Shown: positions 1 to 64,000 of the stretch, piece by piece | Layout of the letters: each line of letters starts with the position of its first letter | How positions within the stretch are numbered: position 1 is the first letter of the stretch | Source of the DNA: an uncultured Alphaproteobacteria bacterium | GTDB taxonomy: Bacteria; Pseudomonadota; Alphaproteobacteria; UBA11222 | Direction of reading: 5' to 3' | Length of the DNA: 64,000 nucleotides | NCBI GenBank assembly: GCA_947085465.1 | Contig: CAMTWQ010000014.1 | Span: forward strand, 3,904 to 67,903 | Notes under the pieces: model-generated | Databases searched by the model: none | What the model saw: only the letters and a program-made list of their open reading frames with translations | What the model was told of the DNA's origin: nothing | Made by a program: the position numbers and the translations under genes

Positions 1-73
1 CTATGTGAGCCGCATTTATGTAGCTCCCGCACGGGCCGCTCCGGTTCACGCCTATCTGAGATAGGCGCCCGGC

Positions 74-580
74 ATGTTTTTCAGCCGCATGCAAACCATC
101 GAGACCGCAGAAGGAAATGCCTCGTTTGTAAGCCGTACAGAGGTATGGAAATTGGGTTGGGAATATGTGCAGGCGCACCCGGTGTTTGGCGGCGGCGCCG
201 GACTTTATGAGCGGATATTCAAAATAGCCTCTCACAACAGCTATCTTGAAGTATTGGGGGAGATGGGTTTTCCCGGATTTGCAATGTGGCTGCTCATTGC
301 CTTTTATGCATTTGCGCTTACATTCCGGATCCGCCGCCTGTCCCGGGGCATTGTGGATTTGAGATGGGCGTATGATCTGGGGTACTATGCTCAACTGACA
401 TTTATCGGGTATTTTGTGGGTGGGCTCTTAAAAAATCATGGGCTGTTTGAGTATTATTATATGCTGATTGGCATTCTTATGGGAACTGAGACTGCAGTCC
501 GGAACTATCTAATTTCAAAAGTGTTGGAAGTGGATCACCTGGCGTCTACATCCCCGATGAAAAGGCTGGCCCAGGGCTAG
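74..580 (+). CDS. O-antigen ligase (Wzy_C/WaaL-like) family protein, C-terminal portion only; possible fragment or split gene
   Basis: 168-aa ORF. The loop motif HPVFGGGAG...ASHNSYLEVLGEMGFPG followed by hydrophobic helices matches the distal loop and last TM helices of O-antigen ligases, which are normally over 400 aa. An in-frame TAG at 62-64 blocks upstream extension. Confidence 0.5.
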   Translation: MFFSRMQTIETAEGNASFVSRTEVWKLGWEYVQAHPVFGGGAGLYERIFKIASHNSYLEVLGEMGFPGFAMWLLIAFYAFALTFRIRRLSRGIVDLRWAYDLGYYAQLTFIGYFVGGLLKNHGLFEYYYMLIGILMGTETAVRNYLISKVLEVDHLASTSPMKRLAQG

Positions 581-606
581 CGCGCGATGATTTTAGGTTT
601 GCCCAT
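577..606. repeat. partial copy of hairpin-repeat family H (left arm only)
   Basis: ATGATTTTAGGTTTGCCCAT is identical to 21955-21974 in the full H element. It starts at the CTAG that contains the stop codon of the preceding ORF. Confidence 0.55.
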
Positions 607-726
607 GTCTGAGTGGCCCGACACATAGGTAACAGAACGTACCGGACACATAGGTTACACTTTTTGCTTGCCGAACCAAGCAGGAGGTGGGGATGCCGTA
701 AACTTCGGCATATAAAGGATCAGCCT

Positions 727-1587
727 ATGGTGCAGAAAGACACGTTGGGCGCGATTGGCGGGCTGTTCCGCTATCCGGTTAAATCGCTGCGCGGCGAGGC
801 GTTGAACGATGCGCATCTGAACGCATCAGGGGTGGCCGGTGACCGTCTCTGGGCGTTTCGCGATATTGCGCGGGATGAGATCACCAGCGCCAAACGAAGC
901 CCATTGCTGTTGCAAATTGCCGCAACCTTGCTGGATGATAGCGCCTCGCCGCGCGCAAAATTATCGCTTCCCACAGGTGAAATCATCCATACTGACACGC
1001 CGGATTGCAGCGCGATCATCTCAAAGTATACCGGCAGGCGGCTTTTGCTGTCCGCTTTACGGCCCGCATCCGATAAGGCGCATTTTGCGCGATCGAAAAC
1101 CGTGCCCGCAAACGCGGCCTCTGATGCAAGAGAGGTGCTGGGGCTACTGGCGGATGAGCCGTTTCCGGATTTCTCGAAAATGCCGCGCGAAGCGATGCTG
1201 AACGCCACCTTGCCAGGCACCTATTTCGATGCGGCGGCGATACATATCATTCTGGCGTCCGAATTGAAGCAATTACATAATTCTCTGCCAGGCGCGGGGG
1301 TGGATGCGATGCGGTTCCGTCCCAATATTGTGCTGAATGATCTGGAAAACCCGTTGTCAGCAGATGATCTTGTTGGCGTGCGGATAAAAATTGGGGCTGC
1401 CGTGCTAACCGGCGATGTACTTGTCCCACGCTGTTCCATGACCACCCATACGCAAGGCGCGCTTCCAAAAGCGCCGGAAATAATGCGCTGTCTGGTGCGC
1501 GATTGGAAACATAATTTCGGTGTTTACGCCTCGGTCATTCAGGCCGGCCAAATCCGCATGGGCGATCCAGTTTCACGCCTTAACTAG
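727..1587 (+). CDS. MOSC domain-containing protein (YcbX-like)
   Basis: N-terminal motif LFRYPVKSLRGEAL...GDRLWAF (MOSC_N), then RFRPNIVL and VPRCSMTT (MOSC). Start placed at the ATG at 727 where similarity begins; the track ORF starts at 613. Confidence 0.8.
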   Translation: MVQKDTLGAIGGLFRYPVKSLRGEALNDAHLNASGVAGDRLWAFRDIARDEITSAKRSPLLLQIAATLLDDSASPRAKLSLPTGEIIHTDTPDCSAIISKYTGRRLLLSALRPASDKAHFARSKTVPANAASDAREVLGLLADEPFPDFSKMPREAMLNATLPGTYFDAAAIHIILASELKQLHNSLPGAGVDAMRFRPNIVLNDLENPLSADDLVGVRIKIGAAVLTGDVLVPRCSMTTHTQGALPKAPEIMRCLVRDWKHNFGVYASVIQAGQIRMGDPVSRLN

Positions 1588-1722
1588 AGCAATCTGCATT
1601 AAGTTCGAGTCATGAGGCTCGAACTTAATAAAGAAAATTGCTCTAGATTTTAATGTGTTAGAGCAGCTTTCCGCGATTAAGTGGAGTCGCGAAGTGACTC
1701 CACTTAATCGCGGGCTGCTCTA
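1584..1722. repeat. composite hairpin repeat: unit B (1584-1646) + linker ATTTTAATGTGT + unit A (1659-1722)
   Basis: Two imperfect palindromes, each bounded by CTAGAGC...GCTCTA(G). The whole block recurs reverse-complemented at 11702-11840. Confidence 0.9.
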
Positions 1723-1745
1723 ATGCGGCCCAATGCGCGGCGGGG

Positions 1746-1775
1746 CTTGAAATCTGGCTGTTCGATCCTACATCT
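1746..1775 (+). promoter_or_regulatory. candidate RpoH (sigma-32)-type heat-shock promoter for the Hsp20 gene
   Basis: CTTGAAA, 14 nt, then CCTACATCT, about 95 nt upstream of the Hsp20 start. This resembles the CTTGAA-N13-17-CCCCATNT consensus only approximately. Confidence 0.3.
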
Positions 1776-1869
1776 TCCAGGTCAGCGCCCATCATGGGCT
1801 GGCGCGTGAACGGTTTGGCCATAAGGCGAACCGGTGATCACATGTCGCTTCTTCAGGAGGATGTGTCCT

Positions 1870-2334
1870 ATGCGTACACTTGATTTTTCCCCGCTTTTCC
1901 GTTCCACCGTCGGTTTTGACCGGCTTGCGTCCATGCTCGACACCGCCACCCGGCTGGACGAGCAAACTCCCGCTTACCCGCCCTATAACATTGAAAAGCT
2001 TGGCGATGACGCCTACCGCATTACCATGGCGGTGGCTGGCTTTGGGCATGAGGATTTAAGCGCCGAAGTGAACGGTAACATGTTAACCATCACCGGCAAA
2101 CATGAAACAGAGCAAGGCGAGGGAAAGAAATATCTGCACCACGGCATTGCCGCGCGCGCCTTTGAGCGGAAGTTTCAATTAGCCGATCATGTCAAGATCG
2201 TCAGCGCCGAGTTGAAACATGGCTTGCTTAATCTTGATCTGGCGCGTGAGATTCCCGAGGCGATGAAGCCGCGCCGTATCGAAATTCTGACCGGTGCGAA
2301 TGATCATAGCATCATCGAGGGCAAGGCGGCCTGA
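1870..2334 (+). CDS. small heat-shock protein, Hsp20/IbpA family
   Basis: MRTLDFSPLFRSTVGFDRL...PPYNIEKLGDDAYRITMAVAGF...LTITG is a typical alpha-crystallin domain of IbpA-like sHSPs. AGGAGG lies 9 nt upstream of the ATG at 1870. Confidence 0.9.
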   Translation: MRTLDFSPLFRSTVGFDRLASMLDTATRLDEQTPAYPPYNIEKLGDDAYRITMAVAGFGHEDLSAEVNGNMLTITGKHETEQGEGKKYLHHGIAARAFERKFQLADHVKIVSAELKHGLLNLDLAREIPEAMKPRRIEILTGANDHSIIEGKAA

Positions 2335-2355
2335 CCTCTGTTACTCTAACAAATT

Positions 2356-2389
2356 CCGGGCTGCTTGTGTAAGAGCGGCCCGGATTTTG
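2356..2389 (+). terminator. putative intrinsic terminator after the Hsp20 gene
   Basis: CCGGGCTGC, a 10-nt loop, then GCGGCCCGG, followed by ATTTT. Confidence 0.45.
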
Positions 2390-2403
2390 CGCGCCTTGAA
2401 GTA

Positions 2404-2778
2404 TCAGGCGGCGGCGGCGCTATTAAACATCGCCATATCGAAATAGTCACGCCAGGCTTTGATCTTGCCATTTTCCAGTTCGAACACACCGGCTACCGGC
2501 AGCGAGATTTTCTTGCCGTCTTTATTCGTGATATGATCAATGCGCTCATTCATAACGATATTGCCCGCCGCCGCCTGATAGCGGACTTCAAATTTGACGC
2601 CGGTCATATCGCGCATCATGGCCCCAAGCACCTTGCGCACACTGGCGATGCCTATTGCCGGACGCATGGGAATATTGTGATAGACGGCGTCCTCGGTAAA
2701 AAAGCCCGCCAGTTCTTCGGCGTTGAGCCGACCCCAGGCGTCAATAAAATTGTTGACGATTTGTTCGTTAGTGGCCAT
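2404..2778 (-). CDS. NTF2-fold protein, limonene-1,2-epoxide hydrolase/SnoaL-like
   Basis: MATNEQIVNNFIDAWGRLNAEELAGFFTEDAVYHNIPM...WRDYFD is the LEH/SnoaL pattern. Start at the ATG at 2778, preceded by GGGAGGCGG; the track ORF extends to 2973. Confidence 0.65.
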   Translation of the reverse strand: MATNEQIVNNFIDAWGRLNAEELAGFFTEDAVYHNIPMRPAIGIASVRKVLGAMMRDMTGVKFEVRYQAAAGNIVMNERIDHITNKDGKKISLPVAGVFELENGKIKAWRDYFDMAMFNSAAAA

Positions 2779-2833
2779 TGCCGCCTCCCTGTATGGATGA
2801 GTAGAACCCTTCTTCTTCCGACAGGCTAGCGCA

Positions 2834-3400
2834 TCAGCGGGGTGTAGGGAAGTTACCGTTTTCGCCCTCAGGATTAACGAATGGGGCAAATGACGCCACA
2901 CCGCGTACTTGCCGGTAATGATTAAGCGCCCAAATAACGCTTGGGAAGGCGATCTCACCCCAGGGAATGTCATCCCAGTCGAAAAACGCCACCTCCAGGC
3001 TTTCCACCCCAGCGCTGACTTCTGGTGAGCGCAGCCGCGCCTTGTAAATTAATTGCACCTGGCTGATGCGCGGAATGTTGTACACCGCAAGCAGCGACAG
3101 AATTTCGAGTTCGGCGTTGGCCTCCTCACGCGCCTCGCGCTGCGCGCCCTGCTCGGTTGTTTCGCCTTCCTCCATGAAACCTGCGGGCAAGGTCCAAAAC
3201 CCCCGACGCGGTTCAATGGCGCGCCGGCACATCAGAATTTTCCCCTCCCATTCAGTCACCGCGCCGACGACGATTTTCGGGTTTACATAGTTCACAAACC
3301 CACATCCGTTACAAACAAGACGATCCTTGTCATCGCCGTCAGGCTTGCGCAGTGCGAAATCAATGCCGGGGGATGGGGGATGGGGCGGGGGTTTGCTCAT
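2834..3400 (-). CDS. NUDIX hydrolase with N-terminal zinc-ribbon
   Basis: CNGCGFVNYVNP zinc ribbon and Nudix box GFMEEGETTEQGAQREAREEANA. Confidence 0.85.
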   Translation of the reverse strand: MSKPPPHPPSPGIDFALRKPDGDDKDRLVCNGCGFVNYVNPKIVVGAVTEWEGKILMCRRAIEPRRGFWTLPAGFMEEGETTEQGAQREAREEANAELEILSLLAVYNIPRISQVQLIYKARLRSPEVSAGVESLEVAFFDWDDIPWGEIAFPSVIWALNHYRQVRGVASFAPFVNPEGENGNFPTPR

Positions 3401-3573
3401 GGCGCAATTTTGCACAGAGTTTGGGCAAAGGTCTAGAATGCTTCTTAGGATGGTGTTTGGAGTTTTTCCATTGCGCCAGCCGCAGGATTAAATTTATGCT
3501 GCGCGGTCGAATGAGCAGGATATGGCCGGATAAGAAGAGACAATCTCGCCGGTTATTGTGTTACAGTTGGCAT

Positions 3574-3589
3574 GACGTTAAACAACGTC
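3574..3589. promoter_or_regulatory. palindrome GACGTTaaacAACGTC, candidate MarR operator
   Basis: Perfect 6+4+6 inverted repeat 34 nt upstream of the MarR start codon. Confidence 0.25.
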
Positions 3590-3622
3590 TACGGATAAAA
3601 TAAAGCGGGGGCGCACATCACC

Positions 3623-4144
3623 ATGACGACTGCAACAAAATCAAAAAAAACTGCATCCAAAACAACGGCGAAATGCACGGCAGGTGTTAAGCGGTCGGCG
3701 CCTGTACCCGTGTTGACAAGCTCTACAGGGCATTTGTTGCGCCGCGCTGAACAGCGGGCAATGAATATCTATACCCAAGAAGTTGGGGCGGGGGGATTAA
3801 CGCCGCGTCAATATGTGCTGCTCACCGCCGTTTTAACCTATGAAGGGCAAAATCAGTCTGATTTAGTGAGCGCCACCGGCATCGACCGCAGCACGCTGGC
3901 CGAAATGATTGCACGCATGCTCGAAGCAGGAATGTTAAGCCGCGAGAGAACCAAGGATGACGCGCGCGCCAATGCGGTGAAATTGACCGCCAGCGGACGG
4001 CGGGCGTTAGCAGCGGCGGCGGCAAAAATACGCAAGGCCGAGACCCGCACCATCGCGCCGCTACCCGTGAGCAAGCGGGCGGCCTTTCTCGACGCCTTGC
4101 GCATTCTCAGCGGCGATTCAGCAAAGCGGAAAAACTCCCGCTAG
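3623..4144 (+). CDS. MarR family transcriptional regulator
   Basis: GLTPRQYVLLTAV...QSDLVSATGIDRSTLAEMIARMLEAGMLSRERTKDDARANAVKLT is a winged-HTH MarR pattern. Confidence 0.85.
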   Translation: MTTATKSKKTASKTTAKCTAGVKRSAPVPVLTSSTGHLLRRAEQRAMNIYTQEVGAGGLTPRQYVLLTAVLTYEGQNQSDLVSATGIDRSTLAEMIARMLEAGMLSRERTKDDARANAVKLTASGRRALAAAAAKIRKAETRTIAPLPVSKRAAFLDALRILSGDSAKRKNSR

Positions 4145-4259
4145 ACCATTTCTTGATCGGATTGATTCAATCCGATCAGGATAAAAATGGTATAACACAT
4201 TCAATGAGAGCCTTTCTTGTCCGGTCAGGTTGCTTCAACCTGACCGGGAAAGGCTCTAA
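4141..4259. repeat. composite hairpin repeat: unit C (4142-4194) + linker + unit D (4206-4258)
   Basis: C is TAGACCATTTC.TGATCGGATTGA/TCAATCCGATCAGG..ATGGT.TA. D is GAGCCTTTCTT.CCGGTCAGGTTG/CAACCTGACCGG.AAAGGCTC. The same C-D block occurs at 12324-12445 (inverted) and at 41073-41186. Confidence 0.9.
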
Positions 4260-4642
4260 ACAATAATGTTCAGATGGCTGCCCGGCGGCGTAATACGCAG
4301 CCGGGCGTTCGGGTTAGGCGCTTCGCGGTGAGCGGCTGAATAGAGCGGGCGGGCGGGCGGGTTGGGTTTTGTTGCAATTTCACCAATAGTGGGGTTTACA
4401 ACGGAATTTGGCCTTTTCGCATCTTCAAGACTGCCCGTCTTGGAAGCTTGACGCGGCAAGCGCCCGTCATTGCGCGCCCCAATATCTTTTGGGGCAGAGG
4501 AAGCACGTTCACGCGCTGTTGTGCTAACGGGATTGGCGTCAGGGGAAAACGCGCGCCGGGCTTCCTCCTGGGAATATTGACTGCGCAATTGCGCCGCATA
4601 GGCCTGCGCCCCAATTAAACTGGATGGATGTACCGCCGCCAT
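4256..4642 (-). CDS. hypothetical protein, low-complexity (Ala/Pro/Arg/Ser-rich)
   Basis: Only the ORF track supports this. I recognise no motif. Its stop codon is the terminal TAG of repeat unit D. Confidence 0.35.
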   Translation of the reverse strand: MAAVHPSSLIGAQAYAAQLRSQYSQEEARRAFSPDANPVSTTARERASSAPKDIGARNDGRLPRQASKTGSLEDAKRPNSVVNPTIGEIATKPNPPARPLYSAAHREAPNPNARLRITPPGSHLNIIV

Positions 4643-4721
4643 CTCGCCACTTTATCCCGTAACAACATTGAATAGCGGTGAATATAGGCAGCGGGGCTTT
4701 CTCAATCGTTAAAGTCTTTGG

Positions 4722-5180
4722 TTAATCGAGCTGGCGCAACTGCATCTGTTCGGCGGCGGAAAGCGGTGCGGGATCAGGTGCTTGTCTCCTTTGCCGGTTG
4801 CTTGACCATATGGCTGCGCCGCCAATTGCCAGCAGTACGCCCGGCCCAAGCCATAATAGCCAGGTCGCGGCCCTGAACGGCGGGCGCATCAGCACCCAAT
4901 CCCCATAGCGCGCCACCACATAGGCGCGCACCTGGTCGTCATCGTCACCGTCCGCCACGCGATCACGGACAATTTGCCGCAGATCGCGGGCAAGGGACGC
5001 ATCGGAAATTTCGATCGACTGATTCTGACACACCAGGCAGCGCAAACCGTTCATAATCAAACGGGCGCGGGCCTCCTGGCTGGCGTCCGGCAGGGCGTTG
5101 GCGTCGACTGCAATAGCGCCAGCCGGATTGCTGGAAGCCAGCAAGAACACAGTTGCGAGAACAGATAATAGCCGTTTCAT
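4722..5180 (-). CDS. ccmH: cytochrome c-type biogenesis protein CcmH
   Basis: Signal peptide MKRLLSVLATVFLLASS and the LRCLVCQNQSI motif. Start at the ATG at 5180, overlapping the ccmG stop as ATGA. Confidence 0.85.
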   Translation of the reverse strand: MKRLLSVLATVFLLASSNPAGAIAVDANALPDASQEARARLIMNGLRCLVCQNQSIEISDASLARDLRQIVRDRVADGDDDDQVRAYVVARYGDWVLMRPPFRAATWLLWLGPGVLLAIGGAAIWSSNRQRRQAPDPAPLSAAEQMQLRQLD

Positions 5181-5707
5181 TGTTTCGCGCGCTGAATGGC
5201 GGGAAGAATTTTTCCGGTTAAATCCTCCGGATACATCGGCCCTACATGTTTGAGTACAATCCGCCCCGCGCCATCGACAATGAAGGTTTCCGGTATCCCA
5301 TAGACGCCCCATTCGATCGACACCCGCCCCATCTGGTCCACCCCCACGGCGTGATAAGGATCGCCAAGCCCGGCCAAGAATTTTAGCGCATTCGCCTCTG
5401 TGTCCTTATGGTTGATGCCGATCATGCGAACACCGCCCATTTGCGCCAATTGCATCAATTGCGGATGCTCGGCCCGGCATGGGCCGCACCAGGACGCCCA
5501 CACATTGACCAGGGTAACCTGGCCTTTGGCCAGATCGGCGGCAATAAGGCCCGGCTCCTTACCCGGCAATGGCGGTAAATCCGCTGTTGGCGCCTGTTGT
5601 CCGATCAGCGCAGAGGGAATAAGGCGCGGGTTAAGCCCAAGGCCAACGAACAGAGCGATGCACAGTACAATGAACAGGCCGAGCGGTATCAGGCTGCGCC
5701 AGGTCAT
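5177..5707 (-). CDS. ccmG: thiol:disulfide oxidoreductase CcmG/DsbE
   Basis: WASWCGPC thioredoxin motif, N-terminal TM anchor, and position within the ccm operon. Confidence 0.9.
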   Translation of the reverse strand: MTWRSLIPLGLFIVLCIALFVGLGLNPRLIPSALIGQQAPTADLPPLPGKEPGLIAADLAKGQVTLVNVWASWCGPCRAEHPQLMQLAQMGGVRMIGINHKDTEANALKFLAGLGDPYHAVGVDQMGRVSIEWGVYGIPETFIVDGAGRIVLKHVGPMYPEDLTGKILPAIQRAKQ

Positions 5708-7716
5708 GGTGAGATAGCCACTTGGCCTGCAATAGAGATCGGGGGGCTAGAAACAGGCGCAGCGCGGCGTGGTGCGCCTACCCGGTGCCGCCTGTCGGAA
5801 AGACTGATTGCGCCGCCCAGCGCCATCAGAATTACGCCTGCCCATATCCATGCTTGCAGCGGCCTAAAATACAGCCGGGTTGACCACTGGTTTTCGCCCA
5901 GCGGGTCGCCGATCACGGCAAACAGATCACCGGCCAGTGTGGGATAAATCGCCGCCTCGGTCGTATCCATCGGCGGCGTGGGATAAGTGCGGGACTCAGG
6001 CGATAGAGACACAAAGTGTTCGCCGTTTCGGGTGACTTCGAAATGTCCGCGAAGCGCCATGTAATTGGGTCCAGGCGCCTGTTCGGCGCCGTCAAAGCGG
6101 TATGTATACGCCCCAACCGTGACGCTTTCGCCTGGCCGCATCAGGGTGATTTTTTCGGTCGTCCAGGCGGTGCTGGCGGTGATGCCGAGCACCACAATAC
6201 CCATGCCCCCATGCGCCATCATCGCGCCCCAACTGGCGCGGGGCACGCCCTTGGCGCGTTCCCAGCTAATGCGGGCAGAGGCCCGGAACAGCTTCACCCG
6301 CTCAGCGCCATCGGTAAGCGCGCCGCCGATCATCCATACGCCAAGGCCAATGCCAAACGCCGCAAGCACCGGCCCGCCGCGCATCACGTACCAGGCAGCG
6401 AGCGTACCCATCACAGCCAGCCCAAAAGCAAAGCGCAGCCGGGCAAGCACGCCCGGCAAATCGCCACGCTTCCACGCCATCAATGGCCCAAGCGGCATCA
6501 GTAGCAGCAGTGGAATCATCAGCGGCGCAAAGGTTGCATTATAATAAGGCGGGCCAACCGTTAGTTTGGTCTCACCGCCGCTGATTGCATCCACAAACAG
6601 CGGGTATAGGGTGCCAAGCAACACCGTGGCGCAGGCCGTCGCCAACAGCCAGTTATTCAGCACCAGCGCCGCTTCCCGGCTGATCGGCGCGAACAGCCCG
6701 CCACCCTTCATGACTGGCGCGCGCACGGCGTAGAGCATCAATGAACCGCCAACCACCAGGCATAGAAACGCCAGAATATATACCCCCCGCGCTGGATCGG
6801 TGGCGAACGCATGCACTGACGTGAGCACCCCGGAACGCACAATAAATGTGCCAAGCAGGCTCAGTGAAAATGTCAGTATCGCCAGCAATATGGTCCAGCT
6901 TTTAAGCGCGTCGCGCCGCTCGACCACAATCGCTGAATGCAGCAATGCGGTGCCCGCCAGCCAGGGCATGAACGAGGCGTTCTCGACCGGATCCCAAAAC
7001 CACCAGCCGCCCCAGCCAAGTTCGTAATACGCCCACCAGGAACCCATGGCGATGCCGATAGTGAGAAAGCACCAGGCGGCCAAAGTCCATGGCCGCACCC
7101 AGCGCGCCCATGCGGCGTCCACGCGGCCCTCGATCAGCGCGGCGACCGCAAACGAAAACGCCATCGAAAAACCGACATATCCCAGATAAAGAAACGGCGG
7201 ATGAAAGGCGAGGCCTGGATCCTGCAACAGCGGATTTAAGCCATTGCCTTCAAGCGGCGGCGGGATCAGCCGCGCGAACGGATTGGAAGTCAGCAGGGTG
7301 AACAGCAGAAAACCGACCGCTATCATCGCCTGCACGCTCAGCACCCGTGCCTGTAACGCCTGCGGCAGATTGCCGCCAAATAGCGCCACCGCCGCGCCGA
7401 ACAGCGCCAAAATCACCACCCAGAGCAACAGGCTGCCTTCGTGATTTCCCCATACGCCCGCGATCTTGTACAGCATTGGCTTGGCGGTGTGCGAATTGGT
7501 GGCCACCACGCTAAGCGAGAAATCCGACACCACAAAGCTGTAGGTAAGTGCGGCGAATGCAATAAGTAAAAATATTAACTGGCCAAGCGCGGCTGGGCGC
7601 GCCACCGCCATCAGCCGCGCTTCACCGCGCGCAGCGCCAATCAATGGCGCAATAGCCTGCGCCAGCGCCAGCATCAACGCCAGCGTCAGGGCGAAATGGC
7701 CCAGTTCAGCGATCAT
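5704..7716 (-). CDS. ccmF: cytochrome c heme lyase subunit CcmF
   Basis: [14 protein letters not shown] tryptophan-rich motif and a polytopic membrane protein of about 670 aa. Start at MIAELGHF (7716), overlapping the ccmE stop as ATGA. Confidence 0.9.
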
Positions 7717-8168
7717 TTTGCTTTTTCCATTGCGCCACCCTTCCATTGGCCGGATTTTTTCAACGCCTCGGCAACCTCGGCCGGCATGTAGTTTTCATCG
7801 TGCTTGGCCAGCACCTGGGTGGCGGTAAATACGCCATCTTCACCCAGCGCGCCCTCCGCCACCACGCCCTGCCCCTCCCGGAACATATCCGGCAACAGAC
7901 CCCGGTAACGCACCGGCAGGCTTGCCGTCAAATCGGTGACGCTGAACGTCACGCTGACTCCATCAGCGCTGCGCCGCACCGAACCCTCGCTCACCAGACC
8001 GCCAATGCGGAAAGTACGCCCGGGCGGCAATTGCTTGCTGGCCAGTTCCGAGGGCGTATAGAAAAACACCAGGGTGTCGCGCAGCGCAAACAGCACCAGC
8101 GCCGCCGCCGCGCCAAGTAAAATCATGGCGGCAGTGATCGTCAGCAGACGGCGCTGTTTGCGGGTCAT
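7713..8168 (-). CDS. ccmE: cytochrome c maturation heme chaperone CcmE
   Basis: N-terminal TM anchor and the [11 protein letters not shown] heme-binding histidine motif. Confidence 0.9.
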
Positions 8169-8320
8169 TGGGGGATGTCTTCCAGTTTCGCCAATAGCTG
8201 CCGCTTGTGGCGAAGCGAAGATATACTGGCCGCCGCCAGCGCCAGCAGCAGTACAAACGCCGCGCCCCAGGCGGACCAGACAAAGGCGCCATACCCGCCC
8301 ATGGCGAAAAATTCCATCAT
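8165..8320 (-). CDS. ccmD: heme exporter protein CcmD
   Basis: Not in the ORF track because it is under 60 aa. Hand translation gives [51 protein letters not shown]: one TM helix plus a basic tail. It lies between ccmC and ccmE with ATGA overlaps at both ends. Confidence 0.75.
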
Positions 8321-9069
8321 AATTGCGCCTGCGGCCGGCTGGCGTGGGTGCGGTTGATACGCAAAGTACGCACCCGGCGCTCCAATATTTCGCTGCGCAT
8401 GCGGATCAGCAACAGCCAGATATACAATAGGGTGAACCCGGCCCCCATCAGCAGCAGCGGCAGCAGGATCGAACCATGAATGGATGGGCCATCAAGGCGT
8501 ACAACACTTGCCGGTTGATGCAGGGTATTCCACCAATCGACGGAAAATTTGATCACCGGGATATTCACAGCGCCCGCCAGCGCAATTATCGCCGCCGCCT
8601 TTGCCGCGCGCACCGGCTCATCAATGGCGTACCACAGCGCGATATAACCAAGATAAAGAAAAAACATAATCAGCACGGATGTCAGCCGCGCATCCCATAC
8701 CCACCACGCGCCCCACATGGGTTTGCCCCATAGTGATCCGGTAATGAGTGCGATAAGTGTAAATACCGCGCCGATGGGCGCGCTCGCCTTAGCGCACAGG
8801 TGGGCTAGCGGGTGCTTCCAGATCAGGCCGGCGGCGCTGGACAGGGCCATCACCCCATAACAGAACATCGCCATCCAGGCGGCCGGCACATGCACAAACA
8901 TAATTCGCACGGTTTCGCCCTGCTGATAATCGGCGGGCGCCACCACCAGGCCAAGATACGCCCCAAGGCCAAGCAGAATAGCCGTCAGGCCAGCCATCCA
9001 TGGGGATAGCCTGGCGGCAAGGGCGTAAAATCTGGCCGGATTGGCATAGGTTTGGATGGGGCGCTGCAT
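8317..9069 (-). CDS. ccmC: heme exporter protein CcmC
   Basis: [13 protein letters not shown] tryptophan-rich motif in a six-TM protein. Start at [11 protein letters not shown] (9069); the track ORF extends to 9150. Confidence 0.85.
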
Positions 9070-9195
9070 GGGGCATTGTTTAGAGCATATCGGGCCGGAA
9101 GGGAACTGGCGGCAAGCGGCTGTCGGCAAGCGGCTCGACAAGCTTCCCAAAACGGCTAAGCTGAGGGGTGATAAAACATAGGGGAGACGCAGGAC

Positions 9196-10068
9196 ATGGC
9201 GAAAAAAGTTTGGATCGAGGTGGCGTTAAACGGCGCCCAAACCCGCAAACAGCAACCCAATGTGCCCGTAACCGCAGAGGAACTGATCGCCGACGGGATT
9301 AAATGCGTTGAGGCTGGCGCATCGATTCTGCATCTGCATGCGCATGATGCGGTTACCGGAAAACAAAATGACGATCCGGATGTTTATGCCGCCATTCTGC
9401 TGGGCATTAGGGCAAAAACAGACGCTGTTGTCTATCCCACGATGCCGATCCATCTGTATCCCGGATGGAGCGACCGCTATCAAAGCGCCGCTGAACTGGG
9501 CCGGCGCGGCCTGCTGGAATGGGCGGTGGTGGATCCAGGATCGCTCAACCTGAATGGTTATGACAATAAGACCAAGCAATTGCGCGGGCGCGGCGTGGTG
9601 TATGTGAATACGGATGCGGAAATCCGGCGCGGCATGGAACTGTCGCAGCAATATGGCTTTCATGCGGAATATGCGTGTTTCGAGCCGGGCTTTGTGCGGC
9701 TTGGCGCCGCCATGCACCGCGCTTATCCCAAGGCGCCGATGCCGATTTACAGTTTCCGATTTGCAGAGAACCTGACCCTGGGTCTGCCGCCTGAGGAATG
9801 GGCGCTTGATACGTATCTGAAACTGCTGGAGCTGGAGGCGCCCGGCGCGCCCTGGATGGCGGCCAGCATGAGCGGCAATATTACAAAGCTCATCCCCGCC
9901 ATTGTGGCGCGCGGTGGCCATGTGCGCACCGGGCTGGAAGACGCGCCCGCCGGATCAAGCGCTACCAATGTTGATTTAGTGAATGAATGCGTACGCGCCA
10001 TCCGCGCCGCCGGGGGTGAACCGGCGGCGGGAACCGATGTGCGCGCGGCGCTTAAGAAATATGCCTAA
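9196..10068 (+). CDS. 3-keto-5-aminohexanoate cleavage enzyme family (BKACE/DUF849) protein
   Basis: VWIEVALNGA...PVTAEELIADGIKCVEAGASILHLHAHD is the typical BKACE N-terminus. Confidence 0.75.
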   Translation: MAKKVWIEVALNGAQTRKQQPNVPVTAEELIADGIKCVEAGASILHLHAHDAVTGKQNDDPDVYAAILLGIRAKTDAVVYPTMPIHLYPGWSDRYQSAAELGRRGLLEWAVVDPGSLNLNGYDNKTKQLRGRGVVYVNTDAEIRRGMELSQQYGFHAEYACFEPGFVRLGAAMHRAYPKAPMPIYSFRFAENLTLGLPPEEWALDTYLKLLELEAPGAPWMAASMSGNITKLIPAIVARGGHVRTGLEDAPAGSSATNVDLVNECVRAIRAAGGEPAAGTDVRAALKKYA

Positions 10069-10673
10069 GCGGCGACTTTAATGCTACGCGCTTCGCCAAA
10101 TGCCGGACGGCCAAGGCAGCGGGCGAGCCATGCGCTCGCATTAGGCGTGGCCGACAGATCAAACTTCGCCATTTGCAGCCAGGACAGCACGCCGGCGACA
10201 TTAAGATCGGCGATGCTGAACTCGGAGCCGAGCAGATATTCCTTGCCGGCCAGCGCGCCATCCAGCACCTTCATCGCTGCTGCCAGTTTGGTGTTGGCCG
10301 CCGCCACTTCGGCGTCCGTGATAGCCGGATTCATCCGTTTCATCAGCAAGGTGAGCGCAGCGCCCTCGGTTTCGGTCATCGCCCAAAAGCTCCATTGCAG
10401 GGCGCGGCCCTCGTCCGCCTGATTTTTTGGCTGCAACTTGCCGCCATACTTTTTCGAAAGATAAAGATTGATGGCCAGGGATTCACACATGATCAGGCCG
10501 TCATCGTTGATGGCTGGAACATGCCCGTTGGGGTTGATTTTCAGAAACTCCGGCTTGCGCGAGCCGCCCTGGTTGTCCACTGGCTCCAACTTGAAATCGA
10601 TGCCCAGCTCTTTCACCAGCCACAAGACGCGCAGCGCGCGCGATTGCGGAATCCCATATATTGTGAGCGCCAT
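10065..10673 (-). CDS. glutathione S-transferase
   Basis: MALTIYGIPQSRALRVLWLVKELGI...NPNGHVPAINDDGLIMCESLAINLYL is the GST N-domain. Its stop overlaps the convergent BKACE stop (CTAA). Confidence 0.85.
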   Translation of the reverse strand: MALTIYGIPQSRALRVLWLVKELGIDFKLEPVDNQGGSRKPEFLKINPNGHVPAINDDGLIMCESLAINLYLSKKYGGKLQPKNQADEGRALQWSFWAMTETEGAALTLLMKRMNPAITDAEVAAANTKLAAAMKVLDGALAGKEYLLGSEFSIADLNVAGVLSWLQMAKFDLSATPNASAWLARCLGRPAFGEARSIKVAA

Positions 10674-10816
10674 TTTTTTCTCCCTGCTGTTTTTGGCAAT
10701 CCAAGATCGGATGCCGCATCATTTCAGTCCCCGTGCCAGATGTCCATGGGGGAGCTTGAGGGTCAGGCTTGATATTACATGACTAATCTGTAAAAAATAG
10801 AGGCCGCAGCCTTGCC

Positions 10817-11704
10817 ATGGGGTCAACGATGAGCACAGCTAATATTCCAATAGTCACCGCGTTTTTTGATACGGACAGCTTCACATTCAGTTATGTGGCG
10901 GCGGATCCGGCAAGCAAGAGCTGCGCGCTGATCGATACGGTGCTGGATTTCAATCAGGCGTCGGGCAGGGTATCGCATGCCTGCGCAGACAAGATCATCG
11001 CCCATGTGCGCGGCCTGGGGCTGCGCGTGGACTGGATATTGGAAACCCATGTGCATGCGGATCATCTTTCGGCGGCCGCTTATTTGCAGCAGCAACTGGG
11101 CGGCAGGCTGGCTATTGGCGCCAGGGTCAGCATCGTTCAGGAAGTCTTTGGCAAACTGTTCAATTGCGGGCCGGAGTTTGCCCGTGACGGACGGCAGTTC
11201 GATCAACTGTTCACGGATGAAGAACTATTCATGGTTGGCGGAATACAGGCGCGTGCTATGTATACGCCAGGACACACGCCTGCCTGCATGAGCTATGTGA
11301 TCGGCGACGCCGTATTTGTTGGCGACACCTTGTTCATGCCCGACTATGGCACGGCGCGTTGCGACTTCCCAGGCGGCGATGCGCGGCAGCTTTATCGCTC
11401 GATTCAAAAACTGTTCGAAATACCCGCGCATAGGCGCCTGTTCCTGTGCCATGATTACAAGGCGCCGGGACGTGATTATTTTCAGTGTGAAACCACCATT
11501 GCGGAACAGCGGGCCAACAATGTGCATCTGCATGACGGGATCGGCGAAGATGAATTTACCGCCATGCGCACAGCCCGCGATAAGACCCTCGACATGCCGC
11601 GCCTGATCCTGCCTTCGGTGCAGGTGAATATGCGCGCCGGCCAAATGCCGCCGCCGGAAAATAACGGCATCGCCTATCTGAAACTTCCGCTCAATTCGTT
11701 TTAG
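10817..11704 (+). CDS. MBL-fold metallo-hydrolase (persulfide-dioxygenase/glyoxalase-II-like)
   Basis: ETHVHADHLSAA metal motif and YTPGHTPACMSYV. An alternative start is the ATG at 10829. Confidence 0.8.
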   Translation: MGSTMSTANIPIVTAFFDTDSFTFSYVAADPASKSCALIDTVLDFNQASGRVSHACADKIIAHVRGLGLRVDWILETHVHADHLSAAAYLQQQLGGRLAIGARVSIVQEVFGKLFNCGPEFARDGRQFDQLFTDEELFMVGGIQARAMYTPGHTPACMSYVIGDAVFVGDTLFMPDYGTARCDFPGGDARQLYRSIQKLFEIPAHRRLFLCHDYKAPGRDYFQCETTIAEQRANNVHLHDGIGEDEFTAMRTARDKTLDMPRLILPSVQVNMRAGQMPPPENNGIAYLKLPLNSF

Positions 11705-11840
11705 AGCAGCCCGCGATTAAGTGGAGTAACGAAGTGCCCCCACTTAACCGCGGAAAGCTGCTCTAACACATTAAAATCTAGAGCAATTTTCTTTATTAAG
11801 TTCGAGCCTCATGGCTCGAACTTAATGCAGATTGCTCTAG
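11702..11840. repeat. composite hairpin repeat A (11702-11765) + linker + B (11778-11840), inverse of 1584-1722
   Basis: Near-exact reverse complement of the B-A block at 1584-1722. The first TAG is the stop codon of the MBL gene. Confidence 0.9.
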
Positions 11841-11884
11841 AGGCCATGGGCGGAAATGTCGCTGCGAGTCAGACCGAATGTGGT

Positions 11885-11960
<76 letters not shown>

Positions 11961-11988
11961 ATTTGGTTAAGCGTATCTATTACAGCAA

Positions 11989-12306
11989 TTATGCGGCAAC
12001 GTCGATGCGCGCTGGTGAACGGCTTTTACACGGGCGAACGATGATTTCCACATTCTGGCCTAACGCGGTTAGCGCCTGCATCAAACGCTCAAGCGAAATT
12101 CCCCTCAGTCTGTAGTTTCTGATTGCTGATACTTTTGGTTGCGGTATGCCCAGCAGCGCCGCCGCCTTGTTCTGGCTAAGACTGCGGCGATCAATAATAG
12201 CGTTGATTTTAACTGCCAGAAGCGCCTTGGCCGTTAGTTCCTCAGCGTCAGAAAATCCAAGATCAATCAGGACATTGTCCGTAGCGGGACGTTTACTGCG
12301 AGACAT
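11989..12306 (-). CDS. XRE-family HTH protein (HTH_37-type, antitoxin-like)
   Basis: NVLIDLGFSDAEELTAKALLAVKINAII...LSQNKAAALLGIPQPKVSAI...SLERLMQALTALGQNVEIIV matches the HigA-like XRE antitoxin pattern. Start at the ATG at 12306; the alternative ATG at 12324 lies inside repeat D. Confidence 0.7.
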   Translation of the reverse strand: MSRSKRPATDNVLIDLGFSDAEELTAKALLAVKINAIIDRRSLSQNKAAALLGIPQPKVSAIRNYRLRGISLERLMQALTALGQNVEIIVRPCKSRSPARIDVAA

Positions 12307-12323
12307 ACTCCTAGCTCCTGTCA

Positions 12324-12445
12324 TAGAGCCTTTCTTACCCGGTCAGGTTGAACCAACCTGACCGGATAAGAAAGGCTCTAAGTGAATGTGTTAGACCATT
12401 TTTATCCTGATCGGATTGATTCAATCCGATCAGGAAATGGTCTAG
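12324..12445. repeat. composite hairpin repeat D (12324-12380) + linker + C (12392-12445)
   Basis: Inverted copy of the C-D block at 4141-4259. Confidence 0.9.
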
Positions 12446-12479
12446 AGTTAAGCGAGCCGCAAAAACCCGCCCCCGCATC

Positions 12480-13466
12480 TCATATATAAGGGTCACTTGC
12501 CAGCAAGTAATTCTGCACATAATCCGTGACGCCATCTTCAAGTTCCGTTAACGGACGATTATAACCAATCTGGCGCAGCCGCGATATGTCGGCCTGGGTA
12601 AAATACTGGTAATTACTGCGGATTTCTGGAGGCGTATCCACATATTCGATGCGCGGCGTCACATTCATCGCAGCAAACACCGCTTTCGCAAGATCAGAAA
12701 AACTGCGCGCCTTGCCGGTGCCGACATTAAAAATGCCTTTGTAACTTCCTTGCTCAAGCAGCCACACAACCAGGCCGGCGCAATCTTTCACCGAGACGAA
12801 ATCGCGCAACTGTCCGCCATCTGGGTAATCGGGATGATGTGATTTGAAAAGTTTAACCGTTTCGCCCTTGCGAACAGTGTCAACGATCTGGCAGGCGACA
12901 GAACGCATTTCGTCTTTGTGATATTCATTCGGCCCATAAACATTGAAAAATTTTAGGCCTGCCCAGGCCAGAGGCGCCGGACGGCCATCGGCAATCTGGC
13001 GCGCGGCGCGCCGGTCAAATGCATGCTTGCTCCATCCATAGGCGTTAAGCGGGCGCAGTTTCTCCAGCGCAGCGGGCGTGCACTCATCGCTAAACCCGGC
13101 GCTGCCATCGCCATAGGTGGCGGCGCTTGAGGCATAGATATATGGCGTGCCGGATTTTGTGCACCAGTTCCACAAATCGGTGGACAACCGGAAATTGGCC
13201 GCAACGATCTTGTCCACGTCACGCTCGGTGGTGCTTGAGATCGCTCCCATGTGAATAACGCTTTCGATGCGAAGCCGGTTATGTTCGAGATAATCGAATA
13301 GCCCTTCCAGGCGGATGATGTCGTGAATTTCGTGGTGCGCGATATTACGCCATTTGTCTGACACGCCAAACCAGTCGCAGACAACGATTTCGCGCCGGCC
13401 GCTTTTCGCCAGCGCGGCAACGATATTAGAACCGATGAACCCGGCTCCTCCGGTAACGATGATCAT
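12480..13466 (-). CDS. hldD: ADP-L-glycero-D-manno-heptose 6-epimerase
   Basis: MIIVTGGAGFIGSN Rossmann start, about 328 aa, and adjacent to hldE. Confidence 0.88.
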   Translation of the reverse strand: MIIVTGGAGFIGSNIVAALAKSGRREIVVCDWFGVSDKWRNIAHHEIHDIIRLEGLFDYLEHNRLRIESVIHMGAISSTTERDVDKIVAANFRLSTDLWNWCTKSGTPYIYASSAATYGDGSAGFSDECTPAALEKLRPLNAYGWSKHAFDRRAARQIADGRPAPLAWAGLKFFNVYGPNEYHKDEMRSVACQIVDTVRKGETVKLFKSHHPDYPDGGQLRDFVSVKDCAGLVVWLLEQGSYKGIFNVGTGKARSFSDLAKAVFAAMNVTPRIEYVDTPPEIRSNYQYFTQADISRLRQIGYNRPLTELEDGVTDYVQNYLLASDPYI

Positions 13467-13524
13467 GTTGTCACTCCGTCTCGCTTGTCCCTGGGACAGG
13501 CAGGCCGATCCCGGGGGGAGGTAG

Positions 13525-14985
13525 CTATCTCGCCATTCGCGCTATAGTGCTGGTCGTTGAGAAGCCGTCTTCAAGCTTGGCCAAAAGAATACGGCCGCCA
13601 TAGGATTGCACGATTTCAAACCCGATCACTTGTTCGACCGTGTAATCAGCGCCCTTTACCAGAACGTCGGGGCGTAGGGCTTCGATGAGGTTGATTGGGG
13701 TGTCGCCGTCAAATAGCACCACCATATCGACGGGCGCTAATGAGGCAAGCACAATGGCCCGCGCCATTTCGCTCTGCACCGGGCGTTTGTCGCCTTTTAG
13801 CCGTTTGACGGATGCATCGGTGTTGAGTCCAACGATCAGATGGTCACAGGCCTCGCGGGCCTGGCGCAAAAGCGATACATGGCCAGGATGCACCAGATCG
13901 AAACAGCCATTGGTGAAACCAATTTTTTTTCCGCGTGCGCGCCATTTGGCGGTGATCTCCATTGCGCGCGGCAGATTGCATATTTTTGCTTCAGCGCCGT
14001 GCAGATCGGCGGCATGTAAAACGTCGGCGAGATCATCGAGATAGACAACGGCGGTTCCCGCTTTCGAGACGGCAAGCCCGGCGCTTGCATTGGCTAGCTG
14101 GGCTGCTTCGGCAAGCGTGGCGCCTGCCGCCAGCGCCACGCCAAGGGTTGCAAGGCAGGTATCGCCCGCACCTGATTCATCAAACACTTCCGGCGCGCGG
14201 GCTTTTAGATGCAATGGCGGTTTGCCAGCCTCAATCAAGCTCATGCCGTGTTGCGCCCGCGTGGTAAGAATGGCGCTGCCGGTTTGCGCATGTGCGATAA
14301 AGCTGGCGGCTTCGATCTCGGCGTCATTGCGGCAAGGCAGCCCCATTGCGCCCGCCAGCTCGCTGGTATTTGGGGTCAACACCCCGACGCCAGCATAACG
14401 GGAAAAGTCGGCGCTTTTTGGATCGGCGATGATGGCTTTACCTGCTGCTTTGCTCATCGAGATGATTTGCTTGAGCATGCCAGGATCGAGCACCCCTTTG
14501 GCGTAATCAGACAGGATGACTAGCGCTGCATCCTTCAATTCAGCCTCGAAAGTGTCGAGGATTTGCTCTCTGGTGCGGGCGTCAAGCGGCCCGGTGGTTT
14601 CGCGATCCGCACGCAGCATCTGCTGGGCGCCAACCAAATACCGGGCTTTTGTCGTGGTTTGGCGACCGGGTACGACCACCAGGCCGCTATAAACCCGCTC
14701 TAGGGCGCCTAGCTGGCGGATTGTTTCATGCCCTGCCTCATCGTCGCCAATTACCGCAATCAGGGAAACATTCGCCCCAAGCGCTACGGCATTGCGGACC
14801 ACATTGCCCGCGCCGCCCAGCATCGATACTTCACGCTGCACACGCACCACCGGAATTGGCGCCTCCGGAGAAATACGCTCAACTTCCCCATAGATAAAGC
14901 GGTCGAGCATCACATCACCCACGCAAACGAGGCGCACGCCCTTAAAGCGGGGTAGGTGATGTGCTAATTGTCCGAGTTCGCTCAT
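13525..14985 (-). CDS. hldE: bifunctional D-beta-D-heptose 7-phosphate kinase / heptose 1-phosphate adenylyltransferase
   Basis: N-terminal PfkB ribokinase-like domain (GAGDT) and C-terminal cytidylyltransferase domain (GFTNGCFDLVHPGH). Confidence 0.9.
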   Translation of the reverse strand: MSELGQLAHHLPRFKGVRLVCVGDVMLDRFIYGEVERISPEAPIPVVRVQREVSMLGGAGNVVRNAVALGANVSLIAVIGDDEAGHETIRQLGALERVYSGLVVVPGRQTTTKARYLVGAQQMLRADRETTGPLDARTREQILDTFEAELKDAALVILSDYAKGVLDPGMLKQIISMSKAAGKAIIADPKSADFSRYAGVGVLTPNTSELAGAMGLPCRNDAEIEAASFIAHAQTGSAILTTRAQHGMSLIEAGKPPLHLKARAPEVFDESGAGDTCLATLGVALAAGATLAEAAQLANASAGLAVSKAGTAVVYLDDLADVLHAADLHGAEAKICNLPRAMEITAKWRARGKKIGFTNGCFDLVHPGHVSLLRQAREACDHLIVGLNTDASVKRLKGDKRPVQSEMARAIVLASLAPVDMVVLFDGDTPINLIEALRPDVLVKGADYTVEQVIGFEIVQSYGGRILLAKLEDGFSTTSTIARMAR

Positions 14986-15036
14986 GTGCAGCCTGTATTT
15001 ATCCGGTGCGCCCGCTTAGCGCAATGCGTGCTGGGG

Positions 15037-15789
15037 TCAGGTTTGCAGCAGCCAGCGTTCCTTACCCTGTAACCCAAGGCAGGTGAGTTTGCCAGTGGCA
15101 AAGGCGCCTGTATCGATACCGATCCGGTTTGGTTTCATCTCTACCTCGCGCCGGACAGAGTGGCCATGCACTACCACGGCGCCGAAGTTTTTTTCACTAT
15201 CAAGGAAAGGCCCGCGAATCCAGATCAGATCATTCTGATCCTGTTCTTCAAGTGGAACCCCTGGCATCACGCCTGCATGGGTAAAAAAATAGTGGCCCAC
15301 CCGGTGATAGCGCCGCAAGCCGGTCAGGAACAGCATTTCTTGCGGCGTTAGGGCGTCACGCAATTGGGCTGCGGCTTCTATCATGTGCTCCGGCGTTGAA
15401 AATTCAGAGGGCGGTTCAACCCCGAAGCTACGAAGCGCCTCGGCGCCACCCCAGCTAAGCCAGTTAGCGCCGCCTGCTGGATTATCCAGAAAGTCGAGCA
15501 TTAGGGCTTCGTGATTCCCAATCAAATGCAGTTTTTCAAACCCATGCGGCGTTTCACCGCCGGCAAGCGCAAGCACTTTACGGCTATCCGCGCCGCGATC
15601 AACATAATCGCCAAGATATATAAGCTGGTTGTGAGCGGGCCCCCGCGCAGCCGCATCTTGTGCGATCATTTCATGCAGGCGCTCAAGCAGGCCAGCACAG
15701 CCATGAATGTCGCCAATGGCGTAGATTCTCTTGCCCGGCGGGACATAGGCGGCGGGAGGCTTTCTTCTATGGATGGGCCAGCGTTTCAT
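15037..15789 (-). CDS. metallophosphoesterase, serine/threonine phosphatase (PrpA/ApaH-like)
   Basis: IYAIGDIHG, LGDYVDRG, GNHE and VHGH calcineurin-like motifs. The track ORF begins at the TTG at 15822; I prefer the ATG at 15789. Confidence 0.8.
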   Translation of the reverse strand: MKRWPIHRRKPPAAYVPPGKRIYAIGDIHGCAGLLERLHEMIAQDAAARGPAHNQLIYLGDYVDRGADSRKVLALAGGETPHGFEKLHLIGNHEALMLDFLDNPAGGANWLSWGGAEALRSFGVEPPSEFSTPEHMIEAAAQLRDALTPQEMLFLTGLRRYHRVGHYFFTHAGVMPGVPLEEQDQNDLIWIRGPFLDSEKNFGAVVVHGHSVRREVEMKPNRIGIDTGAFATGKLTCLGLQGKERWLLQT

Positions 15790-15860
15790 GAGCCGCTGAA
15801 TATAGTCATTTAAGTTAACCAATTTCTATCTTTTTTCAAAATCCGGGGAATTTTAACCAT

Positions 15861-17165
15861 ATGGCAATCAACAATAGATCAACATGGCCTGCAAATGAGC
15901 TATTGAGGCTAACCCATCCGATGTCCGCAAACCTAGCTTCGCGTGAGCGCCCACCGGGCCAGTCGCCCAGCCATGAGGCAGCGTTACTAGACTACGCTGA
16001 GCGCTTAGCACAGCACCGCGACGGGCGGCGGGCGGCGCATGTGAGGCTTTCGCATCTAGGCGCGGCAAACCGCCGCGAGCATCATCTCCGCATAGCCATC
16101 AATACACTTGAACCATTATTGCGCAAGTTTGAGGGCAAGCTGTTTCGCATGTGGAATGAGGACCTCGTTGTCACCACCAAGGACGCAAGCATAGCTGATA
16201 TCGATGATTATGTGCTCAAGCTGCGGTTTTTATTTTCCCAGGATCCGCTGATAAAGCAGGATGCGGCGGGAATAGATCAATTTTGCGTTTTTTTTGATAT
16301 GCGGGCCGATCATGCTGGATTTCTGCGCTTGGCGCAGGAGATGCAAACTCAGGCTGAACGGGAACGTGTGCGCACTTCGGGCAGGCGCGAAAGCATGGCG
16401 CTGCAAGCGCAAGCTCGGGGGATAGAGGTCACTGAAAATATTACGCCCGCGTTACTGGACCGTTTCGAAGCTGCAATTCGCACCGCCGACCTGATTCCAA
16501 TGATTCAACACCAGATGATCTGCGCCTTGCCGGAAAAGAGTAAGCCACTACCAGTGATGTCCGAATTTTTTGTCTCGATCCAGGCATTGCAGAAAAAATT
16601 TCTCCCCGGAGTCAATTGCGCAAGCGACCGCTGGCTGTTTCAGCATCTCAGCAAATACCTGGATTACCGGATGCTAACGGCGCTTCCCAGTTTGACTCAG
16701 GGTTTTGCGACTCCAATCACCATTAATCTCAATGTTAGCACTTTGTTATCCGTTGAGTTCTTGAAATTTGACGCTGCGATGCGTAATAATCGAAAGCATA
16801 GTATTATCTGTGAATTACAATGCACAGATATACTTTCCGATATGGCGGGCTATATATTCGCCCGGAATTTCTTGCGCGAGCGTAAGTATGGCGTAGCGCT
16901 CGATGGACTCGACCACCTGACCTTCCCAATGATTGACGGCAACAAGCTTGGTGTGGATTTCTATAAAATCCAGTGGCATCCAAGCTTTACTGATGACGTT
17001 ATGGCCGAGCACCGGGCGGAGTTTGCGGCAGCGATTCGCGTGGCAGGCGCCAGCCGGGTAATTTTATGCCGCTGCGACGATCAGAGCGCCATTGATTTTG
17101 GGCGCGAAGTTGGCATAGCCCTATTCCAGGGACGGCATTTGGACCGTATGCTGTCGGCTGGCTGA
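15861..17165 (+). CDS. hypothetical protein with C-terminal degenerate EAL-like domain
   Basis: The C-terminal 200 aa align by eye to EAL-domain blocks: ITINLNVS (NxS), SIICELQCTD (ExTE), GVALDGLD (DDFGTG), DFYKIQW (KxD) and VILCRCDD...FQG (AEGVE...QG). Several catalytic positions are substituted. Confidence 0.5.
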   Translation: MAINNRSTWPANELLRLTHPMSANLASRERPPGQSPSHEAALLDYAERLAQHRDGRRAAHVRLSHLGAANRREHHLRIAINTLEPLLRKFEGKLFRMWNEDLVVTTKDASIADIDDYVLKLRFLFSQDPLIKQDAAGIDQFCVFFDMRADHAGFLRLAQEMQTQAERERVRTSGRRESMALQAQARGIEVTENITPALLDRFEAAIRTADLIPMIQHQMICALPEKSKPLPVMSEFFVSIQALQKKFLPGVNCASDRWLFQHLSKYLDYRMLTALPSLTQGFATPITINLNVSTLLSVEFLKFDAAMRNNRKHSIICELQCTDILSDMAGYIFARNFLRERKYGVALDGLDHLTFPMIDGNKLGVDFYKIQWHPSFTDDVMAEHRAEFAAAIRVAGASRVILCRCDDQSAIDFGREVGIALFQGRHLDRMLSAG

Positions 17166-17186
17166 ATCATCCATCCTGGGTATTTC

Positions 17187-17978
17187 ATGGAAACTGCTCC
17201 GGCTAACGTCGCGATACGCGTGCGTGGGCTCACCAAGCGTTATGGCGCTGTATTGGCTGTGGACGGCATTGACTTCGATGTCGCGGAGGGTTCGATTACG
17301 GCCTTGCTAGGCGGTAACGGCGCCGGCAAGACAACGACCATCGCCATGATTCTGGGCCTGGTGGAGCCTACGTCGGGAAACATACAGGCTCTGGGCGAGG
17401 AATTACCGGCTCAGTATCATCGTGTGCTGCCGCGGATAAATTTTGAAAGCCCGTATGTGGACCTGCCGCACCGGCTGACCGTGATGCAAAATCTGAAAGT
17501 ATATGCAGGCCTGTATGGGCTGGAACGGGTTAAGGACCGCATTGCTGAACTGGCGGCGGATTTAGATCTGACGGAATTTCTTGACCGGCCTACCGGGCAA
17601 TTATCCGCAGGGCAAAAAACCCGCGTGTCGCTGGCAAAGGCGTTGGTCAACGCACCGGAGCTTTTATTGCTGGATGAGCCAACGGCTTCGCTCGATCCAG
17701 ACACCGCAGATTGGGTGCGGTCTTATCTTGAAGCCTATTGCAAAGAGCGCGGCGCTTCTATTCTGCTGGCCTCGCATAATATGGCGGAAGTAGAGCGGAT
17801 GTGCGATGCGGTGCTGATGATGCGCGCCGGCCGGATTGTGGATCAGGGCGCGCCGGGTGAACTTATTTCCCGTTATGGCCGCAATAATATGGAAGAAGTA
17901 TTTCTCGACATCGCGCGCGGCACTGGCAAGGGCGCGAACCTGGCGCAACACAAGACGGCTTCTGCACATGAGCATTGA
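17187..17978 (+). CDS. ABC transporter ATP-binding protein (ABC-2 subfamily-like)
   Basis: Walker A GGNGAGKTT, signature LSAGQKTRV and Walker B LLLLDEPT. Confidence 0.9.
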   Translation: METAPANVAIRVRGLTKRYGAVLAVDGIDFDVAEGSITALLGGNGAGKTTTIAMILGLVEPTSGNIQALGEELPAQYHRVLPRINFESPYVDLPHRLTVMQNLKVYAGLYGLERVKDRIAELAADLDLTEFLDRPTGQLSAGQKTRVSLAKALVNAPELLLLDEPTASLDPDTADWVRSYLEAYCKERGASILLASHNMAEVERMCDAVLMMRAGRIVDQGAPGELISRYGRNNMEEVFLDIARGTGKGANLAQHKTASAHEH

Positions 17979-18816
17979 CATTAAAGAGCCAAAGCGCAGG
18001 CATGTGAAACTGGCTCAGCGCGATAGCGCTGTGCGCCGGGTGGCGGCAATGGTTCTGCGATATGGCTATCTCATTCAGGGCTCGATCCCGCGCGTGCTTG
18101 ATCTGTGGTATTGGCCAACATTGCAAATGGTGATGTGGGGTTTCATCACTACTTTTCTCACGCAAAACAGCAGTTTTTTTGCGCAGGCGTTCGGTGTGCT
18201 GCTGGGGGCTGTCATGCTGTGGGACGTCATGTTTCGCGGCCAGATGGGATTTGCGCTGTCGTTCTTTGAGGAAATATGGTCACGCAATCTGGGGCATTTG
18301 CTGGTCACCCCGCTGCGGCCGCGAGAATTTATTTATGCGCTGCTGACCATGAGCGTTATCCGCACGGCGTTCGGAATTTTCCCGTCCACCTTGCTGGCGA
18401 TCTGGTTCTTTGGCTTCAACGTGTATGGTTTGGGCCTGATGCTTGTAGCGTTTTTCGTGTGTTTGATCATGGCTGGCTGGTCGATGGGATTACTGGTGTC
18501 CGGCATGGTGTTGCGATGGGGGATGGGGGCGGAAAGCCTTGCCTGGGCGCTGATCTTTGGCCTGGCGCCGCTGTGCGCGGTGTATTATCCGGTCTCCAGT
18601 TTGCCGGTATGGGTGCAGTTCATTTCCTGGTCGCTGCCGCCATCTTATGTGTTCGAGGGCATGCGCGCGGTGATGATCGATCATGTGCTGCGGCTTGATC
18701 TGCTCGCCGCCGCATTTGGCCTGAATATCATTTACTTCTCCGCTGCAAGCTGGTGGTTTCTGAATTGCCTGAAGGAAGCGCGCCGGGAGGGGCGGCTGTT
18801 GCAGGTCGGCGAATAG
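17968..18816 (+). CDS. ABC-2 type transporter permease
   Basis: Six predicted TM helices. The ATG at 17968 overlaps the ATPase gene by 11 nt; the track ORF starts earlier, at 17836. Confidence 0.75.
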   Translation: MSIDIKEPKRRHVKLAQRDSAVRRVAAMVLRYGYLIQGSIPRVLDLWYWPTLQMVMWGFITTFLTQNSSFFAQAFGVLLGAVMLWDVMFRGQMGFALSFFEEIWSRNLGHLLVTPLRPREFIYALLTMSVIRTAFGIFPSTLLAIWFFGFNVYGLGLMLVAFFVCLIMAGWSMGLLVSGMVLRWGMGAESLAWALIFGLAPLCAVYYPVSSLPVWVQFISWSLPPSYVFEGMRAVMIDHVLRLDLLAAAFGLNIIYFSAASWWFLNCLKEARREGRLLQVGE

Positions 18817-18818
18817 GG

Positions 18819-18883
18819 CTAGAGCATGTTCCGATCAGATTGAATCGCCGACGGCAATTCAATCTGATCGGAACATGCTCTAG
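18819..18883. repeat. hairpin repeat unit G
   Basis: CTAGAGCATGTTCCGATCAGATTGAAT, a loop, then ATTCAATCTGATCGGAACATGCTCTAG: a perfect 27-bp stem. The right-hand TAG is the stop codon of the TadE-like gene. Confidence 0.9.
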
Positions 18884-19443
18884 CCAGGCGTACGTGTAAC
18901 CGATATTGAACGGCGCGGGGCGAGGAAAAACCTGTCATTCAGCATCACCGCACCGGTGATCAGCTCGCCTAAATCCGAGTGATATTCGTATCGGACTTCA
19001 GCAACGATTACGCTTTGATTGGGTCCCACAAGCCCAAGGGGAAGGGTGTATGCCGTACCCGGAGCATATGGCGTTCCGTTGCGCGCATCGCTCCAGGCAA
19101 CCCGCGTCACGCCTCCGGCGTCTGCGGTGACACTGGCGATAACGATTGAAACAAATGCCGGGTTGAATGGTTGCATTATCGCATCTGCCGCAAAAAATAT
19201 ATTCGCCATGTCCCCGTCATTGATCGTGATAGCCTGCGCCACCAGATCCGCCGCCGCACTGGCGATGTTGGCGGTTTTGCGGTCCGCTATGAGAATATTA
19301 GCGATCTCAACCGAGCCAAATAAAAGTGTAAGCATCACCGGCAAAATCAATGCGAATTCGACCGCCGACACCCCGGCAGCGTTGTGTAGAAACTGGCGCA
19401 GAGACGCCCGGATTTTCATTTGATCAAAAATACTGCGCCACAT
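18880..19443 (-). CDS. TadE/TadF-like pilus assembly (pseudopilin) protein
   Basis: AAGVSAVEFALILPVMLTLLFGSVEI is the TadE N-terminal motif. The start is uncertain: ATG 19443, TTG 19461 or ATG 19419. Confidence 0.75.
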   Translation of the reverse strand: MWRSIFDQMKIRASLRQFLHNAAGVSAVEFALILPVMLTLLFGSVEIANILIADRKTANIASAAADLVAQAITINDGDMANIFFAADAIMQPFNPAFVSIVIASVTADAGGVTRVAWSDARNGTPYAPGTAYTLPLGLVGPNQSVIVAEVRYEYHSDLGELITGAVMLNDRFFLAPRRSISVTRTPG

Positions 19444-19457
19444 TCCAGCTATCCCGT

Positions 19458-20045
19458 TCAAGGAGCTGGCGCCGCCAGCGCGCCATACGGTTCATTCCGG
19501 AAAGCCGTCGTCGACATCAACAAACGTGACCCGGTGCTTCCGATATTGCCGAGTATATACTTCAGCCCCGGCGTGTAGACTGGCCAGATGTAGTAAGCCC
19601 GGACCAGCACCACATCGCCGGCGCTTCCCACGTTAAAATCCCCAGGCAGCGGATTGCCATCCTCATCAACCGGGGGTGTTAAATCAAGCCCCGCAAACGA
19701 CGGGTAAGCATCAACATCCACATAAAGATTGGCGCCGCAATTCAATAGCGTGAAGCTTTCCGCGCATAGTGTGTCGCGGAATAAGACCGCATCAGCGGTT
19801 TGCCCAGTGCGAACCAGGCGCGCCGCTTGCTGCATGCCGTTGTCCAGCGCGATCGAGCCAAGATAAATCATTGACACTTCAAGCAGCGAGAACAATGTCA
19901 GAAAAAATGGCGTTGCAACCAGTGCGAACTCAACCGCCACAGTGCCGCGAGTATCCACAGAAAATCGCCGCGCCGCGCGCGCCATGCCCGTTGCCATAAT
20001 AACAAGGCGCAAAACGGCGCGCAGATTTGTGGGCCACCTGGGCAT
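19458..20045 (-). CDS. TadE-like pilus assembly protein
   Basis: RGTVAVEFALVATPFFLTLFSLLEV motif. The ATG at 20045 has GGAGG 8 nt upstream; the track ORF starts at 20060. Confidence 0.75.
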   Translation of the reverse strand: MPRWPTNLRAVLRLVIMATGMARAARRFSVDTRGTVAVEFALVATPFFLTLFSLLEVSMIYLGSIALDNGMQQAARLVRTGQTADAVLFRDTLCAESFTLLNCGANLYVDVDAYPSFAGLDLTPPVDEDGNPLPGDFNVGSAGDVVLVRAYYIWPVYTPGLKYILGNIGSTGSRLLMSTTAFRNEPYGALAAPAP

Positions 20046-20402
20046 CTCGGCTACCTCCATCGTTACCCCGGCATGCGGGATATGTTGCGAGCATCATCTG
20101 TATACTTAGATAGATAATTATGCCATGTGCTTATAAAGTTATAAATGTTGGCTTTAAGGTAAACAAAGCCTCAATAAATAATGATATAACTTCCAATAGC
20201 TCGTCGCCTCTATGAATTAAGGAACAATTCTGCGTTTTCCAGTGTAACGCCGGAATTAATAATCAAGGCAGTGACTGTGAACACAGATTTTACCCGGAAT
20301 AGTTCCCATATGGCCGCTTGAGTGGCAGGATTACAGTGGAAGTCCGCACAGCATCCGGCTCCGTCCAGGCTAAATTAGCGGAGCATGTAACAAAAGGAAA
20401 CC

Positions 20403-21896
20403 ATGATGGCCGATAAAGCAATATGTGGATCGGGCGCCAGTTTCATCACCGACCGGCGAGGCAATGTCGCCATTATTTTTGCGCTTACACTCATGGCGAT
20501 CATGGGCGCTACCGGCGCGGCGGTGGATTTTAGCCGCGCCATGCAGGTCCGCTCGCGGCTGTCCGCTGCGCTTGACGCTGCGGGCTTGGCGGCGGGCAAG
20601 AATATTGATGCGACGCCCGAAGCGATTACCGAGATTGCTAATGCGTACTTCGCCGCGAATTATCCCGCAGATGAATTGGGCGTTCCTGGCGCACTTGTCG
20701 TTGGCATTTCTGAGCGGTTCGTGACGCTCTCGGCCACTGCTGAGGTGGATACGACCATCATGAATATTTTTGGCTATGAAGCAATGACCGTGAACGCGAG
20801 CACGGAAATCAGCCGCGAGATCACCGGGCTTGAAATCGTTCTTGCACTGGACAATACGGGATCGATGGCGGGTACTAAACTCGAGAACCTAAAAACGGCG
20901 TCGCAGACCCTGATCAACATTCTGTTCGGTACAGAGACGTTACCGGCAAATCTGAAAATGGGGCTGGTGCCGTTTGCCGCAGGCGTCAATGTAGGCACTG
21001 GTTTCGACACGGCATGGCTTGATATGGCTGCCCAGTCAAGCATTCACAGGGAGAACTTCAACGCCAGCACTAATCTTTGGACGTTGTACGCCACGATGCC
21101 CAACCGGGATTGGAATGGCTGCGTTCAAACCCGGCCGGAACCGCTGGATGAGCTTGATACCGAGCCGTCCTTGGCCGACCCGAATACCTTGTTTGTCCCC
21201 TGGTTTGCACCGGATGAGCCAAACGGCAGCGGTATTCCCAGCTATCCGAACAGCTATTTTTCCGATGGGGTAACCGGATCTGTCGACGTGCGCCAGCGCG
21301 CCACGGGTAAATATACTGGCACTGTGAGTTCAACCACCAGAGGACCGCATCGCGGCTGTATGGGAACACTGCCGATCACGCCGCTGACCAATGACAGGGC
21401 GTTACTGGAGAGCCAGATACTGGCGATGACGGCTGCGGACGTGACGCATATTCCTATCGGCCTCAGCTGGGGCTGGCATGTGGTCTCGCCTGGCGCACCC
21501 TTCACCGAAGGTAAGCCGTACGATGACGAGAAAAATATCAAGGCCCTGGTCTTGATGACCGACGGTGAGAACACCATCAGCGGAAATAGCACCCATAATA
21601 GGTCCACGTACACTGCTTATGGCTATCTTTCGCGGGCCCGGCTGGGCACCACCAGCGCCACGACGGCCGTAACGAGACTGGACGAAAAAACCCGGCGTGT
21701 CTGCGAAAACATTAAAGCAATGAACATCCGCCTTTACACGATCGCTTTCCAGGTTACGGACCCAGGAACCCTGGATATGTTACGCGACTGCGCAAGCACG
21801 GAGGGAATGTTCTTTGGCACTTCCGATGCGGCGGCGCTGGACGAAGCTTTCACCACCATCGCCATCGAACTTAGTAACTTACGCATCAGCAGGTAA
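20403..21896 (+). CDS. TadG-like pilus assembly protein with von Willebrand factor A domain
   Basis: N-terminal DRRGNVAIIFALTLMAIMGATGAAVDFSRA (TadE/G-like) and a VWA MIDAS block, LEIVLALDNTGSMAG. Confidence 0.8.
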   Translation: MMADKAICGSGASFITDRRGNVAIIFALTLMAIMGATGAAVDFSRAMQVRSRLSAALDAAGLAAGKNIDATPEAITEIANAYFAANYPADELGVPGALVVGISERFVTLSATAEVDTTIMNIFGYEAMTVNASTEISREITGLEIVLALDNTGSMAGTKLENLKTASQTLINILFGTETLPANLKMGLVPFAAGVNVGTGFDTAWLDMAAQSSIHRENFNASTNLWTLYATMPNRDWNGCVQTRPEPLDELDTEPSLADPNTLFVPWFAPDEPNGSGIPSYPNSYFSDGVTGSVDVRQRATGKYTGTVSSTTRGPHRGCMGTLPITPLTNDRALLESQILAMTAADVTHIPIGLSWGWHVVSPGAPFTEGKPYDDEKNIKALVLMTDGENTISGNSTHNRSTYTAYGYLSRARLGTTSATTAVTRLDEKTRRVCENIKAMNIRLYTIAFQVTDPGTLDMLRDCASTEGMFFGTSDAAALDEAFTTIAIELSNLRISR

Positions 21897-21946
21897 TTTG
21901 GCGCGCATCCAAACTACTGCGGAATAAGTTTAGATAGAGTAGCCTC

Positions 21947-22118
21947 AGAGCGGTATGATTTTAGGTTTGCCCATACCACTACCCCGGTCTGTCACCCCGG
22001 ATTTATTCCGGGGTCCAGGAGTAACAAGCATAAGCTTTTATTTGCAACCCTGGACCCCGCAACGAGTGCGGGGTGACATTGTGGGTTGGGCGATTCAACC
22101 TAAAATCATCGCCCTCTA
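21947..22118. repeat. complex nested inverted repeat, family H
   Basis: The outer arms share GATGATTTTAGGTT / AACCTAAAATCATC within AGAGCGG...CCCTCT termini. Inside are the inverted pairs GTCACCCCGG/GCGGGGTGAC and GGGGTCCAGG/CCTGGACCCC. The terminal CTA is the stop (TAG) of the minus-strand gene. Confidence 0.85.
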
Positions 22119-22796
22119 ATGGGTAACGGTCGCTTCTTCGCCGGTGACGCCGCCACAGGCGGCAAGCTGAGCCGTTAATATCGCAACCCGCGCCGCGCGC
22201 CGTTTTTTATCCGCATCGGTTTTGCACAGTTCATTCAGGATCGTATCACCCCAGGCAATGTGTTTTTTGGTTTTGCGGATAATGCCTTCCAGCAATTCGA
22301 TGGTTGGCGCGTCGCAAATCTGATCGGTCTCTGAATTGAACTTTTCATAGACTTTTACAAGATGCGGTTTGAGAACATCAAACACGCCAGCCAGTTTTTC
22401 AATGGTCTGGTCTGGCTGTTCGGGTGCGGCAATTTCCTGAATAAAACTGGCAAAGCCCTGATTGCCGGCCTGGGATCCTTTCTGCCCGACCTTGGTGCCG
22501 CAACGCAATTCCGGCAGGCGCTTGCCCAGTTCATCCGCCGCCACCGCACCGTCCCAAATGATCTTGCCAAGCCCGGTTTTGACCGGCAGTTCGGGAACCG
22601 TCGCCACCCAGCCCCCCAAGATCATCATCGTCCATTCTTCGGCATAGCGCCAGTTACGCACCCGCAGCGCTACCGATTCGACATCAAAGTGGCCATGCAG
22701 TTGACGCAGGTCGGCGGGAATATCGAATGCGGAATAGGGTGCAAAGGTCGTGCGCTCATCCCGGCTGTCACCAGGATACATGCGTATTTCAGCCAT
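22116..22796 (-). CDS. hypothetical protein, partner of the ferritin-like protein
   Basis: 226-aa ORF with no motif I can name. It lies 11 nt downstream of the ferritin-like gene, with GGAGAA before its ATG. Confidence 0.6.
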   Translation of the reverse strand: MAEIRMYPGDSRDERTTFAPYSAFDIPADLRQLHGHFDVESVALRVRNWRYAEEWTMMILGGWVATVPELPVKTGLGKIIWDGAVAADELGKRLPELRCGTKVGQKGSQAGNQGFASFIQEIAAPEQPDQTIEKLAGVFDVLKPHLVKVYEKFNSETDQICDAPTIELLEGIIRKTKKHIAWGDTILNELCKTDADKKRRAARVAILTAQLAACGGVTGEEATVTH

Positions 22797-22807
22797 GATG
22801 CTTCTCC

Positions 22808-23773
22808 CTATTCGGCGGCGTTCTGGCTGGCGGAGGCCTGCGCCCTGCGGGCCTTATGGCGTTCCTTCAGGATAGCAACGGCCTTATTCAGCGTATCCTT
22901 GCTCGGGCCGCCTGCGCTCAGAGTGGCTATTTCATCGATCTCTGCCTGGGTAAAGCCCGCGTCCAGACGATCCTGCACGGCAAGTTGAATAGCCGCATCC
23001 GAACGGGCGCTGCGCGCGCCGCCAAAACTGAAACGGCGATCTACTTCACGGCGGAAATCCTGAGTGCGTTTAAGATATTCGGGATCGGCCTTGGTGAATT
23101 CCTTCACCCATTCACTGCCAAAGCGCACATGGGTAATTTCATCGGCCAGCACGAAATCCATCGCCTGTTTCATGGTTTCGTCGCCCGAGGCTTCACCGTA
23201 GCGGATCATGTCACGAAACACATCGCAGGCCAGTCCTTCCAGGCCGCGATTAACACCTGCAACCCGCATGGCCGGATCTTCCGAGCAGGCCGCTTCGAAC
23301 AGGAACGTGCTTTCAGGATATTGGCCAATCTCACCGCCAACATGTTGCAGCAGCTTCTCCTGAATTTGCACATGGCGGGCTTCGTCCCACGCTTGGCGGG
23401 CCATATTCATTTTGAATTCCCAGGGAGCTTCGGGGAAATCCCACAACGAGCGCGCAGCGCCCTCCAGCGCCTGTAATTCACCCACCAATATCCCATGCAC
23501 CCGCAACCGCAGCCGTTCCATTAGTTTGGGGTCATCCGCACGGATCGGCTCATTCAGAACCACAAGCTGATAGGCCGGGCCATATTCTTCATAGAGCGGT
23601 TCGGCCGCCGTTCCACGGGTCGCCGCTTCGATCAATGGATCGAACTTCTCAAACACATCGACCACCGTGTTCACATCATCAGGCAACTGAGACATCAGAT
23701 TGTTGGCGGCGCTGTTTTGTCTAATAAACCGGCTATCGCGCGCCAGTTCATCGAAGTGAATGAAGCGTTTCAT
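22808..23773 (-). CDS. ferritin-like diiron-carboxylate protein (DUF455-like)
   Basis: Four-helix diiron ligand pattern: GELQALEG ... WDEARHVQ ... LEGLACDVF ... LADEITHVRFG, that is E, ExxH, E, ExxH. Confidence 0.65.
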   Translation of the reverse strand: MKRFIHFDELARDSRFIRQNSAANNLMSQLPDDVNTVVDVFEKFDPLIEAATRGTAAEPLYEEYGPAYQLVVLNEPIRADDPKLMERLRLRVHGILVGELQALEGAARSLWDFPEAPWEFKMNMARQAWDEARHVQIQEKLLQHVGGEIGQYPESTFLFEAACSEDPAMRVAGVNRGLEGLACDVFRDMIRYGEASGDETMKQAMDFVLADEITHVRFGSEWVKEFTKADPEYLKRTQDFRREVDRRFSFGGARSARSDAAIQLAVQDRLDAGFTQAEIDEIATLSAGGPSKDTLNKAVAILKERHKARRAQASASQNAAE

Positions 23774-23908
23774 GGATGTGTTCCTATTTTGGGCCGGGCC
23801 AGTCCAAGAAGCGGTGGCGCCGGTTCGCCATAATATAATACAGAATCATTAGTAAACCAACCCCGAACATACTGGATTTAGGGGGGCCTGAGGCCCTATA
23901 ACCCCCTT

Positions 23909-24772
23909 ATGACTGGCGTTTCTTTCATCAAAATGCACGGGCTGGGCAACGATTTCGTAATCATCGACCTGCGCGCCCAGGCCCTCGGCCTCAGCCCGGA
24001 GCTAATCCGGGCGCTAACAGACCGGCGGCGGGGGGTGGGCGGCGACATGCTGATCACCCTGAATGCGCCGCGTAGCGCCAGCGCGGGATTGTTCATGGGC
24101 ATCTATAATGCTGACGGCGGCGAAGTTGACGCCTGTGGCAACGCTAATCGCTGCGTTGCCCGGTTGATGATGGAAGAAACCTGCAAGCGCCACGCGGTGA
24201 TTGAAACCAATGCCGGGCTGCTAAATTGCTGGGCGGTGGATGCTGGCATGATTACCGTTGACATGGGCGCGCCAAAGTTCGAGTGGCAGGACATTCCGCT
24301 GGAAGAGCGCATGGACACGCGCGGCATCGATATCAAAATCGGCCCGCTCGACAATCCGGTGCTGGCGTTTCCAAGCGCTGTAAATGTCGGCAATCCGCAT
24401 TGCATTTTCTTTGTGGAGCATGTGTCGGCCCATGATCCCGAGCGGATCGGGCCGATGGTCGAAAATCATTTGATGTTTCCACAGCGCACGAATGTGAGCT
24501 TTGCGCAAATCCGCGCCCGCAACGATATCCGCCTGCGGGTGTGGGAGCGCGGCGTGGGAGTAACCCAGGCATGTGGCACGGCGGCGTGTGCGGTGGTGGC
24601 CGCCGCCGCGCGCAAGGGCAAAAACCTGGCTGATCGCAAAGTGCGGGTTGAACTTGACGGCGGTATGCTTGATATAGAATGGCGCGAGAGCGACAATCAT
24701 CTTTATATGACCGGACCCGCTACGCATAGTTTTAGCGGCACGCTGGCGCCAGAACTTCTGGCGAACATATGA
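23909..24772 (+). CDS. dapF: diaminopimelate epimerase
   Basis: FIKMHGLGNDFVIID start, and the two catalytic Cys contexts GNANRC and TQACGT. Confidence 0.9.
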   Translation: MTGVSFIKMHGLGNDFVIIDLRAQALGLSPELIRALTDRRRGVGGDMLITLNAPRSASAGLFMGIYNADGGEVDACGNANRCVARLMMEETCKRHAVIETNAGLLNCWAVDAGMITVDMGAPKFEWQDIPLEERMDTRGIDIKIGPLDNPVLAFPSAVNVGNPHCIFFVEHVSAHDPERIGPMVENHLMFPQRTNVSFAQIRARNDIRLRVWERGVGVTQACGTAACAVVAAAARKGKNLADRKVRVELDGGMLDIEWRESDNHLYMTGPATHSFSGTLAPELLANI

Positions 24773-26046
24773 GCGACCCGCAAGTCATCAATTTCGGCTG
24801 TCGCCTCAATCAATATGAGGCAGAGGTGATGCGCGCCCGGGCGATCGAATCGGGGCTAAAGAACGCCATCATTATCAATAGCTGCGCGGTAACGGCGGAA
24901 GCCACGCGGCAGGCGCGCCAGGCTGTGCGCAAAGCGCGCCGCGATAACGCGAATGCGCGCATTATAGTCACCGGCTGCGCCGCGCAAATAGAACCGCAAC
25001 GTTTTGCGGATATGCCAGAGGTGGATCTGGTGCTTGGCAATATAGAAAAACTGACGGCGGCAAGTTACGCCACCAGTTTTTTGCGCAACGATTTCGGTAT
25101 TGGCGATAGCGAGCGGGTGCGCGTCAACGATATCATGTCGGTGCGTGAAACGGCTGGGCATTTGATTGAAGGTCTTGAGGGGCGGACGCGCGCCTTTGTG
25201 CAAATTCAAAACGGTTGCGACCACCGCTGCACCTTCTGCGTTATCCCTTATGGACGCGGCAATTCACGCAGTGTCCCCGCAGGTGAAGTCGTGGAACAGG
25301 TGCGCCGCCTGGTTGCCAATGGCTACCGCGAAGAAGTGCTGACCGGGGTGGACATTACCTCTTATGGCGGCGATCTGCCGGGACGCGCAACGCTTGGACA
25401 TTTGGTGCGGCAAATTCTCAAACTCGCGCCTGATCTGGCGCGGTTGCGGCTTTCCTCGCTGGATGTGATTGAATTGGATGAGGAGTTGTTCGAGGCGATA
25501 GCAAGCGAAAACCGGCTGATGCCGCATCTGCACCTGTCCTTGCAGTCGGGCGATGATATGATTTTGAAGCGGATGAAGCGGCGGCATTCGCGCGCCGGCG
25601 CGATTGAATTGTGCGCGCGAATTCGCGCTGTGCGCCCGGACATGGTGTTTGGCGCGGATCTGATTGCAGGCTTTCCCACCGAAACCGATGCGATGTTCGA
25701 AAACAGCATGAGTCTGATTGAGCAATGCGGCCTGAGCTATGTGCATGTGTTTCCTTATTCTCCACGCACCGGAACACCGGCGGCGCTGATGCCGCAAGTA
25801 CCTGGCGCTATTCGTAAATTTCGCGCGGCGCAATTGCGCGCTGCTGGCGCAATCATGCATCAGGCGCATTTTCAGCGGCTGCTTGGCAAGCGCGTTGAGC
25901 TGTTAATGGAAACAGATGTGCGCGGGCGTACGCCATGCTATGCCGAAGCAGTGCTTGATACTCCGTGTACTGCGGGTAAATTGCAAATGGCGGAATTCAC
26001 CGGAATTAGCGGCGGGCGTCTTACCGCCTCGATGGCGGCCCACTGA
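24769..26046 (+). CDS. mtaB: tRNA (N6-threonylcarbamoyladenosine) methylthiotransferase, MiaB-like MtaB
   Basis: NFGCRLNQYE UPF0004 domain and radical-SAM CDHRCTFC. The dapF-mtaB-ftsY order also supports it. Confidence 0.8.
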   Translation: MSDPQVINFGCRLNQYEAEVMRARAIESGLKNAIIINSCAVTAEATRQARQAVRKARRDNANARIIVTGCAAQIEPQRFADMPEVDLVLGNIEKLTAASYATSFLRNDFGIGDSERVRVNDIMSVRETAGHLIEGLEGRTRAFVQIQNGCDHRCTFCVIPYGRGNSRSVPAGEVVEQVRRLVANGYREEVLTGVDITSYGGDLPGRATLGHLVRQILKLAPDLARLRLSSLDVIELDEELFEAIASENRLMPHLHLSLQSGDDMILKRMKRRHSRAGAIELCARIRAVRPDMVFGADLIAGFPTETDAMFENSMSLIEQCGLSYVHVFPYSPRTGTPAALMPQVPGAIRKFRAAQLRAAGAIMHQAHFQRLLGKRVELLMETDVRGRTPCYAEAVLDTPCTAGKLQMAEFTGISGGRLTASMAAH

Positions 26047-27074
26047 TGCGCTTGCCCTGGGGCCGCAAAAAGGGCGGCGATGCACCTTCTGAAAATGCGC
26101 CTCTAGCTGAAGCAGATAATGAGCTGATCCAACAGCTACCGGAAAAGCAGGGCTGGTTTAAACGCCTACGCCAAGGATTAAGCCGTTCCGCAACGGCCAT
26201 ATCAGATGGCGTCGGGGGTATTTTCACCAAGGCGAAACTCGATGCAGAGACGCTGGAGGGACTTGAAGAATTACTTATCCAGGCCGATCTCGGCCTGGAT
26301 GTGGCGATGGAAATAACTGGCGCGCTGGCTAGAGACCGGCTGAATAAAGATATTTCATCGCAAGAGGTGCGCGAATTTCTGGCAGAACGAATTGCGGATA
26401 TTTTACGCCCCGTAGCGCGGGCGCTTGCTGTAGACACAGACAATAAGCCATTCGTGGCGCTGGTTGTAGGCGTCAACGGAACTGGCAAAACCACAACCAT
26501 CGGCAAGCTGGCGCATCTGCTGGCTGGAGAAGGCCACAAAGTCATGCTTGCCGCAGGCGATACGTTTCGCGCCGCAGCCATCGAGCAACTGCAAATCTGG
26601 GGTGAGCGCGCAGGGGCAAAGGTCATCGCAGGCAATCAGGGCGCCGATGCGGCGGGGCTTGTTTATGAAGCATTGACACGCGCCCGTTCAGAACACATGG
26701 ATGTGCTGCTGATCGACACTGCTGGGCGGCTGCAAAATAAAACCGGCTTGATGGAGGAATTACGCAAGATCAACCGGGTGCTGGCGAAGCTCGACGAAAC
26801 AGCGCCGCATGCGGTGCTGCTGGTGCTGGACGCCACTACCGGGCAAAACGCCATTTCACAGGTGGAAGTATTCACTGACGTCGCCAAGGTCAGCGGCCTG
26901 ATTATGACCAAGCTGGATGGCACGGCGCGCGGCGGCATTCTGGTGGCCGTAGCGCGCAAATTTGGATTGCCGGTGCATGCTATTGGCGTTGGCGAGGGCA
27001 TTGATGACTTGCGCCCCTTCGATGCGGAGCAATTTGCCCGCGCATTAACCGGCGCCGCAGAACCAGTACGCTAA
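26046..27074 (+). CDS. ftsY: signal recognition particle receptor FtsY
   Basis: GVNGTGKTTTIGKLA, DTAGRL and TKLDGTARGG SRP-GTPase motifs. Confidence 0.92.
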   Translation: MRLPWGRKKGGDAPSENAPLAEADNELIQQLPEKQGWFKRLRQGLSRSATAISDGVGGIFTKAKLDAETLEGLEELLIQADLGLDVAMEITGALARDRLNKDISSQEVREFLAERIADILRPVARALAVDTDNKPFVALVVGVNGTGKTTTIGKLAHLLAGEGHKVMLAAGDTFRAAAIEQLQIWGERAGAKVIAGNQGADAAGLVYEALTRARSEHMDVLLIDTAGRLQNKTGLMEELRKINRVLAKLDETAPHAVLLVLDATTGQNAISQVEVFTDVAKVSGLIMTKLDGTARGGILVAVARKFGLPVHAIGVGEGIDDLRPFDAEQFARALTGAAEPVR

Positions 27075-27135
27075 ACCACCGGATGGTGTGACAGGCGAAC
27101 TAGGATATTTTCATATCATAAGGTATGCTGTCGCC

Positions 27136-27699
27136 ATGCATGTGTTAACTAAATTATCTCTCGATCTCGGCCCGCTGGCGGTTTTTTTCGCGGCCAACGC
27201 CCTATACGGAATATTTCCGGCGACCGCCGCCTTCATGGTGGCTATTGTGGCGTCACTCATAGCCACCTGGATTTTATCGCGCGAAATTCCACCAATGCCG
27301 CTAATCACGGCGGTGTTTGTTTTGGTGTTTGGCGGATTGACCCTGTATCTCAACAATGATCTGTTCATCAAGTTGAAGCCGACCATCGTCAACACCCTGT
27401 TTGCGGGAATACTTTTTACCGGTCTGGCGCTGCGTCAATCATTGTTAAAACCATTGCTGCAATCGGTGATGGAGCTGAATGATGAGGGCTGGCGGCTTAT
27501 GACCTGGCGCTGGGCCTGTTTTTTTGTTGCATTGGCCATTCTGAACGAAATTGTGTGGCGTAATTTTTCCACCGATTTCTGGATTAGTTTTAAGTTATTT
27601 GGGACCTTACCCATCAGCATCATCTTTGGCGCCATGCAGATCGGTTTGATGCGCCGCCATGCGCTGGAACCAGAAGCGCCCGCAGAAAGCGCGGACTAA
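27136..27699 (+). CDS. yciB: septation protein A (YciB/IspZ family)
   Basis: KLSLDLGPLAVFFAAN start, five TM helices and about 187 aa. Start at the ATG at 27136; the track ORF starts at 27088. Confidence 0.75.
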   Translation: MHVLTKLSLDLGPLAVFFAANALYGIFPATAAFMVAIVASLIATWILSREIPPMPLITAVFVLVFGGLTLYLNNDLFIKLKPTIVNTLFAGILFTGLALRQSLLKPLLQSVMELNDEGWRLMTWRWACFFVALAILNEIVWRNFSTDFWISFKLFGTLPISIIFGAMQIGLMRRHALEPEAPAESAD

Positions 27700-27707
27700 C
27701 CGCCACG

Positions 27708-27878
27708 ATGCTAAAGCCGCGAACCTGGCTGTTGATTGCCGCGCTGAATGTCCTGCTTGCGGTTGCAGCGGGGGCGTTCGGAGCGCACGGGCTTGAGGGG
27801 CGCGCGCCGCCCGCTGATTTGGCGGTGTTTCGCACCGCCGCCCAGTATCACATGTACCACGCCCTAGAGCGTTTTTAG
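27708..27878 (+). pseudogene. DUF423 (YgdD/TMEM256-like) membrane protein gene, truncated after about 53 codons by the repeat cluster
   Basis: Hand translation gives MLKPRTWLLIAALNVLLAVAAGAFGAHGLEGRAPPADLAVFRTAAQYHMYHAL then ERF-stop. The GAFGAHGL...YHxxHAL pattern is the N-terminal half of DUF423 proteins (about 120 aa). Similarity ends exactly at CTAGAGC of repeat F, and no C-terminal half follows. Confidence 0.7.
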
Positions 27879-28109
27879 GAAAACCCGGACCGGGTTTTCC
27901 GGCCAGAAACGTGGCCAGATATAAAACTAGAGCATTTTCAGCCCATTTCAAAACGCTCTGGCTTTTATTCACCCGCATTTCTTGGCGCCTTCGCGGAGTC
28001 ACGTGACTCCGCGAAGGCTGAAAATGCTCTAGATTTTAATGTGTTAGAGCAGCTTTCCGCGATTAAGTGGGGGCACTTCGTTACTCCACTTAATCGCGGG
28101 CTGCTCTAG
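27864..28109. repeat. mosaic hairpin-repeat cluster: unit F (27864-27930) + unit E with 46-nt arm insert (27927-28032) + linker ATTTTAATGTGT + unit A (28045-28109)
   Basis: The F-E part recurs inverted at 39327-39496. The A part matches 1659-1722, 11702-11765 and 46031-46095. Confidence 0.9.
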
Positions 28110-28116
28110 GCTGCGT

Positions 28117-28872
28117 TTACGGGCTTAACGCGGCGGTCAGCGCCAGCAGCACCCCGATCTCGGAGATTTGCTGAATGCCGCCAAAAACCCCGGGCGGGGC
28201 GGCGCCCTGACGGGAGGCAATCAGCGCCATGGCCCCGCCGCTGAGGGCTGCGCTAAGCACAGCCATGATTGCAATATTAAACGGCAGCGCCACCAGGCAG
28301 ATCAGCAAAGCAATTATCGCCGCCGCCAACGCATGTTCCGGTTCGGGCTGCTTTGTCGTGTGCGGCCGTAGCGCCGAGGCCGCATACATGGCGGCGTATG
28401 ATAATGCCCCCGCAGCTATCAGCGCGGCGAACACCCTTCCTGGATTACCTAGCTCAGCAATGGCGCCAGCCCGCAGCAACAGCGAAAACAGCAGCGCTAG
28501 AACACTCAATGGGTTTAGCTGGCTGGCGCCGTCTGGCCTGGGTTCCGCACCACCAATAACCTCTGCCATCACGCATAGGGCTTTCTCATGCATCGCGCCG
28601 GTGACCAGAACGCAAGTGAGCACGCTAAGCAGGCCGGCCAGAAATGGCGATAAGCCAAACACCAGCCAAAGCCAATACATGCTGCCAGCAAGGGCGCCCA
28701 CAAATGCGCCAACCACCGGTGAAAGCCGCAATGCCTTGGTGACGGCTTCTGATCCCATGCTTTCCGGGGGTGGCAGCGGCAGGCGGGTCAGGCAGGCAAA
28801 TGCAATGCGCACATCATCACGCCACGCGGGTGCGGTATGCGGTGGCGCTCCGCCGGGCGAATGCGAATCCAT
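28117..28872 (-). CDS. cobS: adenosylcobinamide-GDP ribazoletransferase (cobalamin synthase)
   Basis: AFACLTRLPLP motif and a polytopic membrane protein of about 250 aa, divergent from cobT. Start at the ATG at 28872; the track ORF starts at 28938. Confidence 0.8.
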   Translation of the reverse strand: MDSHSPGGAPPHTAPAWRDDVRIAFACLTRLPLPPPESMGSEAVTKALRLSPVVGAFVGALAGSMYWLWLVFGLSPFLAGLLSVLTCVLVTGAMHEKALCVMAEVIGGAEPRPDGASQLNPLSVLALLFSLLLRAGAIAELGNPGRVFAALIAAGALSYAAMYAASALRPHTTKQPEPEHALAAAIIALLICLVALPFNIAIMAVLSAALSGGAMALIASRQGAAPPGVFGGIQQISEIGVLLALTAALSP

Positions 28873-28941
28873 ATGAATTTCTTCTATTTTCTTGCTACGC
28901 ATGTGAGATAAGCCGGTGATTGGCAAAGATGGAAGCAAAAA

Positions 28942-29955
28942 ATGCCTGTTTCGATTAGCGGATTACCGTTTGATGATATTCGTGGCCTGTTGCGGGATAT
29001 GCCGGGCCAGGACAGCAATGCGCTGGATCGCGTGCGGGCGCGTAACCTGCTGCTGTGCAAGCCCGCCGGATCGCTTGGGCGGTTGGAGGAAATCGCCGAA
29101 TGGCTGGCGGCCTGGCAGGGGCGGCATCCACCGGCGGTGCTGCGGCCAGAAGTGGCGATATTTGCCGCCAATCATGGGGTGGCGCGGCGCGGCGCGTCCA
29201 GTTATCCGGTCTCATTGACGCACCAGATGGTGGCGTGTTTTGCCGCAGGAGGCGCGGCGGTTAATCAGCTCTGCCTGCTGGCGGGTGCGGGTTTGAAGGT
29301 ATTCGATCTGGCGCTCGACGCGCCAACCCCCGACATCTGCGAAGCCGCCGCCATGAGCGAGGCGGATTGCGCCGCCACCATCGCGTTTGGTATGGAGGCG
29401 TTGGCTGGCGGCGCGGATTTGCTGTGCATCGGCGAGACAGGGGCGGGTAACTCCACCGTGGCGGCGGCAGTGTGCTGCGCGCTGTTTGGCGGCGGCCCTG
29501 AAGACTGGGTAAGCGGGGGAGATGCGGCGGTAGCGCTCAAGCTTGAAGCCGTGCGCGCGGCGATGAGCTTCCACGCATCGCATCTGTCCGATCCGCTGGA
29601 AGTGTTGCGCCGGGTTGGCGGGCGGGAAATTGCAGCCATCGCTGGCGCCATTCTGGCGGCGCGCATACAGCGCATTCCGGTGCTGCTTGACGGGTTTGTA
29701 GTTGGGTCTGCTGCGGCGGTGCTGCATTGTTTGCACCCAGGCGCGCTGGATCATTGCCTGGCGGCGCACGTCTCGCCGGAAGCGGCACATGGGCGGCTGC
29801 TGGAACGGCTCGGCCTGAAGCCGTTACTGGATATTGGCATAAGCCTGGGGGAAGGCGCAGGCGCGGCGCTGGCGATTTCCATGGTTCGGGCTGCGGCATC
29901 CATACACTCGGGCATGGCGACATTTGAACAAGCCGGATTTAGCCAGCCGGTGTAA
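28942..29955 (+). CDS. cobT: nicotinate-nucleotide--dimethylbenzimidazole phosphoribosyltransferase
   Basis: KPAGSLGRLEEIA, VAIFAANHGV, IGETGAGNST and GEGAGAAL motifs. Confidence 0.9.
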   Translation: MPVSISGLPFDDIRGLLRDMPGQDSNALDRVRARNLLLCKPAGSLGRLEEIAEWLAAWQGRHPPAVLRPEVAIFAANHGVARRGASSYPVSLTHQMVACFAAGGAAVNQLCLLAGAGLKVFDLALDAPTPDICEAAAMSEADCAATIAFGMEALAGGADLLCIGETGAGNSTVAAAVCCALFGGGPEDWVSGGDAAVALKLEAVRAAMSFHASHLSDPLEVLRRVGGREIAAIAGAILAARIQRIPVLLDGFVVGSAAAVLHCLHPGALDHCLAAHVSPEAAHGRLLERLGLKPLLDIGISLGEGAGAALAISMVRAAASIHSGMATFEQAGFSQPV

Positions 29956-30061
29956 GCAGCACTTTCCTTTCACAGGGTGGCGAACGCCTGGCAGCAGGGT
30001 TGAATAAAACGGCCTTCGGACATACACTTTCGCGCCGGATAGACTGATCAGGGAAACTCCG

Positions 30062-31255
30062 ATGGACCTCAAATTTACCCCGGAGGAAATCGCGTTCCGG
30101 GACGAAGTGCGCGCTTTCATCGCTGAGAATTATCCAGCGCGATTGCGTGGCCGCCGTCCCATTGAGCGCGAGCTAAGCAAAGAAGAGTATTTATCCTGGC
30201 ACAAGATTTTAGCGGCAAAAAGCTGGGTGGCGCCGTCCTGGCCGGTGGAATACGGCGGCACGAACTGGACTCCTGCACAGAAATATATTTTCAATAATGA
30301 ACTGGCGCGCGCCAACACGATTCCACTGATCGCATTTGGTTTGAGAATGGTTTCGCCGGTGATCATGACCTATGGTTCTCAGGCGCAGAAGGATTTTTAC
30401 CTGCCACGCATTTATCACGGCGTTGATTGGTGGTGTCAGGGCTATTCCGAACCTGGCGCTGGTTCCGATCTGGCCAGCCTGCGCACCAGGGCGGTGCGCG
30501 ACGGGGATCATTATCTAGTCAATGGCCACAAAACCTGGACGACGCTGGCGCAACATGCGGACATGATGTTTTGTCTTGTGCGCACCGATGTGGAAGCCAA
30601 ACCGCAATCAGGGATTTCATTTCTTTTGATTGATTTGAAAACGCCGGGGATCAGCGTGCGCCCGATTATCACGATTGATGGCTCGCGCGAAGTGAATGAA
30701 GTTTTCTTTGAAGATGTGCGCGTTCCGGTCAGCAATCGCATTGGCGAGGAAAATCACGGTTGGACCTACGCCAAGGTCGTGCTTGGCCATGAACGCAGCG
30801 GCATTGCAGGTGTCGCGCGAGCCAAACAGCAGGTGGCGCGGCTGAAACAACTGGCTGAGCGCGAACTTGAGGGCGCCCGCCCATTGATTGATGACGCGGA
30901 TTTTGCGCATAAGCTGGCGGCGCTTGAAGTTGACTTGCTGGCGCTTGAGTTTACCGAGTTGCGCACCTTGGCGGGGGAAAGCTCAGGCAAGGGGCCGGGA
31001 CCGGAAAGCTCGGTCCTGAAAATTAAAGGCACGGAGGCGCAGCAGCGCATCACCGAACTGCTGCTTGAGGCCGCAGGTATTTATGGCGCGCCATATTTGC
31101 GCGGCATGATTTTCGATGGGGAAAATTTTCCCGGCGCGCCGTTTGAGAGCGCCAGTATCGCGCCGGAATATTTTAACATGCGCAAAACCTCGATCTATGG
31201 CGGGTCAAACGAGATTCAACGCAATATCATCGCCAAGGCGGTTTTAGGCTTATAG
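30062..31255 (+). CDS. acyl-CoA dehydrogenase family protein
   Basis: WCQGYSEPGAGSDLASL and the C-terminal SIYGGSNEIQRNIIAK. Confidence 0.88.
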   Translation: MDLKFTPEEIAFRDEVRAFIAENYPARLRGRRPIERELSKEEYLSWHKILAAKSWVAPSWPVEYGGTNWTPAQKYIFNNELARANTIPLIAFGLRMVSPVIMTYGSQAQKDFYLPRIYHGVDWWCQGYSEPGAGSDLASLRTRAVRDGDHYLVNGHKTWTTLAQHADMMFCLVRTDVEAKPQSGISFLLIDLKTPGISVRPIITIDGSREVNEVFFEDVRVPVSNRIGEENHGWTYAKVVLGHERSGIAGVARAKQQVARLKQLAERELEGARPLIDDADFAHKLAALEVDLLALEFTELRTLAGESSGKGPGPESSVLKIKGTEAQQRITELLLEAAGIYGAPYLRGMIFDGENFPGAPFESASIAPEYFNMRKTSIYGGSNEIQRNIIAKAVLGL

Positions 31256-31281
31256 GCGCAATCGTATAATAAGGAATCGTC

Positions 31282-32412
31282 ATGGACTTTACATTTTCAG
31301 AAGAACAGATTTTGCTGCGTAACAGTGTGCAGCGTTTTATTCAGGATCGTTATTCTTTTGAGTCGCGCAAAGCCATTGTCGCTTCCGAAAGCGGCTGGAG
31401 CCGCGAGAATTGGCGTGCGTTTGCGGAACTGGGGCTGCTTGCGGCGCCGTTTGCCGAGGAATATGGCGGCTTTGGCGGCGGCGCCATTGAAACCATGATC
31501 ATCATGGAAGAGTTCGGCAAGGGGCTGGTGGTTGAGCCGTATCTGCAAACCGTGGTGCTGTGCGGCGGCTTGCTTGATCTGGGCGGAAGTGCTGCGCAAA
31601 AAGCGGCGCACTTGCCGAAAATCGCCAGCGGCGAGCTGATCATGGCCATGGCCTATGCGGAACCGCAGGGCCGTTTCAATCTTGCCGATATCGTCACCAG
31701 GGCGGAAAAAACGGGCGGCGGGTATGTGATTAATGGCCACAAGGCGGTGGTGGCCGCTGCTCCGTGGGCGGATAAATTCCTGGTAACGGCGCGCACCTCA
31801 GGCGCGCAGCGTGACAAAGCAGGCGTTTCGGTTTTTCTCGTGAACAAGAATGCGCCGGGCGTTTCCACCCGTGATTATCCAACCATCGATGCTCAACGCG
31901 CCTCGGAAATCACCTTTGATAATGTCAGTGTTAACCACAATGCGCTGATCGGGCATGAGGGAGCTGCGTTGCCGGTGATCGAGGCGGCGGTCGACCGCGC
32001 CATTGCCGCGGTGTGCGCGGAAGCGGTTGGCTGCATGCGGGTGCTGAACGCGGCGACAGTGGAATATTGTAAAACTCGCAAACAATTCGGCCAGCCGATC
32101 AGTAATTTTCAGGTATTGCAACACCGCATGGTGGATATGTTCATGGAATGCGAACAATCGATTTCCATGACCTATATGGTCAACATGAAACTGGATGAAG
32201 GCGAGCGGGAGCGCGTCAAGGCGGCAAGCGCCGCCAAGGCGCAGATCGGCAAGGCGGGGCGTTTTGTCGGCCAGCAAGCCATTCAATTGCATGGCGGCAT
32301 GGGCATGACCGATGAACTGAATATAGGGCATTATTTCAAACGCCTGACCATGATTGACGCGCTATTCGGCAATGTGGATTATCAACTAAAGCGCTTTGCG
32401 GCGGCGGGTTGA
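31282..32412 (+). CDS. acyl-CoA dehydrogenase family protein (second subunit-like)
   Basis: ACAD fold (FAEEYGGFGGG, QLHGGMGMTDE), but the C-terminal motif reads FGNVDYQLKR. Confidence 0.85.
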   Translation: MDFTFSEEQILLRNSVQRFIQDRYSFESRKAIVASESGWSRENWRAFAELGLLAAPFAEEYGGFGGGAIETMIIMEEFGKGLVVEPYLQTVVLCGGLLDLGGSAAQKAAHLPKIASGELIMAMAYAEPQGRFNLADIVTRAEKTGGGYVINGHKAVVAAAPWADKFLVTARTSGAQRDKAGVSVFLVNKNAPGVSTRDYPTIDAQRASEITFDNVSVNHNALIGHEGAALPVIEAAVDRAIAAVCAEAVGCMRVLNAATVEYCKTRKQFGQPISNFQVLQHRMVDMFMECEQSISMTYMVNMKLDEGERERVKAASAAKAQIGKAGRFVGQQAIQLHGGMGMTDELNIGHYFKRLTMIDALFGNVDYQLKRFAAAG

Positions 32413-33341
32413 TGAGCACGGCGCTTGTAACCCATCCCGATTGCCTGCGGCATGAATTACCCCCCGGACATCCGGAATCCGCAGACCGGCTGCGCGCGGT
32501 GCTGAAGGCGTTGGAGGCGGAAGCGTTTTCATCCCTGCTGCGGGTGCGGGCGCCGAAAGCCACGCTGGAGCAATTGGCGGGCGTTCATCCTCGCCCATTT
32601 ATTGATGGGATTTTGCAGATGATCCCATCAGCCGGCCATGCCTATATCGATGGCGACACGCCCATATCGCCGGGTAGTGGCGATGCGGCGTTATATGCGG
32701 CGGGCGCCGTGGTGCGGGCCGTGGATATGGTGATGCAGGGCGAGGCGATGAACGCCTTTTGCGCCATTCGCCCGCCTGGCCATCATGCGCAAAGCAATCG
32801 GGCCATGGGATTCTGCCTGTTTAATAATGTCGCGGCCGGGGCGGCCTGGGCGCGGCGCCGCTGGGGGCTTACGCGGGTGGCGGTGGTTGATTTCGATGTT
32901 CATCACGGTAACGGCACCCAGGAAATTTTTGAGCGCAATGCGGATTTATTTTACGCCTCAACCCATCAGGCGCCGTTTTATCCTGGCACGGGGGCTGCAA
33001 GCGAAACCGGGATTGCGGGCAATATCGTCAATGCGCCGCTGCCCGCGGGCGCCGATGGCGCGGATTTTCGTGCTGCAATGCGTGAGCGGATTTTACCCGC
33101 CCTGGATGCGTTCCAACCAGAGTTGATCCTGATATCGGCGGGCTTTGATGCGCATTATAATGATCCGCTGGCGTCGCTCGCCCTGCATGAGGAGGATTTC
33201 GCCTGGGTTACGCGGGAAATTATGGCGCTTGCAGATACCCACTGTCTGGGCAGGGTGGTTTCCGCCCTCGAAGGGGGGTATGACTTGCATGCGCTCGCTT
33301 TAAGCGCCACCGCGCATGTGCGCGCCCTGATGGGCAAATAG
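32412..33341 (+). CDS. histone deacetylase-family amidohydrolase (AcuC/acetylpolyamine amidohydrolase-like)
   Basis: [18 protein letters not shown] and SAGFDAH zinc-deacetylase motifs. The ATG at 32412 overlaps the ACAD stop (TGATG). Confidence 0.88.
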
Positions 33342-33354
33342 GAGGCGACATTTG

Positions 33355-33612
33355 ATGGTCAAGAAAGAACATGATAAAATTCCAGACGATATTCGCGCCA
33401 TGAGCTTTGAGGTGGCGCTGAAGGAACTGGAAGCCATCGTTGCGCGCCTGGAAGGCGGGCGCGTCGATCTGGAAGAATCCATTGGTATTTATGAACGCGG
33501 CAGTCAGCTAAAGGCGCATTGCGAGGCCAAGCTGCGCGATGCGGCGGCCAAGGTGGAAAAAATCGTGCTTTCCGCTGATGGGTCTGTCTCTACAACGCCC
33601 GCTAATATTTAA
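33355..33612 (+). CDS. xseB: exodeoxyribonuclease VII small subunit
   Basis: [20 protein letters not shown]...[11 protein letters not shown] pattern and xseB-ispA-dxs synteny. Confidence 0.88.
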
Positions 33613-33632
33613 GGCCGCCGGTGGAATGAAAC

Positions 33633-34520
33633 ATGGCGTTATTTGAACAGGCGTTGCAACGCGCCGCAATCTCGATTGAGGAAAAGCTTGATCAGCTTTT
33701 GCCGAAACCGCAGGGCGCGGAGCAGCGGCTGCATGAAGCGATGCGTTACGCAGCGCTTGGCGGCGGCAAACGGCTGCGCCCATTTCTTGTGATTACAAGT
33801 GCTGATTTATTTGGCGTCAGTCATCTCTGCGCGCTGCGCGCGGCCGTTGCCGTTGAATGCGTGCATTGCTATTCGCTAGCGCATGATGACTTGCCCTGCA
33901 TGGACAATGACGACCTGCGGCGCGGCAAGCCATCGGCCCATAAACAGTTTGATGAGGCGTCCGCCGTGCTGGCGGGTGATGCGCTATTGACGCTGGCGTT
34001 TGAGATTCTCAGCGATCCGGAAACCCATGAAGATCCAAATGTGCGGTGTGAGTTGGTGCGCAGCCTGGCTGAGGCTGCTGGCTCACATGGCATGGCGGGC
34101 GGGCAGATGATTGATCTGGTGTCAGAGGGGCAAACACTCACCATTGGCGCCCTCACCCGCTTGCAACAGATGAAAACCGGCGCGCTGATTTCATTTTCTT
34201 GCGCCTCTGGCGCTATTTTGGGCCGCGCATCGCTGCCGCAACGGCAGGCGTTGCATGCCTATGCCCATGATCTTGGGCTGGCGTTTCAAATTGCCGATGA
34301 TCTGCTTGATCTGGAGGGTGCGGCGGAACAGCTTGGAAAGCAGCCTGGCAAGGACGCTGCTGCGGGAAAATCGACCTTCGTTTCACTGATTGGCCCGGAG
34401 CGAGCCCGGTCTCAGGCGAATTTCCTTGCGGATCAAGCTGTTAAGCATCTTGATTTATTTGATAAAAAGGCCGACCTTCTGCGGCAGGCGGCGCGGTTCG
34501 CGGTTGAGCGGCGCGTGTGA
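33633..34520 (+). CDS. ispA: (2E,6E)-farnesyl diphosphate synthase / polyprenyl synthetase
   Basis: First DDxxD motif in [18 protein letters not shown] and second in QIADDLLD. Confidence 0.88.
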
Positions 34521-34536
34521 TATAAATAAGCAAGGC

Positions 34537-36462
34537 ATGACCCAATCCATGAGCCGCACTCCGTTACTTGACCGTGTCCATATTCCTGCGGATATGAAGC
34601 CGCTAACCCGCGCGCAACTGCGTCAGCTGGCGGATGAATTGCGCGCTGAAACCATCGACGCCGTTTCGGTGACCGGCGGACATTTGGGCGCGGGCCTTGG
34701 GGTGGTTGAGTTGACCGTCGCGCTGCATTACGTCTTTAACACGCCAGTAGACCGTCTGGTGTGGGATGTCGGGCATCAGACCTATCCGCATAAAATTCTA
34801 ACAGGCCGGCGTGAAAAAATCCGCACCTTGCGGCAAGGCGGCGGGCTGTCGGGCTTCACCAAGCGCGCCGAGAGCGAATATGACACGTTTGGCGCCGCGC
34901 ACGCTTCCACCTCGATTTCTTCCGCGCTCGGCATGGCGGTAGCGCGCGATCTGAGCGGCGGCGCGCATAATGTGGTTGCGGTGATCGGCGATGGGGCGAT
35001 GAGCGCGGGCATGGCTTATGAAGCGATGAATAACGCCGGCGCGCGCAATAGCCGCTTGATTGTCGTGCTCAATGATAATGATATGTCGATTGCGCCGCCG
35101 GTTGGCGCGATGAGCGCCTATCTGGCGCGGCGGCTTTCCGGGCGGCGCTATCTGAATTTGCGGCAAACCGCAAAGCAGCTTGCGCATAAGATTTCCACGC
35201 GGCTGGAGCAGACTGCGCGCAAGGCGGAAGAATTTACCCGCGGCATGGCCACCGGCGGCACGTTGTTTGAGGAGTTGGGCTTTTATTATGTTGGGCCGGT
35301 TGACGGGCACAATCTTGAACATATGATTCCGGTTCTGGAAAATGTCCGTGACGCAACGCAAGGGCCGATCCTGGTGCATGTAGTGACGCAAAAGGGCAAG
35401 GGTTATCCGCCGGCCGAGGCGGCTGATGATAAATATCACGGGGTCAACAAATTCGATGTGGTTACCGGCGCGCAAAAAAAATCCGCGCCCAATGCGCCGC
35501 AATACACCCGCGTGTTCGCCGATTGCCTGATCAAGGAAGCGCAAAAGGATGACAAGATCGTGGCGATTACGGCGGCGATGCCTTCTGGCACCGGCCTTGA
35601 TCTGTTCGCCAGGGCGTTTCCCGGGCGGTGTTTTGATGTGGGCATTGCCGAACAGCATGGGGTGACATTCGCCGCAGGCCTCGCCGCCGAGGGCTTTAAG
35701 CCGTTTGCGGCGATCTATTCGACATTTCTGCAACGCGCCTATGATCAGGTGGTGCATGACGTGGCCATTCAGCGCTTGCCGGTGCGTTTCGCCATCGATA
35801 GGGCGGGGCTTGTCGGCGCCGATGGGCCGACGCACGCGGGTTCATTTGATATTGGCTATCTTAGCAGCCTGCCGGATTTTGTCGTTATGGCGGCGGCCGA
35901 CGAGGCCGAGCTGGCGCATATGGTGGCGACGGCGGCGGCGGTCAATGACCGGCCAAGCGCTTTTCGTTATCCGCGCGGCGAGGGAACCGGCGCTGAAATT
36001 CCCATGGCGGGGATACCCCTTGAAATAGGCCGTGGACGGATCATTCGCGAAGGTAACGGCGTTGCTATCTTGAACTTTGGCGCGCATATGAACGAGGCGT
36101 TGCAGGCGGCGAAGGATCTGGAGGCGCACGGCCTGTCGATCACACTGGCCGATGCGCGTTTCGCCAAGCCGCTCGATCATGCGCTGATCACCCGCCTGGC
36201 GCGCGAGCATGAGGTGCTGATCACGCTAGAGGAGGGGGCGATTGGCGGCTTCGCCTCGCAGGTGTTGCATTATCTGGCCATTAGCGGCCTGCTTGACAGG
36301 GGCTTGAAGGTGCGGCCGATGTGTTTGCCAGACCGTTTCCTTGATCACGACACGCCGGAAAAAATGTACGCGGCGGCCGGCCTCGATGCGCCGCATATCG
36401 TGGCGGCTGTGCTTGCCGCATTGGGCAGGGATGCGCGCATTACCGGCGTGCTGCGCGCCTGA
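34537..36462 (+). CDS. dxs: 1-deoxy-D-xylulose-5-phosphate synthase
   Basis: [13 protein letters not shown]...[21 protein letters not shown]...[16 protein letters not shown], and the TPP motif [15 protein letters not shown]. Start at the ATG at 34537. Confidence 0.93.
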
Positions 36463-36557
36463 AGAAACGCTCGCAAAAACCTGGGCGCGACGCCACGCTC
36501 AAGCCGGTAGCCGCGACCATCCATGCGATTGGCGCACAGGGCGATGGCCTGGCCGAG

Positions 36558-37769
36558 GTGAATGGCCAGAGGCTGTTTGTGCCGTTTGCGTCGCCCGGCG
36601 ATACGCTGCTGCTTCAGCCGTCGGGCGGGCGGGCCGTCATCCTCGAAATTCTGACCCCTGGCCCGGATCGCGCCACGCCGCTTTGCAAGCATTTTGGCGA
36701 ATGCGGCGGCTGTGCGTTGCAGCACGTGTCGGATGATTTTGTGGCGCGCTGGAAACGCCAGCAGATTGTCGATGCGCTTAAACGCCAAGGGTTGAGCACG
36801 GACGTGCGGCCAACCCTAACCTGCCCGCCTGGCACGCGCCGCCGTGCGGCGTTTATGCTGGAGCGGGCGCCGGTTGGCGGCGTGGTTCAGGCGGGATTTC
36901 GCGCCCGGCTCAGCCACCGGCTGATTGCCCTTGAAGAATGTCATGTGCTCGATCCTGCGATCCTGTGCGTTCTGCCTGGGCTTGCCCGGCTGGCCGCGCC
37001 GCTGCTTCACGCCAAGGGGCAAGCGCGCACGGTGGTCAATCTGACACTGACGGGCCTTGATGTCAGCGCGGTGATGGACAGAGCTTCGACCTTGACGTTG
37101 TCACAGCTTACCCATCTGGCGGAAATGGCCGATGCGCTCGATCTGGCGCGGCTGGCGTGGAACGGCGAGATTGTAGTGGCGCGGCGCAACCCGCAGGTGA
37201 ATTTCGCGGGCGTTGCGGTTTTGCCGCCGCCTGGCGCATTCATGCAGGCCAGCCCAGAGGGCGAGGCGGCGCTTGTGTCGTTGGTAATGGAGGCGCTTGG
37301 CAATGAAACCGGCAGGGAAACCGGAAGGGCGCTGGAGCTGTTTGCTGGTTGCGGCACGTTTACGTTTCCGGCTGCGCGTTACTGCGCCGTCGATGCTGTT
37401 GAGGGCGATGCGGCGATGGCGGCGGCCCTGCGCCATGCGGCGGCAAATGCGGCGGGCGTTAAGCCGGTGACGGTTAGCACGCGCGATCTGTTCAAGCGGC
37501 CCTTGATGCCCAATGAACTGGCGTCTTATTCAACGGTTATTTTTGATCCGCCTGAAGCGGGCGCAGAGGTCCAAGCCCTGCAAATTTCCGCAACGCCAGC
37601 GGCTAAATCGAAACTGAAGCGGGTGATCGGCGTTTCATGCGATGCATTAAGCTTTGCCAGAGATGCGCGGATTCTGGCGGACGGGGGATTTGCGCTGCAA
37701 TGGGTAGCGCCGGTTGATCAGTTCCGCTGGTCGGCGCAGATTGAATTGGCCGCGCTGTTTGTGCGCTAG
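36558..37769 (+). CDS. class I SAM-dependent RNA (uracil-5) methyltransferase, TrmA/RlmD family
   Basis: Fe-S cysteine cluster CKHFGECGGCALQH and a C-terminal methyltransferase fold (LFAGCGTFTF, VIFDPP). The conserved N-terminal segment continues upstream to the CTG at 36459 with no canonical start (see findings). Confidence 0.8.
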   Translation: MNGQRLFVPFASPGDTLLLQPSGGRAVILEILTPGPDRATPLCKHFGECGGCALQHVSDDFVARWKRQQIVDALKRQGLSTDVRPTLTCPPGTRRRAAFMLERAPVGGVVQAGFRARLSHRLIALEECHVLDPAILCVLPGLARLAAPLLHAKGQARTVVNLTLTGLDVSAVMDRASTLTLSQLTHLAEMADALDLARLAWNGEIVVARRNPQVNFAGVAVLPPPGAFMQASPEGEAALVSLVMEALGNETGRETGRALELFAGCGTFTFPAARYCAVDAVEGDAAMAAALRHAAANAAGVKPVTVSTRDLFKRPLMPNELASYSTVIFDPPEAGAEVQALQISATPAAKSKLKRVIGVSCDALSFARDARILADGGFALQWVAPVDQFRWSAQIELAALFVR

Positions 37770-37840
37770 GGTCTATTTAATTATTTAGAGCCATTTCTGA
37801 TCTCATTGAACCAGATGGTTCAGCATAGACAAAACAGAAT

Positions 37841-39178
37841 CTAGCCCCTAATCGCCTCCGCAGCGCAAGGGGCGATGCGATCCGGGTTGGAATCAAGATC
37901 CTCACGCAGTGTCAGGCCGGCGAAATAATAATGTACGCCCGCCAAAATGTTGAACAGGAATGCGAACGTCAGTGAAATGCGCAAGGATTCCTCGCCATAT
38001 TCCGGTTTCAGATAATCGCTGAGCACACCGACCAAAAACGGCCCCAATCCCAAGCCAATTAAACTGATGACGAACAGCAATATGGCCGAGGCAATGGCGC
38101 GCATGCGCACCTCGGCCAAACCCTGGATTACGGCAAATGTCGGCCCAAGATAGATATACCCAAAGAATAGCGGCAGCGTGAGCATCATCAGCGTCACATA
38201 TTTATCGTAAGACATAATAGCAACAAGGAAAAATGGCACGCCAGCGGCAAGCGTGATGCCGGGAATCCACACATACCAGCGCCGGTCGCTCTTGGCCCAG
38301 CGGTCCGACCAGAAGCCGCCTATGAAGGTGCCAAGGCCCGCAGAAATACCAATCAGCAAAGACAGCCAGGTGCCGATTTCGCCGCTGCTCATTTGATAGG
38401 AACGGGCAAAAAACGCCGGCAGCCAGCCATTGACGCCATAACTGACAAACGCATGAGCCGCGACGCCAAGCGTCACGTGGCGAAACGAACGGCGCGCCCA
38501 TAGATATCTCACCACCTCCATTAGCGGGGCAGGTTCCTGGTGCCTGCGAACGACATCTGTATTGCCGCGCGGCGGCTCTTTCACCGTCATGCGGACAATG
38601 ATCCCCATCAATATCCCCGGTAACCCAACGACGATGAACGCCGTGCGCCAGTCGAAAAAATGCACAAGCCAACCGCCGGCCATCAAGCCGATCAGCGTTC
38701 CTATGGGAACGCCCATCGAGTAGATGCCCATGGCGCTGGCCCGTGTCTCGGGGGTAAAATAATCAGAAATAAGCGAATGCGAAGACGGGCTGGCGCCAGC
38801 CTCGCCAATGGCGACGCCAACCCTGCCCGCCATCAGTTGCCAGAAATTCCCCGCCAATCCGCATACCGCCGTCATCAGGCTCCATGCGGCCAGGCACCAG
38901 GAGATGATATTTACCCGCGAACTGCGATCCGCCAGCCGCGCAATGGGAATACCCATGGTCGCATAAAAAATCGCAAACGCGACGCCCGATAAAAAGCCAA
39001 GCTGCGTATCGGAAAGACCGAGATCCTTGCGGATCGGCTCCAGCAGGATCGACAGGATTTGCCGGTCGATAAAATTAAAAACATACACGACAACCAATAC
39101 GCCTAATACATAATGCTTATAGCGATTGGTAAAACTTACGCGCTCTTCCAGCCCCGGTGATTTTACAGCTTTACTCAT
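37841..39178 (-). CDS. MFS transporter (Spinster-like)
   Basis: Twelve TM helices and the GIPIARLADRSSR motif. It is a paralog of 39505-40815. Confidence 0.85.
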   Translation of the reverse strand: MSKAVKSPGLEERVSFTNRYKHYVLGVLVVVYVFNFIDRQILSILLEPIRKDLGLSDTQLGFLSGVAFAIFYATMGIPIARLADRSSRVNIISWCLAAWSLMTAVCGLAGNFWQLMAGRVGVAIGEAGASPSSHSLISDYFTPETRASAMGIYSMGVPIGTLIGLMAGGWLVHFFDWRTAFIVVGLPGILMGIIVRMTVKEPPRGNTDVVRRHQEPAPLMEVVRYLWARRSFRHVTLGVAAHAFVSYGVNGWLPAFFARSYQMSSGEIGTWLSLLIGISAGLGTFIGGFWSDRWAKSDRRWYVWIPGITLAAGVPFFLVAIMSYDKYVTLMMLTLPLFFGYIYLGPTFAVIQGLAEVRMRAIASAILLFVISLIGLGLGPFLVGVLSDYLKPEYGEESLRISLTFAFLFNILAGVHYYFAGLTLREDLDSNPDRIAPCAAEAIRG

Positions 39179-39326
39179 ACATGCCCCCGCACTTGCCAGT
39201 CAAATATCACGGACCGGCAATTATTATAATAGTTGTTGGTGACTGTTGCTGATTTTTTCCGGTTTGGCCAGCGTAATTATTTAATACTACGAACTTGCAA
39301 AGCAAGTATTTGTGAGCAGATTTTAT

Positions 39327-39496
39327 CTAGAGCATTTTCAGCCTTCACGGAGTCACGTGACTCCGCGTTGGCGCCAAGAAATGCGGTTGAATAATAGCCA
39401 GAGCGTTTTGAAATCGGCTGAAAATGCTCTAATTTTATATCTGGCCGCGTTTCTGGCCGGAAAACCCGGTCCGGGTTTTCCTATAAACGTTCTAGC
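39327..39496. repeat. mosaic hairpin repeat: unit E with arm insert (39327-39431) + unit F (39428-39496), inverse of 27864-28032
   Basis: Reverse complement of the F-E block in the 27864 cluster with a few substitutions. Confidence 0.9.
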
Positions 39497-39504
39497 GTCG
39501 CGCG

Positions 39505-40815
39505 CTATTTTGCGCGATCCGGATTTGACGCAAAATCGTCACGCAAAGTCTTCGCCCCCAAGAGATAGTGCACCCCCGACCACAGATTGACCAAAAACAC
39601 GCCCATCAGCGCGTAGCGTAATGATTCCACGCCAAATGCCGGTTTCAGAAAATCGCTTAGCATGCCAACCGCCAAAGGCCCAAGCCCGAGGCCGATCAAA
39701 TTCACCATAAAGATATATATGGCTGCCGAGATCGCCCGCATCCGCACCTGCGCCAATCCCTGAATAATCGCCAAGGTTGGCCCGTGATAGAAGGCGCCAA
39801 AAAACGCTGGCACGACATAAATCAGTAGCGCCCAATATTTGCCCTCCGCCTGGAAGGCGAAAAACGAAAATGGCACAGTGATCATCAGCGTGACCGCCGA
39901 AATCCATACATACCAGCGCAGGTCCTTTTTGCCATAATAATCGCCGAGATACCCGCCAATAAGGGTGCCAAGACCACCGACAATTCCCGCCAGCATGGCA
40001 AGCCAGGTGCCGATCTCCCCGCCGCCCATATGATGCGAGCGGGCAAGAAATGACGGCAGCCAGCTAATGACGCCATAGCCGACAAATGCATGCAGGCTTG
40101 CGGCAAATGCGACGTGGCGAAATGAGCGCATCCCCCAGAGATACGCCGCCACCTCACGCAAGCTTACATGCGCGGTGTCATGTTGTGCGATCTCGGAATG
40201 ACCACGCGGCGGCTCAATTATGGTCAGCTTGACAATCACCGCCATCAGAACCCCCGGCAGCCCGACAACAACAAAGGCGGTGCGCCAGCCAAAATATTCT
40301 TCAATCCAGCCGCCCGCCAGAAATCCGATCATCACGCCGATCGGAACGCCAAGCGAATAAATACCCAATGCGGTTGATCGTGTTTCAGGCGCGAAATAAT
40401 CCGCGACCAGCGAATGCGCGGGCGGACTGCAACCGGCCTCGCCAATGCCAACGCCAATCCGCGCCAGCAACAATTGCCAGAAATTCTGCGCCAGTCCGCA
40501 TACCGCAGTCATTACACTCCAGATAGTGATGGATGCGCTGATGATGTTCACGCGCGAGCTGCGATCCGCCAGCCGCGCAATGGGTATCCCGAAAGTCACA
40601 TAAAAAATGGCGAAGGCGACGCCGGAAAGCAGCCCGAGCTGTGTGTCCGAGAGGCCAAGATCCAGTTTAATCGGCTGTAACAGGATCGATAGAATTTGCC
40701 GGTCGATGAAATTGAAAACATAAACAACAACCAGTATGCCCAATACATAGCGCCGGTAATTGTCTGTAAACGACACGCTCGCCTGGGGTGCAGATGGTGC
40801 TGTAATATCGCTCAC
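39505..40815 (-). CDS. MFS transporter (Spinster-like), tandem paralog
   Basis: Collinear similarity with 37841-39178 from the N-terminus onward (YVLGILVVVYVFNFIDRQILSILL...). GTG start with GGAGG 7 nt upstream. Confidence 0.85.
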   Translation of the reverse strand: MSDITAPSAPQASVSFTDNYRRYVLGILVVVYVFNFIDRQILSILLQPIKLDLGLSDTQLGLLSGVAFAIFYVTFGIPIARLADRSSRVNIISASITIWSVMTAVCGLAQNFWQLLLARIGVGIGEAGCSPPAHSLVADYFAPETRSTALGIYSLGVPIGVMIGFLAGGWIEEYFGWRTAFVVVGLPGVLMAVIVKLTIIEPPRGHSEIAQHDTAHVSLREVAAYLWGMRSFRHVAFAASLHAFVGYGVISWLPSFLARSHHMGGGEIGTWLAMLAGIVGGLGTLIGGYLGDYYGKKDLRWYVWISAVTLMITVPFSFFAFQAEGKYWALLIYVVPAFFGAFYHGPTLAIIQGLAQVRMRAISAAIYIFMVNLIGLGLGPLAVGMLSDFLKPAFGVESLRYALMGVFLVNLWSGVHYLLGAKTLRDDFASNPDRAK

Positions 40816-41072
40816 GCCACACCTCCATCGCTGGCCTTTATAACGGCCAGTCAGTTATTATTTTCTTCCCTGAACTATTGCCTATTATTACCGGCTTGGC
40901 TATACCCAATATCTCAATAGGTTGTTCACAGAGCAACGATGAGGCATCTGGGTTTTGTGACAAACCAGCATCCTCAGGAGTCGCCCCGTGCATACACACA
41001 GGAACGCCAACCTGGCTCGTCAGGGAGAGAACAAATCATCGCCGTTACCTGGCGGGTGAAACGCCGCGCTTT

Positions 41073-41186
41073 TAGACCATTTCCTGATCGGATTGAATCA
41101 ATCCGATCAGGAAATGGTCTAACACATTTATTTTAGAGCCTTTCTTATCCGGTCAGGTTGGTGCAACCTGACCTGGAAAGGCTCTA
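41073..41186. repeat. composite hairpin repeat C (41073-41121, perfect 24+1+24 palindrome) + linker + D (41134-41186)
   Basis: Third copy of the C-D block. The terminal CTA is the TAG stop of the CoA-transferase gene. Confidence 0.9.
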
Positions 41187-42371
41187 CGCTCCCAGGACCA
41201 CATTAGCGGCGCGCAGCGCCGTTAGTTCCGCCTCGCTTAACCCAAGCAGGCCACCGAAGATTTCCTGATTATGCTGGCCATATTCCGAGATCAGCGGGCG
41301 CAGGCGGTTATCCGCATACTTGCTGCGTAACGGCGTGTTGGGCATTTTAATATCCCCTCTGCCGTCATTGGCAATGACCTGTGATCCGCGCACGGCGACC
41401 TGCGGAAGGTTCATCGATTCTTCCATGGTGAGAAAACGGGTAATCGGGCTGCCGCCGGCGCTGATAATTTTCTCGGCCTCCTCGGCGGTGTAATCCTTCG
41501 CCCAATCCTCAATCGCCGCCATCAGCCCTTCCCATGCCTCGAAATGGGTTTTCGTGTTAAGTGGAAATCTTTCCTTCCATTCCGGTTTGCCGATTGCATT
41601 CAGTAAATCGGTGTAATTTTTCGCGGTCACCGGCGCGATCATGAAAAATCCCTCTTTCGCCTTGATCGGGATGTTTACCGGCGTGCCGCTACGCATGGGA
41701 AATTGCGCTTCCTGATATTCAAATGCCAGCACACTGTGCATGACATCCAGCATGGAAATGTCGATACGCTCGCCTTCACCAGTGCGCTCACGCCGGAACA
41801 GCGCTGCCGTCATCGCCGCCATGGCGTGGGTCGCGCTCATATAATCCGCCGTCGCATCATTGGCGCGCAGGGGTTTTTTTAGCGCCGGTTCAATCGCCAT
41901 TTTGGCGAGTTCCCAGCCGCTCGCCGCATGGATGATGGGGGCATAGGCGGATAATTCAGCGGCCGGCCCTTCTTGGCCGAAGCCGCACACCGAGGCGTAA
42001 ATGATGTCTGGCTTGCGCGCCTTCATGGCGTCGTAATCAAGGCCGTATTTTTTCATCACGCCGGGGCGGTTATTTTCAAAAACCACGTCGCATTTATCCA
42101 GCAGTCGGAACACCAGATCGACGCCCTCGGGCTTGGTCATATCAAGTGAGATGCTCTTCTTGCCCGCATTCAATTGCGCATAGGCCGCGCCCTTGCCTTT
42201 GCGGCGCGGCACGGTTGTGCGCACTAAATCCCCACCGGGCGGCTCAAGCTTGATAATCTCGGCACCCAGGTCCGCCATCAGGCGCGTGGCGTAAGGCCCG
42301 GCAATGTATGATGTGAAATCAAGCACCCGAACACCGGCAAGCGCGCCGTCCTTAGCTGATGGTTTTGTCAT
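41184..42371 (-). CDS. CaiB/BaiF family (class III) CoA-transferase, paralog 1
   Basis: GVRVLDFTSYIAGPYATRLMADLGAEIIKLEPPGGD is the typical family-III N-terminus. Confidence 0.88.
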   Translation of the reverse strand: MTKPSAKDGALAGVRVLDFTSYIAGPYATRLMADLGAEIIKLEPPGGDLVRTTVPRRKGKGAAYAQLNAGKKSISLDMTKPEGVDLVFRLLDKCDVVFENNRPGVMKKYGLDYDAMKARKPDIIYASVCGFGQEGPAAELSAYAPIIHAASGWELAKMAIEPALKKPLRANDATADYMSATHAMAAMTAALFRRERTGEGERIDISMLDVMHSVLAFEYQEAQFPMRSGTPVNIPIKAKEGFFMIAPVTAKNYTDLLNAIGKPEWKERFPLNTKTHFEAWEGLMAAIEDWAKDYTAEEAEKIISAGGSPITRFLTMEESMNLPQVAVRGSQVIANDGRGDIKMPNTPLRSKYADNRLRPLISEYGQHNQEIFGGLLGLSEAELTALRAANVVLGA

Positions 42372-42401
42372 GTTGCTCTCCTTTTCAAATAGGCAAGATT
42401 A

Positions 42402-43595
42402 TTAGGCCGTAAATAGCACTCCCGATTCCGCCAGGCGGCTGGTGTCCGCCGGACTTAGGCCGAGCCAGCTTTGCAGCACTTCCGCATTATGCTCGCCCAG
42501 ATCGGCGACATAGCGGCCAGGCCGCGAATGCGACTGATTTAACCGCAGCGGGCTGGCGGGAATCATGAATGGGCCAGAGCCATCCTCCACCTCCACCGCG
42601 CTTTCGCGGAAATCGGCCTGCGGCCCATGCATCGCCGACCAGACATCAGTGTAGCGCGCGCACGGGCAGCCGCCTTCGCGGATAATATCTTCGGCTTCCT
42701 CGGCGGTGCGCGTCGCCGCCCATTCTTCGACCGCGCTCAGCACTAATGCGAAATTTTTCATCCGCTCAGCGCCGGAAAGCGGAAATTTTTGCAGCCATTC
42801 CGGGTGTCCGCAGGCATTGGCGAGATCGCGGAAATTATTCGCCGACAGTGGCAGGACCAGGATGAAGCCATCCTTGGCGCGAATGGGCCGATAATCCGGG
42901 CGGGCCCTCTCGGCCTTGAATTGCAATTCCTGGATTTCATAGGCCAGCAGGTTTTGCATCGCCTCGGTCATTGAAATGTCGATTTCCTCGCCCTTGCCGG
43001 TGCGTTCGCGCTTGAGCAGCGCTGCGCTGATCGCCCCCATGGCGAATGTGGCGGCAAGATAATCGGCCGTGGCGTTAGAGCCATTAAGCGGGCGGTCAAG
43101 ATTCTTGTTGTACGAGAGGATCGCATGCTCAAAGCCGCTTGAGGCATGCACGATCGGCGCATAGGCCGCCCAGTGGGCCGCCGGCCCCTCCTGGCCGTAG
43201 CCCGAGATGCTGCAATAAATAATATCAGGATTGATTTTGCGCAGATCGGTATAGCCGAGCTTCAGGCGCTTCATCACGCCGGGGCGGAAATTTTGCAGCA
43301 CAACGTCAGTCTTTTCGGCGAGTTTCAGCACGAGATCAAGCGCGCGCTTGTCTTTAAGATCGAGACAGAGGCTTTTCTTGCCGCAATTGATCTGCCCGAA
43401 ATACGTGCTGCGGCCTTTCCGGCGGGGCGTCATGCCGCGCAATAGATCACCGTTCGGCGCCTCGACTTTCACAACTTCGGCGCCCAGATCCGCAAGTAGC
43501 CGCGCCCCAAAGGGGCCGGCGACGGCGCCGCTGAAGTCAAGTACGCGGATGCCGCTCAACGCGCCAGGCGCGGTCATTTTCACAACTTTACTCAT
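42402..43595 (-). CDS. CaiB/BaiF family (class III) CoA-transferase, paralog 2
   Basis: GIRVLDFSGAVAGPFGARLLADLGAEVVKVEAPNGD, collinear with paralogs 1 and 3. Confidence 0.88.
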   Translation of the reverse strand: MSKVVKMTAPGALSGIRVLDFSGAVAGPFGARLLADLGAEVVKVEAPNGDLLRGMTPRRKGRSTYFGQINCGKKSLCLDLKDKRALDLVLKLAEKTDVVLQNFRPGVMKRLKLGYTDLRKINPDIIYCSISGYGQEGPAAHWAAYAPIVHASSGFEHAILSYNKNLDRPLNGSNATADYLAATFAMGAISAALLKRERTGKGEEIDISMTEAMQNLLAYEIQELQFKAERARPDYRPIRAKDGFILVLPLSANNFRDLANACGHPEWLQKFPLSGAERMKNFALVLSAVEEWAATRTAEEAEDIIREGGCPCARYTDVWSAMHGPQADFRESAVEVEDGSGPFMIPASPLRLNQSHSRPGRYVADLGEHNAEVLQSWLGLSPADTSRLAESGVLFTA

Positions 43596-43612
43596 CGAAA
43601 TTTATTCCCATC

Positions 43613-44815
43613 TTACGCCACCGTTTTTTCTTTTTGCACAACGCCGGATTCCACAAGCGCCGCAAAATCCCGAGGCGTTACGCCAAGAAGGTTCTCCAAT
43701 ATCTGCGCATTATGCTCGCCCAGGAACGGCACATGCTCCCGGATGCGCGATTCCGAATCGCACATTCGCAGCGGCGTATTCGCAACCGTGAAGGGGCCAT
43801 TGCCGTCTTCAACCTCCAGTGAGGATATGCGGAACTGTGCCTGGGGTTCCGCCAGGGCTTCCTCCACGCGGCGCAATCGCCCAACCGGGCAGCCGCCCGC
43901 GCCAATGATCTGTTCAGCCTGGGCGGCGGTAAGCTCGGATGCCCACGCCTCAACTTCGTTCAGAAGATTTTCCCAGTTCTTCAAGCGCTCCGGCACTTGA
44001 AGCGGGTATTTTGTCTGCCATTCCGGATGTCCGCAGGATTTACACAGGTCGGCAAAGTTGCTCGGCGATAGCGGATTGACGACGAAAAACCCCTCTTTCG
44101 CTTTAATCGCGCGATATTTCAATCGCGCTCCCTGCATTTTCATTTTTGCTTCCTGGATCTCGTTGGTCAGCGCGTTGTACATCACCTCGGTCATGGCGAT
44201 GTCTATTTCCTCGCCGCGCCCGGTGCGTTCGCGGCGGAACAGCGCTGCGAGGATCGCGGCGTTGCCATGCACGCCCGTCATATAGTCGGCAAATGGGACA
44301 GAGCCGTTCAACGGCGTTTTGTTGTCCTCCTGCCACGCCATCATGGATAGATCGAGGCCGGAAGTGGCGTGTATGATTGGCGCGAACGCCGCCCAGTCAG
44401 AAGCGGGACCTTCCTGTCCAAAGCCCGACATGTTGCAGTAGATGATTTTCGGGTTGACCGCTTTTAGATCCTTGTAGCCAAGCCCAAATTCACGCATCAC
44501 GCCGGGGCGGAAATTTTGCACTGCGACATCGCTTTTTTCCGCAAGTTTCAACACTAGATCAATTGCGCGCTTGTCTTTTAGATTCAGGCAGATGCTTTTC
44601 TTGCCGGCGTTCAGTTGTCCGAAATAAGTGCTGCGGCCCTTGCGGCGTGGCAAGGTCTGGCGCAGCAGATCACCAACCGGGGGTTCAATTTTGATTACTT
44701 CCGCTCCGAGATCAGCCATCAGCCGCGTGGCGTATGGTCCTGCGATCACCCCGGTAAAGTCGACCACCCGGACGCCCTCTAACGCGCCCGGCGTGGTATG
44801 CGCCTGGATCGACAT
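43613..44815 (-). CDS. CaiB/BaiF family (class III) CoA-transferase, paralog 3
   Basis: GVRVVDFTGVIAGPYATRLMADLGAEVIKIEPPVGD, and closest to paralog 2. Confidence 0.88.
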   Translation of the reverse strand: MSIQAHTTPGALEGVRVVDFTGVIAGPYATRLMADLGAEVIKIEPPVGDLLRQTLPRRKGRSTYFGQLNAGKKSICLNLKDKRAIDLVLKLAEKSDVAVQNFRPGVMREFGLGYKDLKAVNPKIIYCNMSGFGQEGPASDWAAFAPIIHATSGLDLSMMAWQEDNKTPLNGSVPFADYMTGVHGNAAILAALFRRERTGRGEEIDIAMTEVMYNALTNEIQEAKMKMQGARLKYRAIKAKEGFFVVNPLSPSNFADLCKSCGHPEWQTKYPLQVPERLKNWENLLNEVEAWASELTAAQAEQIIGAGGCPVGRLRRVEEALAEPQAQFRISSLEVEDGNGPFTVANTPLRMCDSESRIREHVPFLGEHNAQILENLLGVTPRDFAALVESGVVQKEKTVA

Positions 44816-44851
44816 GCTTTCCCTCTCCCTGTCCTTGTTATAGCAATATGT

Positions 44852-44877
44852 TTATTCGCCCATGATGGGACGAATAA
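44852..44877. promoter_or_regulatory. inverted repeat TTATTCG-N12-CGAATAA upstream of the CoA-transferase operon, candidate operator
   Basis: Seen about 40 nt upstream of the start of paralog 3. No regulator gene is adjacent. Confidence 0.2.
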
Positions 44878-44917
44878 GGAGCAAGGTAAATAGGAATTAG
44901 TCCAGGGTGAGGTGGCT

Positions 44918-45238
44918 TTACGCCAGGATATCCAATAAAGCGCCGTGCATCTCATTGGCGGTGCGGATAACGGTCGCAGAAGCCTTAAACTCCTGCTTGC
45001 CGCGTATCAGCCCTACAAGCTCTTCCGCCAGGCCGGCGCCAGGATATTGCTGGTCCCCCGGGCGTGGTTTTTCATCACGTTGCACCCGCACTAAGGGACC
45101 TGCCGTGGTAGAAATCTGGTTGGCTCTCAAGCGAGCATAGTCCGGCGTCGTAATATTAACAATATTCTCAGTGTGAACCGCTATCCGGGTTTGGGCGGTG
45201 CGCATGCCAGTGACAGCAATGTTCATAATCGGGTTCAT
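44918..45238 (-). CDS. short flagellar rod-protein-like protein (FlgC/FlgB-type N- and C-terminal motifs)
   Basis: NIAVTGMRTAQTRIAVHTENIVNITTPDYAR matches the Flg_bb_rod N-motif. EELVGLIRGKQEFKASATVIRTANEMHGALLDI matches the rod C-terminal motif. Start placed at MNPIMNI (45238) without a clear SD; the track ORF runs to 45436. Confidence 0.45.
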   Translation of the reverse strand: MNPIMNIAVTGMRTAQTRIAVHTENIVNITTPDYARLRANQISTTAGPLVRVQRDEKPRPGDQQYPGAGLAEELVGLIRGKQEFKASATVIRTANEMHGALLDILA

Positions 45239-45296
45239 GGGTGAAATATGGGATCGCCCAGTAAGTTGGGCAAGTTCATGCGTCACCAACCCGGTC

Positions 45297-46007
45297 TTAT
45301 TGGGTGCTGGAGGCAACCCGCCGGTAGGCCGAAACCACATAGAAACACAAGAACATCGCGAGATACATCTCTTGCGCCTCGCTGGCCCTGACATCGAATG
45401 GATGCGGAATGAGGCGTCCAATTGAAAAGGCGACATCCTCGGGAACGCGCACCAGGGCGACCATCAGGCCTGGGATAATGCACTCCCGCCTGGGTAATAT
45501 CCAATAGCGCCAATCCTGTGGGGCGCCTGTTTTAAGCAGGCCAAGCGCCGCCAGCAGGGGCGCGCCAATGCCGCCAACCGTTGCCCAAAGCACGACCATC
45601 AGACGCGGTTTTTGGTCCAGCCAACTGCTTATATTATGCAGATTTGTCTCACCTTGGTCGTTCAACGCCCTAAGGGTTTCCGGGGTTTGCCAGCCAAAAA
45701 AATGCTGTCCCCAGCTTATTTCCTCACCTGCAAAATAAAACGACCCGAGCGCGAACAACAGGAACCAGACCGCCATCCATTTCGCGGGCAAAAGCGCCGG
45801 GCGGCGAGCGATTAAAATGCCGGCGGTAACAGCGCCTAATAACAGCGCCGGCGTCGCCATTTCGATCAGGCCGCGCTCCCCTTCGATCCAGACGCTAAAG
45901 AAGAGCGGATTTATATAGTTTGCCAGAATGACGGCCGGTAAAATGGCTGGCGCAAGGATAAGCCACAGCCATTTCGGTAAATCGTCAGGTGGCGGCGTGT
46001 TGCGCAT
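45297..46007 (-). CDS. hypothetical integral membrane protein
   Basis: 236-aa ORF with about six hydrophobic segments and no recognised motif. Confidence 0.6.
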   Translation of the reverse strand: MRNTPPPDDLPKWLWLILAPAILPAVILANYINPLFFSVWIEGERGLIEMATPALLLGAVTAGILIARRPALLPAKWMAVWFLLFALGSFYFAGEEISWGQHFFGWQTPETLRALNDQGETNLHNISSWLDQKPRLMVVLWATVGGIGAPLLAALGLLKTGAPQDWRYWILPRRECIIPGLMVALVRVPEDVAFSIGRLIPHPFDVRASEAQEMYLAMFLCFYVVSAYRRVASSTQ

Positions 46008-46030
46008 TCAAATTATCTGTCACCTGGATA

Positions 46031-46095
46031 CTAGAGCAGCTTTCCGCGATTAAGTGGGGTCACGAAGTGACGCCACTTAATCGCGGGCTGCTCTA
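46031..46095. repeat. hairpin repeat unit A, solitary copy
   Basis: CTAGAGCAGCTTTCCGCGATTAAGTGG...CCACTTAATCGCGGGCTGCTCTA with its own apical variant GTCAC-GAA-GTGAC. Confidence 0.9.
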
Positions 46096-46206
46096 TATTT
46101 TGGGTGTATATTATTTACCCGCCGACGATCAAGCAACATTGCGGTAACGATTAATTTAAGTTCACTGACCATTGTGGCCGTAAAATCATTGGATGGGGAA
46201 CTCTTA

Positions 46207-46671
46207 ATGTCAAAATATTGGCGGGCATATGCGCGCATATTCATGGCGTCAGCCGCGCTGCTCATGCTTGTGGGCGCCGGTGGCCCGGCTTGCGCCAATG
46301 AGGCGGCGGAAGCGCCTGAATCCGAGGGCGAAGCGGCAAAAGAAGGCCCCGTTGCGCCAGGCTTTTTTCCCGTCCCAGACCTAAATGTTTTAGTCGTCAA
46401 GCAGAATCGTGTGCGTGGCATGCTGGCGGTCAAGCTTGTGCTTGACATCGAAAAGCAGGATGCGATGGACCAGGCGGGGGCTCTGTTGCCACGCCTTAAC
46501 GCCGATTATTCAAGCGCGCTTGCAAAATGGTCCAATACCTTTCAGAATTTGCGCGAACCTGCAAATGTGACCAGTATTAAACAGCAATTGCAGCTAGTGA
46601 CGAACCAAGTGATGGGCAGAGAGGATGTTTTGGTTTTGTTGCAGCGCGTATTGCTGCGGGCCGATCCCTGA
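46207..46671 (+). CDS. FliL-like basal-body-associated protein (tentative)
   Basis: N-terminal TM/signal segment, then FFPVPDLNVLVVKQNRVRGMLAVKLVLDIEKQD...LLPRLNADY...VLVLLQRVLLR. This parallels E. coli FliL blocks (FYALDTFTVNL..RVLYIGITLRL...YLPEVRSRL...VLYTTFILR). Confidence 0.45.
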   Translation: MSKYWRAYARIFMASAALLMLVGAGGPACANEAAEAPESEGEAAKEGPVAPGFFPVPDLNVLVVKQNRVRGMLAVKLVLDIEKQDAMDQAGALLPRLNADYSSALAKWSNTFQNLREPANVTSIKQQLQLVTNQVMGREDVLVLLQRVLLRADP

Positions 46672-46674
46672 TAT

Positions 46675-47376
46675 TCATACGGCTGGCGGTTTTAGCATTT
46701 CCAGCGTAATCGGCGCAAAATCGCGCGAAATATACTGACGCGATTTCCAGGGCAGGCCACTCTGCTGATCAACCCAATAAGTATTTTCGAATAACCAGTT
46801 TTGATGACGCGCCTCATTTCGTTCGCGCAGTTTGATCGTGTTAAAATTCAACTCAAGGATGGAGATAGTCTCCTGCGTAAGCGGTTCAAATACAGAATCA
46901 ATGGTGTAACTAGTTTTATCCGTGGTTCCCATATTCATAATGCGTTGGCTTGCAGCGGCGTCAATGATGCGGTGCGCCCCCAATGCCAGCGGGTCGGCTC
47001 CAAGAAGCACGGTCTCTGAAACCGCTTTGTCGATTCCCGTCACGGTCATCGCCCGGCCAGCGCGGGTAACGATGACGATATTGTCACCGGTTACCCAAAC
47101 GTAATCGCTGCCCCGCACTTCAGCCAATACAATCAGAATCGCCGGCCCACGGCCAATCTGGGCGCGCATGGTGGCGTAAGGGAGATCAGACACGAATTTC
47201 CGTGTGAGCGGTTGGCCCTTCAAGCCGCCAGTAAGATAACGGCTGACATCAAACATGGAATTGAAAATTGGCTGATCTCCACATGCGGCAAGCGGCAGCA
47301 ACGCCGTGGCGCTAAGCAGGGCGCGGCGGGTTGGATATGGCGCCAGATGGCGGCCCGGATTGCAGCGTTCAGACAT
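46675..47376 (-). CDS. YjbF/GfcB family lipoprotein
   Basis: Lipobox LPLAAC. LPYATMRAQIGRGPAILIVLAEV...WVTGDNIVIVTRAGR and ENTYWVDQQSGLPWKSRQYIS align by eye with E. coli YjbF (MPYASQYMQLNGGPQLFVVLAFA..., NRYWIDSEGQIRQSEQYLG). Confidence 0.7.
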   Translation of the reverse strand: MSERCNPGRHLAPYPTRRALLSATALLPLAACGDQPIFNSMFDVSRYLTGGLKGQPLTRKFVSDLPYATMRAQIGRGPAILIVLAEVRGSDYVWVTGDNIVIVTRAGRAMTVTGIDKAVSETVLLGADPLALGAHRIIDAAASQRIMNMGTTDKTSYTIDSVFEPLTQETISILELNFNTIKLRERNEARHQNWLFENTYWVDQQSGLPWKSRQYISRDFAPITLEMLKPPAV

Positions 47377-47396
47377 GGCGTCAGGGATACTTGTTT

Positions 47397-47960
47397 TCAG
47401 CGGAGCAGGCCGGGATCAGAATTTGATTTTTGCAGTTTGCGATTAATTTCTAGCTGCTCGCGGGTGAGTTGGAAGCCGATTAGTATCTCAAACCCAAGCC
47501 CATCTTTGCCTTTTGGCGGAATAAGATAAATACGTTCCAGTTCCTTGCTAAAGCGCGTCACATTACTGCCTGATTTGAATTTCACATTGTGCTGGAATGG
47601 AACCTTTACAACCAGTTTTCCGTCAGGCGCCAAAATAGAAACAAAATATGGAAACTGCATTTTCCGCGATGGCGCCGCAGGGCCGCTACGAGCCACAGCC
47701 TCAAAGCGGATCGAGGAAAACAGCTTTCCCTCGTCCATCTCGCATTTGATCAGATTGGCGCGCATGAATTCAAGCTCATACGCGACATCCGCCTGTTCAC
47801 GTCCGCCGCCCTCCCGGTAAATGCGGATTTGCGAGGCATCCGACAGAATCCCCATAACTGGGCAGGTGGGGGGCAACTCGGCCAGTTTTTTTTTGGTTCC
47901 ACAAGCGCCCAGCACCAAAACCACGGCGAAAAGCGCCGCCAATCGACAGCTAAAATGCAT
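47397..47960 (-). CDS. hypothetical lipoprotein
   Basis: Signal peptide with lipobox VLVLGAC and no other recognised motif. Confidence 0.6.
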   Translation of the reverse strand: MHFSCRLAALFAVVLVLGACGTKKKLAELPPTCPVMGILSDASQIRIYREGGGREQADVAYELEFMRANLIKCEMDEGKLFSSIRFEAVARSGPAAPSRKMQFPYFVSILAPDGKLVVKVPFQHNVKFKSGSNVTRFSKELERIYLIPPKGKDGLGFEILIGFQLTREQLEINRKLQKSNSDPGLLR

Positions 47961-48006
47961 AGAGTGAATCTGCCGTCAGTTTGTTGCTAAGGAAAGTGAG
48001 TGGCGT

Positions 48007-48246
48007 TTAGAGCTTGTTATGCGATCCGTCGCACATTGGCGCTTTGCTTGTCTGCTTGCAAGCGCAGAAAAACACTTTGCGCGACTTATCAGCCTTGTAG
48101 GCCATAGGAGTAAACGCCGTGCCTTTGTGGCTGCCGTCGCAAAATGGCTGAGCGGCCGATTTCCCGCAGGCGCACCAGAAATAGTTCTTCCCCTCCACAA
48201 CTTCAACGGCGATTGGTTGCTTACCAGCAATGACAGGTTCGGTCAT
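48007..48246 (-). CDS. CDGSH iron-sulfur domain-containing protein
   Basis: Two CDGSH motifs (CACGKSAAQPFCDGSH and CACKQTSKAPMCDGSH). 79 aa from the ATG at 48246; the track ORF extends to 48450. Confidence 0.85.
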   Translation of the reverse strand: MTEPVIAGKQPIAVEVVEGKNYFWCACGKSAAQPFCDGSHKGTAFTPMAYKADKSRKVFFCACKQTSKAPMCDGSHNKL

Positions 48247-48437
48247 GAGATTCCCCTTGTTATTGTGCTGCGGCTGACTTTTGTCTTTGCCGGAAATGCG
48301 AGCTTGAGTTAGGTAACGCTGTGCGCACCCGTCCCGCCAGCCACTGTACTGGAGGCTCGCCTGTGGAACAAGATGGACTCTCATCGAAGATTGAGCTGAA
48401 GGTTGGGATTTTAGGCCTATCTGACGGGGATTAGGAA

Positions 48438-49442
48438 ATGAGCAAGACATTGGACATTACCGGAGATATTTCCAGCAAACCAACCCTTAAGGTCTATTTA
48501 GCCGCGCCTCGTGGGTTTTGTGCGGGCGTTGACCGGGCGATTCAGATTGTCGAAAAGGCGCTGGACAAGTTCGGCCCCCCAGTTTTTGTGCGCCATGAGA
48601 TTGTTCACAACCGGCATGTGGTGCAAGGCCTGGAAGCGCGCGGCGCCATTTTTGTTGATGAGTTGGATCAGGTTGTGGCGGGTAGGCCGGTAATTTTCTC
48701 TGCCCATGGGGTTCCCAGGTCGATCCCGGCAAGCGCCCAGGCGCTCGGGCTGTTTTATCTCGATGCAACCTGCCCCCTGGTTTCCAAAGTGCACGCAGAG
48801 GCGCAGCGCCATCATGCAGCGGGTTTGCAGATACTGTTGATTGGTCATGCGGGACATCCAGAAGTGGTGGGCACAATGGGGCAATTGCCGCCGGATGCGG
48901 TGCAGTTGATTGAAACGCTTAAGGATGCGCAAACATTTAGCCCGCACGACCCGTTGCGACTTGCGTATATTACTCAGACCACGCTTTCAGTTGATGACAC
49001 CGCTGAGATCGTTGCCCTGTTGCGGCAACGCTTTCCCGGCATTGCTGCTCCACGCCGCGAGGATATTTGCTATGCGACCAGCAACCGTCAGGCGGCGGTT
49101 AAGGCGATCGCTCCCAAATGCGACGTACTGCTGGTGCTAGGCGCGCCAAACTCCTCAAATTCCCTGCGGCTGGTTGAAGTAGCGGAGCGCGCGGGGGTCG
49201 CGCGGGCGCGTTTGGTGCAGAATGCGGGTGAGATTGACCTTGACCAGTATGCCGGTATCCGCACGCTTGGGATTACTGCGGGCGCCTCTGCACCAGAGCA
49301 GCTTGTGCATGACGTGCTTGACGTGTTTGCAACCCGGTTTAGCACCAGCATCGAAGAAGTCGCCGTCACACGCGAAGATGTGGTATTCAATTTGCCCAGA
49401 GCATTAGAGCAGCATGTGATCACTGATGGCCGTATATACTGA
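48438..49442 (+). CDS. ispH: 4-hydroxy-3-methylbut-2-enyl diphosphate reductase
   Basis: [18 protein letters not shown] and DATCPLV motifs. Confidence 0.92.
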
Positions 49443-50397
49443 GGTCAGCGACGAGGAGCTTGAAGCGTTCATCGCCGAGTATGAAATCGGCGAGGTTGTT
49501 TCCTGCAAGGGTATTGCCGAGGGAGTTGAGAACAGCAATTACCTGCTGCGTACGGATGGCGGTGATGGCACCTATTTTCTGACGCTGTATGAAAAGCGGG
49601 TGGCGCAGGAAGAGTTGCCATTTTTTCTGGGACTGATGGTGCATTTGTCGGCGCACGGCATTTCATGCCCCACGCCTGTGCTGGGGCGCGATGGTCGCCC
49701 GTTGCGTACATTGGCTGGCCGGCCTGCTGCAATGGTGACATTTCTGAATGGGGTGTCTGTGCGCCGTCCGCGTCCGCAACATTGCGCCATGCTTGGCCAA
49801 ACGATGGCCCGCATGCATCAAGCCGGTGAAGATTTCACGTTGCGCCGCGCCAATGCCCTGTCTGTGGCGCATTGGCGGGCGCTGTTTTCAAAGTGCGCAT
49901 CGCGCGCCGGGGAAATTGCACAGGGACTGGGCGCTGAGCTGGACGCCGAATTGATCGTGCTGGAAAGCCGCTGGCCCAGTGATTTGCCACAAGGGGTGAT
50001 TCACGCGGATCTGTTTCCTGACAATGTATTTTTCCTGCATGACGCATTAAGCGGTGTGTTTGATTTTTATTTCGCGTGTAACGATGCGTTTGCCTATGAC
50101 GTGGCGATCTGTCTTAACGCTTGGTGTTTTGAGCCGGATGGCGCGTTCAATATTACCAAGGCGCGTAGTCTATTGGCCGGTTACGCCGCAGTGCGCCCTT
50201 TGTCCCCAAGGGAGCGCATGATGTTGCCATTACTGGCGCGCGGCGCGGCAATGCGGTTTTTGCTCACCCGCCTGCATGACTGGCTGTTTCCGGTTGAGGG
50301 CGCGCTCGTCAAACCTAAAGACCCGCTTGAGTATCTGCGCAAATTGCGGTTCCACCAGGATATTGCTGGTCCTGGCGCTTATGGAATAGATACGTGA
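49426..50397 (+). CDS. thrB: homoserine kinase, APH-fold (ThrB type II)
   Basis: [24 protein letters not shown]...[13 protein letters not shown]...FLTLYEKR and [11 protein letters not shown]. Confidence 0.88.
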
Positions 50398-50843
50398 ACG
50401 CTGCGCATCGTGACCGGGTGGATATTTACACCGATGGCGCCTGCTCCGGCAATCCGGGGCCGGGCGGATGGGGCGCCTTGCTGCTGCATGAAGGGGTTGA
50501 AAAAGAACTATGCGGCGGTGCTGCCGACACCACCAACAACCGGATGGAGATGACCGCAGCGATAGAGGCCTTGAAGGCGTTAAAGCGCCCCTGTAACATT
50601 CACCTGCATACGGATTCTACGTATCTGCGGGATGGAATCACCAAGTGGATTCACGGCTGGAAGCGCAATGGATGGCGCACCGCGAATAAAAAGCCCGTGA
50701 AGAATCAGGATCTATGGCAGGAGTTGGAGGCGCAAATCGAGCGCCAGCAAGTGATTTGGCATTGGGTGAAGGGCCACGCAGGCCATACCGAAAACGAACG
50801 CGCCGACGCCCTGGCAAATCAGGGCATGGCCCAGTTCAGATAA
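50394..50843 (+). CDS. rnhA: ribonuclease HI
   Basis: [31 protein letters not shown] and the [12 protein letters not shown] motif. GTG start overlaps the thrB stop (GTGA). Confidence 0.92.
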
Positions 50844-50853
50844 ACGGGAATGG

Positions 50854-50880
50854 TTTTCTCCTCCTTTTAGGAGGAGGAAA
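50854..50880. terminator. hairpin between convergent rnhA and peroxiredoxin genes (bidirectional terminator candidate)
   Basis: TTTTCTCCTCC, loop TTTTA, then GGAGGAGGAAA: an 11-bp stem flanked by T/A runs. Confidence 0.55.
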
Positions 50881-50889
50881 CGGTACAGC

Positions 50890-51375
50890 TTAAAGCTGTT
50901 TTAGCATGGTTTCGGCGCCACTTTGCACGGCGCCGGCCGGGGCTTCCTCGATGTTGAGTTGCTTTACGACGCCGTTATCCACCAGAATGGAATAGCGCCG
51001 CGAACGGACCCCCAGGCCCATCTTGGTCAGATCAAGTTCAAGGCCCAGCGCCTTGCTAAAAGTGGCGGCGCCATCGGCGAGCATCAGGACCTTGTCACCG
51101 ACATTACGGTCCTTGCCCCAGGCGCCCATGACGAATGCGTCATTCACCGACAGGCAGGCGATGGTGTCAACGCCTTTGGCTTTGATTTCACTTGCTTTTT
51201 CGACAAAGCCCGGCAGGTGCTGGTTAGAGCAGGTCGGGGTGAACGCTCCCGGGACCGCGAACAACACCACTTTCTTGCCGCCGAATAAATCCGCTGTGGT
51301 GATCGGCGCTGGGCCTTTTTCCGTCATCCGCATCAAGGTGGCGTCGGGTATTTTGTCTCCAACTTTTATCGTCAT
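50890..51375 (-). CDS. peroxiredoxin (Prx5/PrxD subfamily)
   Basis: [12 protein letters not shown] peroxidatic Cys motif, 161 aa. Confidence 0.9.
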
Positions 51376-51448
51376 TTTCTTTGTTCTCCCTGTTGATAGG
51401 AACGTTTCGCAAGTTTAACCCCGATCAGGGGCCTGTGGCAAAGGAATG

Positions 51449-52234
51449 CTACTCTTGCACCACGACACGATGCTCCACCGCCCTGCTGCCGTCCACAAGG
51501 GTAAGGGTTAGCGCGGCGCCGGCTAGTTTCTGTTTGGGATCAAGGGGGTGTATCCGCACCGTAAATACGGCTTCTGTTCGAGCGGAGTTAAAGGAGATAT
51601 CAGGGGCCGAGAACAGGAAATTACTCCCTACGGCGTCAATAAACAGGTCCGGTCGTGAAAATGGCGGCTCGGAGTGCGCAGTGACCAGCAGGCTGGTTGC
51701 CTTGCGTCCTTTTCCGATTACCTGCGCCGTATCGATCCGGGGCAGGGCCGCCGCGCCCTGCTGCACGGGGACTTTCGCCAGCGCCAGGCTTATTTGATGG
51801 GCGTCCGGGGTTGGCGTGCCTGGTCCCGGCGCTAGAGCGATCTCTAAATCCGCCTGCTCCGGTATGCAAATATCCTGGCAGACGGCATATTCGATGTGCA
51901 AGCTCAGGCGCACTGGCCTTGAAGCGTCGATGGGTTGAATGCGGACTGGAAAGATTATCTGCTCTGTGTAGCCATACGATTCGATTCCTTGCACGGTAAA
52001 GCGTTCGGGCGCGGGCCAGAGCACTTCGGGCATGCTGCTATTCTCAATGATCCGCCAGGTAAATACCGGCGGCAGACCTGCCTCGCCCGCGGACCTCCAG
52101 TAGGTTTTCCAGTGCGGGCGGGCGTCAATCGCGACGCCAAGCAAAATGGGCTCCCCGTTTCCAGCGGATTGTACCGCGCTTAGCAAGCGGATACGGGAAA
52201 ATTGATTGTCCGGCCAGGTGCCGGCGGCCCGCAC
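51449..52234 (-). CDS. DsbD/ScsB N-terminal-domain-like periplasmic protein
   Basis: HWKTYWRSAGEAGLPPVFTW is typical of the thiol:disulfide interchange DsbD N-terminal family. The probable true start is the CTG at 52282, which adds a signal peptide (see findings). Confidence 0.65.
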   Translation of the reverse strand: MRAAGTWPDNQFSRIRLLSAVQSAGNGEPILLGVAIDARPHWKTYWRSAGEAGLPPVFTWRIIENSSMPEVLWPAPERFTVQGIESYGYTEQIIFPVRIQPIDASRPVRLSLHIEYAVCQDICIPEQADLEIALAPGPGTPTPDAHQISLALAKVPVQQGAAALPRIDTAQVIGKGRKATSLLVTAHSEPPFSRPDLFIDAVGSNFLFSAPDISFNSARTEAVFTVRIHPLDPKQKLAGAALTLTLVDGSRAVEHRVVVQE

Positions 52235-52278
52235 GTCAACCGGCAGCAGGAATATAAAACTAAAAAGTAGACGGATGA

Positions 52279-53904
52279 TCAGAGGGTCAACTCCAGCTCG
52301 ATCATGCCGCGCAGCGGGATATTATTTTTTCCGGTTTGCTGTGCTGTGCGCGTCGTGTGCGGATGCAGGGCTTTCAGGCAAAACCCCCGCCGTTGCAAAA
52401 ATCCCAATGCGTGCAGATCGTCATTGCCGGTCAGTGTCCATAACCGTTTGCAGCCCTCGGAACGCGCCAGCCCGGTCAGGGCGTCAAGCAGCGCCGCACC
52501 GGCGCCGCGATTTTCCTGCAGGCTATCCAGTGAAACCATTTCGCAGTGATCGCCAGCAATATCATAGGTGAGCAGCCCTATAGGCGTCCCCGCCAATTCA
52601 TTGTGCTCTCGTGCGATAAATCCCGGCAGTTCACATACATCATGTTGCTTACCAATGCTGAAAAACACGGTTGAGCCATTCTGTTCAGTAATGAATTGCG
52701 AAATCCACGTGCGATCCGCCGCTTTGCGCCGCTCGATACTTAGCTCAGGATGACGCCCGGCAAGATACTGCAATATCTGCGCACGGTCACCGTCAAGTTC
52801 CGGCGCGGGCCTGCGTGTAGCGGGATCGGGAAACGCGGACATTTTAATAGGATTTCCCGCGATATGCAGAGCGCCCGTCTTCCCCTCCTCAATGGCCACC
52901 ACCATATTGCGGGCGATGATTTGCGGGTCGGCCAGAATTTGCGCTACATTGTTGATCGGGCCGCATGGAACGCCGCTTGCGTGCAGCGCGTCCAGCCAAT
53001 AGGCCACTGGCCGGGCGCCGAGCGCGGTCTCGAAACACGCCTTAAGCGCTTCCACATTCTGGTTACGCAAGGGGCCGTTAAGGTAACGCGGATCATCCTT
53101 CAGTTCCGGCAGGCCCAGAGTGTCCGCAGCCTGATGAAATAACTTATCGTTGCCGGCGGCAATGATCACATGCCCATCCTTGGCGGCATAGGCCTCAAAT
53201 GGCGTGATCGTCGGATGCCTGGCGCCCAGCGGCCCTGGAATTTCACCGGTGGCGAAATAGCGCACGACTGCATTTTCCAGGATCGCCACCTGGCAATCGA
53301 GCATGGAAACGTCGATCTTGATTCCCTCGCCCGTCTTAGCGCGATGGTGCAGCGCGGCGCAGGCGCCGATGGCGGTGAACAAGCCTGCCGTGATGTCGCC
53401 AATGGAGCTGCCAACGCGGGTAGGCGGGCCGCCGGAATGCCCGGTCAGGCTCATGATGCCGCCCATGCCCTGCACCACCATGTCATAGGCGGGACGCGGC
53501 GCATAAGGGCCAGTATGCCCAAAACCGCTGGCCGCAGCATAGATCAGGTGTGGGTAGCGCGCATGCAGGCTCTCCCAGCCATATCCCAGCTTTTCCATGG
53601 TCCCGGCGCGGAAATTTTCAACGACCATGTCAGCGTTTTCAAGCAGGCGCTCGAATATTTCGCGATCCGGGGACAATTTCAAGTCAAGTGCGATAGATTG
53701 CTTGCCGCGATTGATCGACATGAAATAGGCGGACTGATCTTTTAGGAAAGGCCCAAAGGCGCGGGCGTCATCGCCACCCTCTGGGTTCTCAACCTTGATA
53801 ACCATAGCCCCCAAATCCAGCAGCACCATGGTGCAATATGGCCCGGCGAGAACCCGTGTCAGGTCAATGACTGTGACGCCGTTAAGTGGCCCGGTTTGGG
53901 TCAT
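52279..53904 (-). CDS. class III CoA-transferase fused to a C-terminal GNAT acetyltransferase domain
   Basis: N-terminus GVTVIDLTRVLAGPYCTMVLLDLGAMVIKVENPEGGD (CaiB/BaiF). The last 150 aa or so carry the GNAT Q/RxxGxG/A block LQENRGAGAALLD...LGFLQRRGF. Confidence 0.8.
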   Translation of the reverse strand: MTQTGPLNGVTVIDLTRVLAGPYCTMVLLDLGAMVIKVENPEGGDDARAFGPFLKDQSAYFMSINRGKQSIALDLKLSPDREIFERLLENADMVVENFRAGTMEKLGYGWESLHARYPHLIYAAASGFGHTGPYAPRPAYDMVVQGMGGIMSLTGHSGGPPTRVGSSIGDITAGLFTAIGACAALHHRAKTGEGIKIDVSMLDCQVAILENAVVRYFATGEIPGPLGARHPTITPFEAYAAKDGHVIIAAGNDKLFHQAADTLGLPELKDDPRYLNGPLRNQNVEALKACFETALGARPVAYWLDALHASGVPCGPINNVAQILADPQIIARNMVVAIEEGKTGALHIAGNPIKMSAFPDPATRRPAPELDGDRAQILQYLAGRHPELSIERRKAADRTWISQFITEQNGSTVFFSIGKQHDVCELPGFIAREHNELAGTPIGLLTYDIAGDHCEMVSLDSLQENRGAGAALLDALTGLARSEGCKRLWTLTGNDDLHALGFLQRRGFCLKALHPHTTRTAQQTGKNNIPLRGMIELELTL

Positions 53905-54086
53905 TTTGGTTCGTCTTCCAGCCGTTTTCCATCTAAATGCCTGGCCAATGTTTTTTGGGCTTGTAGCGCGTTGCTGCGCGTTTGCCTGTTCATCCCAAAG
54001 AGTATGCGGTTGCGCTCGGCTGTTTTGCCCTTGGCGTTGCGTTGGCGCTGTTTGCGGTTCTTGTTGAGATTAACGATTTCGGGCAT
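53901..54086 (-). CDS. DUF4169 family protein
   Basis: MPEIVNLNKNRKQRQR...AERNRILFG...ARHLDGKRLE matches the remembered DUF4169 pattern. Its stop overlaps the CoA-transferase start as ATGA. Confidence 0.65.
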   Translation of the reverse strand: MPEIVNLNKNRKQRQRNAKGKTAERNRILFGMNRQTRSNALQAQKTLARHLDGKRLEDEPK

Positions 54087-54187
54087 GGCGGCTTCGGTGT
54101 GGGTGCAGATGTGGGCTGTGCTTGCATAATACGCTAATTATAGTGATGTCGCCATGATTCGGCATGGATACACGATAAAGTCACCGT

Positions 54188-57100
54188 ATGCGCCGCTCAC
54201 TTAAGGGATACAAGCCGCCTTCCCGTTTTCGCAAGACGGCGGTAGCGCTTGGATGGGCGGCTGTTGTCCTGTTTTCGCTTATTTTGATCGGGCCGGGTTT
54301 TATCGATTGGAACCGCTTCAAAGGCCCGATTGAGCGGCAGGCCTCCCTTGCGGCTGGACGAGCCGTCAGCATTCCGGGAAACATTGGCTTTTCAGTATTG
54401 CCGCGCCCGGTTTTATCTGTGAGCGGGTTACACGTGGCGAATGTGTCAGGGGGGGTGGCGCCGGATTTGCTCAGCGTTGCGCGGTTGGAGGCGCACATTA
54501 GCCTGATAGCGCTGCTTTCTGGCGAGATTCAAGTCACCACCTTCCGGCTGATCGACCCGGTTTTGTCCCTGGAAGTTATGCAAGGCGGGCTTGACAACTG
54601 GACGCTTGACATGACAGAGGCAAGCGCTCCTGCTATCCGTCTTGATAATGTGATTATCAGGAATGCGATGATCAGTTATCGCAATGCCGGTTCCGGGATA
54701 GATGTGAGGCTTGATAAAATAGACGCGCAACTGACCGCGCATTCCTTGCAAGGTCCATTCAAGATGTTGGGCGCTTTGAGCGTGCACGGCGTGCCGCTTG
54801 CATTTGAAGGGGAACTGGGCGAGATCGCGCCCGCCGCCGTTGTGCCGTTGATGCTTTCCGCGCGGGCTATGTCGGATTCTGGCGTCGAAGCGATGCGGCT
54901 GGATTTTCACGGCAATGTTGCAGAGCGGGAAACAAATCCAAAGTTCAATGGGGTGGTGCGTTTGCATGGGGTGGATATGGCGCAAGCCGCCGCCGCCGCC
55001 GGGCGCATGTTGTCGCGTACCGCCACGCTGCCCGCAGGTTTAGCTAAACCATTCGTTTTTGAAAGTAATCTTCTGGCGGCTTCCGATTTTTTGCAAATGC
55101 GGGATGCCCGGCTTGAGATGGAGGGTGGCGCGATTTCTGGCGCCGCAAAAATTGCGGGCAAGATGGCAATGGATTTCGATGTTGAGCTTTCTTCTACAAG
55201 CTTTGACTTAAATCCGTTGCTTGGCGCAGCCGCATCCTTCACGCTTGCGGAAATTGAATTCGATATTCCATATACGTTAAGCGGCGCGGTGCGCCTGAAT
55301 GCGGGCGCTGTCAAAGCGGGCAGTGGCATGGTCCGCGATGTAAAACTTTCGCTTGATGTTGCAAACGGCGTCGCATCTGTGCGGGAGTTAAGCGCGCTTT
55401 TCCCGGGAACCAGTGCTGTTCGCATCAAAGGCGAGTTGCGCACCGATGCCGGCAAACCGCACTTTACCGGCGCCGGAGATGCGAATTCGGAAAATTTTCG
55501 CGCCTTGCTTGCATGGATGACAGACTTAACGGGGGCGGCGCGGGCAGGTGCTGAACTGAGCGCACTTCCAGAAGGGCGGCTCACCCGGATGCAGGCGGAT
55601 GGCCAGCTTGATCTGACAACTGAAATGCTGCTTATCAATGAGATCGCTATGCGGGCGGATTCCACGGCGGTGAAAGGCTCGATTGGCGTTGAACTGCGGA
55701 CACGGCCTTTGATCATCGCGGATTTACAGGTTGATAAATTGAATCTCGATGCTTATTCGACGCCACAGGCAGTGGAGCCTAATATTTCTACTGCGCCAGT
55801 TCCCGCCGGGTCTTTTTCAATCGCTTCCGCCTTAACATTTCTTGATGGATTCGACAGCAGGTTCAAATTGTCACTTAAGGCGTTGACGTTTCGTAATGCG
55901 CCTGTGACCGGGATTAAGCTTGCAGGGGAATTGAACGGCGGAACTCTTGTGCTGAATGCGCTTTCCGCCGCAGATTTGGCGGGCGCGGCCGTTGGAATAG
56001 GCGGTGTGCTGACAAACTTCGTTTTGTCGCCTCAAGGCGAGGTGAATCTGCGGCTGGCGTCAAAGGATATCAGCGGGCTGGCGCGGATGCTGGCGCTGCC
56101 GGGCGCTGCTGCTGGCGCGCTGGATTTGGAGTTAAAACTTTTGCTCGCTGGCGATTATATTAAAGCAACCATGGGTGCGCGGGCTGATGACACAGCGTTA
56201 AATCTTGCCGGCGCAATTACGGGTGTTACGCTTGGGTTTGCGCCTTCCATGCTGGACACGGCGTCATTGCGCGCTACGTTTGAGATCGGCAATCAAAGTT
56301 TTTCTAAGTTCGCCAGTCAAATGAATATTCCGGCAGTGGCGCCTGCTGACACGGGCGCCGACGCGCCGCTGATGATGCGTGGCGAATTTAGCGGCAATCT
56401 CTCCAAACTTCTGGCCAGTGTGAATATCGATGTGGCGCGTGGACATATCATCATGAATGGCGAGTTGGCCAATGCTCGGTCCAGCCGGGACTACAAATTG
56501 ACGATTGACGCCAGTGGCGAGGATTTAACGTCATTCCTGCGTGGTCTTGGGGTTGGGTTTCGGCCCGCCAGTAATGAACTTGGAGGGTATGACGTTAGGG
56601 CCGCGCTGCACGGCAATGTAAACGGCACCGTTCTGAGTGATATGAATGCCGCGTTTGGGCCGGTTAGCGTGCGAGGCATGGGGGAATTGCAGCTTGCAGG
56701 CGAAAAGCCGGAGCTGCGCGCCGAGCTAGTGTCCGGTGAGCTGATGGCGGATTTATTGCTGCCGGAAATGCTGGGTGATAAGGGGGAAATACCCTATGGC
56801 GCTGGCCGCCGGGGCGCGTCTGCGGGGCAATTGCCGTGGTCGGGGGAGCCGATCGATTTGGCGGTTCTCGATAGTTTTAACGTTAGCGTCAAGTTTAGCT
56901 CACCACATGTGGTGGTGCGCGGGATTGATCTGACTGAGGCGGGATTTCTCATTAGCGTGAAAAATGGCGCCATCGCGTTAAGTGAGTTCAACGGGAAATT
57001 ATTTGGCGGCCCATTAACGCTATCCGCAAAGCTGGGTCGTGGCGGCGCAGGGGCAGAATTTTCTGCTCGCTTTGAGTTGACGGATGCAGACGCCGCCGCA

Positions 57101-57802
57101 GCAAGCGCCGCGCTGCTTGGCGAAAGTGCAATTACTGGCCGATTTGATTTTTCCGGCGATATAAATGCCGCTGGCGCCAGTACATTCGCCTTGGTGTCCG
57201 CACTTGAGGGCAGCGGCCGACTCAAGGCGGTCAATGGCGTTATCCGGGGGATTGATCTGCCTGCGATGAATAAACAACTAGATGAGGTGGAGGAGGTTGC
57301 TGACCTGCTTATCATGTTGCGCAAGGCATTTGCCGGCGGGCAAACAGAATATGCAAGCCTTGATGCGCCGTTTACGATTTCACTTGGCGTGTTGCGCTCG
57401 GGTGAGACGGCGTTAGATATTGATGCTGCTTCGGCAGGATTTAATGTTACAATAGATCTGCCCCGTTATTGGCTTGATAGCGAACTCAAGTTTGCCTTGG
57501 AAAACCATCCGTCGGCGCCGGGGTTTGGCGTTTCCTTTGCGGGCCCGGTGAATAATCCCGGACGCAGTCTTCATACCGAAACCTTGGAGAAATATTTTAC
57601 AACTAAGCTGGTGTCGAGCGGGTTGCAACGGCTTCTTGACGCGAGCAAGACAAGTCCAGCTTCGCCAGATCCCGTTATGCCTGACGCTGGAACTGTTAAG
57701 CCGGAGCCGGCGCCGCAAACGCCGCAGACGGACAAACCAGATACCGGCGCATCCGGCTGGCGCGGGCTTTTGAAAGGTGTAATAGGTGATAAAAAACAAT
57801 GA
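54188..57802 (+). CDS. AsmA family protein (large, N-terminally anchored)
   Basis: 1204 aa. N-terminal TM anchor followed by GPGFIDWNRFKGPIERQASLAAGRAVSI (AsmA N-domain pattern), then a long repetitive beta-rich body and a C-terminal AsmA_2-like region. Confidence 0.75.
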   Translation: MRRSLKGYKPPSRFRKTAVALGWAAVVLFSLILIGPGFIDWNRFKGPIERQASLAAGRAVSIPGNIGFSVLPRPVLSVSGLHVANVSGGVAPDLLSVARLEAHISLIALLSGEIQVTTFRLIDPVLSLEVMQGGLDNWTLDMTEASAPAIRLDNVIIRNAMISYRNAGSGIDVRLDKIDAQLTAHSLQGPFKMLGALSVHGVPLAFEGELGEIAPAAVVPLMLSARAMSDSGVEAMRLDFHGNVAERETNPKFNGVVRLHGVDMAQAAAAAGRMLSRTATLPAGLAKPFVFESNLLAASDFLQMRDARLEMEGGAISGAAKIAGKMAMDFDVELSSTSFDLNPLLGAAASFTLAEIEFDIPYTLSGAVRLNAGAVKAGSGMVRDVKLSLDVANGVASVRELSALFPGTSAVRIKGELRTDAGKPHFTGAGDANSENFRALLAWMTDLTGAARAGAELSALPEGRLTRMQADGQLDLTTEMLLINEIAMRADSTAVKGSIGVELRTRPLIIADLQVDKLNLDAYSTPQAVEPNISTAPVPAGSFSIASALTFLDGFDSRFKLSLKALTFRNAPVTGIKLAGELNGGTLVLNALSAADLAGAAVGIGGVLTNFVLSPQGEVNLRLASKDISGLARMLALPGAAAGALDLELKLLLAGDYIKATMGARADDTALNLAGAITGVTLGFAPSMLDTASLRATFEIGNQSFSKFASQMNIPAVAPADTGADAPLMMRGEFSGNLSKLLASVNIDVARGHIIMNGELANARSSRDYKLTIDASGEDLTSFLRGLGVGFRPASNELGGYDVRAALHGNVNGTVLSDMNAAFGPVSVRGMGELQLAGEKPELRAELVSGELMADLLLPEMLGDKGEIPYGAGRRGASAGQLPWSGEPIDLAVLDSFNVSVKFSSPHVVVRGIDLTEAGFLISVKNGAIALSEFNGKLFGGPLTLSAKLGRGGAGAEFSARFELTDADAAAASAALLGESAITGRFDFSGDINAAGASTFALVSALEGSGRLKAVNGVIRGIDLPAMNKQLDEVEEVADLLIMLRKAFAGGQTEYASLDAPFTISLGVLRSGETALDIDAASAGFNVTIDLPRYWLDSELKFALENHPSAPGFGVSFAGPVNNPGRSLHTETLEKYFTTKLVSSGLQRLLDASKTSPASPDPVMPDAGTVKPEPAPQTPQTDKPDTGASGWRGLLKGVIGDKKQ

Positions 57803-57825
57803 CTTCACAAGGGTAGCGCATAAAA

Positions 57826-59127
57826 ATGCGTAAATGGCTTCTAGTGATTATTCTGGCCGTGCCTGTGGTGATTTTCGCCGCGCCTATTCTGCTGGTGTAC
57901 TTCATGCTATCCGGCGCCCCGATCGTTGCTGGCGGCGCGCCAGCAGATAGCGATGATGCGCAACGGGTGCAGAATGTTATCGCCCGTTATGGTGTTGGCG
58001 CTGCTTCCGGCGCAAAAATATCGGAGTTGAGGGTTTCTGAGAAGGAGGTGGAAAGCCTGCTGGCGTTTACCGCGCGGGGTATTAAATCTGCGCGCGCCGC
58101 TGTGGTGATAACGGACAACGGATTAGACGCGCGCTTGAGCATAACACTGCCTGCAAATCCATTTGGCCGTTATGCTAATTTCAGCTTCAACATATTGCCA
58201 TCGGAACATGGGCTGGAAATAAGCCGGGTAACGGCGGGCGAGACGAATTTGCCGCCACGCATGCTGTTGTTCATGTTGCGTTACGGATTTGATATCCTGT
58301 TCGGATCGGAAGAAAGCCTGAATATCGTGGAGACGTTGCAGGCGGTGCGTTTTTCAGGCCCATCCGTGATCATTGTTTACCGTCCAACGCCGGGCCTCAA
58401 GGAGCGCTTAATTGCCAAGATACAAGAGAATGATCAGCTTCGCATTGGCGATCCGGAGCGAGTGCAAATTTATTTTTCCAGGCTGCAGGAAGTTGCAGCG
58501 AAGCTGCGCGGGGGATATGTATCGCTTAGCCGGTATGTTGCGCCTGTGTTTGAACTAGCCTTAAACCGTCAGGCTGCTGGCGCGGGTGATGCAAGAAAAG
58601 AAAATGAGGCGGCGATACTTGCACTGGCAATTTATTTTGGCGATGACCGTATCGAGAAACTGCTTGGCGATGCGCAGGGTAAATATTTTTCTGGTTCACG
58701 GCTAGGCAGCTATAACGTCACTCTAAAGGGACGGCATGATCTTGTGCAGCATTATTTGACATCCGCAGGGTTGCAGATCGCCGCTGGCGAGGGCGTCGCC
58801 AACGCAATCGGTGAGTTCAAGGAAATTGCTGACGCCTTGACCGGGGGCAGCGGGTTCAGCTTTTCTGATATTGCTGCTGACCGGGCAGGGGTAACGTTGG
58901 CGGAGCGGGCAATGAGCGCCAAGACGGCGCGCCGGATTCAAGAAGTATTGGCAGGCGCTTCAAGCGAGGCAGTGTTCTTTCCCGACATTTCCGGGTTGCC
59001 AGATAATATGTCGCAAGCAGAATTTGAGCGCCGCTATGGCGGCGTTGAGAGCCCCCGCTACAGGGAGCTGATGGCCGAGATAGAACGCAGGATTGTGCAG
59101 GCGCCGGCATATAGAGACGGATCATGA
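57826..59127 (+). CDS. hypothetical membrane-anchored protein
   Basis: 433-aa ORF with one N-terminal TM helix and no recognised motif. It lies 23 nt after the AsmA gene and shares an ATGA overlap with the next gene. Confidence 0.6.
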   Translation: MRKWLLVIILAVPVVIFAAPILLVYFMLSGAPIVAGGAPADSDDAQRVQNVIARYGVGAASGAKISELRVSEKEVESLLAFTARGIKSARAAVVITDNGLDARLSITLPANPFGRYANFSFNILPSEHGLEISRVTAGETNLPPRMLLFMLRYGFDILFGSEESLNIVETLQAVRFSGPSVIIVYRPTPGLKERLIAKIQENDQLRIGDPERVQIYFSRLQEVAAKLRGGYVSLSRYVAPVFELALNRQAAGAGDARKENEAAILALAIYFGDDRIEKLLGDAQGKYFSGSRLGSYNVTLKGRHDLVQHYLTSAGLQIAAGEGVANAIGEFKEIADALTGGSGFSFSDIAADRAGVTLAERAMSAKTARRIQEVLAGASSEAVFFPDISGLPDNMSQAEFERRYGGVESPRYRELMAEIERRIVQAPAYRDGS

Positions 59128-59756
59128 GCGGCGCGGAATTCGCACTTCCCATTGATATTGATTCGATCAAGGGTTTTATGGATCCGCAAGAGGGTCAGGC
59201 TTTGTATAGTGCGGCGCTGATTGCCGCTGAGCGCGGGCCGCTGCTTGAAATCGGCTCATACTGCGGCAAGTCGGCGATGTATCTGGGCGCCGCCTGCAAA
59301 GTGCGGGGGGCGCTTTTATATGCGCTTGATCATCATCGCGGGTCGGAGGAAAATCAGCCGGGCTGGGAATATCATGATGCGGAATTGTGGGATGCGGATG
59401 CAGGTGCGATGGATACGCTGCCGCATTTTCGCAGCGCCCTGAGGCGGGCGCAGTTGGAAGACACCGTGATTCCCATTGTCACCCGTTCCACATTAGCGGC
59501 GCGGCATTGGAATATTCCGCTGGCCATGGTGTTCATTGATGGCGGTCATACCCTGGAGGCCGCGCTGGACGATTACCGGGGCTTTAGTCCGCATGTGATG
59601 CCGGGCGGCGCCCTGGCCATTCATGATATTTTTTCAAATCCCGCCGATGGCGGCCAGGCGCCCTATGAAATTTATAAGCTGGCGCTGGCTAGTGGCCTGT
59701 TCGAGGAGCTAGCGATGGTAAAGTCGCTGGCTCTGTTGCGCCGCATCCTCATCTAG
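59124..59756 (+). CDS. class I SAM-dependent methyltransferase (Methyltransf_24/O-methyltransferase-like)
   Basis: LLEIGSYCGKSAMYLG (motif I) and VFIDGGHTLEAALDD. Confidence 0.75.
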   Translation: MSGAEFALPIDIDSIKGFMDPQEGQALYSAALIAAERGPLLEIGSYCGKSAMYLGAACKVRGALLYALDHHRGSEENQPGWEYHDAELWDADAGAMDTLPHFRSALRRAQLEDTVIPIVTRSTLAARHWNIPLAMVFIDGGHTLEAALDDYRGFSPHVMPGGALAIHDIFSNPADGGQAPYEIYKLALASGLFEELAMVKSLALLRRILI

Positions 59757-60821
59757 CGAGTCGATGAATAGGCGCGCCGCCGGGGTAACCTGACACAGCG
59801 CATCGGCGGCAAGCAGCACCGCGCCTGCGGTCCATGCGGGCATTTCCCTGGGCCAGTGAATAGCCTCGACCGTTTGATAGCCCATCCAATAGGCGCCGCA
59901 TTCATGGCGGTATTGATGCACCCAGCTAAACAGCTCCATGGCGCGCGCCGGTTGCCCACTTGCCAGCACCGCCATCGTTAGCTCGCAGGTTTCCGCGACC
60001 GTCACCCATGGCTCGTCACTTACACAACGGCATCCGCGCCCTGGCTCGACAAATAGGTCCCATTTCGCAGCCAGATGCGATCGCGCGGCTTCGCCCTGCA
60101 GAGCGCCGCTTAACACCGGATAATACCAATCCATTGAGAAGCGCTCTTTCGTGGCCCATGTGCGGTCAAAGCGATGCGGTTTGTGACGCAGCGCGTCACC
60201 CAATCGCGCGCGCGCCAAAGCCCAATATGGTTGCGGATTACCGGAGGCGTCAGCAATGCGGACCGCGCATTCCAGGCTTTTGTATATGGAAGAACAGCCG
60301 GTGCGCAGCGCATCGTCAGCGGCGGAACGCGGGTCGGGCGCCGCCCACCTGATATCGCCCTCAATGCTTTGCAGTGACAGGACAAACCCGATGGCGCGCG
60401 AAACCGCTGGCCACATGCGCGCCAGAAAATCCGCGTCTCCAGTAATTAAATAATGATGCCATACGCCGGTCGCGATATAGGCGCAGAAATTGGTGTCGCG
60501 CAGCGGCGGTTCTATTTTCGATTCATCCGCTGAAAAAACATGCTTGTAAGGATCAATGGGTACGGTAGCGCCCAAATCACCCCACCACGAACCATCCGTT
60601 AATTGATTTTGCGCCAGCCATTCATACGCCCTGCCTGCTGCATCATAGTACCCGAGAATGCTGAGGCCCATTGCCGCTTCGATGTGATTCCATGGATCGG
60701 TCACGCCGCCATCAAACCAGGGTATTGCCCCATCGGGGCGCTGCAAATGCAAAATGCGCGCGGCGGCGCCGTCAAAAAACTTTTCCGGAAAACTGCCCTT
60801 AGCAAGATATAGCTTTTCCAC
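59709..60821 (-). CDS. prenyltransferase/squalene-oxidase-repeat (alpha/alpha-toroid) protein
   Basis: Repeated LQxxDGxW-type motifs (LHLQRPDGAIPWF, LAQNQLTDGSWWG). GTG start immediately follows the upstream stop. Confidence 0.6.
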   Translation of the reverse strand: MEKLYLAKGSFPEKFFDGAAARILHLQRPDGAIPWFDGGVTDPWNHIEAAMGLSILGYYDAAGRAYEWLAQNQLTDGSWWGDLGATVPIDPYKHVFSADESKIEPPLRDTNFCAYIATGVWHHYLITGDADFLARMWPAVSRAIGFVLSLQSIEGDIRWAAPDPRSAADDALRTGCSSIYKSLECAVRIADASGNPQPYWALARARLGDALRHKPHRFDRTWATKERFSMDWYYPVLSGALQGEAARSHLAAKWDLFVEPGRGCRCVSDEPWVTVAETCELTMAVLASGQPARAMELFSWVHQYRHECGAYWMGYQTVEAIHWPREMPAWTAGAVLLAADALCQVTPAARLFIDSLDEDAAQQSQRLYHR

Positions 60822-61550
60822 TTATCGATTTCCTATCGAGAAATACATTACTACGCTCTTGCCCATGATGGGATTCAAGAACCTGTCTAGCCAACGCGTC
60901 AGCTTTGGCTGTTTGAGAATATCCCACACCAAGAAGCGATGATAAATTTTCACCGCCTGACTGTCATGCCGGTGATCCCAGCGCAGACATTGCAGCCACC
61001 AATAAGGCGAATGCAGGCCATGCGCCCAATGCTTGCCAAACAGGCGCATTCCCCGGCTCTCGATATCCCTGCGCAAAGCGCCGGCGCTGAATATGCGGAT
61101 ATGCCCGCCGGGTTCCTTGGCGTAACCGTTTGGGCTTAGCCGCCAGCATATCCACTCGGGCCACAGGCGCGGCACGCTCACGGATAAATAACCATCCGGT
61201 TTGAGTACGCGGCGGATTTCATCAAGCGCTGTTTGATAATCTGGAATGTGTTCCAGCACCTCGGAGCAAATCACGGCGTCAAAGCAATTGTCGGCGAACG
61301 GCAATTGCAGGGCGCTGCTTTGCGCCAGACTAAACGTGCGGCCCGAGTTAGGCTCCATGTCGGGAATTGTCCCAAATCCCCGGCGTGTTTCCAGCAAATC
61401 TTTAAGGCTCAGATCGGCTCCCACAGCGTGCAGCCGCTTGGCGTAGTACAGCGCGTGCATATGCCGGCCCTGGCCGCAGCCAAGGTCAAGCACGCAATCG
61501 CCGTCGCGCAAAGGCAATCGTTCAAGATCGACGGTGCGCATGCTGTTCAA
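60822..61550 (-). CDS. class I SAM-dependent methyltransferase (Methyltransf_11-like)
   Basis: VLDLGCGQGRH motif I and FDAVICSEVLEHIPD. Confidence 0.8.
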   Translation of the reverse strand: MNSMRTVDLERLPLRDGDCVLDLGCGQGRHMHALYYAKRLHAVGADLSLKDLLETRRGFGTIPDMEPNSGRTFSLAQSSALQLPFADNCFDAVICSEVLEHIPDYQTALDEIRRVLKPDGYLSVSVPRLWPEWICWRLSPNGYAKEPGGHIRIFSAGALRRDIESRGMRLFGKHWAHGLHSPYWWLQCLRWDHRHDSQAVKIYHRFLVWDILKQPKLTRWLDRFLNPIMGKSVVMYFSIGNR

Positions 61551-62901
61551 TCTTCTGATGATAATAGGCGGTCAGTTCAGCCGCTGTGCGCGACCATTGA
61601 AACTCCCGCACCATGCGGGCGCGTCCGCTAATGCTCAAGGCCTCACGCCGTGCTGGATCGCGCAACAACCCGGCGATGGCTGAAGCAAGCGCACCGGAAT
61701 CACCCGGTGGCGTCATTACGCAGTCTTGGCCCGCCACCTCCGGCAGCGCGCCGCCGGATGTGGTGACTAGCGGCACGCCTGCCGCCATCGCCTCGCCGGC
61801 AGGGAAGCCAAATCCTTCGTATAACGAAGGGCACACGGCGATGGTGGCTTTTGCATAGAGGCAGCGCAGTTCTTCATTGCTGATTCCAGAAATGAACTGC
61901 ACCCGATCCTTGACGCCAAGCTTGTGCAATAGTTGTCCGGTCGGTCCTTCACGCAATTTTCCAACAACCACAAGCTCTAGATCGGGAAATTCAGGCAGCA
62001 AATTCGCATAAGCCTCAACAAGATGGACAAGGCCCTTTAGCGCCACATCGGCGCTGGCCGTGGCCATCAGCCGGTTCGGTTTGCGCTTTATTTCCGGCAT
62101 TGGGCGAAAGCTTTCGCTGTCAATGCCTTCCAAAATCACCTGCATCTGTTCAGGGCGCAGTCCAAATTCATCAATTAGGTCGCGATAGGTCGAGTGTGAC
62201 ACCGCGATAATGTTATCCAGCCGCCGCGCTACCTGCTTTTGCATATTGATAAACAAATGCCATCGCCATACCAAAAATTTATAAAAATAAGTTTCCTGGG
62301 CGGCTATGGCGTGGTCGCGATCCTTGGTGATCGGATGATGGATAGTGCTGATCACCGGCGGGCCGATGCGCTGCAATTCCAGCAGTCCTGTGCACAGTGT
62401 TTGGTTATCGTGAATGATGTCGTAGGCGTTGCAGCGTGTGCGAAGATAGTCAACCAGCCGGCGCCCAAACGTATAGGGCTCAGAAAAACCACCGGTTGTA
62501 TGGCTTAGATATTCAATCCAGTCAGTGCGGTTGCCGCGCCGCTCATGCGGCAGGCCGTATAATGGTTTGGGGTGTGCAAATAGATCAAGCGACGGAAGTT
62601 TGATCAGTCCAATGCGCGGATCCAGTTCTGGATAGGGTGGTCCCGAGATCACATCGACCTGGTGTCCGATATCTGTCAAAGCTTTGCTTATGTGGCGGAT
62701 ATAGACGCCTTGACCGCCGGAGTGGGGATGGCTGCGGTAGCTGGTCAGCAGAATCCGCAACCGCGCGCCATGGTGCGGCTGGAAAGCGGTGGAATTTATT
62801 ATTGCGCGGCTGTCCCGCAACAGCGGTTCGGCCTGCTCCAGCATCACAGGCCCATCGCCAGCACGCCGCAACAGGCTTAGTGTGCTTGTTTCCTCACTCA
62901 T
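61522..62901 (-). CDS. glycosyltransferase family 4 (GT-B fold)
   Basis: N-terminal GGQGVYIRHISKAL, and C-terminal CPSLYEGFGFPAGEAMAAGVPLVTT (the E-x7-E region). Confidence 0.85.
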   Translation of the reverse strand: MSEETSTLSLLRRAGDGPVMLEQAEPLLRDSRAIINSTAFQPHHGARLRILLTSYRSHPHSGGQGVYIRHISKALTDIGHQVDVISGPPYPELDPRIGLIKLPSLDLFAHPKPLYGLPHERRGNRTDWIEYLSHTTGGFSEPYTFGRRLVDYLRTRCNAYDIIHDNQTLCTGLLELQRIGPPVISTIHHPITKDRDHAIAAQETYFYKFLVWRWHLFINMQKQVARRLDNIIAVSHSTYRDLIDEFGLRPEQMQVILEGIDSESFRPMPEIKRKPNRLMATASADVALKGLVHLVEAYANLLPEFPDLELVVVGKLREGPTGQLLHKLGVKDRVQFISGISNEELRCLYAKATIAVCPSLYEGFGFPAGEAMAAGVPLVTTSGGALPEVAGQDCVMTPPGDSGALASAIAGLLRDPARREALSISGRARMVREFQWSRTAAELTAYYHQKIEQHAHRRS

Positions 62902-63076
62902 ATAGTCACCAACCCTGCTTCAACGCCTGCTTATACGTGTTTTTTTTCTCAGCATTATACCAGCCAGAAACCCCCGGCTGGTCATCGCCGCCATTTTCCC
63001 CATTCCCGCGCCGGCTTCAGGCGACAAGAGTGAACAAAATTGTTCATATTCACTTCAAAATCAAGCCGGGATTTAA

Positions 63077-63475
63077 TTAATTGATACTGTGAGGTATTTC
63101 GGCAGTTTGCGGAGGTCCGCCACCAGGGCCCGCATGGTGGTGCAGCAGCCGCCACTGGTTGCCGGAGCGCGTGAATATATTGGTCGCCACGAGATAACCG
63201 CCGCCCAGTTTCTCATGGCACAGCACATAGGCGGAATTACCGTCTACAAACGCTTGCGCGCCGGTACAGCTGATAGCGGGCGGGTTAGGTCCCTCCAGAA
63301 TGCTACGAAAGCTTTCCAGCACGGCCAGATGACCAATGACCGGGTTCCATCCCGGGTGGGTGCAACTGATACGCGGTACATCCGCCCAGATTTCGCGCAG
63401 CGCCGTCATATCCTTTGCAGCAAAGGCGCGGTAAAAAACTTCGTTGGCGAAAAGAACCGCCTCGGTGTCGCTCAT
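63077..63475 (-). CDS. NTF2-fold protein (SnoaL/DUF4440-like)
   Basis: ANEVFYRAFAAKDMTALREIWAD...CTHPGW pattern, about 132 aa. Confidence 0.65.
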   Translation of the reverse strand: MSDTEAVLFANEVFYRAFAAKDMTALREIWADVPRISCTHPGWNPVIGHLAVLESFRSILEGPNPPAISCTGAQAFVDGNSAYVLCHEKLGGGYLVATNIFTRSGNQWRLLHHHAGPGGGPPQTAEIPHSIN

Positions 63476-63504
63476 CACGGCTCACTTTCTTTGTGGTCGT
63501 GGCA

Positions 63505-64000
63505 TTAGGCCTCATTTATGCCCAGACATGCCAGCATTTCTTCGCGTTTAGGTCCAAGCTTTGGTGGTAATAAATGCGCGTTATGTTCGCGCCCGCGCAT
63601 CCAGACGCGCAAGATAGGCAACAGAACAGCCGGATTCCGCAGCGCGATTTGCGGATTCTCCAACATGTGAAACCCGCGCAGCAGCGCGCGCAGAACATCG
63701 ATGTCCCCGCGCGAGGCCGGGCGCAAAGCATCCTCGAAAAAGCGTTTGGCAATGCGCGCTTTTATCGAGGGCTGATAGGCAGGGTTGCGTGCATTAGCGG
63801 CGCGGCGGATGGCGCGCGCGTCTTCCTTTATCATCAAATCATGAAAGGGCCGGATTTCACGCCTTTGTATCGCATCGAATTCTCGCGCCCGCCGCATGGG
63901 ATCAACATGGCTGATCAGTGTTTTCGCAAGTAAATGCGCCTGCAAAAAACCAGCCGAGCAGCCCCGGCCATACAATGGATTGCTGCGGATAACCGCATCC
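63505..64000 (-). CDS. FAD-dependent oxidoreductase-like protein, C-terminal part (gene continues beyond the window)
   Basis: The reading frame stays open to position 64000 (…NPLYGRGCSAGF is typical of flavoprotein monooxygenase/halogenase-like folds). Only the C-terminal 165 aa or so are visible. Confidence 0.45.
   Translation of the reverse strand, partial: DAVIRSNPLYGRGCSAGFLQAHLLAKTLISHVDPMRRAREFDAIQRREIRPFHDLMIKEDARAIRRAANARNPAYQPSIKARIAKRFFEDALRPASRGDIDVLRALLRGFHMLENPQIALRNPAVLLPILRVWMRGREHNAHLLPPKLGPKREEMLACLGINEA

Follow-up and report, generated by a model that had tools for sequence, protein, structure and literature searches.

Palindromic repeats share their ends with the TAG stop codons of flanking genes in an uncultured alphaproteobacterium, a likely by-product of insertion at TA

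Background

The CIR elements (CcrM-associated intergenic repeats), known from Caulobacter and further Alphaproteobacteria (Chen and Shapiro 2003, summarised in PMC2229807), are about 110 nt long and composed of two long inverted-repeat arms and a linker, with the motif GANTC at or near the terminal loop. The 2008 review that summarises them calls their mobility unexplained, and neither a TA junction nor the sharing of stop codons with genes appears in it (PMC2229807). The genus Brucella carries Bru-RS1 and Bru-RS2 (Halling and Bricker 1994), palindromic intergenic repeats of 103-106 bp (PMC3163539, PMC10800456). These are favoured sites of IS711, an insertion sequence of the IS5 family that duplicates TA at YTAR targets (PMC2266754, PMC3163539). 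TA flanks are also found in the miniature inverted-repeat elements (MITEs) with a TA target, such as RUP, which goes with IS630-Spn1, and Correia/NEMIS (PMC2229807, PMC2266754). A further group, the GTAG REPs, consists of repeats of 20-40 bp associated with RAYT, with an unpaired GTAG at one end and termini that often give TAG stops (Di Nocera et al. 2013, PMC3733652).

Here we describe the palindromic repeats in a stretch of 64,000 nt (hereafter the window) from an uncultured alphaproteobacterium of the lineage UBA11222 (contig CAMTWQ010000014.1 of assembly GCA_947085465.1, positions 3,904 to 67,903), several of which end exactly at the stop codon of a neighbouring gene.

Results

Repeat units and arrays

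The window contains eleven repeat arrays (Table 1), built of non-coding palindromic units of 49-104 nt that form hairpins with a predicted stability of -31 to -51 kcal/mol per unit. The units end in TA-GAGC...GCTC-TA, that is, in the perfect inverted repeats TAGAGC/GCTCTA, replaced in type C by TAGACC/GGTCTA. Types A to H were distinguished by their interiors, the ends being common. Pairing of units is frequent and occurs through a conserved linker, GATTTTAATGTGT, or its reverse complement, ACACATTAAAATC. The linker sequence AATGTGT/ACACATT is conserved in several Alphaproteobacteria, as seen with a pattern of linker plus termini. The two-arm mosaics, two of A/B and three of C/D composition, measure 114-138 nt. 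The arrays were mapped with a fold-based detector; an ungapped inverted-repeat detector missed bulged units. Spurious weak 'units' at one comparison locus (L029) and one candidate overlapping a tRNA were discarded from the fold-based detection.

Two short motifs have an uneven distribution. CTAG is among the rarest four-base palindromes of the window, with 57 copies, 16 of them inside arrays. GANTC reaches a density of 8.8 per kb in the arrays versus 1.67 per kb overall, a 5-fold enrichment, and lies 0-8 nt from the hairpin centre in all C units (where it is in the loop), in E and in some A and B units. At other loci it is found within 12 nt of the centre in 17 of 37 units, and some copies have no GANTC. 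The array at 12324 had also been considered as the source of the ATG of the adjacent HTH_37 gene; this was rejected, the downstream ATG at 12306 having an AGGAG ribosome-binding site.

Table 1. Genes and repeat units of the interval 4141-4259 and the eleven repeat arrays of the window
Feature	Position	Strand	Remarks
MarR-family regulator gene	3623..4144	+	Pfam MarR; start uncertain (3623 or 3761)
C-type unit (TAGACC...)	4142..4194	.	right end decayed to GGTATA; GATTC (GANTC) in loop
Linker of ACACATTCAATG type between C and D units	4195..4205	.	recurs at 41122-41133, reversed at 12381-12391
D-type unit (...GGCTCTA)	4206..4258	.	left T lost; terminal CTA supplies the minus-strand gene with its TAG stop
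Convergent hypothetical gene, 128 aa	4256..4642	-	upstream of ccmH-ccmG-ccmF homologues; no Pfam; stop from repeat end
Partial H-type head	578..606		TAG 578-580 (+) is the stop of the Wzy_C fragment ORF; ATG 604-606 inside, possible MOSC start
A-linker-B mosaic	1585..1722		TAG 1585-1587 (+) is the MOSC gene stop; flanks imply ancestral AAC-TAA-TG
C-linker-D mosaic	4142..4258		ends are the stops of the MarR gene (+, 4142-4144) and of the convergent gene (-, 4256-4258)
B-linker-A mosaic, reverse of 1585-1722	11702..11839		TAG 11702-11704 (+) is the MBL-fold hydrolase stop; tRNA-Thr 45 nt beyond
D-linker-C mosaic	12324..12444		epimerase gene (TGA stop, 35 nt off) on one side, HTH_37 gene start on the other; neither end is a stop codon
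E-type single unit	18820..18882		flanked by the ABC-2 permease and TadE genes, which converge; TadE stops at CTA 18880-18882 (-)
H-type long element	21946..22118		left end decayed to CAGAGC; CTA 22116-22118 is the stop of the 226-aa gene (-)
G-F-linker-B array	27865..28108		CobS-family gene stop TAA 28117-28119, 8 nt beyond
F-G array	39328..39495		between two MFS transporter paralogues; TAG stop 39505-39507, 9 nt beyond
C-linker-D mosaic, near-perfect	41073..41186		CTA 41184-41186 is the CoA-transferase 1 stop (-)
Solitary B unit	46032..46095		region between gene starts; no supported gene stops there

The interval 4141-4259, between a MarR-family gene and a convergent hypothetical gene, reads CGC-TAGACC...(C unit)...GGTATA-ACACATTCAATG-AGAGCC...(D unit)...GGCTCTA-AAC, both units being near-perfect hairpins. 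The stop codon of the MarR gene is the duplicated TA followed by the first G of the C unit. The exact MarR protein of the window, with either choice of start, has no record in the database.

Comparison with described repeat families

The repeats resemble CIR elements in having two hairpin arms and a linker (about 110-140 nt here), in their intergenic position, in the enrichment of GANTC near the loops and in their spread over Alphaproteobacteria, Brucellaceae included. Matches to the pattern of linker plus termini came from Baikal-deep-G66, D_bin4, Kiloniellaceae, a Rhizobiales isolate and two Pseudochrobactrum species. They differ from CIR elements in that single units also stand alone, types A to H combine with each other and some copies are devoid of GANTC. 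Judged on published descriptions, as opposed to sequence alignment, they are probably members of the CIR family. The link to Bru-RS is no more than suggestive: the copy that the linker pattern found in Pseudochrobactrum, a member of the Brucellaceae, is 105 nt long, in line with the 103-106 bp of Bru-RS1/2. This copy has a weak, sub-threshold match (26.5 versus 59.8 bits, E=4e-4) to the Rfam family BASRCI27 (Brucella sRNA CI27). The CI27 consensus has two hairpins with ends of the TAAAGC type, versus TAGAGC here.

Like the GTAG REPs, the units are short palindromic repeats near genes. Here, however, TAG belongs to a paired, symmetrical end on both sides of the unit, and both ends can be used as stops. 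The unpaired GTAG or CGTC tag of REP/RAYT systems is absent, the nearest motif being GT-TAG at the linker junction, and the units measure 49-64 nt or more. They resemble MITEs in being small and non-coding, in ending in inverted repeats and in having TA as the target and on either flank. At 49-64 nt, however, a unit is a hairpin over its whole length and well below most MITEs in size, and units form mosaics through a conserved linker. Intergenic mosaics of several palindromic types with conserved linkers are also seen in the E. coli BIMEs and rhizobial RIMEs, which differ in their end motifs.

Stop codons at the ends of repeats

An earlier note on this DNA, made from the sequence alone, had reported eight TAG stops at repeat ends, and all eight coordinates are correct. 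Each of these stops occupies the outermost three bases, left or right, of a palindromic unit, namely its terminal TA plus G (from TAGAGC or TAGACC, or the reverse complement). Four lie on the plus strand and four on the minus strand, the latter read as CTA on the plus strand (Table 1). The three stops noted just outside repeats are correct too (TAG at 18814, TAA at 28117 and TAG at 39505, at 3, 8 and 9 nt, respectively), and the two ends of the C-D mosaic do terminate two convergent genes. The flanking genes carry the Pfam domains Wzy_C, MOSC, MarR, Lactamase_B, TadE and CoA_transf_3. The convergent ORF at 4256-4642 is Pfam-less but has syntenic orthologues in relatives, and the 226-aa ORF (22116-22796), also Pfam-less, is a putative gene with a coding score of 54-55.

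To measure the excess, we scored whether an ORF of at least 100 codons ends at each outer array terminus, with the remaining two frames at that position as controls. In the window, 8 of 22 outer termini close such an ORF, and 1 of 44 control frames does so (Fisher p=4e-4). Independent loci, taken from further genomes and metagenomes, gave 8 of 47 termini and 4 of 94 control frames; for the window and these loci combined, p=3e-5. The rate outside the window is about 17% of termini, and the window, which was chosen after the fact, stands at the high end. All seven long ORFs of the independent loci carry Pfam domains (ABC-2 permease, CcmB, FliI-type ATPase, TauD, LysR, DUF934 and cupin).

No unit directly abuts a TGA stop, and a unit within 60 nt downstream was found for 12 of 38 genes ending in TAA or TAG versus 1 of 26 ending in TGA (p=0.01). 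The exclusive tie to genes ending in TAG is automatic, because the TAG is partly made by the element, from the duplicated TA and its first base, G. The arrays do not have the structure of intrinsic terminators, that is, a G+C-rich hairpin directly followed by a U-tract. The statement in the earlier note that a U-tract is missing after the units agrees with our data: 28 terminator-like sites (hairpin plus T-run) were found in positions 1-20000, none of them coincident with an array, and the array flanks, inspected by eye for the arrays beyond 20000, have no T-run except for a TTTT in the A-to-B linker.

Repeat-free sites in relatives

Six contigs, originating from groundwater and other metagenomes and from an NCBI MAG, carry a homologue of the MarR gene with 71-72% identity. 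On all six the gene order is kept (MarR, a convergent gene of 109 aa, ccmH, ccmG and ccmF) and there is no repeat. The intergenic junction reads ...CG-TTAA-AC... in every case; both genes stop at TAA and overlap by 4 nt, with the central TA in common. The counterpart in the window is CGC-TA[GACC...GCTC]TA-AACAAT, with a TA on either side of the C-D mosaic. The MarR orthologues without the repeat end in ...GGR-TAA, and the orthologues of the convergent gene (109 aa; loci L040, L041 and L044) are flush with the product of the window gene, LNIVV* versus LNIIV*.

A second site is offered by CoA-transferase 1. Two orthologues, 89% and 84% identical, end in VVLGQ* and VVQGS* with a TAA at the same codon and no repeat, and the window gene ends in VVLGA* with TAG. 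Its flanks are GCG-TA[...]TA-AAAG, and subtraction of the array and one TA gives GCG-TAA-AAG, as in the relatives. At the third site, that of TadE, a relative with 70% identity (L054) has no unit; its gene stops at the same codon with ATC-TAG, within a CTAG, which matches the prediction from the window flanks GGC-TA[...]TA-G. The C-termini are again flush (RTPG*/RTAI*). The spacer of L054 includes CCTGATCG, possibly a decayed unit instead of a virgin site. In the only near-identical strain (96%), the site is occupied by a shorter, rearranged variant of 30 nt.

Overall, a single TA stands at the empty sites, as TTAA (L040-L046), TAA (L050 and L053) or CTAG (L054), and TA is found on both sides of the array in the window. 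At three sites and in four genes the ancestral stop position is kept and the type of stop agrees with what removal of the array together with one TA would leave. Protein identity to the comparison genomes is 65-89%, and the empty sites are therefore to be read as inferred ancestral states and not as strain-level polymorphisms. The earlier note had raised the possibility of an ancestral TAG at the same codon and of a target-site duplication. The position of the stop codon is indeed the same, with one TA in empty and two in filled sites, but the ancestral stop was TAG in TadE only; in the MarR, convergent and CoA-transferase genes it was TAA, later converted to TAG. Differing C-termini in repeat-free orthologues, which the note had associated with accidental truncation, were not seen.

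Target preference and availability of stop codons

The base before the left TA is C in 18 cases, T in 5, A in 4 and G in none, a pyrimidine at 23 of 27 outer ends (p=3e-4). After the right TA there is G in 17 cases, A in 6, T in 4 and C in 1, a purine in 23 of 28 (p=9e-4). Among the 24 inferred targets, CTAG accounts for 9, CTAA/TTAG for 9 and others for 6, and 18 of the 24 conform to YTAR, a preference reported, together with duplication of TA, for IS711 of Brucella (PMC2266754, PMC3163539). Part of this C and G signal at the flanks may come from the palindrome and not from the target. The insertion targeted to (C)TAG put forward in the earlier note is supported as regards stop codons being tolerated targets, but the target is TA in a YTAR context instead of CTAG or TAG.

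A TAA or TAG stop preceded by a pyrimidine is a YTAR target, because TAR is by definition TAA or TAG, and insertions at stop codons survive because the protein is left unchanged. The other intergenic TAs are mostly in promoter or leader regions, and in-frame TAR is absent inside genes. With the repeats removed, 32 of the 285 non-coding TA sites of the window are on a stop codon (11%), and 17 of the 71 non-coding YTAR sites (24%). Seven of the 11 arrays are on a stop-codon TA, versus the 11% expected under a uniform-TA null (p=5e-5) and the 24% expected under a YTAR null (p=0.006, based on 11 arrays of a window that was selected post hoc). In the wider sample, the rate of stop sharing is near the YTAR expectation. 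Therefore target preference and neutrality may suffice, and active targeting of stop codons is not claimed. In all seven window cases, the base past the far end of the array completes TA plus purine, a stop and not a Tyr codon. This purine is not independent proof of ancestral stops, given that the YTAR preference alone predicts it.

Mobility and conservation of the units

The same unit types are found at other places in relatives, and one repeat-bearing locus (L017) comes from the same metagenome as the locus L044, where the MarR site is empty. Copies across samples are 88-96% identical. When B units of four lineages were aligned, the outer 9 bp were invariant, the inner stem showed compensatory change in 12 of 28 pairs and a TTT bulge was conserved on the linker side. 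Such a pattern would speak for a sequence-specific end recognised by a protein, together with a requirement for palindromy that may act on DNA or RNA.

A parent insertion sequence was sought as two TAGAGC-type ends separated by 400-3000 nt, and neither the window nor the 39 loci L001-L039 contained such a pair. No transposase appeared among the 20 window ORFs run through Pfam or in the fetched loci. Neither the H element nor the A-B mosaic had a BLAST match among 72,556 plasmids (PLSDB), and an exact B-unit probe against one genome per species gave no hit either. Rfam identified only tRNA in the window at the gathering threshold, and only generic miRNA-precursor hairpins in the window units at an E-value threshold.

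Discussion

Stop-codon sharing in this DNA is genuine and arises as a by-product of transposition of a known kind; it is not a new termination signal. We consider it likely that mobile palindromes insert at the TA of existing stop codons and that both of their ends then read TAG and are used as stops by the neighbouring genes. Small non-coding palindromes would move singly or as two linker-joined units and integrate at a TA dinucleotide, preferably in a YTAR context, leaving a TA on each side. As the first base of the element after TA is G, both junctions would read TAG toward the element. The gene that is hit would retain its exact C-terminus, and its stop would become, or stay, TAG. Where two convergent genes share one TA (TTAA, CTAA or CTAG), the duplication would provide each of them with its own TAG and push the genes apart, which is the case proposed for 4141-4259. 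Direct observation covers the sites with and without the repeat, the agreement of the C-termini, the bias in the flanking bases and the excess over chance. The mover would be a DDE transposase that duplicates TA, either of the IS5/IS427 group, like IS711, or IS630/Tc1-like; IS630 also has a CTAG/TA habit. The excess over YTAR availability would reflect neutrality and not active targeting.

In a rival route, the units would be REP-like and travel as single-stranded hairpins, mobilised by a RAYT- or IS200/IS605-type tyrosine (HUH) transposase that inserts 3' of YTA without duplication, so that the second TA belongs to the element. At these sites, insertion of a TA-carrying element without duplication and duplication of TA would look alike in sequence, and the outcome at the sites seen is indistinguishable. 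The units are hairpins over their whole length, unlike long elements with short inverted repeats; the invariant outer 9 bp, the covarying inner stem and the TTT bulge on the linker side would also fit, the linker-joined mosaics recall E. coli BIMEs, and GTAG REPs are reported suppliers of TAG stops (PMC3733652). We nevertheless regard this route as unlikely: the units lack the unpaired GTAG or CGTC tag and have conserved ends that are paired and symmetrical, they exceed the 20-40 bp given for REPs, and no RAYT gene was noticed among the 20 window ORFs scanned with Pfam. Moreover, a palindromic YTAR preference on both flanks is typical of DDE transposition of the IS711 or IS630 type (PMC2266754). 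The compensatory change along the whole stem exceeds the needs of a mere transposase-binding inverted repeat, and counts against the transposition by a DDE enzyme that we prefer.

The same covariation would be expected if, as the earlier note alternatively suggested, a hairpin exactly at the stop codon were selected for 3' end protection, transcript-end definition or ribosome release and the position of the units followed from this. The stems are kept by compensatory change across lineages (the 12 of 28 pairs), the hairpins are very stable, the window exceeds the YTAR-availability null, and REP-type hairpins are known to stabilise upstream mRNA (cited in PMC3733652). Palindromy can be maintained at the DNA level too, however, and in relatives the orthologous genes lack a hairpin. 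Some units are placed upstream of a gene start or between divergent genes (12324, the left end of 41073, and 46032), none abuts a TGA stop, and the TA junction fully accounts for the exact register. In addition, a terminating ribosome would presumably melt a hairpin that begins at the stop codon. Selection of this kind has no specific support, is unnecessary as an explanation and is very unlikely to have placed the units. Accidental truncation is extremely improbable; here in-frame TAY or other codons within the 3' ends of genes would have been hit, and the TAG of the element would now end shortened proteins. It is true that any in-frame insertion at TA would yield TAG and that the C-terminus of MarR varies in length among relatives, but the C-termini of the convergent gene, the CoA-transferase and TadE are flush with those of repeat-free orthologues, and the MarR protein of the window is longer, not shorter, than its closest relatives. 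The TA plus purine at the far end in all seven window cases is also a stop, not a Tyr codon.

Insertion at the TA of stop codons provides filled and empty-site evidence on how old and widespread two-arm repeats of the Alphaproteobacteria insert, a point left open in the 2008 review (PMC2229807). Repeat ends that serve as TAG stops were already known for GTAG REPs (PMC3733652); what the present sites add is the filled/empty demonstration, the conversion of TAA to TAG and the splitting of overlapping convergent stops. A bolder generalisation, which we offer tentatively and consider rather doubtful, is that two-arm repeats of the CIR/Bru-RS type are TA-duplicating miniature transposons with a YTAR target that colonise stop codons across the Alphaproteobacteria, converting TAA to TAG, parting overlapping convergent genes and placing CcrM-methylatable hairpins at gene ends. 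If this were true, such hairpins could couple the behaviour of mRNA 3' ends to the cell cycle. As a caution, an insertion mechanism should be ruled out before hairpins at stop codons are called selected regulatory structures.

For annotation, a large share of the TAG stops in such genomes are repeat junctions (8 of the 21 TAG stops of the window), and a mobile element thereby skews the usage of stop codons. Formerly overlapping convergent genes are now parted by a hairpin array at 4141-4259. A second pair of convergent genes ended by one repeat was found at another locus (L039), where the two ends of a single B unit terminate the ABC-2 and CcmB genes.

Stop codons and gene ends at the repeats

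The lone B unit at positions 3082-3142 of the comparison locus L039 forms the end of two convergent genes, an ABC-2 permease and CcmB. It is an independent second case of one repeat terminating a convergent pair, as the C-D mosaic does at 4141-4259 of the window, and its flanks imply an ancestral CTAG that would have been common to both genes. Over the whole window, genes end in TGA (26), TAG (21) and TAA (18). The TAG share of 32% seems unusually high, and eight of the 21 TAG stops are repeat junctions; when these are set aside, TAG accounts for 13 of 57 stops.

At the TadE site (18820-18882) the window carries a 63-nt E unit; in its place, a strain whose TadE is 96% identical carries a 30-nt unit that combines a type C-like left arm with a type E-like right arm. 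The ends differ as well, TAGAGC/GCTCTA in the window versus TAGACC/GGTCTA in the strain, both having been altered together. The small size, the mixture of arms and the joint change of the ends suggest that this variant arose by internal deletion or by recombination between unit types. In the 70% relative (L054), the stops of TadE and ABC-2 are separated by a 19-nt spacer (661-679) that includes CCTGATCG, a sequence found unchanged within the arm of the C/E unit. This spacer could be what is left of a unit since lost, instead of a site that was never occupied.

Features at or within repeat units and their locations
Feature	Location	Remark
30-nt unit at TadE site	L047 741-770; L048 815-844	counterpart of window 18820-18882
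Short ORF, 56 aa	window 27708-27878	stop inside unit
Short ORF, 123 aa	window 46077-46448	stop inside unit; no Pfam match
GANTC sites in window arrays, examples	window 4164-4168, 12418-12422, 41095-41099, 18842-18846, 1684-1688	

Gene starts, short ORFs and neighbouring genes

Units also lie upstream of gene starts. On the upstream side of an HTH_37 gene, a D unit stops 18 nt short of the likely ATG (12306), just before an AGGAG ribosome-binding site. The D-C mosaic at 12324 thus falls within what is probably an operon, with the epimerase gene on one side of it and the HTH_37 gene on the other. Two short ORFs enter a unit and terminate within it. These may not be real genes, or they may have been prolonged into a repeat that was inserted in another frame.

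After the stop codon that closes the Wzy_C fragment ORF comes a partial H-type head (578-606), in which there is an in-frame ATG at 604-606. The MOSC gene may really begin at this ATG; in that case a single repeat fragment would supply the stop of one gene and the start of the next.

Two MFS transporter paralogues in tandem (period 1,637 nt; 37841-40815) flank the F-G array, and a C-D mosaic separates this group from three tandem paralogues of family III CoA-transferase (period about 1.2 kb; 41184-44815).

Possible relation to a Brucella sRNA, and methylation motifs

The 105-nt two-arm repeat of Pseudochrobactrum asaccharolyticum (L009, 6587-6735) matches Rfam RF02600, the Brucella sRNA CI27, below threshold, so the annotated Brucella sRNA is perhaps a member of this repeat family that is transcribed. 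GANTC, the CcrM methylation motif, is enriched five-fold in the window arrays, and is found at or adjoining the hairpin loops of all C units, of E, and of some A, B and F units.

Follow-up and report, generated by a model that had tools for sequence, protein, structure and literature searches.

Short palindromic units with a shared TA-GAGC end at gene ends of an alphaproteobacterial chromosome, interpreted as probable TA-duplicating mini-transposons

The focal cluster lies at the cut end of a DUF423 gene and consists of three palindromic units, F, E and A, in series. Units F and E share the dinucleotide TA at 27928-27929, and E is joined to A by a short linker. The gene is cut at codon ~53, and its blastn homology to a relative (L104) ends at 27865, the first base of the F+E+A cluster. 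Relatives carry an intact DUF423 gene of 120–136 aa, and a tblastn search found the remaining part nowhere in the window, which is the whole 64-kb stretch of DNA analysed here. The ancestral sequence at 27865 was probably GCC CTN GTG. The window itself is chromosomal alphaproteobacterial DNA with 56% G+C, and contains ccmF, dxs, hldE, hldD, ftsY and ispH-type genes.

A sequence-only reading had described this cluster as one of 11 belonging to a mosaic superfamily of hairpins with a common terminus, joined head to tail. The superfamily is real, and conserved linkers stand between its units. All of the listed units of families A to H were recovered in place, as were the 11 clusters, but a twelfth, decayed one had been overlooked (Table 1). 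That no unit lies inside an intact gene also proved true, although the focal cluster starts at the cut-off of DUF423 and many genes end on element edges.

Table 1. Palindromic units, their mosaics and adjoining gene ends in the 64-kb window
Feature	Position	Strand	Description
H-type end fragment	577..606		CTAG CGCGCGATGATTTTAGGTTTGCCCAT; the Wzy_C gene 74-580 terminates at this TAG
Mosaic B (1585-1645) + linker + A (1659-1722)	1585..1722		MOSC gene 613-1587 has its stop codon in the left TAG
Mosaic C (4142-4194) + linker + D (4206-4258)	4142..4258		MarR gene 3623-4144 has its stop codon in the left TAG
Mosaic A (11702-11765) + linker + B (11779-11839)	11702..11839		Inverted counterpart of 1585-1722 (94% complementary); the metallo-beta-lactamase-fold gene 10817-11704 has its stop codon in the left TAG
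Mosaic D (12324-12380) + linker + C (12392-12444)	12324..12444		Downstream of the heptose epimerase gene 12480-13466
Unit G	18820..18882		Solitary 63-nt near-perfect hairpin with convergent genes on either side; the TadE-like gene 18880-19461 has its stop codon in the right CTA
Unit H	21947..22118		172 nt; non-palindromic interior between terminal inverted repeats of ~25 nt, GAG(C/G)G..GATGATTTTAGGTT; ORF 22116-22796 has its stop codon in the right CTA
Truncated DUF423 gene	27708..27878	+	Pfam DUF423 positions 1-33 of 86
Unit F, focal cluster	27865..27929		Left end TAGAGCGTTTTTAGG; imperfect hairpin; degenerate right end
Unit E, focal cluster	27928..28031		Palindrome TA GAGCATTTTCAGCC..GGCTGAAAATGCTC TA, left arm with 46-nt insert
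Linker GATTTTAATGTGT	28032..28044		Conserved; before A units, after B or E
Unit A, focal cluster	28045..28108		64-nt hairpin with one-sided TTT bulge, bounded by TA...TA
Twelfth cluster	37767..37843		TAG|GGTCTA (C-type unit without interior), linker TTTAATTATT, decayed unit TA GAGCCATTTCTGATC..GAATC TA; edges are the stops of ORF 36558-37769 and the MFS gene 37841-39178
Mosaic E (39328-39431) + F (39429-39494)	39328..39494		Inverted copy of 27865-28031, between two paralogous MFS genes
Mosaic C (41073-41121, perfect palindrome) + linker + D (41134-41186)	41073..41186		Fold z-scores -12.2 and -7.8; the CoA-transferase gene 41184-42371 has its stop codon in the right CTA
Unit A, solitary	46032..46095		Unique flanks tac|TA...TA|tat, without linker

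The units are non-coding and 49–172 nt long, with 18 or more of them in 64 kb. The twelve clusters sum to ~1430 nt, which is 2.2% of the window and roughly one fifth of its non-coding DNA. Folded as single-stranded DNA, unit F reaches -15.3 kcal/mol (z-score -4.1), E -30 kcal/mol (-6.9), A -25.1 kcal/mol (-9.7) and G -31 kcal/mol (-12.6). The z-scores of B, C and D are -8.3, -12.2 and -7.8. The second copy of F (39429-39494) lies within a 171-nt inverted repeat that is 94% complementary, and the second copy of E (39328-39431) is built identically to the first. Unit H is laid out differently, with terminal inverted repeats around an interior that does not pair, and its layout is that of a classic MITE. 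The decayed unit of the twelfth cluster is related to units from three other loci (L081, L092 and L119). The linker before the focal A unit recurs between B and A at 1646-1658, in reversed form at 11766-11778, and at about 15 metagenome loci. A tRNA gene lies at 11888-11960, near the mosaic of A and B at 11702-11839.

The common terminus is over-represented. TAGAGC occurs 39 times on the two strands of the window, compared with 14.05 +/- 3.40 times in 100 dinucleotide-preserving shuffles of it, none of which reached 39. Of 48 TAGAGC/TAGACC-type sites, 35 fall in the ~10.5% of the window that lies outside a rough set of ORFs. A stringent scan for TAGRSC...GSYCTA hairpins finds eight in the window, none in each of 20 shuffles, and one in 1.54 Mb of other alphaproteobacterial loci, where a variant of the scan finds one other. 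Bulged units escape both an ungapped palindrome scan and a self-BLAST scan, while a sliding-window fold is too permissive.

Every unit had been thought to be bounded by TAGAGC or TAGACC and its reverse complement. This holds in general, but F, H, one copy of C and one of D deviate. Unit F is without the right end GCTCTA and terminates in ...CCAGATATAAAAC, its TA being held in common with E. Unit H starts with CAGAGC and ends with CCTCTA. Mutated termini are found in the C unit at 4142, which ends in GGTATA, and in the D unit at 4206, which starts with GAGAGC. Comparison of both ends of each family shows that the conserved terminus is longer than the six nucleotides first noticed. About 12 nt, of the form TA|GAGC-N1-3-TTYC, are common to all families, as seen in the ends of A (TAGAGCAGCTTTCC), B (TAGAGCAATTTTC), C (TAGACCATTTCC), D (TAGAGCCTTTC), E (TAGAGCATTTTC), F (TAGAGCGTTTTT), G (TAGAGCATGTTCC) and the unit at 37784 (TAGAGCCATTTC). 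All families thus have terminal inverted repeats. The stems had been called otherwise unrelated; this does not hold, since all ends carry TA GAGC N1-3 TT(T)YC, and homology among C, D, G and the 37784 unit is evident, also deeper inside the stem. The one-sided TTT 'bulges' of A and B are length variants of the end motif, and B occurs in forms of 58, 61 and 64 nt, with the triplet on neither, one or both arms. The 46-nt insert in E had been taken for a nested F-like unit; it has an F-like end (CCAGAGCGTTTT) but no TA flanks, and appears from its sequence to be a chimera rather than a nested F unit. Sites for GANTC methylation (CcrM) in the loops were considered as a further common feature and rejected: units A, C, E, G and H have them, but D, F and most copies of B do not.

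The hairpins have been maintained while their sequences changed. In unit B, seven pairs are changed on both sides and 96% of cells are paired, and the covariation score is reached by none of 500 shuffles. Unit A and a variant of it, A', differ at five arm positions, and at four of these both arms have changed. Relative to the bulge, the tip of A is found in both orientations.

The clusters are closely tied to gene ends. Eleven of the twelve lie just downstream of at least one gene, and the flanking genes are housekeeping genes in all orientations. For at least seven Pfam-supported genes of the window the stop codon is the TAG of an element. The terminal TAG is the exact stop of plus-strand genes ending at 580, 1587, 4144 and 11704, and of minus-strand genes ending at 18880, 37841 and 41184. 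The same is true of ORFs 36558-37769 and 22116-22796 and of nine ORFs of at least 150 aa in metagenome loci. Clusters are found after genes in both orientations. Some copies alter a reading frame: besides the truncated DUF423 gene, an ORF of locus L092 (4244-5521) extends 46 nt into a B unit.

TA is present at both ends of 35 of the 38 clusters in the window and its metagenome relatives. The left TA is preceded by C in 23 of 35 cases and by T in six, and the right TA is followed by G in 22 of 36 and by A in eight. The flanks combine as C/G (12), C/A (7), T/G (3) and T/A (0). An extension of the palindrome would give complementary pairs. The left and right flanks instead vary independently (Y-TA...TA-R), as would be expected of target DNA. 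Duplication of four base pairs (CTAG, as in the IS5 group) or of three (TNA, as in the IS1031 group) was rejected because the tetramers at the two ends of solitary copies differ, for example TTAG/CTAG and CTAG/CTAA.

The units are not confined to the window. Twenty-one contigs from JGI metagenomes, none overlapping the window, contain A cores, and together they carry 24 A and 17 B units. Most of these are composites of the form B-(G/T)ATTTTAATGTGT-A at different loci, the B-linker-A composite being present at 15 or more unrelated loci. Solitary A units in the metagenome loci stand in unique DNA with bare TA ends. The window and the metagenome contigs together yield 47 A and B units with differing flanks, 28 of them copies of A. 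Related TAGAGC hairpins with other stems are present in a MAG from Lake Baikal (L119), which even has a unit-linker-unit mosaic, in a second MAG (L081) and in Skermanella (L032), and further kin are found in Sphingobium.

Relatives with 80–91% protein identity (L104-L118) have none of the units at the same gene ends or in the ~140 kb fetched. In relatives the heptose epimerase gene is directly followed by a convergent SDF gene, with nothing corresponding to the mosaic at 12324-12444, and no element follows the ABC-2 permease gene at the site of unit G. Copies of A and B in the window and in the metagenome contigs agree at ~95% identity, compared with only ~75% at the DNA level for the housekeeping genes of the nearest relatives. 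The Dxs protein of the window is at most ~76% identical to that of any GTDB representative, so that no close relative is available there. Exact and gapped patterns of the A core had no match in GTDB genomes, and neither A nor B cores were found in viral contigs. Among plasmids in PLSDB, H, C+D, B+A and F+E had no match, and unit G alone matched, in Sphingomonadaceae only. An all-against-all comparison of the metagenome loci for empty sites returned duplicates only, and no empty site was found for the lineage of the window, whose closest relatives (80–91% protein identity) are not syntenic at the clusters. All three clusters examined lie at the ends of synteny, but an association with breakpoints is not significant, because synteny also breaks at nearby junctions that are free of elements.

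The match to unit G leads to a filled and an empty site. Over 29 nt, one arm of G (CTAGAGCATGTTCCGATCAGATTGAATCG) shows 93–97% identity with the left end of a ~100-nt Sphingobium repeat, TA GAGCATGATCCGATCAGAyTGrATCGrATCATGCTC TA TTyGTC...GCTTCGAAAATGCTC TA, whose right end (GAGCATTTTCG) resembles unit E. The repeat occurs at three to four loci per replicon with 92–95% identity. At a locus flanked by a 'hemolysin D' gene and by an MFS gene, the element is present in six strains and absent from four, of which one filled and three empty strains were aligned. The filled strain TomTYG73 reads TTTATC-TA-GAGCATGATCC...GAAAATGCTC-TA-GGGACGC; the empty strains TomTYG72 and TomTYG64 read TTTATC-TA-GGGACGC, and TomTYG46 is also without the element. 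The insert consists of GAGC...GCTC plus one extra TA, and therefore represents a duplication of the target TA inside CTAG. The upstream CDS ends at the same TAG whether the site is filled or empty. Judging from the alignment, the insertion hit a stop codon, which was rebuilt by TA and the first G of the element. The TA duplication, the CTAG target and the rebuilding of the stop are seen directly for this G-homologous element of Sphingobium only, which is linked to the window by the 29 nt of homology and the common end motif. A second Sphingobium locus (L123) is too diverged for a base-exact empty site.

Based on these observations, it is probable that the units are non-autonomous, MITE-like elements moved in trans by a DDE transposase that duplicates TA. 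Each would then be little more than two terminal inverted repeats placed back to back. The mobile body would be GAGC...GCTC, with the TA on either side as the duplicated target, and insertion would favour the TA in Y-TA-R, in most cases CTAG. Since both strands of the body start with G, a TAG or TAA stop would be rebuilt as TAG for the gene on either side, and an insertion at a stop codon would leave the encoded protein unchanged. Such insertions would be harmless and would therefore survive selection and accumulate at the 3' ends of genes. The end motif TA|GAGC-N1-3-TTYC is the probable recognition and cleavage site of the transposase. Neighbouring units have compatible outer ends, so that two units and the linker between them could move as one, and movement of such composites would build the mosaics B-linker-A, C-linker-D and F-E. 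The matching changes on the two arms would stem from arm-to-arm template switching in the palindromes or from founding events, not from selection on an RNA. The enzyme would be of the IS630/Tc1-mariner type, or less likely of the IS5/IS427 type, and would be encoded elsewhere in the genome. No transposase was detected among ~55 ORFs of the window with Pfam and NCBIfam models, no pairs of matching ends 300–3000 nt apart were found in any fetched locus, and no IS630-type element with ends TAGAGCANNTTC was found in the window or the fetched loci.

Several points weigh against this interpretation, among them the negative searches for a transposase and for an empty/filled pair in the lineage of the window. 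Eight to nine families that diverge beyond their first ~12 nt would ordinarily depend on several sequence-specific transposases. The covariation of the arms is not required of classical MITEs and fits an enzyme that reads hairpins, or a function. The TA duplication, finally, may be apparent, if an element that itself ends in ...TA inserts 3' of ...TA, and some IS200/IS605 elements do end and insert in this way. A further reading, which we think unlikely, is that the units are exchangeable hairpin modules handled by one enzyme that reads the ~12-nt foot (TAGAGCANNTTC) and the shape of the hairpin, and not a long inverted repeat. If so, a single enzyme of this kind would account for the coexistence of about nine stem families and their mosaics.

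We give a similarly low probability to the units being REP- or REPIN-like, moved as single-stranded DNA by a HUH tyrosine transposase (RAYT or TIRYT). Such an enzyme would read the hairpin together with a tag at its foot, YTAG here and GTAG in classical REPs, and the TA duplication would be only apparent. The compensatory changes in B and between A and A', the tip of A in both orientations, the BIME-like mosaics with conserved linkers, and the many stem families with only a short foot in common all speak for this. The supply of TAG stops by the repeat termini would also not be new, because it has been described for GTAG REPs, and some REP-like families have no known transposase (PMC3733652). 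A REP, however, is a palindrome of 20–40 nt that carries its tag, GTAG or CGTC, unpaired and at one end (PMC3733652). The tag of the present units is paired and stands at both ends, and their stems of 23–30 bp are two to five times longer than the 5–13 bp of REPs. Unit H and the Sphingobium element are not simple hairpins and each have two different ends, and no Y1 transposase domain was found in the window. The preferences for Y and R at the flanks are symmetric and independent, which is typical of a split palindromic target, and the Sphingobium pair has TA on both sides of the insert. The earlier analogy with REP/BIME elements and a RAYT is not supported as a mechanism: the paired tag at both ends, the long stems and the TA duplication in the Sphingobium homologue point to a TA-duplicating transposon, that is, a MITE, and not to a REP.

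It is very improbable that the hairpins arose as host-selected signals, such as transcription stops, stabilisers of mRNA 3' ends or protein-binding sites, spread by selection. The position of 11 of the 12 clusters just downstream of a gene, the great stability of the hairpins and the high identity of A and B across contigs relative to that of housekeeping DNA would suit such signals. A role as intrinsic terminators was rejected, as a terminator scan calls none of the units and reveals no excess of terminator-like sites, and most units are without a T-run. Units follow genes in both orientations, some truncate or extend ORFs, relatives manage without them at the same gene ends, and the insertion polymorphism among near-identical Sphingobium strains shows mobility. 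A signalling function could be a secondary use, but not the origin of the units. The repeats are also not integron attC sites (RYYYAAC...GTTRRRY, in cassette arrays of one orientation), since their ends are TAGAGC/GCTCTA and their neighbours are housekeeping genes in all orientations.

As probable TA-duplicating MITEs, the units have several known counterparts. IS630-family elements are described as inserting at TA, duplicating it and preferring CTAG, in an account that cites Tenzen & Ohtsubo 1991 (PMC2170065). The present units resemble IS630/Tc1-mariner insertion sequences and the MITEs derived from them, such as Streptococcus pneumoniae RUP, in the TA duplication (seen in the Sphingobium homologue) and the CTAG preference, and resemble IS630 MITEs in being short and non-coding, with inverted ends, and presumably moved in trans. 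Unlike typical MITEs, the units (49–65 nt) are much shorter, are almost pure palindromes and form mosaics. The IS427 group of the IS5 family, which includes IS711 of Brucella, also duplicates TA at YTAR; compared by description, it shares the duplication seen in the Sphingobium homologue and the YTAR-type target.

Small palindromic repeats flanked by TA, often near or overlapping gene ends, are familiar from intergenic regions as the Correia elements of Neisseria and as ERIC/YPAL of enterobacteria; to our knowledge, neither has a known cognate transposase. The units of the window are likewise TA-flanked, palindromic and intergenic and stand at gene ends. They have no sequence similarity to Correia or ERIC/YPAL, which are 100–170 nt long with one or two families per genome, and instead form about nine short, modular families with a common 12-nt end. 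They share with REP/BIME/REPIN elements the many palindrome families, a tag of 3–4 nt that contains TAG, the mosaics with conserved spacers and the supply of TAG stops. They are unlike REP/BIME (palindromes of 20–40 nt) in being 49–105 nt long with the YTAG tag paired at both ends, and in that their Sphingobium homologue has a TA duplication, whereas REPs duplicate no target.

The RIME elements of rhizobia, compared by description, are similar in being intergenic mosaics of large palindromes in Alphaproteobacteria. Neither the clusters nor a generic TAGAGC hairpin query had a match among Rhizobium, Sinorhizobium and Agrobacterium replicons in PLSDB, and the idea that similar hairpins occur in Rhizobiaceae was set aside when a synthetic 42-nt query matched Sphingomonadaceae only. 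In Rfam the sole match at the gathering level was a tRNA, and the matches below threshold were chance hits to miRNA hairpins. Full-text literature searches with unit cores and ends returned only unrelated primer matches, and no paper on MITEs in sphingomonads was found. That the units cannot be assigned to a described family therefore stands as far as Rfam and the searchable literature extend. By the same searches, the general kind, TA-duplicating MITEs, is well known, while the superfamily with its tiny palindromes, its mosaics and its stop-neutral ends appears undescribed.

The elements set the stop codons of many genes in the window. In the annotation of alphaproteobacterial genomes and MAGs they should be expected where genes end, where genes are truncated and close to contig breaks. 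They would neatly illustrate the persistence of a mobile element in a compact genome, with the stop codon rebuilt on either strand at no cost to the host. The cultured Sphingobium strains with insertion polymorphisms make a tractable system in which to hunt for the transposase. The end motif is also present in Sphingobium, Skermanella and freshwater MAGs, and the superfamily may be widespread yet uncatalogued. Should the unlikely reading of one enzyme for all hairpin modules be correct, the units would represent a distinct class of transposons that target stop codons, are neutral for the encoded proteins, and are tolerated or used by alphaproteobacteria at the ends of their genes.

At the cluster of units F, E and A lies a truncated DUF423 gene (window 27708–27878), which breaks off after ~53 codons, precisely at the first base of the cluster. 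The gene 3' of it is cobS in the window, versus a TPR gene in the relatives (L104–L109). Because DUF423 is cut at the cluster edge and cobS replaces the TPR gene of the relatives, a deletion or rearrangement bounded by the element has happened at this site. Elsewhere, an E+F cluster forms the divider between two tandem, paralogous MFS transporter genes (window 37841–40815; blocks 70–79% identical, spacing 1637 nt). Three tandem paralogous CoA-transferase family III genes, spaced ~1220 nt apart, occupy 41184–44815.

Unit A also varies internally. With the one-sided TTT bulge as reference, its 9-nt tip, CAC-GAA-GTG, is seen pointing either way (CACGAAGTG or CACTTCGTN). On comparison of the window copies at 1659, 28045 and 46032 with those in metagenome loci L083–L103, the loop has flipped inside a hairpin that is otherwise fixed.

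Relatives without TAGAGC units carry intergenic palindromic repeats of a different family, ~105 nt long (TCGTCATTGCGAGGAGCGAAGCGACG..GGCAATCCAGAG...), of which L108 has a variant. In one relative (L113, 14234–16127), downstream of the hldD region, the genes for an Eco29kI-type restriction endonuclease and a DNA cytosine methylase lie side by side. In Sphingobium sp. TomMM7A (L123, 540–920), four different palindromic elements, including GAGCATCGTGCGCAAAAGTGGGAACCGGTTTTGCGC... and TAGAGCGCGCGATCTGCG...CGCGCTCTAG, make up a ~350-nt mosaic flanked by a gene end on one side and a terminator-like hairpin on the other. Comparison with L128, L129 and L130 shows that in TomTYG72 and S. herbicidovorans the corresponding locus lacks the entire mosaic. 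In Skermanella stibiiresistens (L032, 4400–4495), a 64-nt CTAGAGC...GCTCTAG hairpin is centred in a longer palindrome, CAACCGTAGGTCGG...CCGACCTACGGTTG, as though a GTAG-type REP-like hairpin had received an insertion at the CTAG in its centre.

Palindromic repeats and an element-extended reading frame at the compared loci
Feature	Locus	Position	Remarks
~105-nt palindromic repeat family	L101	8562–8676	intergenic
~105-nt palindromic repeat family	L104	1008–1119	intergenic
~105-nt palindromic repeat family	L104	9837–9941	intergenic
~105-nt palindromic repeat family	L108	9835–9939	intergenic
Membrane-protein ORF and B unit	L092	4230–5521	ORF 4244–5521, minus strand

Element edges frequently coincide with gene ends. 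The ORF of a 425-aa membrane protein in L092 reads 46 nt of a B unit before its stop, and its last ~15 residues are therefore element-encoded. The stop codon of window ORF 36558–37769 lies in TAG|GGTCTA (37767–37775), which resembles a C-type unit with nothing left but its two ends and may be an excision footprint or the product of internal deletion. By a rough ORF list, 22 of 65 ORFs in the whole window end in TAG, and at least nine of these stops are element edges. A TAA stop hit by insertion would become TAG, and TAG usage may be inflated in this way.
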